Origin: an uncultured SAR86 cluster bacterium | Lineage (GTDB): Bacteria; Pseudomonadota; Gammaproteobacteria; Magnimaribacterales; D2472 | NCBI GenBank assembly: GCA_902520495.1 | Contig: CABYNW010000004.1 | Coordinates: forward strand, 40,995 to 104,994 | Length of the DNA stretch: 64,000 nucleotides | Reading direction: 5' to 3' | In this document: one piece after another, positions 1 to 64,000 of the stretch | How the letters are laid out: the number at the start of each line of letters is the position of its first letter | Position numbering within the stretch: position 1 is the stretch's first letter | The notes under the pieces: generated by a model | Database searches by the model: none | What the model saw: the letters and a program-made list of their open reading frames with translations, nothing else | Told to the model about the DNA's origin: nothing | Position numbers and translations under genes: made by a program

Positions 1-1205
1 TTTATACATGAATATATCAGCTCATCTAAATTTGATTTATTGTTCTTAGATGCAGCTTCAATTGATCCTTTAAAGACATTATGCACATTTTCAATTGAAT
101 TCTTGCCCATAAGAATATTATAAATATTTTTATAATTTAAAAGTTTTTCATCTTTATTTTTTTGTAACTGGATTTTCTTTTTAGACTCAATTAAATTCTT
201 AATGGTCTTTAATTCCTTAGTATTAGAAATATTTTTTAAGATTTTGAGCTCATTCTCGATCTCGTTTACTGATTTATTATTAGACTTTAGGTCGTTTATT
301 AGTTCCAATACTATTAAGGTTTCATCATTAATAACTTGTTTTTTTTCAGCAAAAAATCTGTCTGCATCTTTGTTAAATCTTGACCATAATTTAGGATCAT
401 CACGCTTTCCCGCGGGTCCAATTTTTTGCCAATCATTTTTTAAATCTTTAAATTTATTAATACAAACCTGGCTATCATCATCATTAATTTCATTAACCTT
501 TTGTATTAATAACACCTTTCTTTCCTTATTAATTTTTTCTTGTTTTAAAATTTCCTTATTTATAGGTTTTCTAGATTCAAAATATAATCTTTTAAGCTTA
601 TGTAAATCCTTGTCTAAAACTGGTGCAAAACTCTGCCATTTATGAAACACTTGATTTAGGTATCGAGAGAGGTCTTTTATTGCTGGCCATTTATTTTCAT
701 GACTTGCAACATAACTATTAATTTCATTAATAATTTTTTCACGCTCTGCTGCGTTATTAATTTTTAATTCTTTAATTTCATCAAAATATTCTTTGCATGA
801 TTCCCAGGCTGTATTAGTTAATTCATTAAATTTAAGCCACTGATCTTTTGAAGCAGATTTGCTTGAAATATCTAGTAATTGCCATTGGCCTTGAATGTTA
901 TTTATTGCATGAGCATGTTTTCTTGGATCTTCTAATGGTTTTTCTATAAGTTTATTCACCATCGATATTAATTTATCTCTTTTAGGATTAGTCGCAAATG
1001 ATGAAATATCATCAAAATAACGCGATTGATTAATCGCTGCATTAAGTTTGTGTTTTAATTTATTTGGAATATTTTTAAAATTCTTGGCTTTATTAAATAC
1101 GCTTCTTACTATCTTTTGAGCATTTTTTATAGAACCATCTAAAAAAAGCTTCTCAGCAGTTTCTAATTCTTTGAATAAATCTTTACTAGTTTCCACAATA
1201 TTCAC
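1..1205 (-). CDS. DUF349 domain-containing protein (3' end beyond window start)
   Basis: Not in the ORF track because there is no stop inside the window. Manual translation of the minus strand from GTG at 1205 (in-frame TAA at 1217-1215 just upstream) is open to position 1: VNIVETSKDLFKELETAEKLF... It has repeated helical modules with the DUF349-type signature W-x-K/Q-x-G...LW-x-RF...FF, e.g. DLKNDWQKIGPAGKRDDPKLWSRFNKDADRFFAEKK. The start codon choice (GTG 1205 vs GTG 1196) is uncertain. Confidence 0.7.
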   Translation of the reverse strand, partial: MNIVETSKDLFKELETAEKLFLDGSIKNAQKIVRSVFNKAKNFKNIPNKLKHKLNAAINQSRYFDDISSFATNPKRDKLISMVNKLIEKPLEDPRKHAHAINNIQGQWQLLDISSKSASKDQWLKFNELTNTAWESCKEYFDEIKELKINNAAEREKIINEINSYVASHENKWPAIKDLSRYLNQVFHKWQSFAPVLDKDLHKLKRLYFESRKPINKEILKQEKINKERKVLLIQKVNEINDDDSQVCINKFKDLKNDWQKIGPAGKRDDPKLWSRFNKDADRFFAEKKQVINDETLIVLELINDLKSNNKSVNEIENELKILKNISNTKELKTIKNLIESKKKIQLQKNKDEKLLNYKNIYNILMGKNSIENVHNVFKGSIEAASKNNKSNLDELIYSCI

Positions 1206-1229
1206 ATATGAAGTTTATAATTATACTAA

Positions 1230-2222
1230 ATGAAAAAAAGAATTCTAACAGGAATTACAACTACTGGCACACCTCATATAGGAAATTATATTGGTGCGAT
1301 AAGACCCGCTTTAGAGATGGCCAAAGAAAATGAAGAGTCTTTTTTCTTTCTAGCTGATTATCATTCAATCATAAAAAACCAAGATTCTAATAAAATTAAA
1401 CAATCAGTTGAAGATATAGCTCTTGCTTGGCTATCATGCGGTCTAGATACAAAAACTACATATTTTTACAGACAGTCTGATGTTCCGGAGATTTTAGAAC
1501 TAAGCTGGATACTAAATTGTGTCACTGCAAAAGGTTTGATGAATAGAGCTCATGCATATAAAGCTGCATCATCATTAAACACAAATGATGCTGACAAGGG
1601 AATCACAATGGGGTTATTTTCATACCCTGTTTTGATGGCTGCAGATATTCTTATGTTTGATTCAACACATGTGCCTGTTGGATCAGATCAAATTCAACAT
1701 CTTGAAATGACAAGAGATATTGCAGCAAGGTTTAATCATCTCTACAAGCCACTATTAACCCTTCCTGATCCTATAATTGCAGATAAAGAAAAGATCGTAT
1801 TGGGTTTAGATGGAAGGAAAATGAGTAAGTCCTATGAAAATATTATACCCCTCCTAGATGATGAAAAAAAATTAAGGAAATCAGTGATGAAAATAGTTAC
1901 AAACTCCCTTGAGCCAGGTGAACCCAAAGACTCTAAAGAATGTACTGTATTTGATCTTTACAAAAATTTTGCTGATGAAGAAAAAATTACTGAATTTCAA
2001 AACTATTATGATGATGGCATTTCTTGGGGTGAAGCAAAGGAAATGCTATTCAATACAATCAATAATGAATTGAAACCAATTAGATCTAGATATGTTGAAC
2101 TCATTAAAGATAAAGATTATATAAATGACGTTTTAAGTGATGGCTCCAGAAAAGCTAGATCTATTGCAAAGCAAAAAATAAAAGAAATCAGAGAAGTTAT
2201 TGGTATAACAAATATATCTTAA
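1230..2222 (+). CDS. trpS: tryptophan--tRNA ligase
   Basis: 330 aa. Class I aaRS motifs TGTPHIGNYIGA (HIGH-type) and KMSKS (GRKMSKSYEN). Length and overall sequence are typical of bacterial TrpRS. Confidence 0.95.
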   Translation: MKKRILTGITTTGTPHIGNYIGAIRPALEMAKENEESFFFLADYHSIIKNQDSNKIKQSVEDIALAWLSCGLDTKTTYFYRQSDVPEILELSWILNCVTAKGLMNRAHAYKAASSLNTNDADKGITMGLFSYPVLMAADILMFDSTHVPVGSDQIQHLEMTRDIAARFNHLYKPLLTLPDPIIADKEKIVLGLDGRKMSKSYENIIPLLDDEKKLRKSVMKIVTNSLEPGEPKDSKECTVFDLYKNFADEEKITEFQNYYDDGISWGEAKEMLFNTINNELKPIRSRYVELIKDKDYINDVLSDGSRKARSIAKQKIKEIREVIGITNIS

Positions 2223-3412
2223 TGTCTATTTCAGGTTCTTCATGGTTAAAATTTGGCCTTTTTACAGTTGGATTAGGCCAATCTTTTGTTTTTGTTTTAG
2301 TGCCACCCCTTGCAAGAGATCTTGGTCTTAGTGTTATACAAACCTCTTCTATATTTGCAATATCAGCATTTGCATGGGCTTTAACAAGTGCTTTCTGGGG
2401 AAGAACAAGCGATAAATATGGAAGAAGAAATATTGCAATTTTAGGCTTGCTTGGTTATGCCATTTCATTAATTGCATTAATTACTCCGCTTTTTTTAGTA
2501 GAAAGAAATATCTTACATGTAGCATATCTTTTTCCAGCGCTTGTCTTAGGAAGGCTTATAAATGGTTTAGTAGGCTCTGCAACCAGACCAGCATCATTTG
2601 CATATGTTGCTGATACTTCCACAAAAGAAAAAAGAACATTAAAGTTTGCAAGGCTTGAGTCTAGTTTTTTATTAGGTACAGTTGCAGGACCACTATTGGG
2701 AGGTTTTTTATTCTTAATAACCAATGAAACACCTTTTTATGTATTTTCATTTTTTGCATTAGTAGCTGCATTTGGTATTTATAGAGAACTTGATAATACC
2801 AATATTAAAAAAGAAAATAATAATGAACGAACAAAAATAAATTGGTATTCAAAAACTATCCTTCCTTTTCTAATCTATGCTGCAATTTTAAGTTTATGCC
2901 AAGCATCATTACTTCAATCTATAGGATTTTATATCACAGACTTATTTAATACTTTTGAAAACTTACCAACGTTAATAAGTATGACATTTGCATTGCTCTC
3001 TATTTCAACTATTGTTAGTCAGTATATATTTACTGATGCATTTCCAATGAAAAACTTTAATCTACTTTTATTTGGTACTGTATTATTAATATTCTCATAT
3101 TCAACTATGGCATTTTTTCAATCAATTTCAGTTTATTACTTATCAATAATTATTTTAGGTTTTGGATTTGGAATGACAAGACCAGCATTAGCATCATCTT
3201 TATCATTAGCACAAACACCAGAAAATCAAGGTTCAGCTGCTGGATACCTTGGTTCAGTTATACCAATTGGCCACATGACGACACCATTTATAGCTATGCC
3301 TATATATGCAATCAATCCAGCATACTTGTATTATTTTAGTTCAATCTTATGTATAGGATTAGTATTATTTATAATATTTCATCCAACAATAAGGAAATCG
3401 GGCTTGATATGA
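2222..3412 (+). CDS. MFS transporter
   Basis: 396 aa and strongly hydrophobic, with about 12 TM segments. MFS motif-A-like WGRTSDKYGRRNIAILG. The start overlaps the trpS stop (TAATG). Confidence 0.8.
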   Translation: MSISGSSWLKFGLFTVGLGQSFVFVLVPPLARDLGLSVIQTSSIFAISAFAWALTSAFWGRTSDKYGRRNIAILGLLGYAISLIALITPLFLVERNILHVAYLFPALVLGRLINGLVGSATRPASFAYVADTSTKEKRTLKFARLESSFLLGTVAGPLLGGFLFLITNETPFYVFSFFALVAAFGIYRELDNTNIKKENNNERTKINWYSKTILPFLIYAAILSLCQASLLQSIGFYITDLFNTFENLPTLISMTFALLSISTIVSQYIFTDAFPMKNFNLLLFGTVLLIFSYSTMAFFQSISVYYLSIIILGFGFGMTRPALASSLSLAQTPENQGSAAGYLGSVIPIGHMTTPFIAMPIYAINPAYLYYFSSILCIGLVLFIIFHPTIRKSGLI

Positions 3413-4407
3413 AAAAAGCATTATTAATAGTCAATCTAGGGACACCGGATAAGCCAACTTATTTCAGTGTTTTTAAATATTTAAGACAATTCTTAATGGA
3501 CAGCAGAGTCATAAATATAAACCCTATATTAAGATTTTTTTTAGTTAATTTCATTATATGCCCAACCAGATCATTTTCATCTTCCAAAGTTTATAAACAA
3601 GTTTGGGATTCAGATACAGGTTCGCCTCTTTTGTATAATACCAAGCAATTATCAGATAAGTTGTCTAAAAAATTAGATGAATATGATGTTCATTTTGCTA
3701 TGAGATATCAAAATCCATCCATTGAAGATACTCTTGAAGAAATTTTAAAGAAGAATCCTGATGAGATTATTGTTCTACCACTTTTTCCTCATTATGCATC
3801 TGCTACAACTGGTTCTGTTTATGAAGAGATATCTAGAATAGTTTCAAAAAAATGGGTTGTACCAAATATAAGATTTATAAATCAATTTTATGATAACGAG
3901 AAGTTTATTGATGCATGGGTGGAAAAAGCTTCAAAATTTGATATTAAATCATATGACAAAATTATATTTAGTTATCATGGGGTACCCAATAGTCATGTAG
4001 ACAATGTTTATCTGGATTCGATGTGCAATGATCATGATTGTGAAATAAAAATTACTGAAGCTAATAAATTTTGCTACAAAGCTACAACATACGAGACGAC
4101 AAAATTACTTGCTGAAAGGTTAAATATAGAACCACATGATTACCAAGTAACCTATCAATCAAGACTTACAAAAAAATGGTTAACACCATTTACTGATAAA
4201 GTACTTGAGTCTTTGCCTGCTAAAGGATGTAAAAATGTTTTGGTATTTTCTCCTGCATTTACTGCTGACTGTCTTGAAACAATAATTGAAATAGGTGATG
4301 AATATTATGAATTATTTGATAATTCTGGGGGTGAAAATTTAGACTATGTGGAGTCATTAAATTATTCAGATCTGTGGGCTGATGCTATTATTGATATTAT
4401 TAAATAG
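3409..4407 (+). CDS. hemH: ferrochelatase
   Basis: The track ORF begins at 3349 inside the MFS gene. The conserved ferrochelatase N-terminus MKKALLIVNLGTPD starts at ATG 3409 (ATGA overlap with the MFS stop at 3410-3412). 332 aa, with typical HemH blocks (LPLFPHYASATTGS, FSYHGVP, DCLETI). Confidence 0.9.
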   Translation: MKKALLIVNLGTPDKPTYFSVFKYLRQFLMDSRVININPILRFFLVNFIICPTRSFSSSKVYKQVWDSDTGSPLLYNTKQLSDKLSKKLDEYDVHFAMRYQNPSIEDTLEEILKKNPDEIIVLPLFPHYASATTGSVYEEISRIVSKKWVVPNIRFINQFYDNEKFIDAWVEKASKFDIKSYDKIIFSYHGVPNSHVDNVYLDSMCNDHDCEIKITEANKFCYKATTYETTKLLAERLNIEPHDYQVTYQSRLTKKWLTPFTDKVLESLPAKGCKNVLVFSPAFTADCLETIIEIGDEYYELFDNSGGENLDYVESLNYSDLWADAIIDIIK

Positions 4408-4416
4408 GGAATAAAA

Positions 4417-5289
4417 ATGTTTCAAGATAATTTACTTAAAAATAAAAGAATTTTAATTACAGGCGGCGGTACAGGGCTTGGTAAGGAAATGGCAAATCAT
4501 TTTGCAAAACATGGTGCTGAATTATATATATGCGGAAGAAGAGAAAATGTACTAAAAGAAACAGCAGATGAAATAACTGAAAAATATAAAACAAATATTC
4601 ATTTTCAAACACTTGATATAAGGGCCTCAAAAGATGTTGATGACTATGTCCAGTCAATTTTTGATTCGGGTCCTTTGGATGGGCTTGTTAATAATGCTGC
4701 AGGTAATTTTATTTCTCCAACAAAAGACTTGTCCCATAAGGGATTTGATGCTATTGCTAATATCGTTTTTCATGGCACTTTTTATATGACACACTCAGTT
4801 GGTAAAAGATGGATTGAATCTGAACACAAAGGCTCGATTGTTAATATATTAACTACGTGGGTATGGACCGGCTCACCATATGTAGTTCCTTCAGCAATGT
4901 CAAAATCAGGTATTAATGCAATGACTAAATCATTAGCAGCTGAGTGGGGTAAATACGGTATTCGAGTTAATGGTATAGCTCCAGGACCATTTCCAACAAA
5001 AGGAGCATGGGAAAGGCTAAATCCAGATAATAATAATGATGATGGCATGATGAGTACTGTTCCTTTAGGAAGAGTAGGTGAGATGATTGAATTACAGAAT
5101 TTAGCAACTTTTCTAATGGCAGATGGATGTGATTATCTTACAGGACAAACTATAGGCTTAGATGGAGCTCAATATCTAACTGGTGGAGGAACTTTTTCAC
5201 AACTCGACAAATTGTCTGACGAAGATTGGGAAAATATGAGAAAATTAATACGTAATGCAAATAACAAAGATAAAGCTAATAGAAGCTAA
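4417..5289 (+). CDS. SDR-family oxidoreductase, 2,4-dienoyl-CoA reductase-like
   Basis: 290 aa. Rossmann motif ITGGGTGLGK and an NNAAG block. Overall resemblance to DECR / enoyl-CoA reductase-type short-chain dehydrogenases. Substrate cannot be assigned. Confidence 0.7.
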   Translation: MFQDNLLKNKRILITGGGTGLGKEMANHFAKHGAELYICGRRENVLKETADEITEKYKTNIHFQTLDIRASKDVDDYVQSIFDSGPLDGLVNNAAGNFISPTKDLSHKGFDAIANIVFHGTFYMTHSVGKRWIESEHKGSIVNILTTWVWTGSPYVVPSAMSKSGINAMTKSLAAEWGKYGIRVNGIAPGPFPTKGAWERLNPDNNNDDGMMSTVPLGRVGEMIELQNLATFLMADGCDYLTGQTIGLDGAQYLTGGGTFSQLDKLSDEDWENMRKLIRNANNKDKANRS

Positions 5290-5304
5290 TTTTGGAGTTT
5301 AAAT

Positions 5305-6732
5305 ATGACTAATTATGATGAAATGAACAGAATTCTTTCTAATCAAAAAGAGTTCTTTGTTAAAAATGGCGCTCCATCTGTGGAGTTAAGGATTGACAGA
5401 CTTGAGAGACTGAAAACTCTGATAATGGATAATCGTTATGACTTTGTTGAAGCTTTGAATTCTGATTTTGGAAATAGATCAAAGAATGCATCAATGCTAT
5501 CTGATGTTTATGGAATTATGCCTGCTATCAACCAGGCTATAAAGAATGTTAAAAAGTGGAGCAAGCCTGAAAAAAAATCATCAAATTTTCCTTTTGGGCT
5601 TCTTGGAGCGAAATCTTATATAAAATATGAGCCGTTAGGAACAGTTGGAATGATATCACCATGGAATTTCCCTGTTAATTTAGCTTTTGTACCTCTTGTA
5701 TCAATTTTTGCTGCTGGAAATCAGGTAATGCATAAACCTAGTGAGCATACACCGATAACATCATCACTTTTAAAAGATCTATGCGACAAAGCTTATGATG
5801 AAAATGAATTTGCAACTTTTCTAGGGGGCCCTGATGTAGGAGAGTCATTTACAAAACTTAAGTTCGATCATCTTTTATATACTGGTGGTGGTTCTGTTGC
5901 AAAACATGTAATGAATGCTGCATCTCAAAATTTAGTGCCATGCACATTAGAGCTTGGAGGAAAATCACCTGTAGTTATTGGGAAGTCAGCTGATTTAAAA
6001 ACTACTGCTAAAAGAATTATGTTTGGAAAAACACTTAATGCTGGTCAAATATGTCTTGCTCCAGATTATGTAGTCTTGCACAAAGATCAAAAAGAAGAAT
6101 TTATTAATGAGACAAAAGATGCTGTATCAGAGTTCTATCCTAACTTAAAAGACAATGAAGATTACACATCAATAATTAATGAAAAACATTACGATAGATT
6201 AAAAGAATTATTAGATGATGCTATCGAAAAGGGCGCTAATGTTGATGAAATTAATCCATCAGATGAAGACTTTTCACAACAAGAGTTTTATAAAATTCCA
6301 CCAACTATAGTAACTAATACAACTAACGATATGAAGATCATGCAAGAAGAGATTTTCGGACCACTTTTACCAGTTGTAGAATACGATGAAATTGATGAAG
6401 CTACTACCTTAATTAATTCTAAGGATAGGCCGCTTGGTCTTTATTATTTTGGAAACAATAAAGAAGAGGAAGATAATTTATTAAATAAGACTTCTTCAGG
6501 CGGTGTAACTGTAAATAATGTTATAAGTCATCTTCAACAGAATGACTTATCATTCGGCGGTGTTGGGCCATCTGGAATGGGGAGATACAAATCCTTTGAT
6601 GGCTTTAAAAATTTTTCAAATCCAAGAGCTTACTACAAAGATGTTAGTTTTAAACTAGATAAATTCTTTGATGCGGTTAGGCCGCCATACAAAGGCAATA
6701 TAGAAAAAGTATTAAAACAATTAATGAAATAG
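5305..6732 (+). CDS. aldehyde dehydrogenase family protein (ALDH3/coniferyl-aldehyde DH-like)
   Basis: 475 aa. ALDH signatures ELGGKSP and the catalytic-Cys block GQICLAPDY, plus the EEIFGPLLPV block. Confidence 0.85.
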   Translation: MTNYDEMNRILSNQKEFFVKNGAPSVELRIDRLERLKTLIMDNRYDFVEALNSDFGNRSKNASMLSDVYGIMPAINQAIKNVKKWSKPEKKSSNFPFGLLGAKSYIKYEPLGTVGMISPWNFPVNLAFVPLVSIFAAGNQVMHKPSEHTPITSSLLKDLCDKAYDENEFATFLGGPDVGESFTKLKFDHLLYTGGGSVAKHVMNAASQNLVPCTLELGGKSPVVIGKSADLKTTAKRIMFGKTLNAGQICLAPDYVVLHKDQKEEFINETKDAVSEFYPNLKDNEDYTSIINEKHYDRLKELLDDAIEKGANVDEINPSDEDFSQQEFYKIPPTIVTNTTNDMKIMQEEIFGPLLPVVEYDEIDEATTLINSKDRPLGLYYFGNNKEEEDNLLNKTSSGGVTVNNVISHLQQNDLSFGGVGPSGMGRYKSFDGFKNFSNPRAYYKDVSFKLDKFFDAVRPPYKGNIEKVLKQLMK

Positions 6733-6736
6733 TTTT

Positions 6737-7966
6737 GTGTCCACTATATCTCTGAAATTAGGTTATAAATACCTTAGATCTAATAAAGGAGGAATGTTTT
6801 CCTTTACCACAATATTAGCAATCGTTGGCTTAATGATTGGTATTTCAAGTTTAATTGTTGTTACCTCAGTTATGAACGGCTTTGAAAAAGAGCTTGAAAA
6901 TAGAATATTGGGTGTAATTCCTCACTCAGTTATTTATTCTGATGGGCCTATAAAAGATTATGAAAACCTCATAAAAGATATAAAAGAAGAACCAAATATT
7001 ATTGATGCATCACCTTATATATCACTCCAAGGATTAGTTACCTCACAATTCAATAGTAAGGGTATTAATATTATTGGAATAGATATTGATAATGAAAAAA
7101 ATATGTCAATTATTCCAGATTATATGTTGGTTGGAGATATAAAAAATCTAGAATCAAATAATTCTATTATTATAGGATCGCTTTTAGCCGCCAATCTTGG
7201 TGTGTATGTCGGCGATAAGATAAACATAACAACGTCTGATATAAAAACATCCATTATTGGATCTTATCCAACTTCAGTAAATTTAAAAATAGTTGGTATA
7301 TACGAACTTAAAACAGAAATAGATCAAGTTATGACGATAGTGGCCCATTCAACAGCACAAAAATTAAAAAATATAAATACTGATGAAACTATCTCCATTA
7401 GATTAAAGACTAATGATTTATTTAATGCGGATGTTATCAGTAATAATGTAATAAAAAAAATTAATAACGAATTAGATTTTTCATCTTGGAAGTCAACTCA
7501 TGGAACTCTTTTCGAAGCTATCAAATTTGAAAAATTATTAATTAGCTTAATGTTATTTTTGATTGTTGCCGTTGCATCAATATTGGTTCTTTCAACTGTT
7601 ATTATGACTGTAAAATCAAAAGAAAGAGAAATAGGAATTTTATTAACTTTAGGTGCCAGTTCTAAACAAATTACATTAATATTTTTTACCCAAGGAATAA
7701 TTGTAAGTTTAATAGGAATTATTTTTGGAATTTTATTAGGTTTTTTATTAACCTTAAATCTTAATAATATAATTTCAATTTTAGAGTCTTTTCTTCAGAG
7801 AAATCTTTTAGAAGCTTATTTTATAAATTATTTTCCTTACTACATTAATTACACACAAATTTTTATTATCTGCACAGCGTCTTTCGTAATTAGCTTATTA
7901 TCATCGCTTATTCCCTCAATGAAAGCTGTTAAATTAAATCCTGTTGAAATATTAAGACATGAATAA
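6737..7966 (+). CDS. lipoprotein-releasing ABC transporter permease, LolC/LolE family (only copy in the locus)
   Basis: 409 aa with a GTG start. N-terminal TM, large periplasmic domain, and a C-terminal FtsX-type 3-TM bundle. N-terminus LKLGYKYLRSNKGGMFSF is typical of LolC/E. Followed by lolD with an 8-nt overlap. Confidence 0.8.
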   Translation: MSTISLKLGYKYLRSNKGGMFSFTTILAIVGLMIGISSLIVVTSVMNGFEKELENRILGVIPHSVIYSDGPIKDYENLIKDIKEEPNIIDASPYISLQGLVTSQFNSKGINIIGIDIDNEKNMSIIPDYMLVGDIKNLESNNSIIIGSLLAANLGVYVGDKINITTSDIKTSIIGSYPTSVNLKIVGIYELKTEIDQVMTIVAHSTAQKLKNINTDETISIRLKTNDLFNADVISNNVIKKINNELDFSSWKSTHGTLFEAIKFEKLLISLMLFLIVAVASILVLSTVIMTVKSKEREIGILLTLGASSKQITLIFFTQGIIVSLIGIIFGILLGFLLTLNLNNIISILESFLQRNLLEAYFINYFPYYINYTQIFIICTASFVISLLSSLIPSMKAVKLNPVEILRHE

Positions 7967-8636
7967 ATTAGAATGCATAAAACTTTCAAAGTCTTTCATG
8001 GTTAACAATGAAACTCTCAATGTTTTATCAAATGTCAATATACAGATAAATGAATCTGAAAAAGTTGCTATTTCAGGTAAGTCTGGTGCAGGAAAATCTA
8101 CATTACTTCACATAATGGCAGGTCTTGATATGCCTTCAAGTGGGATAGTTACATACAATAACAGTAATTTTTTAAATATCTCTTTAAATAGTTTAAGTAA
8201 AATTAGACTGTTAAATTTTGGTTTTGTTTATCAATTTCATCATTTACTTGACGACTTAACCATAGAAGAAAATATATCTATCCCCGCAATGTTAAATGGG
8301 AGCTATAACAAAAATACTAAAAATAAAATTCATAAACTTATGAAAAAATTAAACATCCATGATAGAAAGAATCATTTACCTTGGAAGCTTTCTGGTGGAG
8401 AAAAACAAAGAGCTGCAATTGCTAGGGCTCTTACAAACAATCCAAAGTTTTTGTTTCTTGATGAACCAACAGGAAACTTGGATATAGATAATGCAAGCAT
8501 TATTCAAGATATTCTAATAGATATATCAGATAACTATGGTGTTGCTTTAATCACAGCTACTCATGATAATGAGTTTATAAAAGCATTTAATAAAGTTTTT
8601 GAGCTTTCTAATGCAAAACTAAATGAATTGAAATGA
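7959..8636 (+). CDS. lolD: lipoprotein-releasing ABC transporter ATP-binding protein
   Basis: 225 aa. Walker [13 protein letters not shown] signature LSGGEKQR, Walker [13 protein letters not shown]. Sits directly after the Lol permease gene. Confidence 0.85.
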
Positions 8637-9247
8637 ATGAATTTATAACAGCTGGCGGACCTTTTATGTGGCCATTACTGGCATGTAGCGTTTTGATTAT
8701 AAGTATATCAATTGAAAAATCATGGTTCCTTCAAAATAGACTAGTTCTACCAATTGGACTTTCAAGACAAGTTATTAATCTCTTAGAAAATAACTTATTA
8801 ACAAATAAACAATCAATTGAAATTTCTAATTTATCATCGCTAGGTTTTTTGTTAATAAACTGTATTAAATACAAAGATCTTCCCAGAGAAAATTTAGAAT
8901 CCAAGATTGAAGAAAAGGCTATTGAAGTTAAATATATTTTAGAAAGAAGATTATCTATGTTGGGTACCATTGCAACGATTAGTCCGTTACTAGGACTTCT
9001 AGGAACTGTAGTTGGTATGATTACAGCATTTACTGGCCTAACTGAAACATCTGGAGCTAATCCAGACCTATTAGCAGCAGGTATTTCACAAGCTTTAATT
9101 ACAACAGCATTTGGTTTATTAATAGCAGTTCCTGGTCTTGTTCTTCATAAATATTTTGAACAAAAAATAAACTACCTATTAATCAATCTCCAAAAAGAAG
9201 TATCAGAATTTATTGATATCATTAATCCAAATTCAATACCTTTCTAA
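8633..9247 (+). CDS. MotA/TolQ/ExbB-family proton-channel protein
   Basis: 204 aa with 3 TM. Conserved C-terminal core [14 protein letters not shown] ... [14 protein letters not shown]. 4-nt overlap with lolD. Confidence 0.8.
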
Positions 9248-9651
9248 TGAAATTCATATCAAATGAAAAAAAATTATTTACTATTGAGATAACTCCTCTG
9301 ATAGATATTGTTTTTTTACTGGTTATATTTTTTGTCGTAACTTCGAAAGTAGGCGATTCACAATTTCTTTCACTTGACTTGCCTAAAACTGAATCATTCG
9401 AATATAAAACTGTCCAATCAATGAACGAGATTGTAATTATTAATAATGGAAGTATATATATTAATAATGATGTATTTAATATTGAGGATATAAATAATTT
9501 AGATCAGGCTATTTTTGAATTAGAAAATAACGGTAATTCAGTTATTTTAAGTGCTGAATCTGATAGCTTGCATATATGGATTATTACTGTGATGGATATA
9601 CTAAATAAGTATGGATTTAATGAAGTCCAAATAAGAACTATAGAAAAATGA
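9247..9651 (+). CDS. ExbD/TolR-family biopolymer transport protein
   Basis: 134 aa. Single N-terminal TM carrying the conserved Asp (ITPLIDIVFLLVIFF), followed by a periplasmic ExbD-type domain. 1-nt overlap with the ExbB-like gene. Confidence 0.8.
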   Translation: MKFISNEKKLFTIEITPLIDIVFLLVIFFVVTSKVGDSQFLSLDLPKTESFEYKTVQSMNEIVIINNGSIYINNDVFNIEDINNLDQAIFELENNGNSVILSAESDSLHIWIITVMDILNKYGFNEVQIRTIEK

Positions 9652-12407
9652 AATCTGGAAGTTTAAAAAGATTACTTGGGTATACTTTTAGATATAAATG
9701 GTCTTTTTTAATTAGTGTAATTGGTTTTATGAGTTTTGCTTTTGCAGATATTGCTGCTGTGGAGTGGATAAGAAGAATTATAGGCTATATAAATTCTGAA
9801 GAAGAAAATTTTAGTTCATTATTAGCACTATCTTTAATATTTATAGCACTAGGAAGGGGTATTGGATTCTTTATAGGTAATTATTTTATGTCTAAGGTTG
9901 GTTTTGGTATAGTTCATGATCTAAGAGAGGAGTTATTTCAAAAACTACATAACCTTCCAAAATCATATTTTGACTCTAATCAATCCGGTCAATTAATTAA
10001 TAGAATTACTTTTACGACGACACAAGTCTCTGGAGCTGCTTCAAATGCAGTTAAAACCCTTATAAGAGAAGGATTCCTTTTAATAGGATTATTCATTTAT
10101 CTAATAATTTTAAATTTTAAATTAACATTATTATTAATAGGCACCGCCCCTCTTATTGCTTTAATTGTTTATGTAGCAGGGAAGAGATTAAAAAAACTTG
10201 CAACAAAAATTCAAACAGCAATGGGAGATGTAACACATATAGCATCTGAAGCTGTCGATGGACATGTTGAAATTAAAAGTTTTAATGCTGAAGAATATGA
10301 AAATTCAAGATTCTTAGTCGCTAATGAATCAAATAGAAATCAAAATTTAAAATTAGAAGCAACTGGAAATATGGCAACCCCAATCATACAAGTTCTTGTT
10401 TCGATTTCTTTATCTATAGTTGCATATTTTGCATTAGGAGCTCAGTTAGGAATTTCATTAGATGCAGAAACATTTGTAGCTTTTTTTACAGCAGCAGGTC
10501 TAATGGCAAAACCAATTAGACAACTTTCAAATATAAACATGATTGTTCAAAAAGGTCTTGCAGCTGCAAATGAAATATTTGATCAGCTGGATCAAGATGT
10601 CGAGCATGATGATGGAACTAATGACAGCCCTATAGATGGGCATATTGAATTTAAAAATATAGATTTCTCATATGAAACAGGATCTCAAATCTTATCTAAT
10701 ATTAATTTTTCTATAAATAAGAATGAAACAGTGGCTATTGTTGGAAAATCAGGCTCAGGAAAATCCACTATAGCCAATCTGATACCAAGATTTTACAATC
10801 ACACTTCTGGAGAAATTTTAATTGATAATATTCCAGTATCTGAATTCTCATTACCCCATCTTAGATCCTCCATTTCTATAGTTAATCAATCACCGTCTTT
10901 ATTTAATGACACTATCGCTAAAAATATTGCATATGGTGATAAATCTATTGATGTAGATAAGTTAAAAGAATCAGCTAAGTTATCTGGATGTGATGAGTTT
11001 ATTTCAAATTTGCCAGAAGGATATGAGTCTGAAATTGGAGATGATGGTGTTCTTTTATCCGGCGGTCAGAGACAAAGATTGGCTATAGCAAGAGCATTTT
11101 ATAAAGACTCACCTATAATTATTTTAGATGAAGCTACATCATCACTCGATACAGAATCTGAACTGATTGTTCAAGAAGCCTTAGAAAAATTAATTACAAA
11201 TAGAACAACTATTGTTATTGCGCATAGGCTATCAACTATTGAAAATGCATCTAAAATTATTGTTCTAGATAAAGGTGAAATAATAGAATCAGGCAGTCAT
11301 GATGAATTAATTAATAATAAATCTGTATATCACTCTTTATATAAAAATAAATTTGAAGACTCACCAAAATCAAACTTACCCATATCTCAATCTACCCAAT
11401 TGTTTATGCCAGAATATGAAGACGAAGAGACCAGTAGTTTTGTTGTTGATAGTTGGTACAAAAAGAGTTTATGGCTGTACTTACTTTATCCATTTTCACT
11501 CATTTTTTCATATTTAACTAACAGAAGAAGAGGAAAATATCTAAAAAATAATATCAAATCATATAAATCAGAAGTACCAATAATCGTTGTAGGTAATCTT
11601 ACTATCGGCGGTACTGGAAAAACACCATTAGTAAAACACATTGCAAATGAGTTGATCAAGAGAGGATATAAGCCTGGTATAGTCAGTAGGGGATATGGAG
11701 GTAATTTTAAAGAAACACTTAAAGTTAATGAAGATACGCCAGTAAAAGAAACTGGTGATGAGGCACAAATTTTAGCTAAATTGAACATACCATTTTATAT
11801 TGACAAAAACAGAGTCAGAGCTGTAAAAACACTCACAAACAATCATAATTGTGATGTAATTATTTCAGATGATGGCCTACAACATTACCCATTGGCCAGA
11901 GATATAGAGATTGCAGTAATAGACGGCAAAAGAAGATTTGGTAATAATTTAACTTTTCCAGCTGGACCTTTAAGAGAATCTAAAAATAGATTAAAAACTG
12001 TTGATTTTGTAGTCAATAATAGCGGACCAACAGATGAAGATGAATATTTGATGAGCATCAGCCCATCTAATTTTATTCATTTAAAATCTGGTAAATCATA
12101 CTCAATTGATAATTGGCCTATGCATAAACAAGTGCATGCTGTGGCTGGATTAGGAAATCCTGGAAGGTTTTTTGATTTACTAGAAAAATTAGGTTTTGAT
12201 ATTATCAGACACCCATTTCCTGATCATCATAATTTCTTGTCTAGTGATATTTTTTATTTAGATCATTTGCCTATTGTTATGACTGAAAAGGATGCTTCGA
12301 AATGTAAAGATTTTGATAATAATAAAATATGGTATTTAACAATTGATGCAGATGTTAGCAATAAATTTATAGAAAAACTTGATAGAAAACTACAATCAAT
12401 CAATTGA
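9648..12407 (+). CDS. msbA-lpxK: fused lipid A export ABC transporter MsbA / tetraacyldisaccharide 4'-kinase LpxK
   Basis: One uninterrupted 919-aa frame. Residues 1-569 form a 6-TM ABC exporter plus NBD (GKSGSGKST, LSGGQRQR, IIILDEATSSLD) that ends like MsbA (YHSLYKNKF). Residues about 601-919 match LpxK from its own N-terminus: hydrophobic helix SLWLYLLYPFSLIFSYL, then the P-loop VPIIVVGNLTIGGTGKTP. An acidic/Ser/Pro linker is encoded at 11355-11447. Confidence 0.85.
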   Translation: MKSGSLKRLLGYTFRYKWSFLISVIGFMSFAFADIAAVEWIRRIIGYINSEEENFSSLLALSLIFIALGRGIGFFIGNYFMSKVGFGIVHDLREELFQKLHNLPKSYFDSNQSGQLINRITFTTTQVSGAASNAVKTLIREGFLLIGLFIYLIILNFKLTLLLIGTAPLIALIVYVAGKRLKKLATKIQTAMGDVTHIASEAVDGHVEIKSFNAEEYENSRFLVANESNRNQNLKLEATGNMATPIIQVLVSISLSIVAYFALGAQLGISLDAETFVAFFTAAGLMAKPIRQLSNINMIVQKGLAAANEIFDQLDQDVEHDDGTNDSPIDGHIEFKNIDFSYETGSQILSNINFSINKNETVAIVGKSGSGKSTIANLIPRFYNHTSGEILIDNIPVSEFSLPHLRSSISIVNQSPSLFNDTIAKNIAYGDKSIDVDKLKESAKLSGCDEFISNLPEGYESEIGDDGVLLSGGQRQRLAIARAFYKDSPIIILDEATSSLDTESELIVQEALEKLITNRTTIVIAHRLSTIENASKIIVLDKGEIIESGSHDELINNKSVYHSLYKNKFEDSPKSNLPISQSTQLFMPEYEDEETSSFVVDSWYKKSLWLYLLYPFSLIFSYLTNRRRGKYLKNNIKSYKSEVPIIVVGNLTIGGTGKTPLVKHIANELIKRGYKPGIVSRGYGGNFKETLKVNEDTPVKETGDEAQILAKLNIPFYIDKNRVRAVKTLTNNHNCDVIISDDGLQHYPLARDIEIAVIDGKRRFGNNLTFPAGPLRESKNRLKTVDFVVNNSGPTDEDEYLMSISPSNFIHLKSGKSYSIDNWPMHKQVHAVAGLGNPGRFFDLLEKLGFDIIRHPFPDHHNFLSSDIFYLDHLPIVMTEKDASKCKDFDNNKIWYLTIDADVSNKFIEKLDRKLQSIN

Positions 12408-12408
12408 T

Positions 12409-13113
12409 ATGAAGCAAAACTTTTGTATTATCATTCCATCACGAATTGGATCTACTAGATTAAAAAATAAGCCGCTTGTAGATTTAAATGGTAAGTCATT
12501 AATTCAAAGGGTTTATCTTAATGCGCAAAGCATTACATCAGATACTTATGTTGCAACAGATTCAGAATTAATAAAAGATAATCTTAAAGATTTTAGTGAG
12601 AATGTTGTAATGACTTCAGGAGATCATATATCTGGAACTGATAGGATATGTGAGGCTGCAAATAAATTAAAAATTAATCAAAATACTCTAATAATAAACC
12701 TTCAAGGTGATGAGCCCTTTGTACCAAAAAATTTAATAACAAAGCTTATAGAAGATTACTATCAATCTTCGTGCGATATAGTTACATCATGCACGCCTAT
12801 AATATCTTCTTTTGATTTAACAAATCCAAATTGTGTTTTAGTTGAGGTTGATAAATATAATTTCGCGACAAAGTTCACAAGGGTAGAGTCGTTAGATAAT
12901 CCTATGAGGCACATAGGGATATATGGTTATTCTTTAGAAACATTGAATAAACTTGTAAATCTAAAGCCAACAAAGAATGAATTAGAATTAAAATTAGAAC
13001 AGCTTCGATTTATAGAAAATGGGTATTCTATATTTGTCTCAAAACATAATGATCAAATACCAAATGGTATTGATACTCCAGAAGATGTAATTGATGCAAA
13101 TCTTTATCTATAG
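12409..13113 (+). CDS. kdsB: 3-deoxy-manno-octulosonate cytidylyltransferase
   Basis: The track start (TTG 12379) lies inside the upstream gene. The conserved KdsB N-terminus MKQNFCIIIPSRIGSTRLKNKPL begins at ATG 12409, 1 nt after the msbA-lpxK stop. 234 aa, with the NLQGDEPF block. Confidence 0.9.
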   Translation: MKQNFCIIIPSRIGSTRLKNKPLVDLNGKSLIQRVYLNAQSITSDTYVATDSELIKDNLKDFSENVVMTSGDHISGTDRICEAANKLKINQNTLIINLQGDEPFVPKNLITKLIEDYYQSSCDIVTSCTPIISSFDLTNPNCVLVEVDKYNFATKFTRVESLDNPMRHIGIYGYSLETLNKLVNLKPTKNELELKLEQLRFIENGYSIFVSKHNDQIPNGIDTPEDVIDANLYL

Positions 13114-13117
13114 ATAA

Positions 13118-14122
13118 ATGCAAATATATAAGAATCATCCTATTAAAAACTCACTTAAAGTTAAATCATTGACTAAATTCTATATAGAAATAGATGACTC
13201 TGATGATTTTAATAAATTAAATAATTTCATAATGAAACATAAGTTACCAGTAATAATTTTAGGTGAGGGGACAAATATAATTCCTCCAAGTCAATTTCAA
13301 GGCATTGTGGTTAAACCTATATTTAATAATATAGAAGTTAGTAAAAAAATTAATAGTGTTTCAGTTGGATCATCTATTAATTGGCACGAATTAGTAAAAA
13401 AAATGATTGAAATTGATATATATGGATTTGAGAATTTATCATTAATACCAGGTACTGTTGGTGCAGCACCTATTCAGAATATTGGCGCCTATGGACAAGA
13501 GATTTCTAATTTAATTAATGAGGTTCACTGTTATGATTATATTGAAGGGAGGTTTGTAAAATTATCAAATAGCGATTGTAAATTTTCATATAGAAAATCG
13601 TCTCTTCAATACCGTAATTTATTAATATATAAAGTAGTTTTTAAAACTGATGCACCGCATGTATTGAACTTAAACTATAAATCTATTCAAGATTATATTG
13701 ATGATAATGAATTGGATAAATCTAATATAGATCTAAATACTATTTCAAAAATTATTTGTAAGATTAGAAATAAAAATTTACCGGATCCTAAAGAAATACC
13801 TAATGTTGGTAGTTTTTTTAAAAACCCAATTATAAATATAGAAGATATTGATCTTAAGGCATTCTCAGTAAATGATTTAATTATTTGGAAAATAAATGAC
13901 AAAACTATAAAGGTTGGAGCTGCTAGATTAATTGATCTTATAAAAAATAAAATAAATGAAGATAAAAACATTGCTATTTATAAAAATCATTCATTAGTAC
14001 TAACTACTAATGCTAAGAGTAACCAAGAAGAAGTTTTAAGATTTGCAAATCAAATCCAGATCTTAGTATTTGATACTTTTAATATACATCTTGAAATAGA
14101 ACCAACGGTAATAACTAACTAA
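13118..14122 (+). CDS. murB: UDP-N-acetylenolpyruvoylglucosamine reductase
   Basis: 334 aa. FAD-binding PCMH-type N-domain (ILGEGTNI, GAAPIQNIGAYG) and MurB C-terminal blocks (CKFSYRKS, GSFFKNP). Confidence 0.9.
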   Translation: MQIYKNHPIKNSLKVKSLTKFYIEIDDSDDFNKLNNFIMKHKLPVIILGEGTNIIPPSQFQGIVVKPIFNNIEVSKKINSVSVGSSINWHELVKKMIEIDIYGFENLSLIPGTVGAAPIQNIGAYGQEISNLINEVHCYDYIEGRFVKLSNSDCKFSYRKSSLQYRNLLIYKVVFKTDAPHVLNLNYKSIQDYIDDNELDKSNIDLNTISKIICKIRNKNLPDPKEIPNVGSFFKNPIINIEDIDLKAFSVNDLIIWKINDKTIKVGAARLIDLIKNKINEDKNIAIYKNHSLVLTTNAKSNQEEVLRFANQIQILVFDTFNIHLEIEPTVITN

Positions 14123-14124
14123 AT

Positions 14125-14733
14125 ATGTTTATATGGTCTGCTATAGCTCATTTTATAGCATTAACAAGTCCAGGACCTGATACAGTAATTGTCATTAGGC
14201 AAGTTTCTTTATACGGAAGAATTGAAGGCTATAAAGCATCTATAGGTATTGGCATTGGTATATTTATACACTGCTTGTTAGCTGTTAATGGCCTTTCACT
14301 TATAGTTTTATCAAATGATTTATATAAATTGATAATCAGTATTATTGGAAGTATTTATATTTTCTATCTAGGCATATCAATGCTTTTAAATAATGAGCCA
14401 ACATCTACATCTGTTAAAAAAGTTGTTGAAAATAAAAATAGTATTTTAATAGGACTCATAACCAACATATTTAATGTAAAAGCTTTTTTATTTTTTGTTT
14501 CGTTATTTACAATTTTGATTGATTCAATAAACAACATATTTTTTTATATTTTTCCTATTTATTTTGCTGTTACATCTGCATTATGGTTTAGCTTTTTAAG
14601 CTATATAATGACAATATCAAGTAACAAAAATTTTAATATATATTCTAATAAAATCATTTCATCATTTATGGCCTTAATATTATGTTTAATCGGGTTATTG
14701 ATATTTGTAAGATCAATTTATGACTATTTCTAA
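14125..14733 (+). CDS. LysE/RhtB-family amino-acid exporter
   Basis: 202 aa, about 6 TM. N-terminal LysE-type motif (ALTSPGPD). Confidence 0.75.
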   Translation: MFIWSAIAHFIALTSPGPDTVIVIRQVSLYGRIEGYKASIGIGIGIFIHCLLAVNGLSLIVLSNDLYKLIISIIGSIYIFYLGISMLLNNEPTSTSVKKVVENKNSILIGLITNIFNVKAFLFFVSLFTILIDSINNIFFYIFPIYFAVTSALWFSFLSYIMTISSNKNFNIYSNKIISSFMALILCLIGLLIFVRSIYDYF

Positions 14734-15250
14734 AATTACAAATGACCTAAAAGGTTATGACAAATTTCCTCCTGTAGATAAATGGAACCCTGCTATATGC
14801 GAAGGCCAAGAATTTTATATAGATAGAGAGGGTAGTTGGTTTTATAATAATTCGCCAATAAAAAATATTAAATTACTTAATCTATTTTCTACAGTTTTAA
14901 AAAAAGAAACAGATAGTTATTATTTAGTAACACCAGTTGAAAAAGTTCCTGTAAAAGTTGAGCTAGCCCCATACGTTATAATTGATTTTAAAATAAATGA
15001 TGATTCTGTTCTTTTGACTACCAATTTGAATTATGAATTTATTTTAGACAAAAATAATTCAACAAGATTAATAAAATATGGAGATTCATATATTCCTATC
15101 GCGACGGTAAGAAGCAATATCGAAGGTTTTTTTAATAGAAACACTTATTACAATTTAGTTGAAATTGCACTTAATAATGAATATATAAATGATGAAATCG
15201 TTTATATTCCGAGCAATAAAATAAATCATCCTATTGGTAAAAATGCATAA
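14720..15250 (+). CDS. DUF1285 domain-containing protein
   Basis: 176 aa. The N-terminal block [31 protein letters not shown] matches my recollection of the DUF1285 family. 14-nt overlap with the upstream gene. Confidence 0.65.
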
Positions 15251-15371
15251 AAAACTTCAACTTGAGCAAAAAACTTGTCCAGTTTGTATGAAATCCTTTA
15301 ATTGGAGGAAGAAATGGAAAAAAGATTGGGATAATGTTATTTATTGCAGCGAGAGGTGTAAGAAATCTAAG
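15243..15371 (+). CDS. DUF2256-type small zinc-ribbon protein (42 aa)
   Basis: Below the ORF-track size cut-off and found by manual translation: [42 protein letters not shown]. It has CxxC ... CSxxC and the WRKKW block typical of DUF2256. It overlaps the DUF1285 gene by 8 nt and the convergent DUF885 gene by 5 nt. Confidence 0.65.
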
Positions 15372-17163
15372 AATTCAATGTTTCGTCAATCCACTGATTA
15401 ATATAAAATTCTAGTAAATCCAATGGGAGAGATCCTCTTTTAAGTACTTCATAGTGAAAATCTTTAATATCGTATTTATCACCCAACATAGACTCTGCCT
15501 TATCTCTTAGTTCAAGAATCTTTAATTGACCAATCTTATATGCAAGCGCTTGACCTGGCCAAGCTATATATCTGTCAACCTCATTGTTAATATCAAGCTC
15601 TGATTTAGCTGAGTTTTCTAGGAAAAGATTAATTGCATCTTCTCTAGACCAATCCATGTAATGCATTCCAGTATCAACAACTAATCTTATAGCTCTCCAC
15701 ATGTCATAAGTAAGCTGACCAAATTTATCATATGGATCATCATATATATTCATGTACTCACCTAATTCTTCGCTATATAAACCCCAACCCTCAACAAATG
15801 CTGTTATGCCTTGATATTTTCGAAATGTTGGAACATTTTCTAATTCTTGAGCAATAGATATTTGAAAATGATGTCCTGGAACTGCTTCATGAACTGTTAA
15901 AACAGGTATTTCGTATTTTGGCCTTGATTCTGGTTTATATAAATTTGCGTAAAAATACCCTGGTCTACCTGGGCTAGGGCTATTGTAATAGGCTGTAGTA
16001 GTAAATGGTGCTGATTCAGCTGGTATTGGTATTACTCCATAAGGTGCTCTGGGGAAAGTTTTAAACAGTTTTGGTAATAAAGGATCAATGGTTTTCGACA
16101 TTATTAAATATGCATTGAATAAGTCATCAGCATTATCATAATAAAATCTTGGACTGGTTCTTAAATAGTTTAAAAACGAATCAAAGTCGCCATCCCAGTT
16201 CACCTCTTTTATTATTTCTTCCATCTCTGAGCGTATTCTTTTTATTTCAGCTAGACCAATATTATGAATTTCATCAGGTGTTAAATTTGTTGTTGTATAT
16301 TTTTTTGATAAATATTCATAATATTTTTTACCATCAGGAATATCCTTAATTCCAATTGAATTTCTTGAATTTGGAAGATATTCATTTTTAAGAAATTCAT
16401 TTAGTTTTTCATAAGCAGGATTAATTTTATTTAAGATAATATCTTTAGCATTTATTATTAAATCATTTTTTTCATTATCAGATAGTATTGAGGTGTCAGC
16501 TTCCAAAAAAACTTTAAGATAGGGGTTAGATTCTATATCTGAATTAATCACTCCATCTATTTGTGAGATAACACCTTGAGTAACTAATTTAGGTTGCGTG
16601 TAACCTTTTTGGAGACCTTCTTTATTAATTTCATAAGAGTTATAAATATTATCAGCAAATTGTTCCATTCTTGATAGCCAGTCTAGGTAATCTTGTTTTG
16701 ACGTGTAAACTAGTCGATTGCCAGTTTCATAGAAACTTTGAATGCCTCCTCTTTGATTTAATCTAAGAAAATAGGTCGGAAATTTATTTGCATCTATATC
16801 ATTTTTAAGTTCAAATTCCATTAATTTATAATTTAATTTATTATCATCATTGAGTTTATTAAGATTAAAATTTTTTAATTTTTCATAAGAATCTAGATTT
16901 GATTTTTTAGATAAATTAAATTCATCAATGCTGTTAGATCTAATTTTGTTATTTGATCTTTTGTCGCCTGTATATGTTGCAAATAATGGGTTTTCATTAA
17001 GAGTTTTTTCCCATTCGTTATCTAAAAATTCAACAAATATTTTATTTTCATCTATTTCCTTAACAACATCAGACTCTATGATATAAATTTCAGGTTCCAC
17101 TGAAGCACACGAATATATTGTCGAAATGAAAATACTTATAGTAATAAAGCTATATCTATTCAT
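15367..17163 (-). CDS. DUF885-family exported (lipo)protein, metallopeptidase-like
   Basis: The track start (17211) lies inside the ETF-QO gene. The likely start is ATG 17163 ([21 protein letters not shown], a signal peptide with a lipobox-like Cys). DUF885 hallmark [16 protein letters not shown] 1-nt overlap with the upstream gene. Confidence 0.75.
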
Positions 17164-18785
17164 TACATATTTGGATAGTTGGGGCCACCTGGGCCTTCTG
17201 GAGTTACCCAATTTATATTCTGTGATGGATCTTTAATATCACATGTTTTGCAATGTACACAGTTTTGAGCATTGATAACAAATTTTTTTTCATTATCTTT
17301 TTCTACAACCTCATATACACCAGCAGGACAGTATCTCTGAGCAGGCTCATCATACATTGGAAGATTTACGGCGATGGGTATCGAAGCATCCTTTAATTGT
17401 AAATGACATGGCTGATCTTCTTCATGATTAGTGTTGGATAAATACACAGAAGAAAGCTTATCAAATGAATATTTCCCGTCTGGTTTTGGATATTCTATTT
17501 TTGGCATGTCATCAGCTTTTTCTAAACATGCATAATCTGGAGTAGAGTGATTCATTGTAAAGGGGAGATTTCCTCTAAATATGAATTGATCTATCACATT
17601 AAACGCTGAACCAAATAAAGCACCAAATTTATGGAATATTGGACCAAAATTTCTTGATTTATATAATTCATTGTAAATCCATGATTTTTTTATTTTTGAA
17701 TCAAAATCGGTAGTGACATTATTTTGCAAAAATTCAAAAACATGCTCTCCTGCAATTTGGCCTGATTTCATTGCAGTATGAGATCCTTTAATCTTTGAAA
17801 AAACTAAAGTTCCAGCATTACATCCGATTAAAAGACCGCCAGGAAATTCCATTTTTGGAAGAGACTGAAGACCACCTTTTATCAAAGCTCTTGCACCGTA
17901 GGATAATCTTTCACCTCCAACTAGATATTTCTTTATTGAAGGATGAGTTTTCCATCTTTGAAATTCATCAAAAGGACTAAGATGAGGATTTTTATAATCT
18001 AATGGAATAACAAATCCAATGTAAGCTTCATTATTCTCACCATGATAAAAATATGAGCCAGCTGCTATATCTGGAGTAGGCCAACCATTTGTGTGTATTA
18101 CCAGACCTTCTTCATGTAATTTTGGATCAAGCTTCCATACCTCCTTAAATCCTATTCCATAATGCTGAGGATCTTTACCATCAGACAAATTAAATTTACT
18201 AATTACTTGTTTACCCAAATGACCTCTACAGCCTTCACCAAGTACAGTCATTTTTGCTTTAATGTTTATGCCTGGCTCACTTGCATCTTTTAATTCACCA
18301 CTTTCTGATATTCCCATGTCGCCGGTTTGAACACCAACAACTTTATCATCTTCTATTAACAGTTTACTTGCTGGAAACCCTGGAAATATTTCAACTCCTA
18401 AACTTTCTGCATGTTCACCAAGCCATCTACAGAGATTTCCTAGACTTATGACATAATTGCCGTGATTATTCATTGCTGGCATTACAAATGGTGGAACTGG
18501 TATGCCAATATTTTTTAAAAAATAAAATATTTTATCCTTCTTAACCGGAACATTGAGTGGAGCATTTAATTCTTTCCAATTTGGAATTAATTCATCTAAT
18601 GCATTTGGTTGGAAAACATTACCAGAAAGAATGTGGGCACCAATTTCTGAACCCTTTTCAAGCAAACATATAGAGTAATTTGTATTGTTTTTATTATTAA
18701 GTTGTGCAAATTTAATAGCTGTAGCAAGGCCTGATGGACCGCCACCAACAATCACAACATCATATTCCATAGTTTCTCTGTGCAT
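17163..18785 (-). CDS. electron-transfer flavoprotein:ubiquinone oxidoreductase (ETF-QO)
   Basis: 540 aa. FAD dinucleotide motif YDVVIVGGGPSGL and a C-terminal 4Fe-4S region (CPAGVYE ... AQNCVHCKTCDIKDP). Divergent from etfBA. Confidence 0.9.
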   Translation of the reverse strand: MHRETMEYDVVIVGGGPSGLATAIKFAQLNNKNNTNYSICLLEKGSEIGAHILSGNVFQPNALDELIPNWKELNAPLNVPVKKDKIFYFLKNIGIPVPPFVMPAMNNHGNYVISLGNLCRWLGEHAESLGVEIFPGFPASKLLIEDDKVVGVQTGDMGISESGELKDASEPGINIKAKMTVLGEGCRGHLGKQVISKFNLSDGKDPQHYGIGFKEVWKLDPKLHEEGLVIHTNGWPTPDIAAGSYFYHGENNEAYIGFVIPLDYKNPHLSPFDEFQRWKTHPSIKKYLVGGERLSYGARALIKGGLQSLPKMEFPGGLLIGCNAGTLVFSKIKGSHTAMKSGQIAGEHVFEFLQNNVTTDFDSKIKKSWIYNELYKSRNFGPIFHKFGALFGSAFNVIDQFIFRGNLPFTMNHSTPDYACLEKADDMPKIEYPKPDGKYSFDKLSSVYLSNTNHEEDQPCHLQLKDASIPIAVNLPMYDEPAQRYCPAGVYEVVEKDNEKKFVINAQNCVHCKTCDIKDPSQNINWVTPEGPGGPNYPNM

Positions 18786-18875
18786 AGGATCCTTTATTAA
18801 ATAAAAGTGTAATTATTAAGTTAAATACTTTACAATTATAGCCTCTTATAAGTACCAATTATATAAAATATAGTT

Positions 18876-19628
18876 ATGAAAATTTTAGTACCAATTAAAC
18901 GAGTTGTAGACTATAACGTTAAGGTAAGGCCACTTTCTGATAATTCAAATGTAGATTTAAATAATGTAAAGATGTCCGTAAATCCATTTTGTGAAATAGC
19001 AATTGAGGAAGCAGTTAGATTAAAAGAATCTGGTAAAGCCACTGAAGTGATTGCTGTTTCAGTGGGTAAATCTGACTCACAAGAGCAATTAAGAACTGCA
19101 TTAGCTCTTGGGGCTGACAGAGCTATATTAGTAGAAACTGACTTATTATTGGAACCACTAGCAATAGCCAAAGTTTTACAAAAAGTTATTGAAGACGAAA
19201 GTCCAGATCTTGTCATTTTAGGCAAGCAGGCTATTGATGGTGACAACAACCAAACAGGACAAATGTTAGGCGCATTAATGGACTATCCTCAAGCAACAAA
19301 TGCTTCAGAACTTGTTATTGATGACTCCTCGGTTAAAGTCACTCGAGAAATCGATGGCGGCCTTCAAACACTTGAATTAACAATTCCAGCCATCGTTACA
19401 ACAGACCTTAGATTAAATGAACCAAGATATGCTTCGTTACCAAATATTATGAAGGCAAAGAAAAAGGAACTTACTGTTAAATCTGCCCAAGATATAGGTG
19501 TTGATATAAGTCCACGTACAGAGCTTTTATCAGTTGAACTCCCGCCAACTCGTGAAGCTGGTGTTATCGTAGAATCAGTAGATCAACTAGTTGATAAATT
19601 AAAAAATGAAGCAAAGGTGATTCAATGA
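18876..19628 (+). CDS. etfB: electron transfer flavoprotein subunit beta
   Basis: 250 aa. Typical EtfB N-terminus [13 protein letters not shown] and conserved blocks. 4-nt overlap with etfA. Confidence 0.9.
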
Positions 19629-20554
19629 GTATTCTAGTTATAGCTGAACATGACAATAATAATTTAAAAGGTTCAACATTAAATACTGTAATGGCTGCTA
19701 CTATGCTATCAGGCGAGATAACATTATTAGTTGCTGGTAGTAACATTGATAATGTCATTAGCGAGTCTCAATCACTGGATGGTGTTTCAAAAATACTTAA
19801 ATGTGACAGTGAGATTTATTCAAACCTTATTGCAGAAGATTTATCAGCATTAATCCTTTCTAATTGTGAAGGCTTTACACATATTCTTGCTCCTGCAACC
19901 ACTTTTGGTAAAAATTTAATGCCAAGAGTTTCAGCAAAACTAGATTCACAACAAATATCAGATATTATTTCTGTAGAGAAAGATGATACTTTCAAAAGAC
20001 CAATTTATGCAGGAAGCTGTATTGCAACTGTAAAATCTAATGATAATATTAAAGTTATTACAGTAAGATCAACAGCATTTGATGGCGTAACAAAAAATAA
20101 CTCTGGTATTGAAGTTGTAGAGATTAATGATGAAGGGTCATCAGGGATAAGTAAATTTGTTGGTGAGGAATTAGCACAAAGTGATAGACCGGAACTAACA
20201 GCTGCTAATATAGTAATTTCTGGTGGAAGAGGTATGCAATCTGGAGATAATTTCCATCTTCTTGATTCTATAGCTGATAAACTTGGAGCTGCCGTTGGGG
20301 CTTCTAGAGCTGCTGTTGATGCGGGTTTTGTTCCAAACGACTACCAGGTTGGACAGACAGGAAAAATTGTTGCACCTGATCTATATATCGCAGTAGGTAT
20401 TTCTGGAGCTATACAACATTTAGCTGGCATGAAAGACTCAAAAGTTATAGTTGCAATAAATAAAGATGAGGATGCTCCAATATTTCAAGTAGCGGACTAT
20501 GGACTTGTCGCTGATTTATTTACAGCTTTACCAGAGTTAGACTCATCTCTTTAA
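19625..20554 (+). CDS. etfA: electron transfer flavoprotein subunit alpha
   Basis: 309 aa. C-terminal FAD-binding signature [37 protein letters not shown]. Confidence 0.9.
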
Positions 20555-20561
20555 TAATAAA

Positions 20562-21509
20562 TTGAACAATATCTTTATCAAAGAAAATGCTTTTAAGCTA
20601 ACCCTAATAGCGAGTATATTATTTTTAATTATTTTCTATGTCTTAAGTTACTTTCAATTAATACAATCAACTGATTCACTTGCTTTTATTGGCGAAGCAT
20701 CAAGATGGTGTGAACGAATAAGTGCCGGTGCTTTTAGAGAACCTGTGAATACATTAAGTAATTTAGGTTTTATGATTGCGGGATTATATATCTTATATAA
20801 ATTAACTAATGAGACGTCCTTTAATGAATTTTCGGGTCTTAACAAAATTACCATTCTATATGGCGTTGCTGTAGTTTATCTCGGTCCTGGATCTATGATG
20901 ATGCATGGAACTAATACTGAGTGGGGTGGTTGGGCTGATAATTTAAGCATGGTTATGTACATCATAATTCCATGGCTATATAACTGTTATAAAATGTCTA
21001 ACTGGTCTCAATCTACATTATTAAAAACTTACATAGCTATTGTAATTTCATATGCTGTATTAAGAGGACAATTTGGTTACGGTATGGGTATTGGTCTAGA
21101 TCTATTTGGAGTATCAATTGGTTTATGGGTTATATCAGAATTTTTATATAAATTTTGGTCACCTAGTATGAGATTTATATCAGGATTTGTTGGATTCTTG
21201 GTTTTAATGTTATTTGGAACTATGCCTATTGAGGTATTTGATAACATTAGTGAATATTGGTGGATTATTTTCTTTTGGTTGCCAGGTTTATTAGCATCAA
21301 AAAAACCAGAAGGTATTAGAACCTATAGATGGTATTTTGCTGGTATGGTGGCTTATATGAGTGCATTTGCTATATGGTTAACAGGTGTACCTGATAGTGA
21401 GACATGCAATCCAGATACAATTTTTCAAGCTCATGGGGCGTGGCACTTATTAACTGCACTATCTACAATTTTTTTCTTTTATCATTACAGATCTGAAAAA
21501 TTAATCTAA
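20562..21509 (+). CDS. alkaline-ceramidase-family (PF05875-like) 7-TM membrane protein
   Basis: 315 aa with a TTG start; the first in-frame ATG lies after the conserved N-terminal motif. Ceramidase-family landmarks: WCE...EPVNTLSNLGF, HGTNTEWGGWADNLSM, HGAWHLLTALS. Confidence 0.55.
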   Translation: MNNIFIKENAFKLTLIASILFLIIFYVLSYFQLIQSTDSLAFIGEASRWCERISAGAFREPVNTLSNLGFMIAGLYILYKLTNETSFNEFSGLNKITILYGVAVVYLGPGSMMMHGTNTEWGGWADNLSMVMYIIIPWLYNCYKMSNWSQSTLLKTYIAIVISYAVLRGQFGYGMGIGLDLFGVSIGLWVISEFLYKFWSPSMRFISGFVGFLVLMLFGTMPIEVFDNISEYWWIIFFWLPGLLASKKPEGIRTYRWYFAGMVAYMSAFAIWLTGVPDSETCNPDTIFQAHGAWHLLTALSTIFFFYHYRSEKLI

Positions 21510-22595
21510 TATCAACTCGCACCCAGTTCCAGATAAATATTCTTTAACATCTAACTTATCCTTATCCGACAAGTTATTAAATTCGTCCTTAATCCAATTT
21601 AAACATTTAGACTGATATGGAAATGTCTTCTGTTTCCATACTGAATCATCAAGTTCTATTTCCCAAGTATCAGAATTATTACCATATGCTTTATCGTTCT
21701 CAATTAGACAGGGGATATAAACCTTTCCAACTTCATTAAATATTGCTTTTAATGATTTAGGCAGTTGATCTAATTTATACCAACCATTTTCATTCTTATC
21801 AAAGCAATCAAGTTTTTCAGTATCATTGGATTCATTTGATATACCAAAAAATTCACCGATACTACCTTTATTATGAAGTCCTGATAAGTCACTCATAATA
21901 GTTACCCAAGATATGCATCTAGGAGATGATATGTATGCAATATTTCTTGGCGTTGGATCAAATCCAACAAGCTGTGTCAATTGACCATACAAACCAAAGT
22001 CAGATGATGAAGGCCTAAGACCAAACATATACGAGTTATTAGAAAAATGTTTTTCTAGCAGTTTTAAGAATCTTTTATAACTATCATCAATTAATTTCGC
22101 AGTATCGTTATTTGAACCTACTACCCATAATCTATTTATTTGTCTATCAGCTATGACATTTCCAAATTCTTTTAATTTATCATCGTCAATATCTAATTTA
22201 TGCTGAAGAACTAACATTTTTTTAGCATTTTCAGCATCTTCATCAAAGTGCCATCGATAATGAAACATATATTTAGTTACCCACTCATCAGCAAAATCTT
22301 CTAGCAAGTAATTTAAAAAGCTAACAGCAGGAGTATTAGGTATTACAGATTTATTATCATGTAATTCCTCTAAATATCTAATAATAGGAGTAGTATCTGT
22401 TCTAACTTCATAATCATTAAATACAATTGTAGGAAGTAAAACTGGTTTAGGTGGTTCTAGATTTAGAAGTGATAAATTATGAATCACATCTCCCCATGAA
22501 ACCGTATAAGGTATGTTTCGATATCTTAATAGAGCTAATATTTTCTGGGTATAAGGTGAGCCAACGTTTCCAAATACTTGAATCGGTTTTGGCAT
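21501..22595 (-). CDS. GST-like protein with extended C-terminal domain
   Basis: 364 aa. Thioredoxin-like GST N-domain (GSPYTQKILALLRYRNIPYTV ... TTPIIRYLEE) and a helical GST-C-like region, plus about 130 extra C-terminal residues of unknown family. Confidence 0.5.
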   Translation of the reverse strand: MPKPIQVFGNVGSPYTQKILALLRYRNIPYTVSWGDVIHNLSLLNLEPPKPVLLPTIVFNDYEVRTDTTPIIRYLEELHDNKSVIPNTPAVSFLNYLLEDFADEWVTKYMFHYRWHFDEDAENAKKMLVLQHKLDIDDDKLKEFGNVIADRQINRLWVVGSNNDTAKLIDDSYKRFLKLLEKHFSNNSYMFGLRPSSSDFGLYGQLTQLVGFDPTPRNIAYISSPRCISWVTIMSDLSGLHNKGSIGEFFGISNESNDTEKLDCFDKNENGWYKLDQLPKSLKAIFNEVGKVYIPCLIENDKAYGNNSDTWEIELDDSVWKQKTFPYQSKCLNWIKDEFNNLSDKDKLDVKEYLSGTGCELILD

Positions 22596-22598
22596 TAA

Positions 22599-23213
22599 TT
22601 ATTGCCCTAATTGGATTGCTTTTTTAAATGCTACTCTAGATTCTATATTTTCAACATATCTTTTTATATTAACCATGTCATCACTCACAGTTCCAAACCT
22701 ATTTGCCATATAACATGAATGTCCAAGCATACAATCGGCAGCTGAAAAATCACCAATTAAGTAATCTTTTCCTTCTAGATATTCATTAACTGGTTTCAGC
22801 GATTTTGAAAGTAGATTCATGGCCTGATTTAAAACTTTTTCATCGCGTCTGTCTTCTGGAAGAAGAATTGTTTGAACTACAATCTGATTCATTGGTGGCA
22901 TAACCATACCTTCACAATAATGAAACCATTGAAGATAATAGGGGTATTCATTAGAGTCTATAGCGGGTTTTAATCCTTTATCATCATATTTATCTAATAT
23001 ATATTGAATAATTGCACCAGATTCAAAAATGGAAACATCACCATCTTCAATTACAGGAACTCTTCCAAGCGAATGTCTTGCCCTATGCTCAGGTGATTTA
23101 AGTCCTTCTTTTGTAAAGGGTAATATTTCTAGGTCGTATTCAATATTTAATTCTTCAAGAAGCCATGCAACTCTTCCGGCTCTAGTGTTGGGTGTTAGAT
23201 AAAGTTTTATCAT
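22599..23213 (-). CDS. glutathione S-transferase
   Basis: 204 aa. Canonical GST N-domain (LGRVPVIEDGDVSIFESGAIIQYI) and C-domain. Confidence 0.8.
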   Translation of the reverse strand: MIKLYLTPNTRAGRVAWLLEELNIEYDLEILPFTKEGLKSPEHRARHSLGRVPVIEDGDVSIFESGAIIQYILDKYDDKGLKPAIDSNEYPYYLQWFHYCEGMVMPPMNQIVVQTILLPEDRRDEKVLNQAMNLLSKSLKPVNEYLEGKDYLIGDFSAADCMLGHSCYMANRFGTVSDDMVNIKRYVENIESRVAFKKAIQLGQ

Positions 23214-23222
23214 TATTTCTCC

Positions 23223-23906
23223 TTATTTTTTAACAATTTTGGATGAATTTTTTACAAATTCAGCTGCTTTATTTTTGTCTTTTAAAAGATTTTCAATTTT
23301 TACTGGAACTTTAATGCCTTCTTTCATGCCAGGCTTTTCATACATTTTATTTTTCCATCTATCTAAATTTTCTAAGCCATCAATTGAAACACCTGACCAT
23401 TTATGAGTTCTTACCCAACACCAATTAGCTATATCTGCAATAGAATATTCACCAGCTAACCACTCATGCTTCGAAAGGTGTTTATCTAAGACTTCGAATA
23501 GACGTCTACATTCATTTTGATAACGGTCTATAGCAGCTGGAATTTTTTCTGGAAAATATCTAAAAAAAACATTTGCTTGACCCATCATTGGGCCGATACC
23601 CCCCATTTGGAACATTAACCATTCAAGTACTTTGGCTTTTTTTAAGGAATCATTTGATATTAATTGACCAGTTTTTTCAGCAAGATATATCATGATTGCT
23701 CCTGATTCAAAGATATGCAAATTCTTATTAGATTTATCTATAATCGCGGGAATACGACCATTTGGACTAATTTTTAAAAAATTCGACTTGTGCTGATCAC
23801 CATTCATTAAATTTATTGTATGAACGTTATATGTTAAACCCATTGCCTCTAATGTACATGAGACCTTGTGACCATTTGGGGTCGGGGATGTATATAGTTC
23901 AATCAT
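23223..23906 (-). CDS. yfcG: Nu-class glutathione S-transferase, YfcG-like
   Basis: 227 aa. Close block-wise match to my recollection of E. coli YfcG ([58 protein letters not shown]). Confidence 0.7.
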
Positions 23907-24969
23907 ATTTATTTTTAATAAAATCTATTAGTACTTTAGATAATTCTTTTGGTTTAGTCCATTGAAAAAAATGACCACCACCTATATGTGGAGCTTTTAT
24001 GGCATTTGGTACCATTTTTAGCACATCTTTTTCCATATCATTGGTAACTGGATCATTTCCGGCAAAAACGCTTAAAAATGGTTTATTAGTTTTACTAAAG
24101 AATTCTCTTGCTTTTTTTTGAGCTTCTAATGATTGATCTGGAATAATAGGAACGTGACTTGGCATAGCTCTGCAGCCCATTTTGAAAGCAGGTGAGGGGA
24201 ATGGTGCCTCGTAAGCTTTCATTAAATGATTCATATAAGGTGATATTTTTGATAGGCCCAATATGTGTAATATATAATGATTTCTTATTTCATTTTTAGG
24301 CTTATATTCCATCATAGTTGAATTAAGCAGACCAACTGGTAAATTTTTTGAGTCCCAACAAAATTTTTGCCAATACATAAATTTCAATGCAGGATGAGTT
24401 TTACCAGAGTCCATTTTTCTTACTTCCCTTATCATCGTTAAAGGTGTAAGTCTTAGTTTACTTTTTCTAAATTCGTTAATTTCATCAATAACTTCTTTTG
24501 GTGTATTTGGCAAATATGGTAATCCAGTATTACCAATAGAGATTTTCATAAATCTATTAGGATGATCAGCAATCATTCTTAAACCTATTAGACCTCCCCA
24601 ATCCTGTCCAAAAAAAGTTAAATTTTCTAAATTATTTTTTACCATCCACTGATTCATCCAATCAACCTGATTTTGATAACTATAGTTCTCTCTTAAACTT
24701 GGTTTATCAGACTTGCCATAGCCAACCAAATCAGGTGCTATTACTCTAATACCAGCATCATTAAGAATTGGTATCATTTTTGAATACAAATAACTCCAAA
24801 CTGGTTGTCCGTGCATCGCAAGTAAAATAGGCCCATTTTTCGGACCCTCATCAATATGGTGAATTCTTAATTCAGTTCCGCTTTTATCTGATATATTTGT
24901 ATAAATTGGTCTAAATGGATAATTTTTAATGTTTTTAAAATATCTATCAGGTGTTCTTAGTACTTTCAT
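23899..24969 (-). CDS. haloalkane dehalogenase-like alpha/beta hydrolase (HLD-I/DhlA-like)
   Basis: 356 aa. Block-wise match to DhlA as I recall it: [43 protein letters not shown], nucleophile elbow GQDWGG (Asp-Trp), AYEAPFP, acid NDPV, His in GGGHFFQ. Confidence 0.75.
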
Positions 24970-25622
24970 TAAAAATCTTTAACAAGGCCATCTTTAGTTA
25001 ATTCCGCAATCAAATCTTCAAACGGATTATCTTGCCCAAAATAATATTTTTCCTTATAAACATTTAATGGCACTCCATGATGGCCTGCTTCTTTTTGGTC
25101 TAATTGATTCATTTCAATTTCTTCAATTAGATTTTTTTCATCATTTTTTATTGACTCTCTAACTTCATCTAAATCTTCTCCAAAATCAGCTAACAGAGCT
25201 TTTAATTTATCATCTGTATTCCAATTTTTTACACTCCATATTAAAGTCGATAATTCATATGCAAACTCTATACCTTTTCCTCTATTACACATAAGTTGAC
25301 CCATATGACATATATCAAAAATATAAGGTTGATTTTCTGAAATCTTACCAGTGATAATATTTTGATTTATAGGATCTGGTTTTATTGGTAATTTCAATGG
25401 GATATCCAACTTTTTTGCCTTTCTCTTAATATCCATCATTAACGTAGTAAAATAAAATAGATTTCTATCTTTAAAGAATTCAGGCAGCCTAATAGCAATT
25501 GGGTAAACAATTTTAAAATTTACATCCAATTTATATTTATTCTTAAGCTTTAACATTCTTGGCAATATTAAATATGAATATGGACTACGATAAGAAAAAT
25601 ATAAATCAATCATGTCACTCAC
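24969..25622 (-). CDS. DsbA-fold 2-hydroxychromene-2-carboxylate isomerase / kappa-class GST-like protein
   Basis: 217 aa. The N-terminal DLYFSYRSPYSYL motif has Ser in place of CxxC, as in HCCA isomerase and GST-kappa. C-terminal HGVP block. Confidence 0.65.
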   Translation of the reverse strand: MSDMIDLYFSYRSPYSYLILPRMLKLKNKYKLDVNFKIVYPIAIRLPEFFKDRNLFYFTTLMMDIKRKAKKLDIPLKLPIKPDPINQNIITGKISENQPYIFDICHMGQLMCNRGKGIEFAYELSTLIWSVKNWNTDDKLKALLADFGEDLDEVRESIKNDEKNLIEEIEMNQLDQKEAGHHGVPLNVYKEKYYFGQDNPFEDLIAELTKDGLVKDF

Positions 25623-26073
25623 TCCCTTTTTTTAATGACAAATAAAACATTAACATAAAGTATATTAGTATTGGTATATTACCAATTACACCAGGAGGTG
25701 TGTTTATATAGTAATCATCCGTTAAAGGGTGAAGTGAACCTGAAATTAATCTAAAACAATGATCTAAGAGACATATCATATATATTAGTGGTACTAGGTT
25801 TTTATATTTAATAAATAAAATTAATAATATTAATGTCAATGATACTTGTGTTGCTCCCCAAAGCGATGCAAATAAATAAACTAGGTTATTCGGATCTATA
25901 GTATCTATAATTGGTAGTTCTTTTATTGTTGCAATTCCAACAAGACCAGCATTTTCTGAAAGGAAATGTACAAGTGATCTGAATATGTATAAAGCAAAAA
26001 TAGGATAAAGACCATATATCGCTATTTTTGAGCCTTTATATTCATGATTTAATTTATTGGGTAATAATGTCAT
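25615..26073 (-). CDS. hypothetical 4-TM membrane protein
   Basis: 152 aa with about 4 hydrophobic segments. I do not recognise the family. It overlaps both neighbours (8 nt and 1 nt), which supports a real coding gene. Confidence 0.5.
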   Translation of the reverse strand: MTLLPNKLNHEYKGSKIAIYGLYPIFALYIFRSLVHFLSENAGLVGIATIKELPIIDTIDPNNLVYLFASLWGATQVSLTLILLILFIKYKNLVPLIYMICLLDHCFRLISGSLHPLTDDYYINTPPGVIGNIPILIYFMLMFYLSLKKGSE

Positions 26074-27125
26074 TAATTTATTTTATCAATAACAATTTTA
26101 TTATTATTAATTGGCATAGTAACTCTTGTTCCATCATCTGAAAGACTATAGTCTTCAAATATATTCTCAATGGGTCTAAAAAAGACTCTTTCCATTAAAG
26201 TATTTCGAGGTGTTGGTATGGAGTGATAAATGAGTAAATGTTTTACATTGGCATCTCTAGCAATTTCACCTGCTTCTCTTATGCTTGTGTGATAATCCTG
26301 AATATCAAACAGTATTTTGTCCATTTGAGGTATCGGAGCAAGACCTCGCATTCGTTCAACAATATCTATTGATATAGCAGAATGTATTAATAGATCAACA
26401 TCTTTTGAATATTTTTGAACACTTCCATCATGAATAGTGTCTCCACTTATAACCACCGTTCTTCCCTTATAGGATATCTTAAAACCGAAGGCTGAATTTA
26501 CAGGATGGTGATCAACTACAAACGGTAAAATTTCTAATCCTGGAGTATTAGTGGGAATTAATTGATTATCTATAATTTGGATTGCATTAAATCCTGCAAT
26601 ACTCATAGGTAACATATCATCACCATGATGTTCATTTCTATACTGATAATCTGCTGAGTATGCTAGCTCAAATCCCTTAGTAACAAGATTTATTCCCTCT
26701 GGACCATAAACTTGCAATGGTGAAGTTCTTCCTTGAATCCATGACTGAAGGTGAGCATCTGGTAAATCTGCCATATGATCTGAGTGCATATGTGTTATCA
26801 AGACTGCTTTTACACTAGGCCATGGCAATTGATATTGAGTAAGGTTATCAACACTTCCATTACCAAGATCAAAAATATATATATCATCACCAGCTTCTAC
26901 AAGGACACAAGATTCTGCTCGCCCAGGAGAAGGAAGAGGGGATCTTGAGCCACAAATAACAACTTTTAATGAATCTTCTTTATCTAAAAAAGGCTCTGCG
27001 TTAGATATTATATTTTGTAAACCAATATTTAAGATTCTGTCTTGTACTGAATGAGAGTTTAATGATACAAGGGCAATAATTAATATTGAGATCAAACAAC
27101 TTAATAATATTAATAATTTTTTCAT
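26073..27125 (-). CDS. MBL-fold metallo-hydrolase with N-terminal signal/anchor
   Basis: 350 aa. N-terminal hydrophobic segment MKKLLILLSCLISILIIALV. Metallo-beta-lactamase motif ITHMHSDHMADL. RNase Z-like overall layout. Confidence 0.75.
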   Translation of the reverse strand: MKKLLILLSCLISILIIALVSLNSHSVQDRILNIGLQNIISNAEPFLDKEDSLKVVICGSRSPLPSPGRAESCVLVEAGDDIYIFDLGNGSVDNLTQYQLPWPSVKAVLITHMHSDHMADLPDAHLQSWIQGRTSPLQVYGPEGINLVTKGFELAYSADYQYRNEHHGDDMLPMSIAGFNAIQIIDNQLIPTNTPGLEILPFVVDHHPVNSAFGFKISYKGRTVVISGDTIHDGSVQKYSKDVDLLIHSAISIDIVERMRGLAPIPQMDKILFDIQDYHTSIREAGEIARDANVKHLLIYHSIPTPRNTLMERVFFRPIENIFEDYSLSDDGTRVTMPINNNKIVIDKIN

Positions 27126-27135
27126 AATAATTTAA

Positions 27136-27543
27136 TTAAATAGTTTCTATGTTCAACTGTCCTTCTAATCCAGCATCTCTATGAACATGAATCTTTTGAT
27201 ATTCAGGATCCATCGTCATATCTAACATTGCTTTTCTATTAGGATACTTAGCAATTGCAACAGAATCCCATAATTCCTCAACTTCACCCAACATTAACCT
27301 ACTAACTTTACCAGCAAAAACAAACTCACCACCATATTTTTCTACTAACTTCACTACCTCTGCTGCATAGAGACCATAAGCCTCTTCTCCTGAAAGATTT
27401 GTATTTCGACCATCATCATAAATAGCCTTATCTTTATATTTAAGTAAATTTACCATTGATATTGGTCCAATTTCAGGATTCTCTAAAAAACCATTAATTT
27501 GATCTTCATCAGGCGTAACTTTATTTTCAAATTTCATATTCAA
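27136..27543 (-). CDS. DUF1330 domain-containing protein
   Basis: 135 aa. The dimeric alpha/beta-barrel-type DUF1330 pattern (MVNLLKYKD ... WDSVAIAKYPNRKAMLDM) matches my recollection of the family. First gene of the minus-strand operon. Confidence 0.7.
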   Translation of the reverse strand: MNMKFENKVTPDEDQINGFLENPEIGPISMVNLLKYKDKAIYDDGRNTNLSGEEAYGLYAAEVVKLVEKYGGEFVFAGKVSRLMLGEVEELWDSVAIAKYPNRKAMLDMTMDPEYQKIHVHRDAGLEGQLNIETI

Positions 27544-27720
27544 TAGTCCTTTGACATATATTGCATCAATGTATTATCTTTTATTATATTACTCGAGAAT
27601 ATTGATGAATAAAGTTTTTTCAATTTTATTTTTTTTAAATTATATGTAATGCTTTATTGAGTGGTTAACTTTAATCTTATTTAATATAATAGATTAAATT
27701 TATTTCTTTTATATATAAAT

Positions 27721-28356
27721 ATGCGTTTAGTTGTAGAGCCTTTTCTAGAAAATAAATCAAACCTAACGGGTTTTATGAAACATCTTGATGCCGATGGTGC
27801 TAACGGTTGGGGAAAGTGGCCTTTTTTAATGTTTATAGGCGATGAGGATCTCTGGTTTCAACTTCAACTTTTTTCACGTAATGAAAAAATTTCGATTTTA
27901 TGGGTTTCAGGACCCAATCCTCCTAACATGGGTTGGAACGATCTAGCAGTGTCATATGTAACAAATTTATATGAAGAAGGTCGAAATGATGAGGGAATAG
28001 GTGGTGCTGATCCAAACATGTTTACATCTCTTCATGATCTCCTTCCACATATTGGAAACAACACAAATCCAGATTTTGATGAGCTTAAAGGAATCCAATA
28101 TATTCATCCTAATATTTTCTTTACTGCTTTACAGGAACTTCAAGAAGTATCTGGTGGTGCCTATAAAATTAGAGATGGGGAAGGTATGGTTTTTGATACT
28201 AATGGTGCTGGTGCTTTCATCGTTAATCCAGTCATGGCAGGTGCTTATGAAGATCTAGAAACTGATCAAGAAAAGTTATCATTCCTTGAAGAAACATTTA
28301 ATCTTATGCGTTCTGAGCTAGAGAGAGATTTTTATTTGTGTTATTTAGTCGAATAA
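27721..28356 (+). CDS. hypothetical protein (soluble, no recognised family)
   Basis: 211-aa ORF with no signal peptide or TM. First gene of a tightly spaced plus-strand unit. I recognise no motif. Confidence 0.5.
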   Translation: MRLVVEPFLENKSNLTGFMKHLDADGANGWGKWPFLMFIGDEDLWFQLQLFSRNEKISILWVSGPNPPNMGWNDLAVSYVTNLYEEGRNDEGIGGADPNMFTSLHDLLPHIGNNTNPDFDELKGIQYIHPNIFFTALQELQEVSGGAYKIRDGEGMVFDTNGAGAFIVNPVMAGAYEDLETDQEKLSFLEETFNLMRSELERDFYLCYLVE

Positions 28357-28369
28357 ATACCTTTATTTA

Positions 28370-29293
28370 ATGAATAGAGTTACTCAACATACAGGGTCAA
28401 AATATCCAATTATTCAAGCTCCAATGGGTTGGATTGCAAGAAGTCAACTTGCATCAGCAGTTTGTGAAGCTGGAGGAATGGGAATAATAGAAACTTCATC
28501 TGGTGAAATTGATAATTGTAAAAAAGAAATTCGAATGATGTCAGAGTTAACCAATAAACCCTTCGGCGTCAATTTACCATTACTCTTTCTTAAAGATGAC
28601 TCGATGGTTAAATTTTGTGTAGAGTCAGGAGTTAAATTTGTAACAACTTCTGCAGGCGATCCTACTAAATATGTTGGTGTTTTAAAAGATGCTGGTATAA
28701 CTGTTTATCATGCAGTTCCTAGTTTAGAGGGCGCTCTAAAGGCAGCAAAAGCTGGTGTAGATGGGTTAGTAGTTGAAGGAACTGAAGGAGGGGGTTTTAA
28801 AAGTCCTGTTGAAGTAGGTTTATTGGTATTGATTCAATCTATTAGACAAAATACCAACTTACCAATTATTGCAGCTGGTGGCATAGCTGATGGAACAGGA
28901 ATGGCTGCTGTTTTTGCAGCAGGAGCTGAGGGTATTCAAATGGGAACAAGATTTGTGTCAAGCATAGAAAGTCCCGTTCATCAAAACTTTAAAAACAAAA
29001 TTGTAGATTCAGGTATAGATGGGACACTAATTCTTAATAAGTCTTCAAAACCGGTGATAAGAGCACTTAAATCAAATTTAACTAATGATATTGATAACAA
29101 GGGTCAAATGGATATGACAGCAATGATGAATATAAAAAATCTTTATTTTGATGGTGACATGGAAGCTGCACCAGCTCTTTCAGGTCAATCAACTGGACTT
29201 ATTAATGAGATTAAATCAGTAAAACAAATCATTGATGAGGTTGTTCATGAATTTAATAATATTTGTAAATCAATGGGGACCTTAAAACTTTAA
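28370..29293 (+). CDS. nitronate monooxygenase (NMO/2-nitropropane dioxygenase, FabK-like) family protein
   Basis: 307 aa. FMN TIM-barrel NMO blocks: YPIIQAPMGWIA, VVEGTEGGGF, IIAAGGIADG, GIQMGTRF. Confidence 0.8.
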   Translation: MNRVTQHTGSKYPIIQAPMGWIARSQLASAVCEAGGMGIIETSSGEIDNCKKEIRMMSELTNKPFGVNLPLLFLKDDSMVKFCVESGVKFVTTSAGDPTKYVGVLKDAGITVYHAVPSLEGALKAAKAGVDGLVVEGTEGGGFKSPVEVGLLVLIQSIRQNTNLPIIAAGGIADGTGMAAVFAAGAEGIQMGTRFVSSIESPVHQNFKNKIVDSGIDGTLILNKSSKPVIRALKSNLTNDIDNKGQMDMTAMMNIKNLYFDGDMEAAPALSGQSTGLINEIKSVKQIIDEVVHEFNNICKSMGTLKL

Positions 29294-29296
29294 AAT

Positions 29297-30175
29297 ATGC
29301 CAGTTAATAACAATATTGATAAACGTAATAAAAGTATAAAAATCTATATAAACGGCTCATTTTTCGATAGAGATGATGCAAAAATATCAGTTTTCGATAG
29401 TGGTTTTTTATTAGGTGATGGTATTTGGGAGGGCATAAGATTAATTAACAACCAATGGATGTTCTTGGATGAACATTTGGATAGATTATTTGAGGGATGT
29501 AAGGCAATAGATATTGATATTAAGCTTAGTAAAGAAGAAATAAAAAAAGCAATACTTGAGACTCAAAAACAAAATAATATGAGTGATTCTGCTCATGCAA
29601 GATTAATGATCACCAGAGGGAATAAGATAAAACCATTTCAACAACCATCATTATCAGATGGAATTAACTTTGTAATTATAATGGAGCATTCTGATATAAA
29701 CTCGACAAAAAATGGTATTAACTTAGTAACAGTTCCTCAAATAAGAGGATTGCCAATGTCTCAGGATCCAAAACTCAATAGCCATTCTAAGTTAAATTGT
29801 ATTCTTGCATGCATACAGGCTAATAAAGCAGGTGGAGACGAGGCATTAATGCTTGATCCATATGGATTTGTTAATACCACTAATTCCTGCAATTTTTTTA
29901 TTGTTAAAAATAATGAAGTCTGGACTAGCACTGGTGATTATTGCATGAATGGAATCACTAGGTTAAAGGTTATTGAGCTATGCAAAGCTAATAATATAAC
30001 TATTTATGAAAAAAACTTTTCTCTAGTGGATGTATATTCATCACATGAAGCTTTTGTAACTGGGACATTGGGATCACTAACACAGGTTCTAAATATCGAT
30101 GGTCGAACTATAGGCGATTCAGCTAATGGTTGGCCGATTTCAGAACAACTAAGAGAGCTTTATAACAATCTTTAA
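29297..30175 (+). CDS. class IV (fold-type IV) aminotransferase
   Basis: 292 aa. Branched-chain / D-amino-acid aminotransferase-like blocks (SVFDSGFLLGDGIWEGIR, candidate PLP-Lys region NSHSKLNCILA, EAFVTGT). Confidence 0.8.
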   Translation: MPVNNNIDKRNKSIKIYINGSFFDRDDAKISVFDSGFLLGDGIWEGIRLINNQWMFLDEHLDRLFEGCKAIDIDIKLSKEEIKKAILETQKQNNMSDSAHARLMITRGNKIKPFQQPSLSDGINFVIIMEHSDINSTKNGINLVTVPQIRGLPMSQDPKLNSHSKLNCILACIQANKAGGDEALMLDPYGFVNTTNSCNFFIVKNNEVWTSTGDYCMNGITRLKVIELCKANNITIYEKNFSLVDVYSSHEAFVTGTLGSLTQVLNIDGRTIGDSANGWPISEQLRELYNNL

Positions 30176-30895
30176 ATGTTAAATAATACTGTGATTGCAA
30201 TGTGGTCAGGCCCTAGAAATCTTTCTACGGCTTTAATGAGAAGTTTTGGAAATCGTTCTGATGTTACTAACATTTTAGATGAACCATTTTATGCATCATA
30301 TTTAGTATCTACTAATAAAGATCATCCTATGAAAAAAGAAGTCATACATAGTCAATTAAACAATATTGATGATGTAAAAAAACAATGTCAAAGAAGAAAT
30401 AATGGTATTACTTATCAAAAACATATGACACATCATATAATTGATAATGATTTTTCTTGGATGGACTCAATAACAAATTGTTTTTTAATTAGAAACCCTG
30501 AAATGGTTGTTCACAGCTTTATGAAGTCATGGAGTGAAGGTGAATTTGAAGACATCGGATTCCAAAAACAATTTGATATTTATAATTACGTTAAAAAAAA
30601 TATAAACGATAATCCGCCAATTATTGATGCATCAAGACTAAGATCTAATCCTGAACAAGTTTTATCTAAGTTTTGTAAAATTATAGATATAGAATGGGAC
30701 AATAATATGCTTGAGTGGTCAGCTGGATTAAAGGACTATGATGGAATATGGGCAAAACATTGGTATCCATCTGTCATGAATTCAACATCATTTAAACCAG
30801 AAACTAATAATTCTATAAAATTGTCAGATAATGAAAAAAGAATAGTTGAATTAGCTATGCCTATATATGAAGAACTATATAAAAGGGCTATCTAA
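30176..30895 (+). CDS. sulfotransferase-fold-like protein (tentative)
   Basis: 239 aa. The N-terminal MWSGPRNLSTALMRSF resembles a PAPS-binding P-loop-like motif of a small bacterial sulfotransferase-like family. Assignment is from memory and tentative. The start directly abuts the aminotransferase stop. Confidence 0.4.
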   Translation: MLNNTVIAMWSGPRNLSTALMRSFGNRSDVTNILDEPFYASYLVSTNKDHPMKKEVIHSQLNNIDDVKKQCQRRNNGITYQKHMTHHIIDNDFSWMDSITNCFLIRNPEMVVHSFMKSWSEGEFEDIGFQKQFDIYNYVKKNINDNPPIIDASRLRSNPEQVLSKFCKIIDIEWDNNMLEWSAGLKDYDGIWAKHWYPSVMNSTSFKPETNNSIKLSDNEKRIVELAMPIYEELYKRAI

Positions 30896-31314
30896 TCTTC
30901 AGATTGAGACTCTTCTAATTTCTCTCTCAACATGAGTTTTTTAAGACTGATTTTATCTTTAAGTGTCATTATATATGCAGCCACTGCGAGAATTAATATA
31001 CCTGTTGCTTCATAAATTATATTAATTGCATTCAAATCTTTACTTTGAAGAATTATCATTCGAGTTAATGCTGTCATAGCAATAATTAAAGGCAAGGTTA
31101 CTGGTATTCTGTTATTGGCATAAAAAGATGCAACCATACCTAAAACCTCTGCATATATAAATAATAGAAATAAATCACTTAAGTTTACAATCTGTATATC
31201 GATCATTCTTACAATCTCTATTCCTGAGGCATAAATTGTTGCAACAGCAATTATTAATAAAATTACTCTTTCCGACAACCAGATAAATTTCTGTACAGCA
31301 TTTAATTCATTCAT
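30892..31314 (-). CDS. PsiE-family (phosphate-starvation-inducible) membrane protein
   Basis: 140 aa, 4 TM. The central block LFLLFIYAEVLGMVASFYANNRIPVTLPLIIAMTALTRMIILQSK parallels the E. coli PsiE core as I recall it. Confidence 0.55.
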   Translation of the reverse strand: MNELNAVQKFIWLSERVILLIIAVATIYASGIEIVRMIDIQIVNLSDLFLLFIYAEVLGMVASFYANNRIPVTLPLIIAMTALTRMIILQSKDLNAINIIYEATGILILAVAAYIMTLKDKISLKKLMLREKLEESQSED

Positions 31315-31350
31315 ATTTCAATTCTACATTTCTTATATTAATAATACCAA

Positions 31351-32217
31351 TTATGATTTTGGAGGTAGCATAAGAAGTTGAGAAGTTTTATCCATATATT
31401 CTTGATAATCAGGTCTATTTTTTAAACTTCTTTTATCCATCATAGGGCATGAAATAAAGATAAATAAAGCTAACATGGCCGTAGGACAAAGTATTGTCCA
31501 TATTGGAAGTAATCCAGTTGATAGACCCATAAAATATATTCCATACCAAAATAATACTTCTCCAAGATAGTTCGGATGACGTGAATACTTCCATAATTTA
31601 AATCTCATTGTTTTTCCTTTGTTTTCTGGAATATTTCTAAAGGTTCTCATTTGCTCATCAGCAATCGTTTCTAAAATAACAGCAAAAAAAGTAAATAATG
31701 ATGCTAGATATAAGTATATATTTGGAACGATTTGACTGTCAGCAAAATAAAAAAGAGGAAACAACCCAAAATTAACGATTAATGTAGGAATCAAATGAAT
31801 TCCAAAAAAATTATTAATTTCTGCATTTATTTTATTAGTATTTTTCAAGTCAACATATCTAAAATCTTCATGTGAAAATCCCTGCCAACTTATTAACCAA
31901 TTTCTTGTTAACCTTAATGCCCAAAAACAAATAGGTACTAATATTAATAACTTGATCTCCAAAGAATTAATCATAGTGCTTATAAATAAAACTATAGGAA
32001 CGGGAGCTACCGACCAAAAAGGATCATATAAACTTGAGTTTTTTAAGATAAAACTAAAAATATAAATAATTAAAGTAGCATAGATATGCCAAGCAAGGAT
32101 CAGCAGCCAAAGGTTTATATCATGTAATTTTTGTGGCAATAATATATATGCCAACCAAAATGAAAATACGTATATAACAATACAAATTAACTGGCTATAT
32201 AACTTATCTTTAATCAT
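31351..32217 (-). CDS. DUF1295 / steroid 5-alpha-reductase-like membrane protein
   Basis: 288 aa, polytopic. C-terminal hallmark WKYSRHPNYLGEVLFWYG. Confidence 0.75.
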   Translation of the reverse strand: MIKDKLYSQLICIVIYVFSFWLAYILLPQKLHDINLWLLILAWHIYATLIIYIFSFILKNSSLYDPFWSVAPVPIVLFISTMINSLEIKLLILVPICFWALRLTRNWLISWQGFSHEDFRYVDLKNTNKINAEINNFFGIHLIPTLIVNFGLFPLFYFADSQIVPNIYLYLASLFTFFAVILETIADEQMRTFRNIPENKGKTMRFKLWKYSRHPNYLGEVLFWYGIYFMGLSTGLLPIWTILCPTAMLALFIFISCPMMDKRSLKNRPDYQEYMDKTSQLLMLPPKS

Positions 32218-32243
32218 AAAAAATGGGGTTAAAAAACCCCATT
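32218..32243 (-). terminator. rho-independent terminator-like hairpin
   Basis: The minus strand reads AATGGGGTT-TTTT-AACCCCATT, a 9-bp stem with a GGGG/CCCC core, followed by a T-run that ends at the ATG (32217) of the next gene. It lies 26 nt downstream of the stop of the 32270..32653 gene. Confidence 0.6.
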
Positions 32244-32269
32244 ATATTATTTTTTACTATTGTTAGTAA

Positions 32270-32653
32270 TTAATTTTTAGAAGTCCATGTAATAGCTAAT
32301 TGAAACACAAGTACAACTAGTACAAATAATGTTTGAACAGCTCCACCTATACTCAAAGGACTATCAACGTATTGAACCATTCTTTCAGCAGAAGCCGCGC
32401 CAACATCTGCTAATGATGTTACCGCAGTATCTAAAATAGCTGCACCTATTTGTTGTGTATAAAAAGTCATCATTGCTACAAGAACACAATACAGTGATGT
32501 AAAAACTTTAGACGCCATATTTGCATCTGGTGAGTTATAGATGTTATTAGCCATTCTAAAACCTAACCAAATCAAAAGTACACAACCTACAAAGTACATA
32601 GAATTACTAATAAATCCTACATACATCATGTTAAATATTTGATATTCAGTCAT
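32270..32653 (-). CDS. hypothetical small membrane protein
   Basis: 127 aa, about 3 TM. Own upstream AT-rich region and own downstream hairpin. I do not recognise the family. Confidence 0.5.
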   Translation of the reverse strand: MTEYQIFNMMYVGFISNSMYFVGCVLLIWLGFRMANNIYNSPDANMASKVFTSLYCVLVAMMTFYTQQIGAAILDTAVTSLADVGAASAERMVQYVDSPLSIGGAVQTLFVLVVLVFQLAITWTSKN

Positions 32654-32816
32654 ATTTTTCTCCCTTATTAATAATATGAAGATTAATGATAATACAATTT
32701 TACAACCACTAAATAAAATATATATACATTATCTATATATATCTAAAATTTTTATACAAATATAAAGTCTTAATGAGTGCATTAATGTATTATAAATATT
32801 CATATTAGGAGAGATT

Positions 32817-33554
32817 ATGAATAAATTAATATATAGCGCTTTTATAGTTTTTTGCTTTAATTTAAATTTAACTATTCAAGCAGAAGATGTAAAAATGGAA
32901 AGTGATGGAACTATAATGGAGTTCAATTACCTAACAGTTACTGATCCACAAAATTTTATGATGTCCTTAGATAAATTTGATAAATCTAAGTGTGCAGAAA
33001 ACTGGAGAAATGAATCAGGTGTTGGTGTAAGTCTATGGTCATTAAGAGGTTCTGGAAATTCGCACTTTATCTTAGTCGTTTATGAAAATGCAGATAAGAT
33101 GGAAAAGGGCAGACCTATCTTTAATTCATGTTATGAGTCTTCAGCAATGATTAAGTCTTTTCAAAAGACTACTGATACAGATAGATCATGGAATTGGGTC
33201 GCAGAAAATGTCGTAGCTGCAAGCCAATGGACAACTGATACAGTTTTTGCAAAATACAATTTTAAAGTTGAAGAAGGTCACGAAGGTCATTATTTAGAGG
33301 CATGGAAAAAAATGATGTCATCTAATCTAGGTAATGTAAAAGGTTCATTTGGTATGAATAGAGTTCTTTTTGGTAATAGGTATGCTTCACATATGGTATA
33401 TGTAGGCAATGAATCTTTAGATGAATTGCTTAATTCTCAAAAAACAGTGCTTTCATCTGATTCTTTTACAGATTTTTCAAACGATGTTAAAGATATTAGA
33501 CAAAATGTTAATGTTGAATTGGTATCACTAGTTAAATTTTATACAGGAGAATAA
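32817..33554 (+). CDS. hypothetical secreted protein with internal tandem duplication
   Basis: 245 aa. Signal peptide MNKLIYSAFIVFCFNLNLTIQA. Two ~100-aa halves share a pattern (FNYLTV...GVSLWSLRGSGNSHFILVVYEN vs YNFKV...GMNRVLFGNRYASHMVYVGNES). Good RBS (AGGAGAG). Confidence 0.5.
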   Translation: MNKLIYSAFIVFCFNLNLTIQAEDVKMESDGTIMEFNYLTVTDPQNFMMSLDKFDKSKCAENWRNESGVGVSLWSLRGSGNSHFILVVYENADKMEKGRPIFNSCYESSAMIKSFQKTTDTDRSWNWVAENVVAASQWTTDTVFAKYNFKVEEGHEGHYLEAWKKMMSSNLGNVKGSFGMNRVLFGNRYASHMVYVGNESLDELLNSQKTVLSSDSFTDFSNDVKDIRQNVNVELVSLVKFYTGE

Positions 33555-33555
33555 T

Positions 33556-33966
33556 ATGAAAATATATATAAATCTTTTCATTATGTTGGCTATTTCATTG
33601 AATATATCCTCAGATGATCATTCTGATGAGACTAAATCCTTCCCTGGTTTAGTATCTTCTGAAGTTTTTGATATGAGTAATGGTATGGTTATGCATGTTG
33701 AGCGTCGTAAAACTTGTAATCAAGGCGCAGTTGCAAAACATTTTCATCCAGCTGCAGGAACATTGGTTTATCTTCTTGATGGAAAATCTCAATCCAAATC
33801 AACTGGAAATTGGAAAACTTATTCTAATAACCAGTATTGGTTTGAAAAATCTGATTGGGTTCATGGTGGTGATGCTGATACACCAGAAATGGATGATGGA
33901 TGCAGTGATCTTCTTGTCATAAGGGTTGCTGAATCCGGCCAAGATCATACAGTCTTTATAGAATAA
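33556..33966 (+). CDS. secreted cupin-like protein
   Basis: 136 aa. Signal peptide MKIYINLFIMLAISLNISS. Cupin-like motif KHFHPAAGTLVYLLDG. The start is 1 nt after the previous stop. Confidence 0.55.
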   Translation: MKIYINLFIMLAISLNISSDDHSDETKSFPGLVSSEVFDMSNGMVMHVERRKTCNQGAVAKHFHPAAGTLVYLLDGKSQSKSTGNWKTYSNNQYWFEKSDWVHGGDADTPEMDDGCSDLLVIRVAESGQDHTVFIE

Positions 33967-33982
33967 GATAAAATATCATTAT

Positions 33983-34011
33983 AAAAAACCTGTCAAATGG
34001 CAGGTTTTTTT
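33983..34011 (+). terminator. rho-independent terminator
   Basis: AAAAAA-CCTGTC-AAAT-GGCAGG-TTTTTTT, located 17 nt after the cupin gene stop. Stem of 6 pairs (one G-U) extendable by A/T pairs, then a 7-T run. Confidence 0.65.
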
Positions 34012-34037
34012 ATTTAACAAGAAATATAATACAAATA

Positions 34038-34760
34038 ATGAACAAGATATGGGAAACAATAAAATACGAAGTGCAGCTTAGAATTGATGCTGAACCATCA
34101 TTACAGCCATATTTAACTTCTCTGGTAACATCTCAAGAAAGTTTTCTATCCTGTGTTTCATCCGTATTAGCATCTAAATTAAATAGCGATGCTTTATCAT
34201 CTAGTGATATTAAGCAATTTATACTTGAAGTCTATACTGAATGCGATGGTATAGAAGAATCATTATTACAAGATTTAGAATTTTTTAAGAATAATGACCC
34301 TGCATGTAAATATTTTTCCACACCAATTCTTTTCTATAAAGGATTTCAAGGGTTGGCTACCTACAGGGCTGCAAATTGTTTATGGAACAACAAAAGACAT
34401 ACTATGGCATTATTTTTCCAAAATAGAGCATCAGAGGTATTTGGAGTAGATATACATCCTGCTGCAAAAATTAAAGGTGGCGTAATGATTGACCATGCAA
34501 CTGGTGTCGTGATTGGAGAGACAACGACAATAGATGAAAATGTGTCTATATATCAGGGAGTTACGTTGGGTGGCAAAGGTATTGAAATTGGAGATCGCCA
34601 TCCAAAAATAAAAAAAGGCGTATCAATTTATGCTTCAAGTACAATTCTAGGAAATATCGTAATAGGTGCAAACTCAACAGTTGCTGCTGGCAGCTTGGTA
34701 TTAAAAGATGTTGAAGCTAATACTCGAGTTGCTGGGATTCCAGCAAAGGTAATATCCTAA
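34038..34760 (+). CDS. cysE: serine O-acetyltransferase
   Basis: 240 aa. SATase N-terminal helical domain and hexapeptide-repeat C-domain (GVDIHPAAKIKGGVMIDHATGVVIGETTTI, GDRHPKI). Confidence 0.9.
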   Translation: MNKIWETIKYEVQLRIDAEPSLQPYLTSLVTSQESFLSCVSSVLASKLNSDALSSSDIKQFILEVYTECDGIEESLLQDLEFFKNNDPACKYFSTPILFYKGFQGLATYRAANCLWNNKRHTMALFFQNRASEVFGVDIHPAAKIKGGVMIDHATGVVIGETTTIDENVSIYQGVTLGGKGIEIGDRHPKIKKGVSIYASSTILGNIVIGANSTVAAGSLVLKDVEANTRVAGIPAKVIS

Positions 34761-34764
34761 TTAA

Positions 34765-35787
34765 TTAGACTGAATCATAAATAGATAATTCATCATCATT
34801 CATTTCTTCTTCAATATTCTCAAACAAGATACTAGACATATATCTTTCAGCGGTATCTGGAAGCATACATAATATTTTTGATCCCTTTGTAGCTTTTTTT
34901 GCAACCTCAACAGCAATTGCAAAAGTTGAACCACCAGAGACTCCGGTTATTATTCCTTCTTTCTGAGCCAATTCATTTGCCCAAAAAATGCCATCATTTC
35001 CTGAAACAGGTATCAATTCATCAAAATATTTATTATCAATTGATTCTTGGAGTACAAGAGGTATGAAATCCGTAGTCCATCCTTGTATAGGGTGGGGACT
35101 CCATTCTGGATGAGATTGAGATGCTGAACCGTCATCGTTTCTAGTTTGTTCTTGTTTACTCCCTATCAACTGTGCAACATCTGGTTCGGTTAGAATTAAT
35201 TTTGTATTTGGCATTTTTTTTCTCAATACTCTACTTACACCAGTAAATGTTCCTCCAGTGCCATATCCAGAAACCCAATAATCTAAACCAATATCTTTAA
35301 AATCTTTGACTATCTCTTCGCCAGTTGTCTGTTCATGCACCATACTGTTATCTTCATTCTCAAATTGTTTTGCAAAAAACCAATTATTTTTTATTACTAG
35401 CTGTTTAGCTTTGTTATATGCTCCAGTTCCTCCTTCTGCAGCAGGTGTTAAAAGTACTTTTGCTCCTAAGAATCTCATTAATTTTCTTCGTTCAATTGAT
35501 GCACTGTCAGGCATAGTTACCACTAATGGGTAACCTTTTGCAGCGCATACCATTGCTAATCCAATTCCGGTATTTCCGCTTGTAGCCTCAACAACTGTTT
35601 GACCTTCTTTAAGTTGATTCCTTGATTCAGCATTTTCAATAATACTTACTGCAAGCCTATCTTTAACTGAGCTTGCGGGATTAAAATACTCAGCCTTAAC
35701 GTAAAGCTCTGTGTTATTTATAGAAATATTTTGAAGTTTTATTGAAGGAGTATTTCCAATCGTATGAAGTATATTGTTATAAAGCAT
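34765..35787 (-). CDS. cysteine synthase / CBS-family PLP enzyme (CysK-like)
   Basis: 340 aa. PLP-Lys motif NPASSVKDRLA, then SGNTGIGLA and GTGGTFTG blocks. It carries a ~30-aa insertion (SKQEQTRNDDGSASQSHPEWSPHPIQGW) relative to minimal CysK. Confidence 0.8.
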   Translation of the reverse strand: MLYNNILHTIGNTPSIKLQNISINNTELYVKAEYFNPASSVKDRLAVSIIENAESRNQLKEGQTVVEATSGNTGIGLAMVCAAKGYPLVVTMPDSASIERRKLMRFLGAKVLLTPAAEGGTGAYNKAKQLVIKNNWFFAKQFENEDNSMVHEQTTGEEIVKDFKDIGLDYWVSGYGTGGTFTGVSRVLRKKMPNTKLILTEPDVAQLIGSKQEQTRNDDGSASQSHPEWSPHPIQGWTTDFIPLVLQESIDNKYFDELIPVSGNDGIFWANELAQKEGIITGVSGGSTFAIAVEVAKKATKGSKILCMLPDTAERYMSSILFENIEEEMNDDELSIYDSV

Positions 35788-35850
35788 AATTAACTAAATA
35801 AATTATAAAATAAAGGATATAAGAATATATTATTATATATAATCAATACT

Positions 35851-37353
35851 ATGAAACTTATATTTATTTTATTTTTAACAACAACTTTTATATCTACTAA
35901 TATTTTTAGCACTGAAGATGCTGAAAACTGTAGTATAAAAAACGTTCCAATTGAAGAAAGATTTTTTTCTAATAACTTTTCTGGTGTTTTTAATGGAAAA
36001 AGACTTGATTATGTTGCAAGTTTAAAAGAAAAAGTTATTTATGAAAAAGATAATCCAAATGAACCAATGGCATCATTTTTTTATACAGAGTATATAGTTA
36101 ATTCTGATAAAAATAGACCAATAATATTTAGCTTTAATGGAGGGCCAGGTTCAGCATCATTATGGCTGCATATGGGTGTTCTAGGGCCAAAAGTTATAAA
36201 GGTTCCTAGTGATGCGTCAGATGATGGATCTGCTCCATATAAAATCGAAGATAATAAATTATCTCCACTAAGCGATGCAGATCTTGTTTTTATTGATCCA
36301 ATAGGTACTGGTTATAGTAGGGCAATTGGATGTCATGAGCCTGAAGAGTTTTGGGGAGTAAGTGAAGATCCAAAAATTATTGCTGAATTTATTAGAAGAT
36401 GGATTAATGATAATAAACGTTGGAATTCTCCAAGATATATTTTAGGTGAGAGTTATGGTGGCATCAGGGGTCCTTTATTGGTATCAGAATTAAGATCTGG
36501 TTCAATTACACCAATTGAAGTTAATGGCTTATTAATGGTTGCACCTGCTTCTGATTATCAGTATTTAGTTTTCCATCCTGGTAACAATAGCCCGCATTAT
36601 GGATTCCTACCCTCATATGCAGCAACAGCTTATTATCATGGAAAAATTGAAACAGATAAATCACTTCAAGATTTTTATGAAGATTCAAAAAAGTTTAGTT
36701 TAGAGGTGTATGGACCAGCTTTATTGAAAGGAACAAGGATATCGGAAGATGAAAAGAACTCTGTTATGAAACAATATTCTGAATTTACAGGTTTAAGCCT
36801 AAGATTTGTAGAAGATTTCGATATGAGAGTTGATCCTTCAAGTTTTAGAAAAGAATTATTAAGAGATGAAGGTTATTCAGTAGGCAGATTAGATTCAAGA
36901 TATAAAAATTCTGACTATATGGCAGGAGGTCAATATCCTGATACTGACGTATCGAGTGAAGGATTTATGTCGGCTTACGTTTCAGCTATACATACTTGGT
37001 TTAGTGAAATCGGGGTTGAAATGAAAATGTTATATCAAAGTGGCGACTATGATGTCTATTCAAGTTGGAAACATCCTCAAGAATGGAAAGGTAATGATTT
37101 TGGATACGTAAATACAGTTCCAGATATTGCTAGAGCTCAAAGATATAATAAAGATTTTAAAGTTTACGTTTCATGTGGATTATATGATTTAGCAACTCCT
37201 TGTTTTACTGCTGAAAACTTTATGTATGACAACACAGTTGATATGAGTAGGGTGGTTTTTTCAGAGTTCGAAGCAGGTCATATGATGTATAACCATCAAC
37301 CATCTTTTGATAGGTTTTTAAAAGAGATAACTGATTTTATTACGAATGATTAG
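35851..37353 (+). CDS. secreted serine carboxypeptidase, peptidase family S10
   Basis: 500 aa with a signal peptide. S10 blocks FNGGPGSAS, nucleophile GESYGG, acid region GLYDLATP, His region EAGHMMY. Confidence 0.8.
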   Translation: MKLIFILFLTTTFISTNIFSTEDAENCSIKNVPIEERFFSNNFSGVFNGKRLDYVASLKEKVIYEKDNPNEPMASFFYTEYIVNSDKNRPIIFSFNGGPGSASLWLHMGVLGPKVIKVPSDASDDGSAPYKIEDNKLSPLSDADLVFIDPIGTGYSRAIGCHEPEEFWGVSEDPKIIAEFIRRWINDNKRWNSPRYILGESYGGIRGPLLVSELRSGSITPIEVNGLLMVAPASDYQYLVFHPGNNSPHYGFLPSYAATAYYHGKIETDKSLQDFYEDSKKFSLEVYGPALLKGTRISEDEKNSVMKQYSEFTGLSLRFVEDFDMRVDPSSFRKELLRDEGYSVGRLDSRYKNSDYMAGGQYPDTDVSSEGFMSAYVSAIHTWFSEIGVEMKMLYQSGDYDVYSSWKHPQEWKGNDFGYVNTVPDIARAQRYNKDFKVYVSCGLYDLATPCFTAENFMYDNTVDMSRVVFSEFEAGHMMYNHQPSFDRFLKEITDFITND

Positions 37354-37388
37354 GAGTAGAAATTAAAATCTAAAAGGAGAAAAAAACT

Positions 37389-37898
37389 ATGAAAAAATTT
37401 AAAGTAAAAATTATTGATTATAAAGTTTTAGAAGTAGTTCCCTTTAATGATTATGATCCACCAGCAGATCTTCACCACATGAGCAGATTTAAAACTGCAT
37501 GGTTAGTGGAAATAGATGATGTTTTGTTTGGCTTCTATTTCATAAAGGAAGAATGCTGGTTAGGTGACTTTGTAGAAGCAACAGGTCTTGAAGTGAGTTT
37601 GTTTGATCAACCAAATAAAAATGAAAATTGGTTTGAAAATGAAAAATATACTGTTCTCTCTACACACCTGCCTGCATACGAATGGATGGGTGTAACAAAA
37701 GATACAGAAACTTATACCATCTGGTTGGATGATGATTTCAATGATTTATCGGAAACTGATGAAGAAAAATCTGCTCAAAAGTTGCTTCATGATCAATTCG
37801 TAGAAATTTACTACTGGCTTTCACCTGGCTTTGATGAGACATCTCCATCTGATCTTGACGAAACAGAATTTACAATAGAGATAGAATTAAACGATTAA
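37389..37898 (+). CDS. hypothetical acidic cytoplasmic protein
   Basis: 169 aa. Strong RBS (AAAGGAGAAA). Very acidic C-terminal half (DDDFNDLSETDEEKS ... SPSDLDETEFTIEIELND). No recognised family. Confidence 0.45.
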   Translation: MKKFKVKIIDYKVLEVVPFNDYDPPADLHHMSRFKTAWLVEIDDVLFGFYFIKEECWLGDFVEATGLEVSLFDQPNKNENWFENEKYTVLSTHLPAYEWMGVTKDTETYTIWLDDDFNDLSETDEEKSAQKLLHDQFVEIYYWLSPGFDETSPSDLDETEFTIEIELND

Positions 37899-40750
37899 GG
37901 GGTTATTCTTGATCTAGTTCCTAATCCCGGACCATAAACAATAGCATTTAACCATAATCTATTAGTTCCAAGTGTTGCTCCTCTAAAATTTGGTTCACCT
38001 GAAAATAATATAACCTGACCATCTCCAATTCTTTCTCTCGTCAAATAAGCAGAGTTAGCGATCCTTTGGGATGCCTCCGGCCAGACTAATCCACTCATTC
38101 TTACGTTAAGATCATTACCTGCAGGCAAGCTAGACCAATTTATAACTCTTGGATCTTCAATTTCATTATTAGGAATCATTTGACCTATTCTTACAGGTGC
38201 ATCAACGTAACTTCTTGCCATAAGAATAGGGAGGTTGCTATATAAAACAGGTATAGTATTTGGTGTTCCAAATGTTAACCAATGTTCATCATCAATCCTT
38301 CCTGCAACTATTGATCCTGATGGCATAAAGATTGATTGCCATTTATCTCTAGATTTAAGTTCTTTTTCAGATAAAGTTCCTTCTAACTCTTCCCAAGGAT
38401 AAGTTATATCAAAATCTATAACGTTGTTATTTGTTTTATCTTTATCAACATCTTCATATTGAGAATATACTTCTCTCAATAGATCAAAATTATACTGCTC
38501 ACTTTCATCAAAAGTATTTTGGAGCTGTTTAACACTACCAATTCCATATTCTGATGTTAAAAATCTAGTACTTCTGTTATGTGCAATTAATGTCCCACCC
38601 TGTGAAACCCAATCAAGTAGAGTATCTATTGTATATTCATCAATTGCTCGGCCACTAGGGACAATAATAGTGTTATATCTTCTTAAATCTCCATAACTTG
38701 CAAGTGATGCATTTATTAGACTGTGTCTTATTCCTAAATGATGATCTAATGACCACCAACTAACTCCTACATCATAAGAGTTAAACCCTTCATGGCTTAA
38801 CATAGCTATTTGGGGTTTTTCTAATAATCTAAAATGCCTACCACCCCAATCTGGAAGCTCTTCTGGACCAAATCCTGATTCAACTGAAACAACAGATACA
38901 TTTAACTCTTCTGAAACTAGTTTTACTAAATTTTGTAAATTAGTAACGTTTGGATTATCCATTGGTAAAACAGCAATACTTCCTCTAGATAATTTATGAT
39001 TGGATAGGGTAGATTCCTTATCAATTATCCTTACTTCTATATTTTGTTCCATTAGACGCGCAGCAAAAGCTACAGAATTATCATCTTCTCCATTAGTTGC
39101 CCAAATAACTGCACCTTTAGTAATTTCACTAGTAACTGGTGACGGGTTCCAAGTTTCTAGATTTGAATCTAAATTTTCATCTAACGTAACTGCATCTAAG
39201 CCATACATCATAGTAAAATTAAAGGCAGTGGTGTCATACATAACTGAAGAACCACTTTTTAAGCTTTTTTGCCTTTCTTCAACTAAAACATCTGTATTTA
39301 TGTCAGCATCAAATTCTAATATTGCAGCAATAAGTGGAGCCTCTGGCTGTCTATTAGGAATAATCATACTTCCAGCAGGAATTGAATAATTCTGGATAAT
39401 TTCACCAGATTGTAAAGTGGCATTTTCGACTTTAATATCTTTAGTATTTTTATAAAGCTCTATATCTTGAGCTCTTAATTTTTCAGCTAAAGTATTTAAC
39501 CTAGTATTATTATCTGTTGGTAAAACTACAAAAGTTTGACTAGCATATTTGCTATCTTTAGAGACATTGTATTTTCTGCCATCCCAATAGTCTTTATACA
39601 TTTCCTTTGAATTATTAAGCAATGACTCAAGATTAACCAAGGTGCTTATATATTGGTGGTGAACAGATTCTTTATAAGATTGTATAGTTCCTTCTGGTCT
39701 TCTAACACCATCCTCTGCCATTCTAGATTGTTCATATAAAATGCCAAGAGTACCTCTAAATTGTACGTAAAATGAATAACCAGGGTAGAGGTCTTCATGC
39801 CATTCACCGGTATAGAAACGCCAATTTCTTTTATCAAAAGCACTTCCTTGATCTTGCGCAAATACATTACCCCATTTAATTAAATCAGTGTCTATATTTT
39901 TATTAATAGGCTCTCTAGGCGGACCAGTCATAAATGTATCTTGTGGGCCCATTTCATGACCATCTACAAGTATTTGTGGCCTCCATTCATTAATTAATTT
40001 AACTCTTCCTTTAGTTTCAGGTTGGGTTAAATAGAACCAATCTCTATTTAAATCAAAATAATAATGGTTTGTTCTTCCATAAGGCCAGTCACCTGTATGA
40101 AGCAATGATTGATCATCGTAATTTGGCGCAGTACCCCTATATTGTTCAAGAGATTTAGCAAACCTTGCACGCCCGTCAGGATTCATTAAAGGATCAACGA
40201 TAATCACCATGTTATCCAACATATCTATAACGTCTTCGTCAATACTAGCAATAAGGTGATATATAGCTGCTAAAGCTCCATCTGCACCAGATGTTTCATT
40301 GCCATGAATAGAGTACGCCATCCATGCAACTGCAGGCATATCATCTATTAATGATTTTGCTTGTCTGTCAGAAGTAATTCTGGCATCAGCTAATTTAGTA
40401 ATATCTTCTTTTATTGCTTCTAAATTTTTAATATTGTTCGGAGATGATATGAATACTGCATGAAGAGGTCTATCTTCATGAGTTCTTGCATATTCAATAA
40501 CTTTTATTCTATCTGATTCATTTGACCATGTTTTAAGGGCACTTGTTATTTGCCAAGGAGCAGCAACTCTTTCTCCAATACCAAAACCTAAAAACTCATC
40601 AGGAGGAGTAACATCTTCTGAATATGTGCCATCTAAAATAGGAATTTGATATAAATCTTTCGAATAAGAAGTTGGATTCATCAAGTCATCTGAATGAAGA
40701 ACATTAGTTAAAGATATTGTAAAAAGGACCGCAATTAATTTAATTTTCAT
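37895..40750 (-). CDS. secreted M14-family zinc carboxypeptidase-like protein with large C-terminal extension
   Basis: 951 aa. Signal peptide MKIKLIAVLFTISLTNVLHS. M14 zinc-binding block AYSIHGNETSGADG and downstream NPDGR. About 600 extra C-terminal residues. Confidence 0.75.
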   Translation of the reverse strand: MKIKLIAVLFTISLTNVLHSDDLMNPTSYSKDLYQIPILDGTYSEDVTPPDEFLGFGIGERVAAPWQITSALKTWSNESDRIKVIEYARTHEDRPLHAVFISSPNNIKNLEAIKEDITKLADARITSDRQAKSLIDDMPAVAWMAYSIHGNETSGADGALAAIYHLIASIDEDVIDMLDNMVIIVDPLMNPDGRARFAKSLEQYRGTAPNYDDQSLLHTGDWPYGRTNHYYFDLNRDWFYLTQPETKGRVKLINEWRPQILVDGHEMGPQDTFMTGPPREPINKNIDTDLIKWGNVFAQDQGSAFDKRNWRFYTGEWHEDLYPGYSFYVQFRGTLGILYEQSRMAEDGVRRPEGTIQSYKESVHHQYISTLVNLESLLNNSKEMYKDYWDGRKYNVSKDSKYASQTFVVLPTDNNTRLNTLAEKLRAQDIELYKNTKDIKVENATLQSGEIIQNYSIPAGSMIIPNRQPEAPLIAAILEFDADINTDVLVEERQKSLKSGSSVMYDTTAFNFTMMYGLDAVTLDENLDSNLETWNPSPVTSEITKGAVIWATNGEDDNSVAFAARLMEQNIEVRIIDKESTLSNHKLSRGSIAVLPMDNPNVTNLQNLVKLVSEELNVSVVSVESGFGPEELPDWGGRHFRLLEKPQIAMLSHEGFNSYDVGVSWWSLDHHLGIRHSLINASLASYGDLRRYNTIIVPSGRAIDEYTIDTLLDWVSQGGTLIAHNRSTRFLTSEYGIGSVKQLQNTFDESEQYNFDLLREVYSQYEDVDKDKTNNNVIDFDITYPWEELEGTLSEKELKSRDKWQSIFMPSGSIVAGRIDDEHWLTFGTPNTIPVLYSNLPILMARSYVDAPVRIGQMIPNNEIEDPRVINWSSLPAGNDLNVRMSGLVWPEASQRIANSAYLTRERIGDGQVILFSGEPNFRGATLGTNRLWLNAIVYGPGLGTRSRITP

Positions 40751-40858
40751 AAGATTATATTAATGTAATTAAGAAAAATCTGCATTAAATTTTCTTAATG
40801 ATAAATATATGGTTATCATTGATTTATATTTAATTAATTACCTTGAATAGGAGAAATC

Positions 40859-41164
40859 ATGAAAAATTTAGTAATTGTATCTTTTCCAGCTAAAGAGGGG
40901 ATGTTGGAAAATCTTAAAGAAACCTTAAAAGCCGCTTTGCCTGAAACAAGATCATTTGATGGATGTATATCAGTTGATACATATATTGAAGATTCAACTA
41001 GTACAGTTCACCTTATAGAAGATTGGGAATCATTAGATCACCAATCTAAGTATCTTAATTGGAGGATTGAAACAGGTCTTTTGGGAGTATTAGAACCATT
41101 GTTAGAAGGAGGGGCGGCAGGTCTTAAAGCTATAGTATGTGGTCCTAAATACGAGAATATTTAA
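40859..41164 (+). CDS. antibiotic-biosynthesis-monooxygenase (ABM) domain protein
   Basis: 101 aa. Ferredoxin-like ABM pattern (VSFPAKEG ... ETRSFDGCISVDTYIED ... IEDWESLDHQSKYLNWR). RBS AGGAGA. Confidence 0.6.
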   Translation: MKNLVIVSFPAKEGMLENLKETLKAALPETRSFDGCISVDTYIEDSTSTVHLIEDWESLDHQSKYLNWRIETGLLGVLEPLLEGGAAGLKAIVCGPKYENI

Positions 41165-41221
41165 CATCATTATATTATACTACTTCGCATAATATATATT
41201 ATGTTAACTTATATTAGTTAA

Positions 41222-43861
41222 TTACTTTAAATTTATAATCTTTATAACTTCAAAAGAATTGTTTTCAATGCGTTTACTATAAGTAATGAAGTATGGATCT
41301 AAATTAAGAGGATAAGCTATTTTGTATCCATTTATAGGAATCTCTGCATTAAATATAGTCTCTTGTTCATATCCAATGTGTTGCAGTCTTGTCTCAAATG
41401 GATTACCTAAGCCTAATCTATAAGTTGGATTCATATTTTTATCATGAAATGTAACTATGTATTTATCTTTAATATTAATAGAACTATTTTTAATAAATTC
41501 TTTCTTTACTGTTGATGTTTGTAAATTCGTAATATTGATATTTTTGTTCGATAAATTAATTGTAAGTATTTTTTCATTGTCTCCAATCTGAGGCTTGATA
41601 TTAAAAAAATTCTTAGGCTTATTATTTTTTGAAAAAGATGTGCTTATAGTAGCTGGTTCATAATTTTTCCAATTAATTTTATAACTGTAGCCCAGAGAAC
41701 AACATTGTTCTGCATATAGGTAATTATCAAGGTTTGATAAATCAACTGTGTCGTCATGGTCCACGTTCCCATCTGTTTTATGCCAAAACCATGAACCAAC
41801 ATAAGGATTATTAGGATTATTATTAGGGTTAGTATTTGGATCAGGATCATAATATGACCAGCCTCCATATAGATTAAAAATACCAGCATAAAGATCTAAG
41901 GGATTTAAAGGGTCGTTTGGAGCTATTAAATTACCTGTAAGGTCTTGAACTTGCCATGAATAGGTTATCATTGAATCATCATCCGGCCTATCAAATGTTA
42001 CTTCTAATTGATTTTCTAAATCAATTTGCTCAACCCCATCAACATACCATGATAGTTTTAGCTTATTTGTATCGTATTCACCATTAATATCAAATGTAAT
42101 ATATTCCCCTATTGATTCAGAATTATTTAAGTCCACGTCATTATTTACATCAGATTTAATAATAAAATCTGTGAATCCATTAAATTGATTTCTAATGGAT
42201 CCAGCTGCAAATCCCTCAACATTTATTTTTCCATAATCAAGAACACAGCACCACATAACACTTATCCATTTAGGCCTATATGTCTCTTCTTCATCATAAT
42301 AAGTACCTTGAAATAAGCCTATTTTTTCCTTACATGAATCGTCTTCATTTGTACCAGGGTAATTTGGATCATAATCAGTATCATTTTCATCATACGTATT
42401 GTAGTAACACTCACAATCCTCATATTCCATGTCATCACGATAATAAATGCTGCCATCTGCATAGTTGTAACAAACATCGTAATCAACACCAGGAACATTC
42501 GTTATGTCTTCAATAAAATGATTCCATTTAACTTTTGTTGGATCAGAAACTTCTGTAGTATTTACGCTGAAATCTGCATACCAGGGTGAAAATGTTCGTT
42601 CTCCACGCGAATCATATTCATCACCCATAAAGCCATGTGAATGACCTAATTCATGTTGGACTATTTCATAGGTTCTTGATGACAGAGGTTGAATATTTAC
42701 AGCACCTTGCGCGACCCCTCTTCCGCTTAATGTTGTTAAAAATGAAACTACATCCCAGTCACCAGCTATATCACCAATCATTTCTCTATCAACATTTCCT
42801 ATACAATAAATTCTATCATCCCAAGATGCATAACAACCTGTTTCTATATTAAATAATGAAGCACCAGATGGGTTTGTTTCTTCTAAAACTCTAATATTGA
42901 AATAATCATTAAACATTTCACTAGCATCAGAATTTTTTAAATTATTAACTGACTCTAAAAGCCTTAAATGAAATTCATCTCTATCACTTGTATCATTTAT
43001 TTGATCAGCAATAAAAATATAATCTGTTTTAGCTGTGGTTTCTGAACTGCCGACCAAATAGTACAAATATTGTTCGGTAGATAAACAATTTAATTCGTCC
43101 TCATCGCAGTTATAAGAAATTGTTTGAACATCTTTATCTGAGATGAAATAGGCTTCTAAGTCCCCTTCACAGGTTAAATCAGTGCCATCATTAGCACATA
43201 TGTTCATATTAAATAATCCTGCTGTTTGTAGGGAATCAACATAAAAATCTAAGCTTTGTTCTTCTATAAATTCATCACCGCTTGGTATTGAGATTATATC
43301 GAGCTGAGCATTTATATTTTCATTTGGCAGCCGGCCATAGAAAGTTAATTCGCTTAATTCGTTATCGACATCGATAATCTCAACTTTTATGTTCAATACA
43401 TCATCAATTATTAAGCTTGTATCTGAATAAACGCTTAACTCATCAATTATGTTTATTACAGGTGGATCATTTACAGGATTGATATTAATAGCAATAGTCA
43501 TATTCTTTATTAATGTTTCTCCTGTTATAATATTATTATCGTCCAACCTTTGGGCTGTAACTTTAATAGTAAAACTGTCACCACCAAAATAATCTTGATT
43601 AGGTTCATAGGTATATAAACCTGAAGTGGTTAAATTAGATTCACCATTAGTTGTTGAATAAGTAATTTCATAAGTAATTTGTGATTTGTAATTTGTCGTT
43701 GCTGAAATCGTTGATGTATATGGATTATCTTCGTTTATAGAAATAGTTGATAACATAGGTAATGTTAAAGAAAAAGGCGGCGACCCACCTCCGCCACAAG
43801 AAGTTAGTATAAACAGATAAAAAAATAATATTAATGATGAATTTTTTTTCATTAAGAACAA
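41222..43861 (-). CDS. lipoprotein with cadherin/Ig-like N-domain and M64-like zinc metallopeptidase domain
   Basis: 879 aa. Lipobox ILTSCGGGG. N-terminal cadherin-like module (YTYEPNQDYFGGDSFTIKV ... NPVNDPPVI). HExxH block VQHELGHSHGFMGDEYD resembles the M64 (IgA-peptidase-type) signature HExGHsf.gL.DEY. Confidence 0.7.
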   Translation of the reverse strand: MFLMKKNSSLILFFYLFILTSCGGGGSPPFSLTLPMLSTISINEDNPYTSTISATTNYKSQITYEITYSTTNGESNLTTSGLYTYEPNQDYFGGDSFTIKVTAQRLDDNNIITGETLIKNMTIAININPVNDPPVINIIDELSVYSDTSLIIDDVLNIKVEIIDVDNELSELTFYGRLPNENINAQLDIISIPSGDEFIEEQSLDFYVDSLQTAGLFNMNICANDGTDLTCEGDLEAYFISDKDVQTISYNCDEDELNCLSTEQYLYYLVGSSETTAKTDYIFIADQINDTSDRDEFHLRLLESVNNLKNSDASEMFNDYFNIRVLEETNPSGASLFNIETGCYASWDDRIYCIGNVDREMIGDIAGDWDVVSFLTTLSGRGVAQGAVNIQPLSSRTYEIVQHELGHSHGFMGDEYDSRGERTFSPWYADFSVNTTEVSDPTKVKWNHFIEDITNVPGVDYDVCYNYADGSIYYRDDMEYEDCECYYNTYDENDTDYDPNYPGTNEDDSCKEKIGLFQGTYYDEEETYRPKWISVMWCCVLDYGKINVEGFAAGSIRNQFNGFTDFIIKSDVNNDVDLNNSESIGEYITFDINGEYDTNKLKLSWYVDGVEQIDLENQLEVTFDRPDDDSMITYSWQVQDLTGNLIAPNDPLNPLDLYAGIFNLYGGWSYYDPDPNTNPNNNPNNPYVGSWFWHKTDGNVDHDDTVDLSNLDNYLYAEQCCSLGYSYKINWKNYEPATISTSFSKNNKPKNFFNIKPQIGDNEKILTINLSNKNINITNLQTSTVKKEFIKNSSINIKDKYIVTFHDKNMNPTYRLGLGNPFETRLQHIGYEQETIFNAEIPINGYKIAYPLNLDPYFITYSKRIENNSFEVIKIINLK

Positions 43862-43927
43862 TTATAAGCTTATTATAAATAATAATTAAATTTCATTAAT
43901 CATTTAATTAGTTTAGAATGGCTATCT

Positions 43928-44146
43928 ATGCCAAAAGAAGATCAATTAGAGTTTCAAGGTGAAGTAATAGAAACTCTTCCTAATACAAAATTTAAAGTTA
44001 AATTAGAAAACGACCATATTATTACAGCTCATATCTCAGGAAAAATGCGCAAACATTACATTAGGATCTTAACTGGTGATAAGGTTAAAGTTGAAATGAC
44101 CCCTTATGACTTAAGCGTTGGGAGAATAACTTTCAGAGGCAGATAG
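43928..44146 (+). CDS. infA: translation initiation factor IF-1
   Basis: 72 aa, near-identical in pattern to E. coli IF-1 (ETLPNT.F.V.LEN.H...[32 protein letters not shown]). Confidence 0.95.
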
Positions 44147-44149
44147 GAT

Positions 44150-45490
44150 ATGAGAAATTTCTTAATCATCCTATTACTTATTATTTCGGCATTTATTAAC
44201 TCTCAAGAAGCTGAATTTCAAACCACTATCGTTGATGATATTAAGCAGATTCAAAATAATCAAAAAATGCATATTGATAAAGCGAATAAATTTGTTGAAG
44301 AATTTATTCAACCCATAATGACTGGTCAAGCATATGACATCACTATTAGTAATGTTCAATTACTCTCTGAATATCAAGATGAGAACATAATAAAGTGTAA
44401 TTTTGGTGGAATGTATACTCAACAGCGATGTCTTGATGAAGTTGCTTATATTGCTAAGTATGATAATGATTATTTTACATCTGAATCTAATACAAATATT
44501 GTGCTCCCTTTTGATTATATTGTTAACAAAAATAATATGAGCAGCTCTAAGTCAATTATTATTCAGTTCGGTATATCCTTAAAGCCATCATTTCAAAATT
44601 TACTAATTAAATATCTAGATGAAAGTACTGATGGAAAAGATATATTAAGTTATAGCGTACTACCTAGTCCTAGTTCAGGTGAATGGTCCCAAAATAATTA
44701 TGCAAACTGTAATGGCCCAAATGGTACGTCTTTCAATAACGGTCATTGCAAAGGATCACTTGCACTTTATGGTGGAAATCTACCAGAATGGAATTATAGT
44801 AATTGGGAAAATAGAGAAACTTTTGTTATTGACTTCGTTGATAGGCAAAAAAAAATAGTGACCTATTACAATCTTTCTGGATTTAGACAGGCTTTAGTTA
44901 ATGGAAGAAAAAATAGGTTCTTAGTAGATATATGTGAATCATTTAAAAGTAGTTCATTCTTTAAAGAAGAAAATCAAATGTCAACAAATTATATACATTC
45001 AGAATATGTTCAATTTGATGACATTTTAGTCTCTTTAAATGATAGTGATAAAAATATCTATAAAGAAATAATTATTAATACTCAACAAATGACAGATTAT
45101 ATTTCTACATCTTTTTCAGATAATCGAGCAAGTATGACTCCTGGAATAGAGTTAGCTAATAATTATATTTTTACTTACAGATTAGGAGGCATAAATCCTA
45201 AAGGTTGGAGTAAAGCAGGTACAAATATCTTCAATAGGAAATATATGGATCATTTAGGCCCTATAGGAACCATAGGTCACTTGATTACAGATAGAAAAGA
45301 TGACATGGAAAAAGGCTGCTCAAATATGAAAGGAACATCAATGCAAATGCCTGCCTTTTCAATAGTTTCAAATTACGAATATAATTTAATAGTTCCAGTA
45401 AATAGCTCAGAATTAGATAAACTTAATTCAGTAGATATCAAGTATGTGCCTGGTTTATCCTCATGGGACAAGCAACTTATAATTAGATAA
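44150..45490 (+). CDS. hypothetical secreted protein
   Basis: 446 aa. Signal peptide MRNFLIILLLIISAFINSQEA and 7 Cys. I recognise no family. The ATG is 3 nt after the infA stop. Confidence 0.5.
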   Translation: MRNFLIILLLIISAFINSQEAEFQTTIVDDIKQIQNNQKMHIDKANKFVEEFIQPIMTGQAYDITISNVQLLSEYQDENIIKCNFGGMYTQQRCLDEVAYIAKYDNDYFTSESNTNIVLPFDYIVNKNNMSSSKSIIIQFGISLKPSFQNLLIKYLDESTDGKDILSYSVLPSPSSGEWSQNNYANCNGPNGTSFNNGHCKGSLALYGGNLPEWNYSNWENRETFVIDFVDRQKKIVTYYNLSGFRQALVNGRKNRFLVDICESFKSSSFFKEENQMSTNYIHSEYVQFDDILVSLNDSDKNIYKEIIINTQQMTDYISTSFSDNRASMTPGIELANNYIFTYRLGGINPKGWSKAGTNIFNRKYMDHLGPIGTIGHLITDRKDDMEKGCSNMKGTSMQMPAFSIVSNYEYNLIVPVNSSELDKLNSVDIKYVPGLSSWDKQLIIR

Positions 45491-45491
45491 A

Positions 45492-47732
45492 TTAAACTTT
45501 GACCTTGGTTTTGGTTTCAATAAATTTTAAATCCCCTTTCTCTATATCTAATTTAATAACACCCCCACTCTTTAAATTACCAAACAATAATTTATCAACT
45601 AATGGTTTTTTAATATTTTGGGATATAAATCTTTCCATGGGTCTTGCTCCCATTTCTTTGTCATAGCCATTTTCAGCAATCCAATTAATAACTTTTTTGC
45701 TTACAACTATTTCAACATTTCTTTTATCAAGTTGCGCTTGAAGTTTTACAAGGAATTTATCAACGATCGATAAAATAACATTCTTATCTAAATAATTAAA
45801 TTGTATTGTTTCATCTAGCCTATTCCTAAATTCAGGAGAAAATAGCTTATTCAGTGAATTCATTGCATCAGTTTCGTTGGTTGATTCAGCAAAACCAATA
45901 TTTCTTTTGCTCAATAATTCCGCACCAATATTAGTTGTCATTATTAATATGACATTTCTAAAATCAGACTTTCTACCATTATTGTCAGTTAATACTCCAG
46001 CATCCATAACTTGAAGCAATATGTTAAAGATATCTGGATGTGCTTTTTCGATTTCATCCAAGAGAAGAACACAATGAGGTGTCTTTACAATAGATTCAGT
46101 TAAAAGACCGCCTTGATCAAATCCTACATATCCAGGAGGAGCTCCAATCAACCTTGAAACCGTATGCCTTTCCATATATTCACTCATATCAAATCTAACT
46201 AGATCTATTCCTAATATTTGAGAAAGTTGTTTAGATATTTCAGTTTTTCCAACACCAGTCGGTCCAGTAAAGAGAAATGAACCAATTGTTTTATTTTCGT
46301 CTCTTAGACCGACTCTCGATAACTTAATTGCATTTGATAGTGTCTCAACAGCTTTATCTTGCCCAAAAATAACCCTTTTTAGGTTTTCCTCAATATTTTT
46401 AAGATTTTTCTTATCAGTTAATGAAATAGATTGTTCCGGTATTTTAGTTATTTTTGAGATGGTCATTTCTATATCACTCTTATTAACATTGATAACTTTT
46501 TCGTTCTTTCTATTAATATTTAAAAGAGCGCCTGTTTCATCAACTACGTCTATTGCTTTATCTGGTAAAAATCTATCATTTATGTACTTTGATGATAATT
46601 CTACTGCTGATTTTATAGATTCGTCTGTATATTTAACATTATGGTAATTTTCGTAAATATCTTTAATACCATTAAGGATTTCTTCACATTCATCAAACGA
46701 AGGCTCTGTTACGTCTATTTTTTGAAATCTTCTAGATAAGGCTTGGTTTTGATTAAATATTCCTCTGTATTCTTGAAAAGTAGTAGATCCAATACATCTA
46801 ATTTGACCTTTACCAAGAGCAGGCTTAAGAATATTTGAAACATCAAGCGATCCACCGGAGGCAGATCCTGCTCCTATAATTGTATGAATTTCATCTATAA
46901 AAAGAATGGGGTTATTTTCTTTAGAAAGAAAATTTAATACGTTTTTAAGTCTTTTTTCAAAATCACCTCTATATTTTGTTCCAGCTATTAGTGCTGCTAT
47001 ATCTAAAGAATAAACAATTGTATCTTCGATAATAGATGGAACTTGCTTATTCGATATTAAGTACGCAAGGCCTTCAGCAATGGCAGTTTTCCCAACACCC
47101 GATTCTCCAACTAATAAAGGATTATTTTTATTACGCCTTGAGAGGATTTGAATTAATCTTTCAATCTCTTTTTTTCTACCGATAACTTTATCAATTTTAT
47201 TGTTACTAACTAAATCATTTAGATTAATAAGAAATTCATTTTGATTGGATGACTTGGTTTTATTTGTTTCGTTGCTTTGTTCTTCATTATCAGATATTTC
47301 ATTTGTTTGTTTTGGACCATGTGATAAATAACTTACTACATCTAATCTATTTAACTTATATTTACTTAAAAGAAATACAGAATGTGATTCCTTCTCTGAG
47401 AAAATTGCAACAAGAATATTAATAGGCTTAACTACACCTTTCCCAGAAGATTGAATATGAAAAACAGCTCTTTGTAGAACTCTTTGAAATCCAAGAGTTG
47501 GTTGAACAGGTTTTTGTTGATCAATTTTTGATATGACAGTTTCTTTTAAGTGTGCATCTAAATCATTTTTTAAGTTATCAATTTTAATATTTTCAGATTT
47601 AAAAAATTCTATTACATCAAAATCATTAAGTATCATTAATAATAGGTGTTCAACGGTTATATATTGGACGCCAGCTTCATGAGCTTTATCGAATAGGGTT
47701 GCAATAGATAATTCTAATTCTTTACTAAACAT
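45492..47732 (-). CDS. clpA: ATP-dependent Clp protease ATP-binding subunit ClpA
   Basis: 746 aa. Clp N-domain and two AAA+ modules (GESGVGKTAIAEGLA, GPTGVGKTEISKQL), with ClpA-type length and no middle coiled coil. Confidence 0.95.
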   Translation of the reverse strand: MFSKELELSIATLFDKAHEAGVQYITVEHLLLMILNDFDVIEFFKSENIKIDNLKNDLDAHLKETVISKIDQQKPVQPTLGFQRVLQRAVFHIQSSGKGVVKPINILVAIFSEKESHSVFLLSKYKLNRLDVVSYLSHGPKQTNEISDNEEQSNETNKTKSSNQNEFLINLNDLVSNNKIDKVIGRKKEIERLIQILSRRNKNNPLLVGESGVGKTAIAEGLAYLISNKQVPSIIEDTIVYSLDIAALIAGTKYRGDFEKRLKNVLNFLSKENNPILFIDEIHTIIGAGSASGGSLDVSNILKPALGKGQIRCIGSTTFQEYRGIFNQNQALSRRFQKIDVTEPSFDECEEILNGIKDIYENYHNVKYTDESIKSAVELSSKYINDRFLPDKAIDVVDETGALLNINRKNEKVINVNKSDIEMTISKITKIPEQSISLTDKKNLKNIEENLKRVIFGQDKAVETLSNAIKLSRVGLRDENKTIGSFLFTGPTGVGKTEISKQLSQILGIDLVRFDMSEYMERHTVSRLIGAPPGYVGFDQGGLLTESIVKTPHCVLLLDEIEKAHPDIFNILLQVMDAGVLTDNNGRKSDFRNVILIMTTNIGAELLSKRNIGFAESTNETDAMNSLNKLFSPEFRNRLDETIQFNYLDKNVILSIVDKFLVKLQAQLDKRNVEIVVSKKVINWIAENGYDKEMGARPMERFISQNIKKPLVDKLLFGNLKSGGVIKLDIEKGDLKFIETKTKVKV

Positions 47733-47733
47733 A

Positions 47734-48081
47734 TTAATCAGTTAACGGTTCAATTTCACTTAATAATGGATGGCCATGATCTTTTGCCATAGTATTTACT
47801 TCATATGACATCATTTCAGCAATCTCTTTTGAAAATATACCACAAACACCCTTTCCTTTTGTATGAACTTCCATCATTATTTCAGTTGATTTTTGATGAT
47901 TATGACCAAAAACAGTCTGAAGTACAAAAACTACGAACTCCATAGGAGTATAGTCGTCATTAATTAATATCACTTGATATGATGGTGGTTCTTTAACTTC
48001 AGGATCTTTTTCTACTACAAATACAAGCCCAGTGTCTATAGTTGAATCATCATTGTCATTATCTTCCGACAATCTAAACAT
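47734..48081 (-). CDS. clpS: ATP-dependent Clp protease adapter ClpS
   Basis: 115 aa. ClpS core PPSYQVILINDDYTPMEFVVFVLQTVF. Confidence 0.9.
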   Translation of the reverse strand: MFRLSEDNDNDDSTIDTGLVFVVEKDPEVKEPPSYQVILINDDYTPMEFVVFVLQTVFGHNHQKSTEIMMEVHTKGKGVCGIFSKEIAEMMSYEVNTMAKDHGHPLLSEIEPLTD

Positions 48082-49334
48082 TACATTCGCTTTATCATTT
48101 CATCGCCGAAGGTAGATGAAGAAACTTTATCGGCATCCTCCATCATTCTAGCAAAATCATATGTAACTTTTTTAGCACTAATGGTTCGATCCATCGATTT
48201 TATTAAAATATCTGCTGCCTCTGTCCAACCCATATGCCTTAACATCATCTCAGCTGATAATATCAAACTACCTGGATTTACTTGATTTTTTCCTGCATAT
48301 TTTGGTGCTGTTCCATGAGTAGCTTCAAAGACTGCATAATCATCAGAAATATTAGCGCCAGGAGCAATACCAATACCCCCAACCATCGCAGCTAATGCAT
48401 CTGAAATATAATCACCATTCAAGTTCATAGTAGCAATAACGTCATAATCTGTTGGTCTTAAAACAATTTGTTGAAGAAATGCATCACATATAACATCCTT
48501 AATGACAATTTTTTTCCCTGTATTAGGATTGGTAATTTCTTGCCATGGTCCCTCATCAATCTCTATTCCGCCATAATTTTCTTTAGAAAGCTCATAACCC
48601 CAATCTCTAAATGCTCCTTCGGTAAATTTCATAATATTACCCTTATGAACTAATGTTACTGATGTTCTATTATTATCTATTGCATAGTCTATTGCTTTTT
48701 TTACTAATCTTTTTGTTCCAGATTCAGATATTGGTTTAATACCTATGCCAACGTTATCTTCAAATCTTACTTTGGTAACGCCGAAATCTTTTTTAAGAAT
48801 TTGAAGCAGATTTTTTGATTCTTCGCTATTAGCTTCAAATTCAACACCACAATAAATATCTTCAGAGTTTTCTCTAAAAATAACCATATCAACATCTTGA
48901 GGTCTTTTTACGGGAGATGGAACGCCATCAAAGTATCTAATTGGTCTTAAACATACGTAAAGATCTAATATTTGTCTTAATGAAACATTCAAGGACCTTA
49001 TACCACCTCCAACTGGAGTAGTCAGAGGCCCCTTTATGCTGACCACATATTCTTTAAGAGCTTCAATTGTTTCATCAGGTAACCATGTATTTTTATCATA
49101 TATTTTTGTAGCTTTTTCTCCACAAAAGACTTCCATCCATTCTATTTTCTTTTTTCCTGAATAAGCAATCTTTACAGCTTCATTAACAACATTAATCATA
49201 GGGGGTGTAATATCCACACCAATACCATCACCTTCAATAAAAGGAATAATAGGATTATCTGGAACTATTAGCTTTCCGTCTTTATAAGATATTTTTTCAC
49301 CCTTTTTTGGAATTTTAATTTTTTTATAACTCAT
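48081..49334 (-). CDS. icd: NADP-dependent isocitrate dehydrogenase
   Basis: 417 aa. Long collinear identity blocks with E. coli Icd ([56 protein letters not shown]). Confidence 0.95.
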
Positions 49335-49425
49335 TGGGTAATAAAGCCTCTAAAATAGGTTTTTGCAGTTAAAATCGGTGATAATTATACTCCTAAAATA
49401 TTAATAATTGAATTTATTTAAATGT

Positions 49426-50511
49426 ATGGATAACTCTAATAAAAAAGTTGTTGTTGGCATGTCAGGTGGTGTTGATTCATCTGTTAGTGCATATTTACTT
49501 AAAGAACAGGGTTACAACGTCATAGGTTTATTTATGCAAAATTGGCAAAATGAACCAGGCGAAAAATGTACTTCAGAAATTGACTTTTCTGATGCTTCAG
49601 ATGTATGCGATAAATTAAACGTGCCGCTACATAGAGCTAATTTTTCTGATGACTATTGGAATAAAGTATTTGTAGAATTCTTAGAGGAATATAATGCAGG
49701 AAGAACACCTAATCCTGATATTCTTTGTAATAAAGAGATTAAATTTAAATCATTTTTAAATTATGCGCTTTCTATTGGAGCAGATTATATTGCAACTGGA
49801 CATTATGCCTCTCTTAAATCTATTAATAATAAACCTCATTTGTGTAGAGCCAAAGATATAGAAAAAGATCAGACTTATTTTTTGCATGAAGTTAAAGGAG
49901 ATGAATTTAGTAAATGTATATTTCCTCTAGCAAATCTTTCAAAAAATGAAGTTAGAAATATTGCAAAAAAAATTGGATTAAGTGTAGCAACTAAAAAAGA
50001 TTCAGTTGGAATTTGTTTTGTTGGTGAAAAAAATATGAAGGATTTTTTAGGAAGATTTATAAAATTATCAAAGGGACCAATATTAGATGAATATGATCAG
50101 ATTATTGGAGAACATAATGGGTCTGCTCTTTATACAATTGGGCAAAGACAGGGTTTAAAGATAGGTGGTATTAAAGGAAAAAATCAACTCCCATGGTATG
50201 TTTATAAGAAAAATATTTATGAAAATAAAATTTATGTCTGCCAAGGTGTTAACAATAAAAATCTTTATAGTAATGGATTAGAGTGTGAGAATATATCTTG
50301 GATAAATGATATAAAAATAAATAAACAACTAGATTGTTTAATACAGGTTAGACATCAACATACTCCTGTTAAATGTTCTGTGGTCAAAGATAAGAATAGT
50401 TACGTTATAAATTTTCAAAATAATATTAGAGGAGTTGCTCCAGGACAGTCAGCTGTTTTGTATGATAATAAAATATGCCTAGGTGGTGGTGTTATTTCTA
50501 AAGCTTTTTAA
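49426..50511 (+). CDS. mnmA: tRNA 2-thiouridine(34) synthase
   Basis: The track start is TTG 49408. The ATG at 49426 gives MDNSNKKVVVGMSGGVDSSV, matching the MnmA PP-loop N-terminus. 361 aa. Confidence 0.9.
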   Translation: MDNSNKKVVVGMSGGVDSSVSAYLLKEQGYNVIGLFMQNWQNEPGEKCTSEIDFSDASDVCDKLNVPLHRANFSDDYWNKVFVEFLEEYNAGRTPNPDILCNKEIKFKSFLNYALSIGADYIATGHYASLKSINNKPHLCRAKDIEKDQTYFLHEVKGDEFSKCIFPLANLSKNEVRNIAKKIGLSVATKKDSVGICFVGEKNMKDFLGRFIKLSKGPILDEYDQIIGEHNGSALYTIGQRQGLKIGGIKGKNQLPWYVYKKNIYENKIYVCQGVNNKNLYSNGLECENISWINDIKINKQLDCLIQVRHQHTPVKCSVVKDKNSYVINFQNNIRGVAPGQSAVLYDNKICLGGGVISKAF

Positions 50512-50546
50512 TTTAAAAAAATCTATAATATGCGACTGGTAGTTTT

Positions 50547-51893
50547 ATGAAATTTGAACATAACAACATTTCGCCATTAGATAGTAGATATGCAGATAAA
50601 ATTGTAGACACTAGGTTATGTTTTTCTGAATCTCAGTTAATAAGAAAAAGATTTGAAATTGAGATAGATTGGTTGGTATATCTTTGTAGTAAAAAACCGG
50701 ATCAATTTTTAAAAATATCGACGGCAACAACAAAGAAATTAAACCTACTAAAGAACAATTTTTCCGACAAAGACGTTTTAAAAATAAAAAAAATTGAGAA
50801 AAAAACCAATCATGATGTTAAGGCGGTCGAATATTTCATAAAAGATTTATTTTTACAAGATAATACTCTTAAAAAATATATTCACTTAATTCATTTTGGT
50901 CTAACAAGTGAAGATATTAACTCACTTGCATATGCATTAATGATTAAAAAAGGTATAGAAATTCATCTTCAAAAAATTAAATCTCTAAACAAAATACTTA
51001 AAACCTATTCAAACAAATGGAAAAATATTTCATTTCTTGCCAAAACACATGGTCAAGCTGCCTCCCCTTCAACTCTTGGTAAGGAAATTAAAGTTTTCTC
51101 TAAAAGAATAGAATTAACTCAAACTGCATATGAATCAATTAAACCGTTGGCTAAATTTAGTGGAGCAACAGGTAATTATCATACTTTTGTTATTGCCAAT
51201 AGCAGAATAGACTGGCCATTATTTAATAAAAGATTTTTAAAATCTCTTGGGATTGATCAAAACGAATACACAACACAAATAGAACCACATGATTGGGTTG
51301 CAGAAACAGCACAAGTTATGACAAGGATAAACAATATATGCATAGATCTATGTCAAGACATGTGGCTTTATATATCTAATGATATCTTTGCACTTAAAGT
51401 CAACAAAAGTGAGGTTGGTTCATCAACAATGCCTCACAAGGTTAATCCAATAGACTTTGAAAATGCTGAAGGAAATTTTGGTATTTCAAATTCAATAAAT
51501 GATTATTTTGTAAATAAGTTAACGAAATCAAGACTCCAAAGAGACTTATCTGATAGTACGGTTCTAAGAAATATTGGTTTAACTTTTGGTTATTCTCAAC
51601 TAGCATTGCTATCTCTTGAAAAGGGTTTAATGAAACTTCTACCTAATAAATCTATTATTAAAAAAGAGTTGGACAACAATTGGGAAGTTTTAACAGAAGC
51701 AGTGCAAACAGTTATGAGATATGAAGGTATTGATGATGCATATGAACAACTAAAATCATTATCAAGAGGTAAAAAAATTGATCAAAAATCATATATAGAT
51801 TTTGTCCAAAAATTAAATATCACTGATAAATCAAAACAAGAACTAATTAAACTTTCACCAGCTAAGTACATAGGCTTATCAAATAAATTATAA
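50547..51893 (+). CDS. purB: adenylosuccinate lyase
   Basis: 448 aa. Fumarate-lyase superfamily signature GSSTMPHKVNP. PurB-type N-terminus (SPLDSRYA). Confidence 0.9.
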   Translation: MKFEHNNISPLDSRYADKIVDTRLCFSESQLIRKRFEIEIDWLVYLCSKKPDQFLKISTATTKKLNLLKNNFSDKDVLKIKKIEKKTNHDVKAVEYFIKDLFLQDNTLKKYIHLIHFGLTSEDINSLAYALMIKKGIEIHLQKIKSLNKILKTYSNKWKNISFLAKTHGQAASPSTLGKEIKVFSKRIELTQTAYESIKPLAKFSGATGNYHTFVIANSRIDWPLFNKRFLKSLGIDQNEYTTQIEPHDWVAETAQVMTRINNICIDLCQDMWLYISNDIFALKVNKSEVGSSTMPHKVNPIDFENAEGNFGISNSINDYFVNKLTKSRLQRDLSDSTVLRNIGLTFGYSQLALLSLEKGLMKLLPNKSIIKKELDNNWEVLTEAVQTVMRYEGIDDAYEQLKSLSRGKKIDQKSYIDFVQKLNITDKSKQELIKLSPAKYIGLSNKL

Positions 51894-51927
51894 TCTTAAT
51901 TATATGTAGTGTAACTACAAAATATTT

Positions 51928-51948
51928 GCCTTTAATAAGGCCTTTTTT
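51928..51948 (+). terminator. weak terminator-like hairpin after purB
   Basis: GCCTT-TAAT-AAGGC followed by CTTTTTT. The stem is only 5 bp, so this is tentative. Confidence 0.35.
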
Positions 51949-52007
51949 ATTAGATTGACATAATAAAATTATTATTATTAACTTCACTACATAACAGGGG
52001 AGTAATT

Positions 52008-53588
52008 ATGTCAAAACTTAAAAAAATAAATGAATTAACTAATTCAATAGAAAATATAGATTCTTCAAATTGGAGTTCTATAGATCCAAAATACGTTGCA
52101 AGAATGCGTATTCAGAATGAATTTAAAACAGGTTTAGAAATTGCTAAATATACTGCTGATATTATGAGAAAAGATATGGAAGATTATGATAGTGATACTT
52201 CTAAATATACACAATCACTAGGTTGTTGGCATGGCTTTATAGGACAACAGAAACTAATTTCGATAAAAAAACATTTTGGAACAACTAAGAAAAAATACCT
52301 ATATCTCTCTGGATGGATGATAGCTGCATTAAGATCTGAATTTGGCCCCCTGCCCGATCAATCAATGCATGAAAAAACAGCAGTTGCTAGTTTAATTAAT
52401 GAACTATATACATTTTTACGACAGGCAGATGCAAGGGAGCTAGGTGGTCTTTTTAGAGAACTCGACCAGGCAGATGAAAAAGATAAGGAAAATATTAAAA
52501 CAAAAATTGATAATTTTGAAACACATATAGTACCAATAATTGCAGATATTGATGCTGGTTTTGGTAACGAAGAAGCTACATATTTGATGGCTAAACAAAT
52601 GATTGAAGCAGGCGCCTGTGCTATACAGATTGAAAATCAGGTATCTGATGAAAAACAATGCGGTCATCAAGATGGAAAAGTAACAGTACCTCATGCTGAA
52701 TTTTTAGCCAAAATTAATGCTGTTAGATATGCTTTTTTAGAATTAGGCGTAGATAACGGGATCATTGTTGCAAGAACAGATTCTCTTGGTGCTGGCTTAA
52801 CGGCTAGACTTGCAATAACAAATGAGGAAGGTGATTTAGGTGATAAATATAATTCATTCCTTGATGTAGATGAAATTGATGAAAATAATATGAAACATGG
52901 TGATGTTATGATAAATAGAAAAGGAAAGATTGTTAGACCTAAAAGACTTCCTTCTAACTTATACCAGTTTAGAAAAGGAACAGGAGAAGAAAGATGTATA
53001 TTAGATTCCATTACAAGTTTACAAAATGGAGCTGATTTAATTTGGATTGAAACAGAAAAACCTCATATCGGTCAAATTTCTGCAATGATGAGTGAAATAA
53101 AAAAAGTTGTTCCAGATGCAAAGCTTGTGTATAACAATAGTCCATCATTTAATTGGACTTTGAATTTTAGACAACAAGTTTTTGATTCAATGAAAAAATC
53201 TGGTGATGATGTATCAATATATGAGAGAGATGATCTGATGAATGAAAAATATGATGATACTGAATTAGCTATGGTTGCTGATGATAAAATTAGAACTTTT
53301 CAAGCAGATGCTTCTAAAGAAGCTGGAATATTTCATCATTTAATAACATTACCAACCTACCATACTGCCGCCCTTTCAACTGATAATCTTGCTAAAGAAT
53401 ATTTTGGATCAGAAGGAATGCTGGGATATGTTGCGAATGTTCAAAGAAAAGAAATTAGAGAAGGCATCGCATGTGTAAAACATCAAAATATGTCAGGTTC
53501 TGATATGGGTGATGTTCATAAGGAATATTTTGCTGGAGATGCTGCTCTTAAAGCAGCTGGTAAAGATAATACTATGAATCAGTTTTAA
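52008..53588 (+). CDS. aceA: isocitrate lyase (long form)
   Basis: 526 aa. Catalytic loop variant EKQCGHQDGK. The C-terminus ends ...NQF, like E. coli ...SQF. Strong RBS (GGGGAG). Length is like the Pseudomonas-type long ICL. Confidence 0.9.
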   Translation: MSKLKKINELTNSIENIDSSNWSSIDPKYVARMRIQNEFKTGLEIAKYTADIMRKDMEDYDSDTSKYTQSLGCWHGFIGQQKLISIKKHFGTTKKKYLYLSGWMIAALRSEFGPLPDQSMHEKTAVASLINELYTFLRQADARELGGLFRELDQADEKDKENIKTKIDNFETHIVPIIADIDAGFGNEEATYLMAKQMIEAGACAIQIENQVSDEKQCGHQDGKVTVPHAEFLAKINAVRYAFLELGVDNGIIVARTDSLGAGLTARLAITNEEGDLGDKYNSFLDVDEIDENNMKHGDVMINRKGKIVRPKRLPSNLYQFRKGTGEERCILDSITSLQNGADLIWIETEKPHIGQISAMMSEIKKVVPDAKLVYNNSPSFNWTLNFRQQVFDSMKKSGDDVSIYERDDLMNEKYDDTELAMVADDKIRTFQADASKEAGIFHHLITLPTYHTAALSTDNLAKEYFGSEGMLGYVANVQRKEIREGIACVKHQNMSGSDMGDVHKEYFAGDAALKAAGKDNTMNQF

Positions 53589-53761
53589 TTATTGCATGTA
53601 TTTGGATCAGTCCTTCCGCAGATCTTACATTCTGAGCCTTCTTCTAGGTTTGCCATGCCCCCACAAGAACCTTTTAAGGGCTGCGATCTAAAGATTAGTC
53701 CTATCGCAAGGCCTATAAAGGATATAGAAATAATTAAAAAACCTAAGAATAGTTCGTTCAT
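53585..53761 (-). CDS. nqrM: (Na+)-NQR maturation factor NqrM (DUF539), 58 aa
   Basis: Below the track size cut-off and found by manual translation of a ~46% GC 'gap': MNELFLGFLIISISFIGLAIGLIFRSQPLKGSCGGMANLEEGSECKICGRTDPNTCNN. It has one N-terminal TM, the KGSCGG motif and 4 Cys in total, and sits immediately after apbE, as for NqrM. ATGA overlap with the apbE stop. Its 3' end overlaps the aceA stop by 4 nt. Confidence 0.8.
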   Translation of the reverse strand: MNELFLGFLIISISFIGLAIGLIFRSQPLKGSCGGMANLEEGSECKICGRTDPNTCNN

Positions 53762-54744
53762 TTAACTAAATCATACCATTTGTCTGAATATATAATATTA
53801 ATTTTATTATCACTTTGGATAATTAACATTAAAGCAATATCATTATTATTAGCTGTATCCATAGCTAATTCGCTTCCCATTGCATTAAATGCGGTTGAGT
53901 ATGCATCTGCATAGGTTGCTGATGTTTCATGAACAACAGTAACAGATAAAATATTATTTTTTATAGATTCTAATGTATTGGGATTGATTGTATGTGTAAT
54001 TTTTTCACCGTTTCTATTAGATTTATAATTTCTATATTCACCAGATGAAGCAATTGCTAAAAAATTATTGTTATTTTTTATTATTACAGAGGCATCATCT
54101 GATTGTGATAAAGGATTTTGAATTCCTACAGCCCAAGGCTTCTCATTGTTCGAACCACTAACAATAATCTCTCCACCAATATCAATTAAATGATTTAATA
54201 AATTTTCATATATTAAGTATTCATGAACCATTTGAACTGCATATCCTTTAGCAATTGATGATAGATCAAACCAATTAGATGACAATTTTTCTAATGATTT
54301 ATTAGTTTCATCTAACTTAAAGGTATCGTTTTTTTTGTGTATTAAATTTTTACCAAAGGTTGGAGAAAATCCAAGATTTGATGATATTTTTCCTAAAGTA
54401 ATGTTGTAGTATCCTTGAGAAATATTTTCAATATCTTTTGCAATTGAAAGAATATTAAATAGATCCGATGAAACGAAATAATATTTTTTATTGTTATTAT
54501 TTATAATTGATATTTCTGATTCTTCTTTATAATTTGAAGCAATATAATCAATATCAGATATTATCTTTTTAATATTGTCTTTATGGTGGTCGCCTATATA
54601 TTCTGAAGATTTTATAGTCCAAGTTGTACCATATGCCGATCCTTTTATTTCATATATTGAATTATTATTATGATTATAGGCTACATAAATAAGAACAATA
54701 CCGGAAATTAATGCGATTATCTTTGATAAAAGATTTCGATTCAC
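53758..54744 (-). CDS. apbE: FAD:protein FMN transferase
   Basis: 328 aa with an N-terminal anchor. ApbE blocks (DLSSIAKGYAV, GGEI, AIASSGEYRN, HTINPNT). Positioned after nqrF. Confidence 0.85.
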   Translation of the reverse strand: MNRNLLSKIIALISGIVLIYVAYNHNNNSIYEIKGSAYGTTWTIKSSEYIGDHHKDNIKKIISDIDYIASNYKEESEISIINNNNKKYYFVSSDLFNILSIAKDIENISQGYYNITLGKISSNLGFSPTFGKNLIHKKNDTFKLDETNKSLEKLSSNWFDLSSIAKGYAVQMVHEYLIYENLLNHLIDIGGEIIVSGSNNEKPWAVGIQNPLSQSDDASVIIKNNNNFLAIASSGEYRNYKSNRNGEKITHTINPNTLESIKNNILSVTVVHETSATYADAYSTAFNAMGSELAMDTANNNDIALMLIIQSDNKINIIYSDKWYDLVK

Positions 54745-54756
54745 AAGATTTATTAT

Positions 54757-55983
54757 TTATCCGCCAAAGTCATCAAGGGCAATATTTTCTGGTTCTACTC
54801 CTAGGTTTACAAGTAGATCAATTACTGCTTTATTCATCATTGGTGGACCACACATATAGAATTCACAATCCTCAGGTGCTTCATGATGTTTTAAATAATT
54901 CTGGTAAAGCACATTATGTATAAATCCTGTATCTCCATCCCAATCATCTTCAGGCAATGGATCAGATAACGCTACATGCCATTCAAAATTATCATACTTT
55001 TTTGCTAATTCATTAAATTCATCAACATAAAACATTTCTTTAAGACTTCTTGCTCCGTACCAAAAAGTGATCTTACGATTAGTATTAATTCTTAATAATT
55101 GATCAAAAATATGAGATCTCATAGGTGCCATACCTGCACCGCCGCCAACAAACACCATTTCAGCATCTGTTTCTTTTGCAAAAAATTCACCAAATGGTCC
55201 AAATACTTTAACTTTATCTCCTGGTTTTAAACCAAAAGTCCAAGACGACATAAGTCCAGGTGGTACATCTTGACCTGGAGGTGGTGAAGCAATTCTAATA
55301 TTAAACTTAATTATCCCCCGCTCTTCTGGATAATTCGCCATAGAGTATGCTCTTATAACCGGTTCTGTTGTAATAGATTTATTGTCCCAGATCTTAAATC
55401 TATCCCAATCTTCATGATATTCTTTATCAATATCAAATTGTTTGTAGTCAATTTCATATGAAGGGGCTTCAAGTTGAACATATCCTCCAGCTCTGAAATC
55501 AACATTTTCTCCCTCTGGGAGCTTTAAAATTAGTTCCTTGATAAAAGTTGCTACGTTTTCGTTTGAGATAACCTCACACTCCCATTCTTTAACTCCAAAC
55601 ACATCATCAGGCACATTAATTTTTAAATCATTTTTTACAGGAACCTGACACGAAAGTCTCCATCCATCTTTTTGTTCAGTTGAATTGAAATGTGATTCTT
55701 CAGCAGCTAATATTGAGCCACCACCCTCTATTACCTGACATTTACATTGGCTGCATGTTCCACCACCGCCACATGCAGAAGCAAGAAAAATATTATTATC
55801 TGCAAGAGTTTGCAATAACTTTGATCCGGCTGGAACAGTAATAGGGTTTGATGAATCTCCGTTTATCTCAATTGAAACATTTCCAGTAGATACTAATTTT
55901 GATCTAGCTAAAATTATTACCAAAACTAGTAATAGAATAATTCCACTAAATGACATTACGCCCAAGATTAAATCAATATTCAT
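54757..55983 (-). CDS. nqrF: Na+-translocating NADH:quinone reductase subunit F
   Basis: The track start (56019) lies inside nqrE. ATG 55983 gives [19 protein letters not shown] (TM anchor). 2Fe-2S ferredoxin Cys cluster ([13 protein letters not shown]), FAD/NADH domain ([20 protein letters not shown]). Confidence 0.95.
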
Positions 55984-55984
55984 A

Positions 55985-56596
55985 CTAAAGTGAGATTCCT
56001 CCAAAGGACATAAAACCAAAACTCATAAGCCCAACTATAATAAATGTCATTCCTAAACCTTTTAAACCTTCAGGTATATCGGAATACTTTAATTTTTCTC
56101 TAATACCTGCTAATACAACTATGGCAAAAGCCCATCCAAAACCAGCACCAAAACCATAAACAATACTTTCAACGAACAAAAGATCTTTTTCAACCATAAA
56201 TAACGAAGCTCCTAAAATTGCGCAATTAACAGTAATTAAAGGTAAAAATTGGCCTAATGCGTTATATAAGGCTGGCACATATTTGTCTAGAAACATCTCA
56301 AGTATTTGAACACTTGCAGCAATTACACCTATATAGCTAATAAGTTCAACAAACTCTAAGTTAGTACCTTCAATTCCAAGCCAAATCAATGCATCTTCTC
56401 TTAATATATAGTTATAAATTAAATTATTTAAAGGCACAGTTATTAAACAAACAACAATAACTGCTATACCCAAACCAAAGGCTGCGTCAATCTTTTTTGA
56501 TATTGCTATAAATGTACACATCCCAAGAAATAATGACAGAGCAATATTTTCAATAAAAACAGTTGTAATAAAGATATTTAGATAATGTTCAAACAT
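55985..56596 (-). CDS. nqrE: Na+-translocating NADH:quinone reductase subunit E
   Basis: 203 aa, polytopic Rnf/Nqr E-type sequence ([16 protein letters not shown] ... [10 protein letters not shown]). Confidence 0.95.
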
Positions 56597-57275
56597 TTAA
56601 TTCTCGTTTAGATAAATTGGGTGATGTAGAATGATCAGATAGTTTAAAATCATCAACCTCAATTTGATTAGGTCGTATAGATCTTATAAACCATATAAAT
56701 AAACCAATAATTATGAATGAGCTAGGCGGTAACAACAAAAGATTGTTACCCATATACCATCCTCCATTAGAGACTAGTGGGAGAATCTCATAACCAAATA
56801 ATGTTCCTGCACCAAATAGCTCTCTGATAGTTGCTACACCTATTAAAATTAAACTATAACCTAAGCCATTTCCAAGACCATCTAAAAAACTCAATAATGG
56901 TTTTTCTTTCATAGCAAATGCTTCAGCGCGACCCATTACAATACAATTTGTAATAATTAAACCTACAAAAACTGATAGCTTTTTACTGGTTTCATAGTCA
57001 TATGCTTTTAATAATTCATCCACAACAATTACTAGTGAAGCAATAATGGTCATCTGAACAATAATTCTTATACTTGAAGGGATGTAATTTCTTATTAATG
57101 AAATAAAAAGATTAGAAAATGATATAACACTTATTACAGCAACACACATTACAAGTGTTACAGATAAATTATTTGTTACTGCCAGCGCTGAACATATACC
57201 TAATATTTGCAATGTAATAGGATTTTCATCAACAAGTGGTTTAATTATTACTTCTTTATAAGATTTAAGATTCAT
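56589..57275 (-). CDS. nqrD: Na+-translocating NADH:quinone reductase subunit D
   Basis: 228 aa. Near-collinear with Vibrio NqrD as recalled ([52 protein letters not shown]). Confidence 0.9.
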
Positions 57276-58038
57276 AATTTAACTCTTTGAGTAATAATGA
57301 GTAGCCTGAGCTACCAAACCAATATTCAACCATATTTGAAACTCCTCTACTAGTAATGGTTGCACCAGAGAGTCCATCAATTTTATATGAACCTTGTAAA
57401 TCATCTGTTTCGACCTTGCCTTTGATTACCTTTAATGCTACTTCATTATTTTTATATATTTTTTTACCTTTCCAGGAAGATTTCCATTTTGGATTGTCTA
57501 CCTCAGCCCCAAGACCAGGAGTTTCTTTATGATCATAGAATTCAATACCGGAAACGGTATTAAAGTCATCCTCTATTGATATGTAACCATATAAGGTTCC
57601 CCATAATCCATAACCCCTAATAGGTAAAATCACTTTATCAATATTTTTTAATTCATCTCTTAGTATGTATATTTTTCCAATATTTTCTCTATTCTTAATA
57701 ATTGCTATATCTTCAGAAGTTGGTACTTTAGTAGCCATAGTTGGGTTTTTAGTAACTAAAACTTGATCATATTCTTCAATATCAAGATTCATATACTCAT
57801 CTAAAATAATACCGGTATTAAAATCTACAAACTTAGACTCTAATGATCCAAATTGTTCTGCAATAGATAAATTTGGATTATAAATATCTGCTACCTTAAG
57901 AATTTTAATTCTTCTATCATTTAGTTTATTTTCTTTTTGCTGATCTCTTAAGCTCACTGCCGCAGTTGAAACAACTAATGAGCAAATCAAACAAACAGCA
58001 AATGCGACACTAATCGTTTTAATTATTGATTCATTCAT
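57265..58038 (-). CDS. nqrC: Na+-translocating NADH:quinone reductase subunit C
   Basis: The track start (58089) lies inside nqrB. ATG 58038 gives [28 protein letters not shown], typical of NqrC. FMN-attachment region [13 protein letters not shown]. Confidence 0.9.
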
Positions 58039-59260
58039 TATATAAAGCCTTTCTTTTTTTGATATTAGACATAACAACCATATGATCAATTACTGGTGCT
58101 AATAGATTAGCAAATAATATTGCTAACATCATTCCCTCTGGAAATGCTGGATTAATAACACGAATTAATATAACAGTTATTCCAATCACAATTCCATATA
58201 TATATCTTCCTGTATTTGTTCCAGAACCAGAAACTGGCTCTGTAGCCATAAAAACAAGCCCAAATGCAAAACTTCCAATAACTGCATGCCAATACCAAGG
58301 AATTGCAAACATTGGATTTGTTTCAGAACCAATAATATTTAGTATCGAAGACATCACAATCATACCTACTAAAGTTCCAATAACTATTCTCCAAGATGCC
58401 ACTTTTGTAACTAAAAGAATTATTAGGCCAATTAAGATTGCAATAATCGAGGTTTCACCAACCGAACCAGGTATATTTCCAAAAAATGCATCCATCCAAG
58501 TATAAGAATTTGTAATTCCTGACATACCATTTTCTGCTGCCACTCCTAGAGCCGTTGCACCACTGTATCCTTCAGGAATTATATTGTAATCAGAAATACC
58601 TGCTACCCAGACCTTATCACCTGAAATTTGAGCTGGATATGCAAAATATAGAAATGCCCTACCAGTTAGAGCAGGATTTAAAAAATTTTTACCAGTTCCA
58701 CCAAAAATCTCTTTACCAATAACCAAACCAAATGAGATACCCATTGCCGCTTGCCATAAAGGTATATCTGGTGGACAGCTTAATGAAAAAAGGACAGTCG
58801 AGACAAATGCACCTTCATTGATCTCATGTTTTCTGACTATTGCAAATAATGCCTCCCATGCAATACCAACAGTAAAAACAACAAAATAAATTGGTAAAAA
58901 ATAACATGCTCCAAACCATAACTTACTGAAGAAACTATTTGAATCGTACCCAACTATACTTACAAAATAATGATGCCAATCACCAGTATTTTGTTGATTT
59001 ATTGAATCAAGATATTCCAATGAATTGGCACCAAGATTATACATACCAAAAAACATTGCAGGAAAAGTCGCTAACCAAACAGTAACCATAACTTTTTGAA
59101 TATCTATCGCATCTCTTACATGAATTGGGTTTTGAGTTTTCTTTCCATAAGAGAAAAATAAATTTTCTATAGCATCAAATAATGGGAACCACTTAATATG
59201 TTTGCCATCACCGACAAAATTAGGTTTTATATTGTTAAGATAGTTTCTTAAAATTTTCAT
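58031..59260 (-). CDS. nqrB: Na+-translocating NADH:quinone reductase subunit B
   Basis: 409 aa, polytopic. FMN-attachment motif YSGATALG. Typical NqrB blocks. Confidence 0.95.
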   Translation of the reverse strand: MKILRNYLNNIKPNFVGDGKHIKWFPLFDAIENLFFSYGKKTQNPIHVRDAIDIQKVMVTVWLATFPAMFFGMYNLGANSLEYLDSINQQNTGDWHHYFVSIVGYDSNSFFSKLWFGACYFLPIYFVVFTVGIAWEALFAIVRKHEINEGAFVSTVLFSLSCPPDIPLWQAAMGISFGLVIGKEIFGGTGKNFLNPALTGRAFLYFAYPAQISGDKVWVAGISDYNIIPEGYSGATALGVAAENGMSGITNSYTWMDAFFGNIPGSVGETSIIAILIGLIILLVTKVASWRIVIGTLVGMIVMSSILNIIGSETNPMFAIPWYWHAVIGSFAFGLVFMATEPVSGSGTNTGRYIYGIVIGITVILIRVINPAFPEGMMLAILFANLLAPVIDHMVVMSNIKKRKALYNE

Positions 59261-60579
59261 GATTCTAAATAAAGATTATTAAGATTATCCATAAGTATTG
59301 AGGCATAATCGTATTTACTTGGGCATACGTAAGAACATAAAGCTAAATCCTCAGGCACCAGTTCTAACATACCCAAGTCAATAGCCATTTCTATATCGCC
59401 TACTACTAGAGCTTTTAATAATTGGGTAACCAATATATTCATTGGTATGACTTCTTCATAAGAGGATATTGGTACTATTGCTCTATCACCTCCTCCAATA
59501 GATGTATTAAATATAAAATTTTTAGGTTTGATAAAGGAAGATATAAAAACATTTAATTTTGAATGTAGATTAGAACCCGGCAATAACCAGTTCATAAAAA
59601 ATTCATTCACTTCATCAGGTAAACAAGAAATTTGTGAATCATAAAAACCCAAATAACTCATTACACCTTCTGAAGTATGACCATGAAGAACTGATCCAGA
59701 TATCAATCTACAGTTTTCCTTAATTTTTCCAGCTGAAATTTCATCAATATTTCCACAAATCCTTACATTTAAAAGAGATGGCTCAAAAACTGATGGACCC
59801 CCGAAACTAATAATTTTATGTGTTCTTATTTTTTGATTTATTTTTAAATAACCGATTGCCATAACATCTTGATAATTAATACTCCAAACACTGTAATTTA
59901 AATTAACAGGATGAATTTTTGAAATATGTGTACCGGTCAAACCAGCTGGATGAGGACCTTTGAATTGATGATATTGAATCTGCTTATTTGATAAATCAAA
60001 ATTATCATTTTGATAACAAAGATGAATATTGCAATCAAATAATGATGAAAGTATATCTAAACCTTCATCAAATAAATCTTTATCTTGATTAATAATATTA
60101 TATGGATCAGCAGATAAGGGATTAGTATCACAACAATTTATAAATAATGCTTTAGGAGATGAATCAATAGAAGGAGTTCTATTGAATGGTCGCGTTCTAA
60201 ATGCATTCCAAGTACCAGAATTAATTAAGGATTGTCTAATTTCATTGGGCGTATGTTCATGAGATAAATCAAAATATTCAAAATCTTCATTGTCAGATAT
60301 CTCAATTTCAACAGATAGAAATTTTCGTTTATCACCACGATTTATAGATTTAACTTCGCCGCCTGCTGGAGACGTATAAAAAATTCCAGGATTTTTCTTA
60401 TCTTCAAATATTTTCTGTCCAGCCTTAACCTTTTCACCTACTCTTACCATCATAGTAGGCTTCATGCCAACAAAATCATTACCTAATAATGAAACTGAAG
60501 AACATTTTGGTTCATCTGTTATATTTAGACTAGGCGTGCCTGATATTGGTAAATCAAGACCTTTGGATATTTTAATCAC
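59257..60579 (-). CDS. nqrA: Na+-translocating NADH:quinone reductase subunit A
   Basis: 440 aa. N-terminus MIKISKGLDLPISG is typical of NqrA. First gene of the nqr operon. Confidence 0.95.
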   Translation of the reverse strand: MIKISKGLDLPISGTPSLNITDEPKCSSVSLLGNDFVGMKPTMMVRVGEKVKAGQKIFEDKKNPGIFYTSPAGGEVKSINRGDKRKFLSVEIEISDNEDFEYFDLSHEHTPNEIRQSLINSGTWNAFRTRPFNRTPSIDSSPKALFINCCDTNPLSADPYNIINQDKDLFDEGLDILSSLFDCNIHLCYQNDNFDLSNKQIQYHQFKGPHPAGLTGTHISKIHPVNLNYSVWSINYQDVMAIGYLKINQKIRTHKIISFGGPSVFEPSLLNVRICGNIDEISAGKIKENCRLISGSVLHGHTSEGVMSYLGFYDSQISCLPDEVNEFFMNWLLPGSNLHSKLNVFISSFIKPKNFIFNTSIGGGDRAIVPISSYEEVIPMNILVTQLLKALVVGDIEMAIDLGMLELVPEDLALCSYVCPSKYDYASILMDNLNNLYLES

Positions 60580-60664
60580 TATATGTGTGCCTTTGTAAAG
60601 TTGATAAATAAACTATTAAAAACAATAGAATTATAAAACTAAAGTAGGTTTGATTCTATATTTT

Positions 60665-62167
60665 TTAGGCAATTGGTAGTGGTAATCTGGGTAGACTAAT
60701 TTTAGCAACTTTCTTTGCTAGTCCTATCACCTGCTTAGTATAACCGTATTCATTATCATACCAACAATAAAGAGTTACTCTATTGCCACTAGCAATTGTT
60801 GCTTGTGAATCAACTATTGATGCAAAAGGACTGGAATAGAAATCTGTTGAAACAACCTCAGGTGAATTAACATAGCCTATTATCTCTCTATATTTTGAAT
60901 GGAAGGCTACAGATCGAAGATATGTATTAATCTTTTCAACTGAAACCTCGGTCCCTAATGCTAAAGATAGAATAGCCAAACTAACGTTTGGTGTTGGTAC
61001 TCTAATAGCATTACCTGTTAATTTACCCTCAAGTTCAGGCAAAGCTTTTGAAACAGCTTTAACAGCACCAGTAGTTGTAATGACCATATTTAATGGTGCG
61101 CCTCTACCCCGTCTATCACCTTTATGAAAATTGTCTATCAAATTCTGATCATTCGTATAAGCATGAACTGTTTCAATATGACCGCCTTTAATAGAATATT
61201 CATCATTTATTGATTTTAATATTGGAACTATTGCATTTGTAGTGCATGATGCAGCAGATAATATTTGATCATCATCTTCTAAAATTTCATCATTTATACC
61301 ATATACAATATTCTTAAGATTACCTTTAGCTGGAGCAGTTAATATAACCTTAGATGCTCCTGAATCTATGTGTTTTGACAAATTCTCTTCATCTCTCCAA
61401 ACACCAGTATTATCAATAACTAATGGGTTTGAGATATTGTAATTAGAATAATTAACCTCTTCTGGATTATTAGCATAAATAACTTTGACCGGATTGCCAT
61501 TTATAACAAGTGTGGAATTCTCTTCATCAACTCTTACTGTGCCATCGAAAGATCCGTGAACGGAATCTCTAAGCAATAAACTTGCTCTTTTATATATATC
61601 ATCTTCAGATGATTTTCTTATAACAATACCTTTTAATCTAAAGTAATTACCAGGACCTGTCGTTTGTGTCATCATTCTTGCTACAAGCCTTCCAATCCTA
61701 CCAAAGCCATATAAAACAATATTGTTAGGTTCATCAGGTCTATTAGATTGTTTATTGATTACTGATGAGAGTTCATTATTTATGTAATCGGCTATTTTTG
61801 AATCATCATTTTTAATATCATTGAAAAATGGGCACTTAACTGCTATTTCCCCCACATCAATCTCACAATCTGAAAGATTTAAAGTGGTTATATATTTAAT
61901 AATTGGGTATGTCTCTAGTTCTGAAAGTTCATTATTATCAGACTGTCTTGCAAATCTATGAGCTTTCATTATTGAAACTGGTGACTCATTAACCAATGAT
62001 TTACCATAAATCATTATATTAATTCCATTTCGATAAAGAGAACCAATAAACGGAACCATCGATTCAGCTAAAGCCTCTCTCCATTTCCAATCACCAAAAG
62101 AATCTTCAGGCAATATTCTTTTCTGTCTCTCTGTAGATTGAAAGTTTATGTCCCTATTATTATTCAT
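60665..62167 (-). CDS. glyceraldehyde-3-phosphate dehydrogenase family protein with ~145-aa N-terminal extension
   Basis: 500 aa. NAD-binding VLYGFGRIGR starts near residue 150. Catalytic block SAASCTTNAIVP and C-terminal WYDNEYGY. Resembles the long Gap-2-type GAPDH of pseudomonads (from memory). Confidence 0.8.
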   Translation of the reverse strand: MNNNRDINFQSTERQKRILPEDSFGDWKWREALAESMVPFIGSLYRNGINIMIYGKSLVNESPVSIMKAHRFARQSDNNELSELETYPIIKYITTLNLSDCEIDVGEIAVKCPFFNDIKNDDSKIADYINNELSSVINKQSNRPDEPNNIVLYGFGRIGRLVARMMTQTTGPGNYFRLKGIVIRKSSEDDIYKRASLLLRDSVHGSFDGTVRVDEENSTLVINGNPVKVIYANNPEEVNYSNYNISNPLVIDNTGVWRDEENLSKHIDSGASKVILTAPAKGNLKNIVYGINDEILEDDDQILSAASCTTNAIVPILKSINDEYSIKGGHIETVHAYTNDQNLIDNFHKGDRRGRGAPLNMVITTTGAVKAVSKALPELEGKLTGNAIRVPTPNVSLAILSLALGTEVSVEKINTYLRSVAFHSKYREIIGYVNSPEVVSTDFYSSPFASIVDSQATIASGNRVTLYCWYDNEYGYTKQVIGLAKKVAKISLPRLPLPIA

Positions 62168-62207
62168 AAACTAATTATAATTGTTTTATCAATATCCCCA
62201 AATAAAA

Positions 62208-63302
62208 TTAGTTTCCTATTTGATTTAAATGAAAGTCTGCATTTCCAAAAAGAGCATCTATTGAAACCATTTTTTTCAAATAGTGACCTATCATCATCTC
62301 CTCACTAACACCCATTCCACCATGAAGTTGAACAGCCTCTTTAGCTGAGAGTTTTCCAGATGTCCCAATATAGGACTTTAATGCAGAAACATGTTTATAC
62401 ATCGAATCAGATCTATTGTTGACCTCAAGCATTGCTCTAATTAAAAGCGATTTAGCTAATTCTGATTCTATATACATATCAACCATTCTGTGTTGAAGAA
62501 CCTGGAAGGATGATATTGGTTGTCCAAATTGCTCTCTGTTTTTTGTATATTCTAATGTTTTAAGGTAACAGGACTCCATGCACCCAACTGCTTCTGCACT
62601 GACACATAATGTTGCTAAATTTATAGTTTCATTCATAAGAGTAACCGCTTGATCACCAGATCCTATGAAGTTTGATTTATCTAATTGAACATTTTCAAAT
62701 GATATTTCAGAACATGATTGACCATCGACTGTTGAAAAAGAATTAATTGAGACTCCTTCAGTATTTGAATCTAGTATCACAAGGTTAAATATATTATCTT
62801 TGATGCACGTAACGATTAACTTTTCTGAGTTTGATCCATTTAAAACCAAAGTCTTTGTGCCATTAAGAATATTTTTAGAATCAAGAGTTGAAATTGGATT
62901 TAAATAATCATAGTTTTTACCAGCCTCTGCATAGGCTAAAGAAATATGAAAATCACCAGAACAAATTTTTTCTATTAAATCATCTTTTTCTGAAAATGTA
63001 GACCTATCAAGCAATGTTCCTGAAAGAACAATAGTTGAAAGATATGGTTCTATTACAAGAGACTTACCAAACTCTTCAAATAATATAGATAGTTCTATTG
63101 GACCAAAACCAAATCCACCAGATTGTTCCGAAAAAGGCATTGATAACCAACCTTGTTCTGCAAATAGCTTCCATACATTTTGATCAAAGTCATTATCAGA
63201 TTTAACTATATCTTCTCTTTTATAAAAATCATATTCAGATTCACAAAATTTCTGAATCTGTTCACGAAGCATTATTTGCTCTTCGTTATAATTAAGATTC
63301 AT
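62208..63302 (-). CDS. acyl-CoA dehydrogenase family protein
   Basis: 364 aa. ACAD N-terminal, middle and C-terminal organisation (QLHGGMGVSEE). The usual MCAD-type catalytic Glu position reads LFGNADF. Confidence 0.8.
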   Translation of the reverse strand: MNLNYNEEQIMLREQIQKFCESEYDFYKREDIVKSDNDFDQNVWKLFAEQGWLSMPFSEQSGGFGFGPIELSILFEEFGKSLVIEPYLSTIVLSGTLLDRSTFSEKDDLIEKICSGDFHISLAYAEAGKNYDYLNPISTLDSKNILNGTKTLVLNGSNSEKLIVTCIKDNIFNLVILDSNTEGVSINSFSTVDGQSCSEISFENVQLDKSNFIGSGDQAVTLMNETINLATLCVSAEAVGCMESCYLKTLEYTKNREQFGQPISSFQVLQHRMVDMYIESELAKSLLIRAMLEVNNRSDSMYKHVSALKSYIGTSGKLSAKEAVQLHGGMGVSEEMMIGHYLKKMVSIDALFGNADFHLNQIGN

Positions 63303-63305
63303 TGT

Positions 63306-64000
63306 TTAAACACCTAAGACAAATTTAGAAAGTATATTTTTTTGTATTTCATTACTACCGCCATATATAGAGGTTTTCCTCATATTTAAAAATGCTGATA
63401 GTCCCTCAGCAGCATAATCTGGACCAGCTGGTTTGTAGTTATTTTCGTAACCATGTGGACCAGGATACATCAAAGCATACTCACCAGAGGCTTCAACAAA
63501 TAGCTCAGAAAGAGCTTGTTGCATTTCTGTTCCCTTTATTTTTAATATTGAAGATTCTGCTCCAGGATGACTGCCATTTTCTAAAGCAGATAACAATCTC
63601 AGCTCAGTAATTTCAATAGCTGATAAATCAATTTCAAGTTGATTTACCTTTCTTTGTAAATCATCATTATCTAATTGAGAAATGATATCTTTTAATCTAT
63701 TTAATGATCTCATTGAGGCACCCACACCTGCAATACCAAACCTTTCATGTGCTAAGAGAAATTTTGCGTATGTCCATCCCTTACCTTCTTCACCTATTAG
63801 ATTTTTCGCTGGAACTTTAACATCAGTAAAAAATACTGAGTTAACTTCATGATCGCCATCAATTGTGATAATGGGCTTAACCTCAATACCAGGAGATTTC
63901 ATATCAATTAATAAAAATGAAATGCCTTCTTGTTTAATGCCACTATTATCAGTTCTAACTAAACAAAAAATCCAATCAGCATTTTGAGCTAGTGTTGTCC
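63306..64000 (-). CDS. acyl-CoA dehydrogenase family protein (5' end beyond window)
   Basis: The frame stays open upstream of the track's ATG (63902) to the window edge: TTLAQNADWIFCLVRTDNSGIKQEGISFLLIDMKSPGIEVKPI. C-terminus IYGGSNEIQKNIL. An IVD-type candidate base is in LLAHERFGIAG. Confidence 0.85.
   Translation of the reverse strand, partial: TTLAQNADWIFCLVRTDNSGIKQEGISFLLIDMKSPGIEVKPIITIDGDHEVNSVFFTDVKVPAKNLIGEEGKGWTYAKFLLAHERFGIAGVGASMRSLNRLKDIISQLDNDDLQRKVNQLEIDLSAIEITELRLLSALENGSHPGAESSILKIKGTEMQQALSELFVEASGEYALMYPGPHGYENNYKPAGPDYAAEGLSAFLNMRKTSIYGGSNEIQKNILSKFVLGV

Follow-up and report, generated by a model that had tools for sequence, protein, structure and literature searches.

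An open reading frame joining MsbA and LpxK in the SAR86 cluster

We analysed a 64-kb stretch of DNA (the window) that is ca. 96% coding, with a GC content of ca. 30%. It contains an open reading frame that runs, with no frameshift, from an ATG at 9648 to a stop codon at 12405-12407 (919 codons plus stop), and whose product comprises an MsbA-type half-transporter (aa 1-569), a linker of ca. 28-31 residues and LpxK (aa ~598-919) in a single chain (Table 1). It is preceded by exbB- and exbD-like genes, an order also found in loci L079-L082 and L087, and followed by kdsB and murB, which lie downstream in related loci too. No second, free-standing lpxK or msbA was found within the window, and scans of the window for tRNAs and Rfam families gave zero matches. 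An earlier note on this DNA had proposed that a complete MsbA and a complete LpxK are joined in one 919-aa frame; the list of open reading frames and the Pfam and NCBIfam searches uphold this proposal, and re-reading the window letters from 11280 to 11580 gave the same sequence as quoted there.

Table 1. Coordinates of the fusion gene, its parts and its neighbours in the window
Feature	Position (nt)	Strand	Evidence or remark
exbB-like gene	8633-9247	+	PF01618
exbD-like gene	9247-9651	+	PF02472; stop overlaps fusion start by 4 nt
msbA::lpxK fusion gene, complete	9648-12407	+	List of open reading frames; Pfam and NCBIfam domains
MsbA transmembrane domain (aa 1-320), elbow helix and six long helices	9648-10607	+	PF00664; AF2
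MsbA nucleotide-binding domain (aa ~330-569)	10635-11354	+	PF00005; TIGR02203 reaching aa 570
Inter-domain linker, E570-V600	11355-11447	+	Limits of the earlier note; last three residues (F598-V600) overlap the LpxK part
Linker motif ΦΦP[T/E/D] (F586-M587-P588-E589), then acidic run YEDEE	11403-11414	+	Enrichment over shuffles
LpxK, complete (aa 598-919)	11439-12404	+	PF02606, TIGR00682, A. aeolicus match
LpxK N-terminal membrane-association element (predicted)	11466-11549	+	AF2 helices, hydropathy, A. aeolicus counterpart
LpxK P-loop GNLTIGGTGKT (aa 649-659)	11592-11624	+	Alignment to A. aeolicus LpxK
kdsB (CMP-Kdo synthetase), downstream, probable start ATG 12409	region 12379-14122	+	PF02348
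murB, downstream	13118-14122	+	PF01565 with PF02873

Pfam located ABC_membrane (PF00664) at aa 21-285 (151.5 bits), ABC_tran (PF00005) at aa 349-498 (112.2 bits) and LpxK (PF02606) at aa 611-915, the last with 327 bits against a cut-off of 27 and covering positions 3-327 of the 328 in the model. Among the NCBIfam models, TIGR02203 (MsbA_lipidA) matched aa 7-570 with 623.6 bits, a narrow pass over its cut-off of 602, and TIGR00682 (lpxK) matched aa 616-913 with 242.7 bits (cut-off 91.95). The enterobacterial MsbA model NF008381 was not reached by the MsbA half (520.9 vs 867 bits), and PCAT-type exporter families were distant sequence relatives of this half. The AlphaFold2 (AF2) model of the fusion had a mean pLDDT of 78.7, with both domains confident, and a pTM of 0.54, which is uninformative on the relative placement of the MsbA and LpxK domains.

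The N-terminal half is organized as a half-transporter, a single chain in which a six-helix transmembrane domain precedes one ABC ATPase domain. This is seen both with Pfam and in the AF2 model, where the helices of the transmembrane domain span aa 3-14, 17-50, 56-102, 113-151, 158-204, 215-264 and 274-314 and an α/β domain comes after them. The ATPase motifs, comprising the Walker A GKSGSGKST (aa 366-374, nt 10743-10769), the signature LSGGQRQR, the Walker B ILDEATS and the H-loop AHRLS, are invariant in our alignment of related sequences (alignment A2). Its best solved half-transporter relative is the lipid A-core flippase 9bd6 (548.7 bits), and the solved MsbA structures from E. coli and Salmonella match it at 416-430 bits. 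It is also associated with lipid A/Kdo genes, being fused to lpxK with kdsB downstream, and likewise in related loci. We infer that the first 569 residues constitute an MsbA half-transporter, predicted to flip core-lipid A.

The C-terminal part matches the A. aeolicus LpxK structures 4EHW and 4EHX (E about 1e-25), and the alignment to 4EHW places GGTGKT, SRGY (R681), GDE (aa 703-705), DDGLQH (aa 741-746) and PDHH (H860) in register. These motifs correspond to K51/T52, R72, D99/E100, D138/D139/H143 and H261 of the A. aeolicus enzyme, whose roles we take from PMC6286764. The catalytic residues are invariant or nearly so in alignment A2, save for D704 of GDE, which is on neither conservation list. 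Judging from its sequence, this part is a complete LpxK, the predicted tetraacyldisaccharide-1-phosphate 4'-kinase.

The claim that the LpxK half keeps its own N-terminal hydrophobic helix as well as its P-loop agrees with the alignment to 4EHW and with the AF2 model, which contains helices at aa 598-604 and 608-633. In this region an aromatic-rich segment free of charged residues, SLWLYLLYPFSLIFSYLTN (aa 607-625), precedes the basic patch RRRGKYLKN (aa 626-634); the counterpart of the region in A. aeolicus LpxK is the interfacial helix with its basic patch (PMC6286764). The 19-residue segment reaches a Kyte-Doolittle 19-mer maximum of 1.05, vs 2.1-2.4 in four of the six MsbA transmembrane helices. 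Crystal structures show that the N-terminal helix of LpxK is interfacial rather than a membrane span, and this helix is known to be needed for activity (PMC6286764), so an attachment at its N-terminus from the cytoplasmic side is topologically permitted; a full span would instead leave an ATP-dependent kinase in the periplasm. The argument that the fusion constrains LpxK topology, with its helix re-entering the membrane from the cytoplasmic face after the nucleotide-binding domain, is thus sound in its logic, but the interfacial helix already answers the puzzle: the constraint is not new, and the fusion is consistent with a helix of this kind.

The first half of the linker is variable and rich in Ser, Lys and Pro; a conserved motif and then an acidic run come after it. 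Residues 569-598 show a pLDDT below 50 and no secondary structure in the AF2 model, and column conservation is 0.47 in the linker vs 0.74-0.85 in the domains. Likewise, dN in the linker is 2-6 times that in the domains, a comparison restricted to dN because dS is saturated in the linker and dN/dS is not usable there. Its length is nevertheless held, with 35-39 aa from LYKN to WYKKS across 69 species. The ΦΦP[T/E/D] motif occurs in 37/45 and 24/25 unique SAR86 linkers, where shuffling predicts 3.9 and 2.0, and its distance from the LpxK N-terminus is fixed; it is not recognisable in the fusions found outside SAR86 (see below). Linker composition tracks genomic GC, with Ser, Lys and Asn in SAR86 and Pro and Ala in high-GC lineages. 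A tryptic peptide bridging the linker would be, for example, SNLPISQSTQLFMPEYEDEETSSFVVDSWYK.

The absence of stops from the 31 codons of the linker had been put forward as an argument against simple read-through. We found it to be weak evidence in one genome, because 11% of shuffles of the same composition were also stop-free, as were ca. 5% of 31-codon windows in the two other frames; the decisive evidence is conservation across species.

The best 120 protein matches, from independent NCBI, ENA, JGI and Tara assemblies, are all 918-922 aa long and contain all three domains. The junction is intact in 78 of 78 species-representative genomes whose contig reaches it, a sample nearly all titled SAR86 that includes single-cell genomes, MAGs and closed long-read assemblies. 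Each of the 70 representatives with a full-length locus shares the architecture of the window gene in one open frame of 919-930 codons from stop to stop, and none of the species-representative loci has a stop codon between the MsbA and LpxK halves. In the TMED112-family clade of SAR86, 120 of 120 matches are fused, and the fusion is also intact in a deep-branching SAR86 MAG (P0121). Both halves show dN/dS values of 0.03-0.08 (dS >1.2), indicating strong purifying selection. Related genomes and MAGs had been suggested as the place to look for the same architecture, or else for sister genomes with a stop or frameshift between the halves; among the SAR86 loci that reach the junction, we found the former throughout and no case of the latter. 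Together, these results indicate that the fusion is conserved across the whole SAR86 group, as judged from sequence comparisons, and that it is genuine; very probably it is also selectively maintained and translated into one bifunctional inner-membrane protein.

An unfused relative, L084, contains exbD, msbA and lpxK in this order, with a 12-nt gap between the last two, and shows what is probably the ancestral operon state. The local order exbD-msbA-lpxK of L084 is that of the window, and its protein P0142, at 46% identity, belongs to the closest of the unfused MsbA and adjoins the SAR86 clade in a neighbour-joining tree; the nearest unfused MsbA is P0138. The N-terminus of the L084 LpxK, MNLLENSWYKDAGW, aligns with VVDSWYKKSLW in the window. 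Unlike the window, L084 has a stop codon and a 12-nt spacer, and its MsbA ends three residues past the RFD motif, with no linker of ca. 25 aa. The linker is therefore added material: simple loss of the stop over a 12-nt spacer would give ca. 4 linker residues and not ca. 27. In agreement, the distance from the ABC signature to the LpxK P-loop is 168-215 aa in 350 fused proteins vs 156 for the unfused parts. By this distance the TMED112 clade has 13 extra residues, yet its linker is ca. 27 aa on inspection, and the difference lies elsewhere. A minimum linker length of ca. 23 residues, derived from H-loop-to-P-loop gaps, is undercut by these TMED112 distances and is suggestive only. The fusion would have arisen from an msbA-lpxK operon, the ancestral state, when the msbA stop was lost and ca. 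25 linker residues were gained.

Fused forms are not restricted to SAR86. They also occur in uncultured contigs of 48-74% GC with gammaproteobacterial synteny, and among the best 150 cluster representatives at 50% identity, 18 are fused. In a neighbour-joining tree of the MsbA domain, all SAR86 fusions form one clade; elsewhere the tree is star-like, with fused and unfused sequences interleaved. A profile search from the non-SAR86 fusions retrieved mostly eukaryotic ABCB transporters, plus ca. 18 fused matches whose taxonomy reads 'Gammaproteobacteria bacterium'.

From the biology of both families, we propose that the MsbA half-transporter would form a homodimer for flipping core-lipid A across the inner membrane, with one LpxK borne by each subunit on a disordered tether of ca. 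28-31 residues that leaves the C-terminus of the cytoplasmic ATPase domain. The tethered LpxK would lie on the cytoplasmic membrane face beside the transporter, held by its aromatic-rich interfacial helix and basic patch, and would phosphorylate tetraacyldisaccharide-1-phosphate to lipid IVA. The likely benefit is that an essential kinase, which may control the rate of the pathway, would be made in a fixed 1:1 ratio with the exporter of the pathway product, inserted together with it and kept in the same place; a separate translation start for lpxK would no longer be needed. LpxK does not supply MsbA directly, as the steps of WaaA and the late acyltransferases lie between lipid IVA and the molecule that MsbA usually transports (PMC8151780); the tether therefore does not imply a direct hand-over of substrate.

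The fusion might instead be a by-product of genome streamlining in a tightly spaced operon, with no functional coupling, an explanation that we consider possible although clearly not the likelier one. Under it, the fusion would persist because re-splitting requires a new stop, a ribosome-binding site and a start codon; indeed, since a fusion is not readily undone, its long persistence alone is no proof of benefit. The short spacer of the unfused relative, the coding density and GC content of the window, both typical of streamlined SAR86 (PMC11582366), and the poorly conserved first half of the linker, whose composition follows genomic GC, are all in line with such a neutral origin. However, the high-GC contigs with fused genes are unlike AT-rich streamlined SAR86 genomes, which weakens streamlining as a sole cause. 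A neutral by-product also fits poorly with the held linker length and fixed-position motif in SAR86, and with a linker longer than spacer read-through would give and a signature-to-P-loop distance above that of the unfused parts.

Tethering could, alternatively, serve regulation. How active LpxK is, or whether it reaches the membrane, would then depend on the conformational cycle of MsbA, either because the ATPase domains open and close or because the linker motif docks, so that export capacity would throttle lipid A synthesis. We regard this as doubtful. A motif whose position is fixed, with an acidic run behind it near the LpxK basic patch, is what such docking might use; LpxK is a proposed second point of pathway control (PMC6286764), and co-expression of msbA with lpxK is seen even in E. 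coli (PMC10328246). Conversely, AF2 gives the linker no structure, and the motif is absent in recognisable form from fusions outside SAR86. An equally speculative, joint reading would see the fusion as the trace of an obligate MsbA-LpxK partnership, non-covalent where the genes are merely adjacent, in which MsbA scaffolds a late lipid A assembly site and the SAR86 ΦΦP-acidic motif docks LpxK, the nucleotide cycle of the transporter gating the kinase and matching synthesis to export.

It is slightly less probable still that the gene yields two products, with free LpxK, as in E. coli where the proteins are separate, released by proteolysis of the linker or by internal initiation. Its predicted disorder would leave the linker accessible to proteases, and in the window an in-frame ATG (11406, M587), lying inside the ΦΦP motif, had been suggested in the earlier note as a start for free LpxK. 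Comparison across species speaks against this suggestion: only 22 of 69 have an in-frame ATG in the linker, many lack any ATG, GTG or TTG there, and most lineages have V, I or L in place of Met587, which rules out a conserved start at M587. Internal initiation is therefore unlikely, on sequence grounds, and if lpxK were translated independently, selection would have no need to keep the frame open in at least 70 species. Lastly, errors do happen and an open linker has an 11% chance expectation, but an artefact (faulty assembly or sequencing, or a pseudogene) that removed the msbA stop in this contig is refuted, to near certainty, by strong purifying selection on both halves and by recurrence of the fusion across independent assemblies that number in the hundreds and come from four data sources, single-cell genomes and closed long-read MAGs among them.

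The tethered arrangement can be compared with several known systems. The E. coli operon ycaI-msbA-lpxK-ycaQ encodes the same two proteins in the same order and co-transcribed, but as two polypeptides from adjacent, separate genes, as the earlier note had stated (PMC10328246, PMC8151780), whereas in SAR86 no stop separates the MsbA C-terminus from the disordered linker and the LpxK N-terminus. The flanking genes of the window also differ from those of the E. coli operon. The A. aeolicus LpxK (4EHW/4EHX/4ITL/4LKV) has the same P-loop kinase fold, equivalent residues and, at the N-terminus, a hydrophobic helix with a basic patch after it; it differs in its low identity (ca. 30%), in E117, which is Lys in the window, and in a free N-terminus, which in the window is tethered to an ABC transporter. 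PCAT/bacteriocin exporters (TIGR01193 type) are likewise half-transporters covalently fused to an enzyme of the pathway of their cargo. The PCAT enzyme domain sits at the N-terminus and works directly on the cargo immediately ahead of transport, while in SAR86 it is C-terminal, acts on a membrane lipid and stands several steps upstream of the transported molecule. Another lineage-wide fusion of neighbouring lipid A cluster genes is lpxC/fabZ of Bacteroidetes, Chlorobi and Verrucomicrobia (PMC3087551), which joins two soluble enzymes and makes no link between a biosynthetic enzyme and a transporter.

The order SAR86 ranks among the most abundant bacterial orders of the ocean, and the fusion recurs in unrelated-looking high-GC contigs. 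MsbA and LpxK are both essential and both antibiotic targets, and their genes lie side by side in many Proteobacteria, although we know of no established physical link between the two proteins. The fusion is classic 'Rosetta stone' evidence that they would work side by side, from which the hypothesis of an interaction in E. coli follows. It would also be an independent, natural confirmation that the N-terminal helix of LpxK does not span the membrane, and might offer a ready-made tethered enzyme-transporter complex for cryo-EM. A first SAR86 isolate now exists (PMC11582366), and in-vivo tests are thus feasible. As to whether the architecture was already common and characterised, it is common in sequence databases, and our literature searches found no published description or characterisation of an MsbA-LpxK fusion. 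The fused proteins are labelled 'MsbA', 'lipid ABC transporter permease' or 'tetraacyldisaccharide 4'-kinase', and with either of the first two labels automated pathway reconstruction may wrongly call SAR86 LpxK-negative.

The earlier note had described a single ORF of 919 aa joining MsbA to LpxK, and this was borne out by the ORF list and by Pfam and NCBIfam comparisons; the junction sequence quoted there also matches that of the window exactly. Solved lipid A-core flippases were the nearest structures to the MsbA half (9bd6, 548.7 bits), with the MsbA structures of E. coli and Salmonella at 416–430 bits, and the LpxK half matched Aquifex aeolicus LpxK (4EHW/4EHX) with an E value of ca. 1e-25. 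Its P-loop, SRGY, GDE, DDGLQH and PDHH motifs align in register with the catalytic residues of the A. aeolicus enzyme, K51/T52, R72, D99/E100, D138/D139/H143 and H261 (PMC6286764). Taken singly, each half is a textbook protein, and the unfused counterpart of the pair is the E. coli operon ycaI-msbA-lpxK-ycaQ (PMC10328246).

Features of the window fusion and of the loci compared
Feature	Position	Strand	Detail
Fusion gene, one ORF	window, ATG 9648 to stop 12405-12407	+	919 aa
ABC_membrane	fusion aa 21-285	+	Pfam
ABC_tran	fusion aa 349-498	+	Pfam
LpxK domain	fusion aa 611-915	+	Pfam, 327 bits, model positions 3-327 of 328
MsbA half	fusion aa 7-570	+	NCBIfam equivalog TIGR02203, 623.6 bits, cut-off 602
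LpxK half	fusion aa 616-913	+	NCBIfam equivalog TIGR00682, 242.7 bits, cut-off 91.95
Junction peptide, linker-spanning			SNLPISQSTQLFMPEYEDEETSSFVVDSWYK
Linker motif	window 11403-11429 (aa 586-594)		FMPEYEDEE
In-frame ATG, M587	window 11406		
kdsB, start as listed	window, TTG 12379		overlaps end of fusion gene by 29 nt
kdsB, likelier start	window, ATG 12409		MKQNFCIIIPSR...; one base past fusion stop
Peptidase cluster	window 35851-43861		
Glyceraldehyde-3-phosphate dehydrogenase homologue	window 60665-62167	-	500 aa
kdsB, two ORFs	L079 11139-11902		101 and 153 aa
P0181	L080 8001-11441		1146 aa
Trm112-family gene	L080 11441-11770		between fusion and kdsB
Trm112-family gene	L082 10813-11010		between fusion and kdsB
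Trm112-family gene	L085 10817-11005		between fusion and kdsB
Trm112-family gene	L087 10944-11120		between fusion and kdsB
lolD	L085 7283-8001		directly upstream of fusion

When a collection of 5.8 billion proteins was searched, all of the best 120 matches were 918–922 aa long, showed 87–100% identity, contained the three Pfam domains and were drawn from independent NCBI, ENA, JGI and Tara assemblies. Likewise, scanning one representative genome for each GTDB species gave 78 loci, nearly all titled SAR86, which cover single-cell genomes, MAGs, closed or near-closed long-read assemblies, SAR86E and SCGC AAA076-P13. Both halves were in one ORF at every species locus whose contig reached the junction, with identities to the window of 63–93% for MsbA and 57–87% for LpxK; 70 loci were full length, and in none of the species loci did a stop or frameshift separate MsbA from LpxK. 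Another clade, with 47% identity and proteins of 912–915 aa, was fused in all 120 matches listed; some of its clusters have hundreds of members, and it contains 'Gammaproteobacteria bacterium TMED112', after which a GTDB SAR86 family is named. The fusion extends to P0121, a protein with 50% identity from a deep-branching 'SAR86 cluster bacterium'. The question raised earlier, whether related MAGs share the architecture, is thus answered by a lineage-wide fusion (78 species loci, the TMED112 clade and P0121), and its occurrence in independent assemblies, species and a second clade shows it to be a trait of the SAR86 group in every lineage sampled and not a peculiarity of the window assembly. 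The 64 kb of the window have ca. 30% GC, are ca. 96% coding and contain no tRNA gene, nor any Rfam family that reaches the gathering threshold; its GC and coding density are as expected for SAR86 (PMC11582366).

The stop-free linker had been taken as an argument against the simple loss of a stop. From one genome this argument is weak, because 11% of shuffles of the 31-codon linker are stop-free (ca. 5% of the 31-codon windows in the two alternative frames of the fusion gene are open), but the comparison across genomes is decisive. P0142, from a locus with 41% GC (L084), is among the nearest unfused MsbA relatives (46% identity) and adjoins the SAR86 clade in a neighbour-joining tree. There, exbD is followed by msbA, ending ...SLYEKRFDQV*, and, 12 nt later, by lpxK, beginning MNLLENSWYKDAGW; the window junction reads ...SLYKNKFED-[SPKSNLPISQSTQLFMPEYEDEETSS]-FVVDSWYKKSLW. 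The fusion is thus more than a bare stop-codon loss, because it has ca. 25 linker residues in excess of the unfused locus. Between the ABC signature and the LpxK P-loop, 350 fused proteins have 168–215 residues, versus 156 when summed from unfused parts.

In comparisons of the window with its eight closest species representatives, for which dS was saturated (>1.2), dN was 0.05–0.09 for the MsbA half and 0.08–0.11 for the LpxK half, with dN/dS of 0.03–0.08; purifying selection is therefore equally strong on the two halves. The linker evolves faster (dN 0.11–0.53), and its column conservation is 0.47 versus 0.74–0.85 for the domains. Its length is constrained to 35–39 residues between the LYKN and WYKKS landmarks, and it carries a ΦΦP[T/E/D] motif, in most cases with an acidic run after it (for instance, YLPTFTEEP, YLPDFYEEE or FVPTLINE in other linkers). 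The spacing between this motif and the LpxK N-terminus is constant throughout the SAR86 families. Of the unique linkers, 37 of 45 and 24 of 25 contain the motif, against shuffle expectations of 3.9 and 2.0, a ca. 10-fold enrichment. AlphaFold2, using a 24-sequence alignment of fused proteins, predicted both domains with confidence (mean pLDDT 78.7), with six long transmembrane helices and an α/β ATPase domain. Residues 569–598 had pLDDT <50 and no secondary structure, and the LpxK part began with helices 598–604 and 608–633; the pTM of 0.54 means that the mutual placement of the domains is not given by the model.

Among the best 150 of 1.84 billion 50%-identity cluster representatives, 18 were fused proteins, of 912–1146 aa and 33–50% identity to the query. 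Genomic context was retrieved for seven of them, on contigs of uncultured bacteria with 48–74% GC in L079–L082 (65%, 70%, 48% and 74%, respectively) and 49–52% in L086 and L087, and with 32% in the SAR86 locus containing P0121 (L085). In all seven, kdsB lies downstream of the fusion, with trm112 and murB also downstream in several, and exbB-exbD lie upstream in five, L086 and L085 being the exceptions. An SDR-aldehyde dehydrogenase-lolCE-lolD block before the fusion is common to L079–L081 and the window. In L085, lolD is directly upstream, without the exbB-exbD pair of the window and other loci. The Trm112-family gene found between the fusion and kdsB in four loci is absent from the window, and kdsB is divided into two ORFs in L079, perhaps through a frameshift or an error of long-read assembly. 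P0181, the fused protein of L080, has ca. 185 residues beyond its LpxK domain, without a Pfam hit, and its ABC half matches the window MsbA half with only 219 bits. The linkers outside SAR86 are Pro/Ala/Ser-rich, of variable length and without sequence kinship to the SAR86 linker. In the neighbour-joining tree of the MsbA domain, SAR86 forms one clade; the rest of the tree is star-like, and fused proteins are mixed there with unfused ones. Genome streamlining cannot be the only cause, be it of a single ancient fusion or of repeated ones.

The ORF, its domains and motifs, their conservation and the predicted disorder of the linker are best accounted for by a bifunctional inner-membrane protein. 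The established biology of both families suggests its dimeric state, membrane placement, two activities and advantage: MsbA homodimerises, so that each transporter would bear two LpxK domains on flexible tethers, each held on the cytoplasmic leaflet by its own helix and basic patch and making lipid IVA beside the exporter. The concern raised previously over LpxK topology is valid, since a helix spanning the membrane once after the cytoplasmic ATPase domain would leave LpxK, which depends on ATP, on the periplasmic side. Crystal structures of LpxK had already shown this helix to be interfacial and not a membrane span (PMC6286764), and the window is in agreement. Residues 607–625 are a stretch of 19 uncharged, aromatic-rich positions followed by RRRGKYLKN; in Kyte-Doolittle hydropathy the best 19-mer of this stretch reaches 1.05, and those of four of the six MsbA transmembrane helices reach 2.1–2.4. 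LpxK does not pass its product straight to MsbA, as WaaA and the late acyltransferases act in between (PMC8151780), and lipid IVA is the smallest structure whose export keeps E. coli viable (PMC6286764). The advantage may lie in fixed 1:1 production, co-insertion, co-localisation and one translation start fewer.

A neutral ratchet, fixing the fusion without functional coupling, is plausible in part, although weakened by the fusions in high-GC contigs and by the conserved linker motif. A link by which the transport cycle regulates the kinase is speculative. Release of free LpxK by internal initiation, for which the earlier note had proposed M587, is unlikely: the in-frame ATG is present in 22 of 69 species and many linkers lack any ATG, GTG or TTG, so independent initiation is not conserved; release by proteolysis is hypothetical. 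An assembly artefact is refuted by the recurrence of the intact fusion across independent assemblies and species.

Peptidase-containing bacteriocin exporters, ABC exporters with an appended pathway enzyme, are a precedent for the bifunctional protein, and related families are listed among the NCBIfam matches to the window fusion. For the fusing of adjacent lipid A genes, the precedent is lpxC/fabZ (PMC3087551). Searches of full texts and of individual papers, among them that on the SAR86 isolate (PMC11582366), turned up no description of an MsbA-LpxK fusion. The fusion is real and widespread in a globally abundant bacterial order, and suggests the testable idea that MsbA and LpxK act physically side by side. 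In practice, annotations should be read with care: database labels are only 'MsbA', 'lipid ABC transporter permease' or 'tetraacyldisaccharide 4'-kinase', and under 'MsbA'-type labels the LpxK half may be missed.

Elsewhere in the window, the glyceraldehyde-3-phosphate dehydrogenase homologue has its NAD-binding domain from aa 149, and Pfam gave no hit on the ca. 148 residues before it. The large predicted peptidase cluster contains an S10 serine carboxypeptidase (500 aa), an M14 carboxypeptidase (951 aa) and an M64-like protein (879 aa).

What the first reader, a model, noticed from the sequence alone, without database searches (positions are those of the whole stretch)
21501..27543. Eight-gene overlapping operon combining four GST-type proteins, a haloalkane-dehalogenase-like hydrolase, an anchored MBL hydrolase, a 4-TM protein and DUF1330
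The minus-strand order is DUF1330, MBL (signal/anchor), 4-TM unknown, kappa-GST/HCCA-isomerase-like, DhlA-like hydrolase, YfcG-like Nu-GST, GST, and a 364-aa GST-like protein. The junctions are +10, -1, -8, -1, -8, +9 and +3 nt, which implies one translationally coupled unit. No regulator or transporter gene is included. This concentration of glutathione-dependent and hydrolytic dehalogenation/electrophile-detoxification chemistry in a minimal genome suggests a dedicated pathway. One candidate is turnover of natural marine organohalogens or reactive electrophiles. I cannot match it to a described pathway.
Basis: partly seen in the sequence, partly recalled or inferred. Interest (0 to 1): 0.6.

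Follow-up and report, generated by a model that had tools for sequence, protein, structure and literature searches.

The report
SAR86 dehalogenase–glutathione transferase gene module
An abundant ocean bacterium (SAR86) keeps a haloalkane-dehalogenase gene tied to several glutathione transferases and three proteins of unknown function across its whole lineage, which marks an undescribed but testable pathway for halogenated or similar reactive compounds.

Summary
Eight minus-strand ORFs lie at 27543..21501 with junctions +10, -1, -8, -1, -8, +9 and +3, and all eight family calls hold. The window comes from a SAR86 genome.

The junction argument is weak, because 73% of same-strand junctions in the window are 10 nt or shorter.

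The real support is comparative:
- 24 close SAR86 species keep the full order and the same flanks.
- 56 more distant SAR86 species have unrelated flanks and at least five rearranged layouts. Even so, the dehalogenase shares a same-strand run with DUF1330 in 49 of 56, the orphan 4-TM protein in 39, the 364-aa GST in 34 and the Nu/204-aa GSTs in 32.
- Those relatives often add a DUF2855 protein, an anchored sulfatase, an SDR, an NMO-family oxidoreductase and a nearby TetR regulator.

The hydrolase passes NCBIfam's haloalkane-dehalogenase cutoff. It keeps the HLD-I pentad (D123, H333, D306, W124, W200), but its cap is about 50 aa longer. The 4-TM protein has no fold match.

The substrate and pathway are inferred, not shown. 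No paper found describes the module. Verdict: a real, conserved, undescribed variant of a detoxification or catabolic cluster, of moderate interest.

The parts
27544..27720 (.). 177-nt AT-rich divergent intergenic region upstream of g1. It is the presumed promoter and 5' leader of the eight-gene run.
   Evidence: It is the only intergenic gap longer than 10 nt bordering the run. Positions 27548-27648 are 86-92% identical to seven relatives, against about 79% over the coding DNA. Part of that conservation reflects the 5' end of a paralogous dehalogenase gene present in those relatives. The promoter scan is uninformative in this AT-rich DNA.
27136..27543 (-). g1: DUF1330 protein, 135 aa from TTG 27543 or 133 aa from ATG 27537. 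It is soluble and its function is unknown. It is the most faithful partner of the dehalogenase.
   Evidence: Pfam PF07045 scores 37.2 bits against a cutoff of 23. It matches structural-genomics protein RPA0582 (3dca) at E 2e-20. It shares a same-strand run with the dehalogenase in 19 of 24 close and 49 of 56 distant loci. No function is reported in the literature.
26073..27125 (-). g2: metallo-beta-lactamase-fold hydrolase, 350 aa, with one N-terminal hydrophobic anchor or signal. The catalytic domain is probably periplasm-facing.
   Evidence: Pfam Lactamase_B and Lactamase_B_2. H112-x-H-x-D-H117 plus H206, D229, H248, H279 and H301 are conserved in at least 95% of 52 orthologues, and 50 of 52 have a hydrophobic N-terminus. 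The hydrophobic segment spans residues 1-28. The closest solved structures are PNGM-1 (E 7e-22) and an MBL-fold entry named 'Arysulfatase', 8gyg (E 5e-18). RNase Z and GntH scores are far below their cutoffs.
25615..26073 (-). g3: orphan membrane protein of 152 aa with four helices and many invariant polar residues (R32, H36, E40, Y66, S70, W72, Q76, Y90, R108, Y121).
   Evidence: No Pfam, NCBIfam or PHROG family. AlphaFold2 gives pLDDT 75.6 with four long helices. Foldseek against PDB gives a best E of 1.8. The family has 706 clusters at 50% identity, almost all stand-alone proteins of 150-160 aa. It shares the dehalogenase run in 21 of 24 close and 39 of 56 distant loci.
24969..25622 (-). 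g4: DsbA-like thioredoxin-fold protein of the kappa-GST / 2-hydroxychromene-2-carboxylate-isomerase type, 217 aa. An alternative start is ATG 25613.
   Evidence: Pfam DSBA scores 43.3 bits against a cutoff of 25.6. The N-terminal YFSYRSPYSY aligns to YFDFLSPFSY of HCCA isomerase 2imd at E 0.003, and there is no CxxC. It is linked in 23 of 24 close but only 1 of 56 distant loci.
23899..24969 (-). g5: haloalkane dehalogenase of subfamily HLD-I, 356 aa and cytosolic, with a cap domain about 50 aa longer than usual. It is the anchor gene of the module.
   Evidence: NCBIfam NF002043 scores 317 bits against a cutoff of 265. The closest solved structures are three entries named haloalkane dehalogenase, 6f9o, 5esr and 4mj3 (E 6e-71 to 6e-68), with only the core aligned (residues 1-152 and 243-352). 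D123, W124, H333 and D306 are invariant in 79 sequences, W200 is present in 76 of 79, and Gln55 replaces DhlA Glu56.
23223..23906 (-). g6: Nu-class (YfcG/YghU-like) glutathione transferase, 227 aa.
   Evidence: GST_N and GST_C domains. E 6e-84 to 6tum, 6tah and 4eci, and 1e-51 to E. coli YfcG. PRK13972 scores 188 bits, below the equivalog cutoff of 332. It is 70-75% identical in distant SAR86 loci, where it still follows the dehalogenase gene.
22599..23213 (-). g7: canonical soluble glutathione transferase, 204 aa, of no assigned class.
   Evidence: GST_N and GST_C domains. The best solved relative is 4hz4, an uncharacterised glutathione transferase (E 1e-21), followed by other entries named only glutathione transferase, including phi-class ones. 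The clustering merges g6 and g7 into one family, and at least one member shares the dehalogenase run in 32 of 56 distant loci.
21501..22595 (-). g8: 364-aa extended glutathione-transferase-fold protein with a conserved S13-P-Y-T N-terminal motif, an invariant EDFxDEW..K.MFHYRW motif and a C-terminal extension of about 100 aa.
   Evidence: Only GST_N_3 and GST_N_2 are found by Pfam. There is a weak NCBIfam hit to the isoprene-epoxide GST IsoI (31.7 bits, cutoff 300). The AlphaFold2 model has pLDDT 70. Foldseek matches the full GST fold, with top hits 4kf9 and the styrene-pathway GST StyI, 9qd3 (TM 0.72-0.74 on the target). It shares the run in 24 of 24 close and 34 of 56 distant loci, and lies within 8 kb in 40 of 56.

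Best explanation
This is the SAR86A-type version of a gene module found across the SAR86 lineage and built around an HLD-I haloalkane dehalogenase.

Shown:
- The eight genes are intact, tightly packed and on one strand behind a single intergenic region.
- The dehalogenase keeps the complete catalytic and halide-binding pentad.
- Across 80 SAR86 species the dehalogenase gene stays physically linked to DUF1330, the orphan 4-TM protein, the 364-aa GST, the Nu/204-aa GST pair and, less strictly, the anchored MBL hydrolase. This holds while the surrounding genes and the internal order change.

Inferred:
- The genes are co-transcribed and act on one class of substrates, namely hydrophobic molecules that carry good leaving groups. 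These would be alkyl halides first, and perhaps epoxides and sulfate esters.
- The proposed order of events starts at the envelope, where the anchored MBL-fold hydrolase acts. In other SAR86 lineages an anchored sulfatase, and sometimes an anchored second dehalogenase, would act there too.
- The 4-TM protein then handles the lipophilic intermediate in the membrane.
- In the cytosol the dehalogenase replaces halide with hydroxyl through an Asp123 alkyl-enzyme intermediate.
- The four glutathione-dependent proteins then trap or rearrange the reactive products, such as haloaldehydes, haloacids, epoxides or disulfides.
- DUF1330 is an obligatory but biochemically unknown partner of the dehalogenase.
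For: - ORFs and junctions.
- Family membership.
- Dehalogenase above the curated cutoff, with D123, H333, D306, W124 and W200 conserved.
- Organism is SAR86, and 80 species-level loci hold an orthologue at 64-84% identity.
- Full order and flanks kept in 24 close loci.
- In 56 distant loci the window's flanking genes (ceramidase-family, ETF) occur 0 times. In the same loci the same-strand run with the dehalogenase holds DUF1330 in 49, TM in 39, G364 in 34, GSTs in 32, NMO in 26 and MBL in 19. At least five different gene orders are seen.
- Outer flanks in those loci are unrelated to one another (AstB, SSF symporter, SHMT, HhH-GPD).
- Extra recurrent members fit a leaving-group and redox theme (anchored formylglycine-type sulfatase, DUF2855, SDR, NMO), and a TetR regulator is associated.
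- The MBL's second-closest solved relative is an MBL-fold entry named 'Arysulfatase'.
- The nearest characterised relatives of G364, by profile and independently by fold, are the epoxide-opening GSTs IsoI and StyI.
- Compartment assignment from hydrophobicity.
- SAR86 is reported to have an unusually high GST copy number and to import glutathione: PMC11582366, PMC3358033.
- Hydrolytic haloalkane-type dehalogenases dominate dehalogenation gene potential in ocean metagenomes: PMC12660952.
Against: - No transcript, protein or activity data were available.
- Tight junctions are the genome norm, so co-transcription is only presumed.
- The promoter and terminator scans are uninformative.
- The cap domain, which sets substrate range, does not align to any characterised dehalogenase and is about 50 aa longer.
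- Gln replaces the conserved Glu56 of DhlA.
- The DhlA sequence used for residue mapping was recalled from memory.
- GSTs are multi-copy in SAR86, so some GST linkage could be incidental.
- DSBA and MBL are only loosely linked outside the SAR86A type.
- The cluster has no haloacid dehalogenase, alcohol or aldehyde dehydrogenase, or monooxygenase, so no complete catabolic route can be drawn.
- The roles given to DUF1330, the TM protein and the MBL are guesses.
Confidence: 0.5

Rival explanations
1. Incidental neighbours. These are unrelated housekeeping or stress genes (several of SAR86's many GSTs, a hydrolase, an MBL) packed together by genome streamlining. Their shared order reflects common descent only, and there is no common pathway.
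For: - 73% of same-strand junctions in the window are 10 nt or shorter.
- GSTs are high-copy in SAR86 (PMC11582366).
- The DSBA-like gene is linked in only 1 of 56 distant loci and the MBL in 19 of 56.
- g6 is a highly conserved Nu-class GST (E 6e-84 to solved structures 6tum and 4eci), which could suit a general housekeeping role.
Against: - In the 56 distant loci the original flanks are lost completely (0 of 56).
- The order has been reshuffled into at least five architectures, yet DUF1330 (49 of 56), TM (39 of 56) and G364 (34 of 56) stay in the dehalogenase's same-strand run.
- Passive inheritance of synteny would have decayed together with the flanks.
Confidence: 0.15
2. A real module, but not for organohalogens. 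It would process lipid-derived epoxides, peroxidation products or sulfated lipids. The dehalogenase-fold enzyme would act as an epoxide or ester hydrolase with a remodelled cap, and the GSTs would open epoxides or reduce disulfides.
For: - The nearest characterised relatives of G364 are the epoxide-conjugating GSTs IsoI and StyI.
- Anchored sulfatases, SDR, NMO and DUF2855 oxidoreductases join the module in other SAR86 lineages.
- The MBL resembles an MBL-fold entry named 'Arysulfatase'.
- The cap is unalignable and about 50 aa longer, and Glu56 is replaced by Gln.
- SAR86 is described as a lipid specialist (PMC3358033).
Against: - Both halide-stabilising tryptophans (W124, W200) and the Asp-His-Asp triad are conserved across 76-79 of 79 orthologues.
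- The protein passes the curated haloalkane-dehalogenase cutoff.
- From general knowledge of the fold, epoxide hydrolases use two tyrosines in the cap rather than a Trp pair.
Confidence: 0.2
3. An organosulfur or glutathione-salvage module. SAR86 cannot reduce sulfate and imports glutathione. The GSTs and hydrolases would release cysteine or glutathione from conjugates and mixed disulfides in dissolved organic matter.
For: - SAR86 lacks assimilatory sulfate reduction and has glutathione transporters and gamma-glutamyl transferases (PMC3358033; PMC11582366).
- From general knowledge, Nu-class GSTs are disulfide-bond reductases.
Against: - It does not explain the invariant pairing with a dehalogenase that keeps a halide-binding site.
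- No gamma-glutamyl transferase, peptidase or transporter is in the module.
Confidence: 0.07

Closest known systems
HLD-I haloalkane dehalogenases (DhlA; solved structures 6f9o, 5esr, 4mj3, 2xt0)
   Same: - Alpha/beta-hydrolase core that aligns closely to 6f9o over residues 1-152.
- Asp nucleophile in a QDWGG elbow, with a His base and an Asp acid.
- A Trp beside the nucleophile and a Trp in the cap.
- Score above the NCBIfam NF002043 cutoff.
   Different: - The cap domain is about 50 aa longer and does not align to any solved member.
- Gln replaces the Glu of the HGEP motif.
- The gene is embedded in a conserved multi-gene module with GSTs and DUF1330, which I did not find described for any characterised member.
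gamma-Hexachlorocyclohexane (lin) pathway: LinB dehalogenase plus LinD glutathione-dependent reductive dechlorinase
   Same: It combines a hydrolytic haloalkane dehalogenase with glutathione-transferase-fold enzymes for organohalide breakdown (general knowledge of the pathway).
   Different: - LinB belongs to HLD-II, whereas g5 belongs to HLD-I.
- There is no LinA dehydrochlorinase, LinC dehydrogenase or LinE ring-cleavage dioxygenase here.
- The lin genes are dispersed and associated with insertion sequences, not arranged as one compact run.
Glutathione-dependent epoxide pathways of isoprene and styrene degraders (IsoGHIJ, StyGHIJ)
   Same: - Two or more GSTs lie in one cluster.
- The nearest characterised relatives of g8 are IsoI (profile hit) and StyI (fold hit).
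- An SDR accompanies the module in other SAR86 lineages.
   Different: - There is no epoxide-forming monooxygenase and no CoA-transferase.
- The IsoI score is 31.7 bits against a cutoff of 300, so g8 is not an IsoI equivalog.
- g8 carries an extra C-terminal part of about 100 aa.
Xanthobacter 1,2-dichloroethane route (DhlA, alcohol and aldehyde dehydrogenases, DhlB)
   Same: It starts with an HLD-I dehalogenase.
   Different: The module has no haloacid dehalogenase and no alcohol or aldehyde dehydrogenase. Glutathione-dependent enzymes take their place.
Nu-class GSTs YfcG/YghU and kappa-class GST / HCCA isomerase
   Same: - g6 is very close to solved Nu-class structures.
- g4 has the DsbA-like fold signature and the Ser-Pro-aromatic-Ser-Tyr motif of kappa GSTs and HCCA isomerases.
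   Different: - g6 falls below the YfcG and YghU equivalog cutoffs.
- g4 matches HCCA isomerase only weakly (E 0.003, N-terminal 83 residues), and no naphthalene-pathway genes are present.

Membership tests
Haloalkane dehalogenase, subfamily HLD-I (g5) | Score above the curated family cutoff on an alpha/beta-hydrolase core | tested here: met
   NF002043 scores 317.3 bits against a cutoff of 265, and Pfam Abhydrolase_1 scores 73 bits.
Haloalkane dehalogenase, subfamily HLD-I (g5) | Catalytic triad of Asp nucleophile, His base and Asp acid (the HLD-I arrangement) | tested here: met
   D123 (QDWGG), H333 (GGHF) and D306 (NDPVT) are invariant in 79 SAR86 sequences. They align to the same motifs in 6f9o and 5esr and in DhlA. 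The DhlA sequence was recalled from memory.
Haloalkane dehalogenase, subfamily HLD-I (g5) | Two halide-stabilising tryptophans, one next to the nucleophile and one in the cap | tested here: met
   W124 is invariant. W200 is present in 76 of 79 sequences and aligns with DhlA W175. The cap alignment is less certain because of the extra 50 aa or so.
Haloalkane dehalogenase, subfamily HLD-I (g5) | Hydrolytic halide release from haloalkanes | not testable with these tools
   This needs a purified enzyme and a halide-release assay.
Nu-class GST, YfcG equivalog (g6) | Score above the equivalog cutoff | tested here: not met
   PRK13972 scores 188 bits against 332, and PRK11752 scores 176 against 325. 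It is a Nu-class relative (E 6e-84 to 6tum and 4eci) but not the YfcG or YghU equivalog.
Canonical soluble GST (g6, g7) | Thioredoxin-like N domain plus helical C domain | tested here: met
   GST_N and GST_C are both above their cutoffs. Full-length matches to solved GSTs are found.
GST fold (g8, 364 aa) | Both GST domains present | tested here: met
   Pfam finds only the N domain. The AlphaFold2 model (pLDDT 70) matches whole GST chains, with 229 PDB hits at E 0.001 or below. The top hits are 4kf9 and StyI 9qd3, over about 250 aligned columns. The model is of moderate quality.
Isoprene-epoxide GST IsoI (g8) | Score above the equivalog cutoff | tested here: not met
   NF049950 scores 31.7 bits against a cutoff of 300. 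IsoI is the nearest characterised relative only.
Kappa GST / 2-hydroxychromene-2-carboxylate isomerase (g4) | DsbA-like domain with an N-terminal catalytic Ser motif (S-P-aromatic-S-Y) in place of CxxC | tested here: met
   Pfam DSBA scores 43.3 bits against 25.6. YFSYRSPYSY aligns with YFDFLSPFSY of 2imd, and no CxxC is present.
Kappa GST / 2-hydroxychromene-2-carboxylate isomerase (g4) | Full-length similarity to a characterised member | tested here: inconclusive
   The only match is E 0.003 over residues 4-86 to 2imd.
Metallo-beta-lactamase fold hydrolase (g2) | HxHxDH and the downstream His/Asp metal ligands | tested here: met
   H112-M-H-S-D-H117, H206, D229, H248, H279 and H301 are conserved in at least 95% of 52 orthologues.
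RNase Z / GntH / PhnP (g2) | Score above the equivalog cutoff | tested here: not met
   GntH scores 140 against 333, RNase Z scores 132 against 363, and PhnP scores 21 against 272.
MAPEG membrane GST (g3), considered because it is a 4-TM protein of about 150 aa in a GST cluster | Sequence or fold similarity to MAPEG proteins | tested here: not met
   There is no Pfam hit. Foldseek of the model against PDB gives a best E of 1.8 and no MAPEG entry among the top 50.
Operon (single transcription unit) | Same strand, short or overlapping junctions, and a single upstream intergenic region | tested here: met
   The spacing is not distinctive in this genome, because 73% of junctions are 10 nt or shorter.
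Operon (single transcription unit) | One transcript spanning all genes | not testable with these tools
   No transcript data were available. The promoter and terminator scans are at background level.
Conserved functional gene module | Linkage retained after loss of flanking synteny and after internal rearrangement | tested here: met
   56 distant loci have 0 of 56 original flanks. The same-strand run still holds DUF1330 in 49, TM in 39, G364 in 34 and GSTs in 32, in at least five orders.
lin / dhl organohalide pathways | Presence of the partner enzymes (LinA, LinC, LinE; DhlB, alcohol and aldehyde dehydrogenases) | tested here: not met
   None of these families is found among the eight genes or among the recurrent extra members.

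The most novel reading that the evidence does not exclude
[quoted passage not shown] It may carry, lineage-wide, a previously unrecognised pathway for natural organohalogens, such as bromo- and chloro-alkanes or halogenated and sulfated algal lipids. In this reading a long-capped HLD-I dehalogenase works with three new accessory proteins: DUF1330, an orphan 4-TM protein family and a 364-aa GST. That would make SAR86 a major biological sink in the marine halocarbon cycle and would give DUF1330 its first function.
Probability: 0.25. Interest if true: 0.75.

Novelty: new variant of a known kind. Interest (0 to 1): 0.5.

Why it matters
- Hydrolytic haloalkane-type dehalogenase genes are reported to dominate the ocean's dehalogenation gene potential (PMC12660952). 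The paper's main text does not mention SAR86 or describe the genomic context of these genes.
- This work ties such a gene to SAR86 and shows that it travels with a fixed set of partner genes, three of which have no known function.
- The two SAR86 papers read here note many GSTs, 'nitropropane dioxygenases' and 'beta-lactamases' as oddities (PMC3358033, PMC11582366). Several of those oddities turn out to be members of one module.
- A SAR86 isolate now exists (PMC11582366), so the hypothesis can be tested directly. If it is confirmed, it would name an organism and a pathway for turnover of natural halocarbons in surface seawater.
- If it is not confirmed, the module is still a defined target for assigning functions to DUF1330 and the orphan membrane protein.

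Tried and rejected
- Exact-sequence lookup of the dehalogenase in public assemblies found nothing.
- The promoter and terminator scan of 20-29 kb gave counts at or below the shuffle expectation, so it is uninformative.
- Rfam over the whole window gave no match, and there are no tRNAs.
- I tested whether the 4-TM protein is a MAPEG-type membrane GST. There is no Pfam hit, and the AlphaFold2 model has no significant PDB fold match, so I rejected the idea.
- I looked for informative domain fusions of the 4-TM family with a profile search of 1.84 billion representatives. Almost all hits are stand-alone. One 225-aa protein (P0461) joins a sulfatase N-terminus to the family's C-terminal half, which is probably a gene-calling or frameshift artefact and was not relied on.
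I rebuilt the alignments from database hits instead.
- Mapping to the lin, dhl and iso/sty pathways failed because the partner enzymes are absent.
- I considered a mobile-island origin. The GC content of the region (0.30-0.33) matches the rest of the window, and the module is chromosomal in all relatives, so I rejected it.
- Several loci are labelled Woeseia, Marinovum, Chloroflexi or PS1. Their GC of 33-47% and SAR86-like gene content suggest mis-binning or mislabelling rather than true occurrence outside SAR86-like lineages.
- PHROG and PDB searches of the orphan 211-aa neighbour found nothing.
- Literature searches pairing SAR86 with haloalkane dehalogenase, dehalogenase or GST, and a search for DUF1330, found no description of this module and no function for DUF1330.

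Full report
**1. The observation**

The ORF listing returns eight minus-strand ORFs at exactly the reported coordinates. Their junctions are +10, -1, -8, -1, -8, +9 and +3 nt. The region's GC content of 0.30-0.33 matches the rest of the window.

Two start codons are ambiguous. g1 may start at ATG 27537 rather than TTG 27543. g4 may start at ATG 25613, which has a GGGAG 7-8 nt upstream, rather than GTG 25622. These choices change two junctions by a few bases and nothing else.

**2. Gene identities**

| Gene | Coordinates | Identity | Key evidence |
|---|---|---|---|
| g1 | 27136-27543 | DUF1330 | Closest solved structure is the uncharacterised RPA0582, E 2e-20 |
| g2 | 26073-27125 | MBL-fold hydrolase | Conserved HxHxDH set and one N-terminal hydrophobic segment |
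| g3 | 25615-26073 | Orphan membrane protein | No family; four hydrophobic helices |
| g4 | 24969-25622 | DsbA-like | Kappa-GST / HCCA-isomerase Ser motif, no CxxC |
| g5 | 23899-24969 | Haloalkane dehalogenase | NF002043, 317 bits against a cutoff of 265 |
| g6 | 23223-23906 | Nu-class GST | E 6e-84 to 6tum and 4eci, but below the YfcG and YghU equivalog cutoffs |
| g7 | 22599-23213 | Generic GST | Best solved relative 4hz4 |
| g8 | 21501-22595 | Extended GST | GST N domain by sequence; full GST fold plus a C-terminal extension of about 100 aa by modelling |

For g2, the nearest solved relatives are PNGM-1 and an MBL-fold entry named 'Arysulfatase'. The RNase Z and GntH cutoffs are not reached.

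For g8, the model has pLDDT 70. The nearest characterised relatives are the epoxide-opening GSTs IsoI (weak profile hit) and StyI (fold hit).

**3. The dehalogenase**

The core, residues 1-152 and 243-352, aligns closely to three solved structures named haloalkane dehalogenase, 6f9o, 5esr and 4mj3.

I aligned 79 SAR86 sequences with DhlA, whose sequence I recalled from memory. D123, W124, D306 and H333 are invariant, and W200, which aligns with DhlA W175, is present in 76 of 79. This is the full HLD-I pentad.

Two features differ from characterised members. Gln55 replaces Glu56 of DhlA. The cap is about 50 aa longer and cannot be aligned to solved members. Dehalogenase chemistry is therefore well supported, but substrate range cannot be read from homology.

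**4. Organism and comparative test**

The scan of one genome per species returned 80 loci with orthologues at 64-84% identity. Nearly all are SAR86 single-cell or metagenome-assembled genomes, including the named SAR86A, SAR86B and SAR86E assemblies. A few loci carry other labels, but their GC of 33-47% and SAR86-like gene content point to labelling or binning problems.

I called ORFs in all loci, clustered them, and asked which families share a same-strand run with the dehalogenase.

- In 24 close loci (dehalogenase at least 75% identical), the full eight-gene order and the window's flanks are kept. Those flanks are a ceramidase-family gene and ETF alpha and beta.
- In 56 distant loci (64-70% identical), those flanks are never present (0 of 56).
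- The new flanks in the distant loci are unrelated to one another: AstB/AstD, a sodium:solute symporter, SHMT and HhH-GPD.
- Gene order in the distant loci falls into at least five architectures.

Despite this, the dehalogenase run in the 56 distant loci still contains:

| Family | Loci of 56 |
|---|---|
| DUF1330 | 49 |
| 4-TM protein | 39 |
| 364-aa GST | 34 (40 within 8 kb) |
| Nu/204-aa GSTs | 32 |
| NMO-family gene | 26 |
| MBL | 19 (26 within 8 kb) |
| DsbA-like gene | 1 |

Ranked by the number of loci in which they occur near the dehalogenase, the top families are exactly the operon's members. Linkage that survives loss of flanks and reshuffling is the classical sign of functional coupling.

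**5. What the junctions do and do not show**

Of 45 same-strand junctions in the window, 73% are 10 nt or shorter and the median is 1 nt. The tight packing is consistent with co-transcription, but it is a general property of this streamlined genome and not a special property of this run. The promoter and terminator scans are at background level, and Rfam finds nothing.

**6. The wider module**

In other SAR86 lineages the run is longer. A typical form is:

TetR(divergent) - NMO - G364 - dehalogenase - Nu GST - GST - DUF1330 (x1-2) - 4-TM - DUF2855 - membrane-anchored formylglycine-type sulfatase - 125-aa membrane protein - MBL - SDR.

A TetR-family gene lies directly upstream on the same strand in 6 of 24 close relatives. 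The absence of a regulator is therefore a feature of this genome only.

In 9 of 24 close relatives, a second dehalogenase with an N-terminal membrane anchor (357-376 aa in eight of them; a shorter 277-aa call in L011) is transcribed divergently from the same intergenic region. In the window that slot holds an orphan 211-aa ORF with no detectable relatives. The first 100 nt or so upstream of g1 are still 86-92% identical to those relatives.

**7. The unknowns**

The 4-TM protein has many invariant polar residues. Its model has pLDDT 76 and no fold match in the PDB, so it is not a MAPEG-type membrane GST.

A profile search of 1.84 billion representatives finds 706 clusters, almost all stand-alone proteins of 150-160 aa and none with a Pfam domain. 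The single exception is a probably artefactual sulfatase chimera.

DUF1330 has no reported function.

**8. Mechanism**

Shown:
- The genes are intact and conserved.
- The dehalogenase has a complete catalytic site.
- Linkage is retained across the lineage.
- Hydrophobicity gives a compartment pattern: anchored MBL, membrane protein and soluble remainder.

Inferred: the module is one transcription unit that processes hydrophobic electrophiles carrying good leaving groups.

- Envelope-facing hydrolases act first.
- The membrane protein handles the lipophilic intermediate.
- The cytosolic dehalogenase replaces halide by hydroxyl through an Asp123 ester intermediate.
- The glutathione-dependent proteins deal with reactive products or parallel substrates.
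- DUF1330 is an obligatory partner of unknown chemistry.

I give this reading 0.5. The rivals are incidental neighbours (0.15), a real module for non-halogen electrophiles or sulfated lipids (0.2), and glutathione or sulfur salvage (0.07).

**9. Comparison with what is known**

The cluster is not the lin, dhl or iso/sty pathway, because the partner enzymes are missing and the equivalog cutoffs for IsoI, YfcG and RNase Z are not met.

- The founding SAR86 genome paper does not mention dehalogenases or sulfatases. It does flag glutathione import, 'nitropropane dioxygenases' and an excess of 'beta-lactamases' (PMC3358033).
- The isolate paper notes a high GST copy number and says nothing of dehalogenases (PMC11582366).
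- A 2025 ocean survey finds haloalkane-type hydrolytic dehalogenases dominant, but its main text does not mention SAR86, and none of its three mentions of 'gene cluster' that were shown concerns dehalogenase gene context (PMC12660952).

Within the searchable literature the module is undescribed.

**10. Verdict**

This is a real, lineage-wide, undescribed arrangement made of mostly known enzyme families plus three unknowns. I rate it a new variant of a known kind (detoxification or catabolic gene cluster), with interest 0.5.

It is testable now that a SAR86 isolate exists. The most novel reading not excluded is that SAR86 is a major sink for natural marine halocarbons through a new pathway. I give that reading a probability of about 0.25.

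Noticed in passing
window 27721-28356 (+): A 211-aa ORF is transcribed divergently from the operon. It has no Pfam, NCBIfam, PHROG or PDB match and no homologue in any of the 80 SAR86 loci. It occupies the slot where 9 of 24 close relatives carry a membrane-anchored second haloalkane dehalogenase. This looks like a variable slot beside a conserved module.
   Followed up: partly
L003:6242-7366 (-), and equivalents in L004, L005, L011-L014, L021, L022: A second HLD-I paralogue (357-376 aa in eight of the nine loci) has an N-terminal transmembrane anchor (MNKVFSILFFILIIFIGLF...) and HGEP and HDWGG motifs. That would put a dehalogenase domain outside the cytoplasm, which is unusual for this family.
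   Followed up: partly
L014:6858-7433 (+), and cluster 11 in 24 loci: A TetR-family regulator is associated with the module. It lies directly upstream on the same strand in 6 close relatives and divergent or nearby in 18 distant ones. It is absent from this window.
   Followed up: partly
L064:13795-19764 (+) and similar loci: In other SAR86 lineages the module also holds DUF2855, a membrane-anchored formylglycine-type sulfatase, a 125-aa membrane protein, an SDR and an NMO-family oxidoreductase. Together with the window's MBL, whose second-closest solved relative is an entry named 'Arysulfatase', this hints at sulfate-ester chemistry alongside dehalogenation.
   Followed up: partly
window 9648-12407 (+): A 919-aa ORF fuses an MsbA-type ABC exporter (ABC_membrane plus ABC_tran) to the lipid A 4'-kinase LpxK.
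   Followed up: no
window 60665-62167 (-): A 500-aa glyceraldehyde-3-phosphate dehydrogenase in which the Gp_dh_N domain starts only at residue 149. It therefore has an N-terminal extension of about 150 aa with no assigned family, unless the start codon is called too far upstream.
   Followed up: no
window 20562-21509 (+): A ceramidase-family membrane protein converges on g8 and overlaps its 3' end by 9 nt. This neighbour is kept in 23 of 24 close relatives and in none of the 56 distant ones.
   Followed up: partly
whole window: Gene packing is extreme. 73% of same-strand junctions are 10 nt or shorter, the median is 1 nt, and many genes overlap by 1, 4 or 8 nt. Operon inference from spacing alone is unreliable in this genome.
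   Followed up: yes
window 28370-29293 (+) and 30176-30895 (+): An NMO-family ('nitropropane dioxygenase') gene lies just upstream of the module on the other strand. In 26 of 56 distant SAR86 loci its orthologue sits inside the dehalogenase's same-strand run. A Sulfotransfer_5 gene lies two genes further on.
   Followed up: partly
protein P0461: A 225-aa database protein joins a sulfatase N-terminus (residues 64-126) to the C-terminal half of the 4-TM family. It is probably a frameshift or gene-calling artefact. It nevertheless agrees with the adjacency of TM and sulfatase genes seen in many loci.
   Followed up: no
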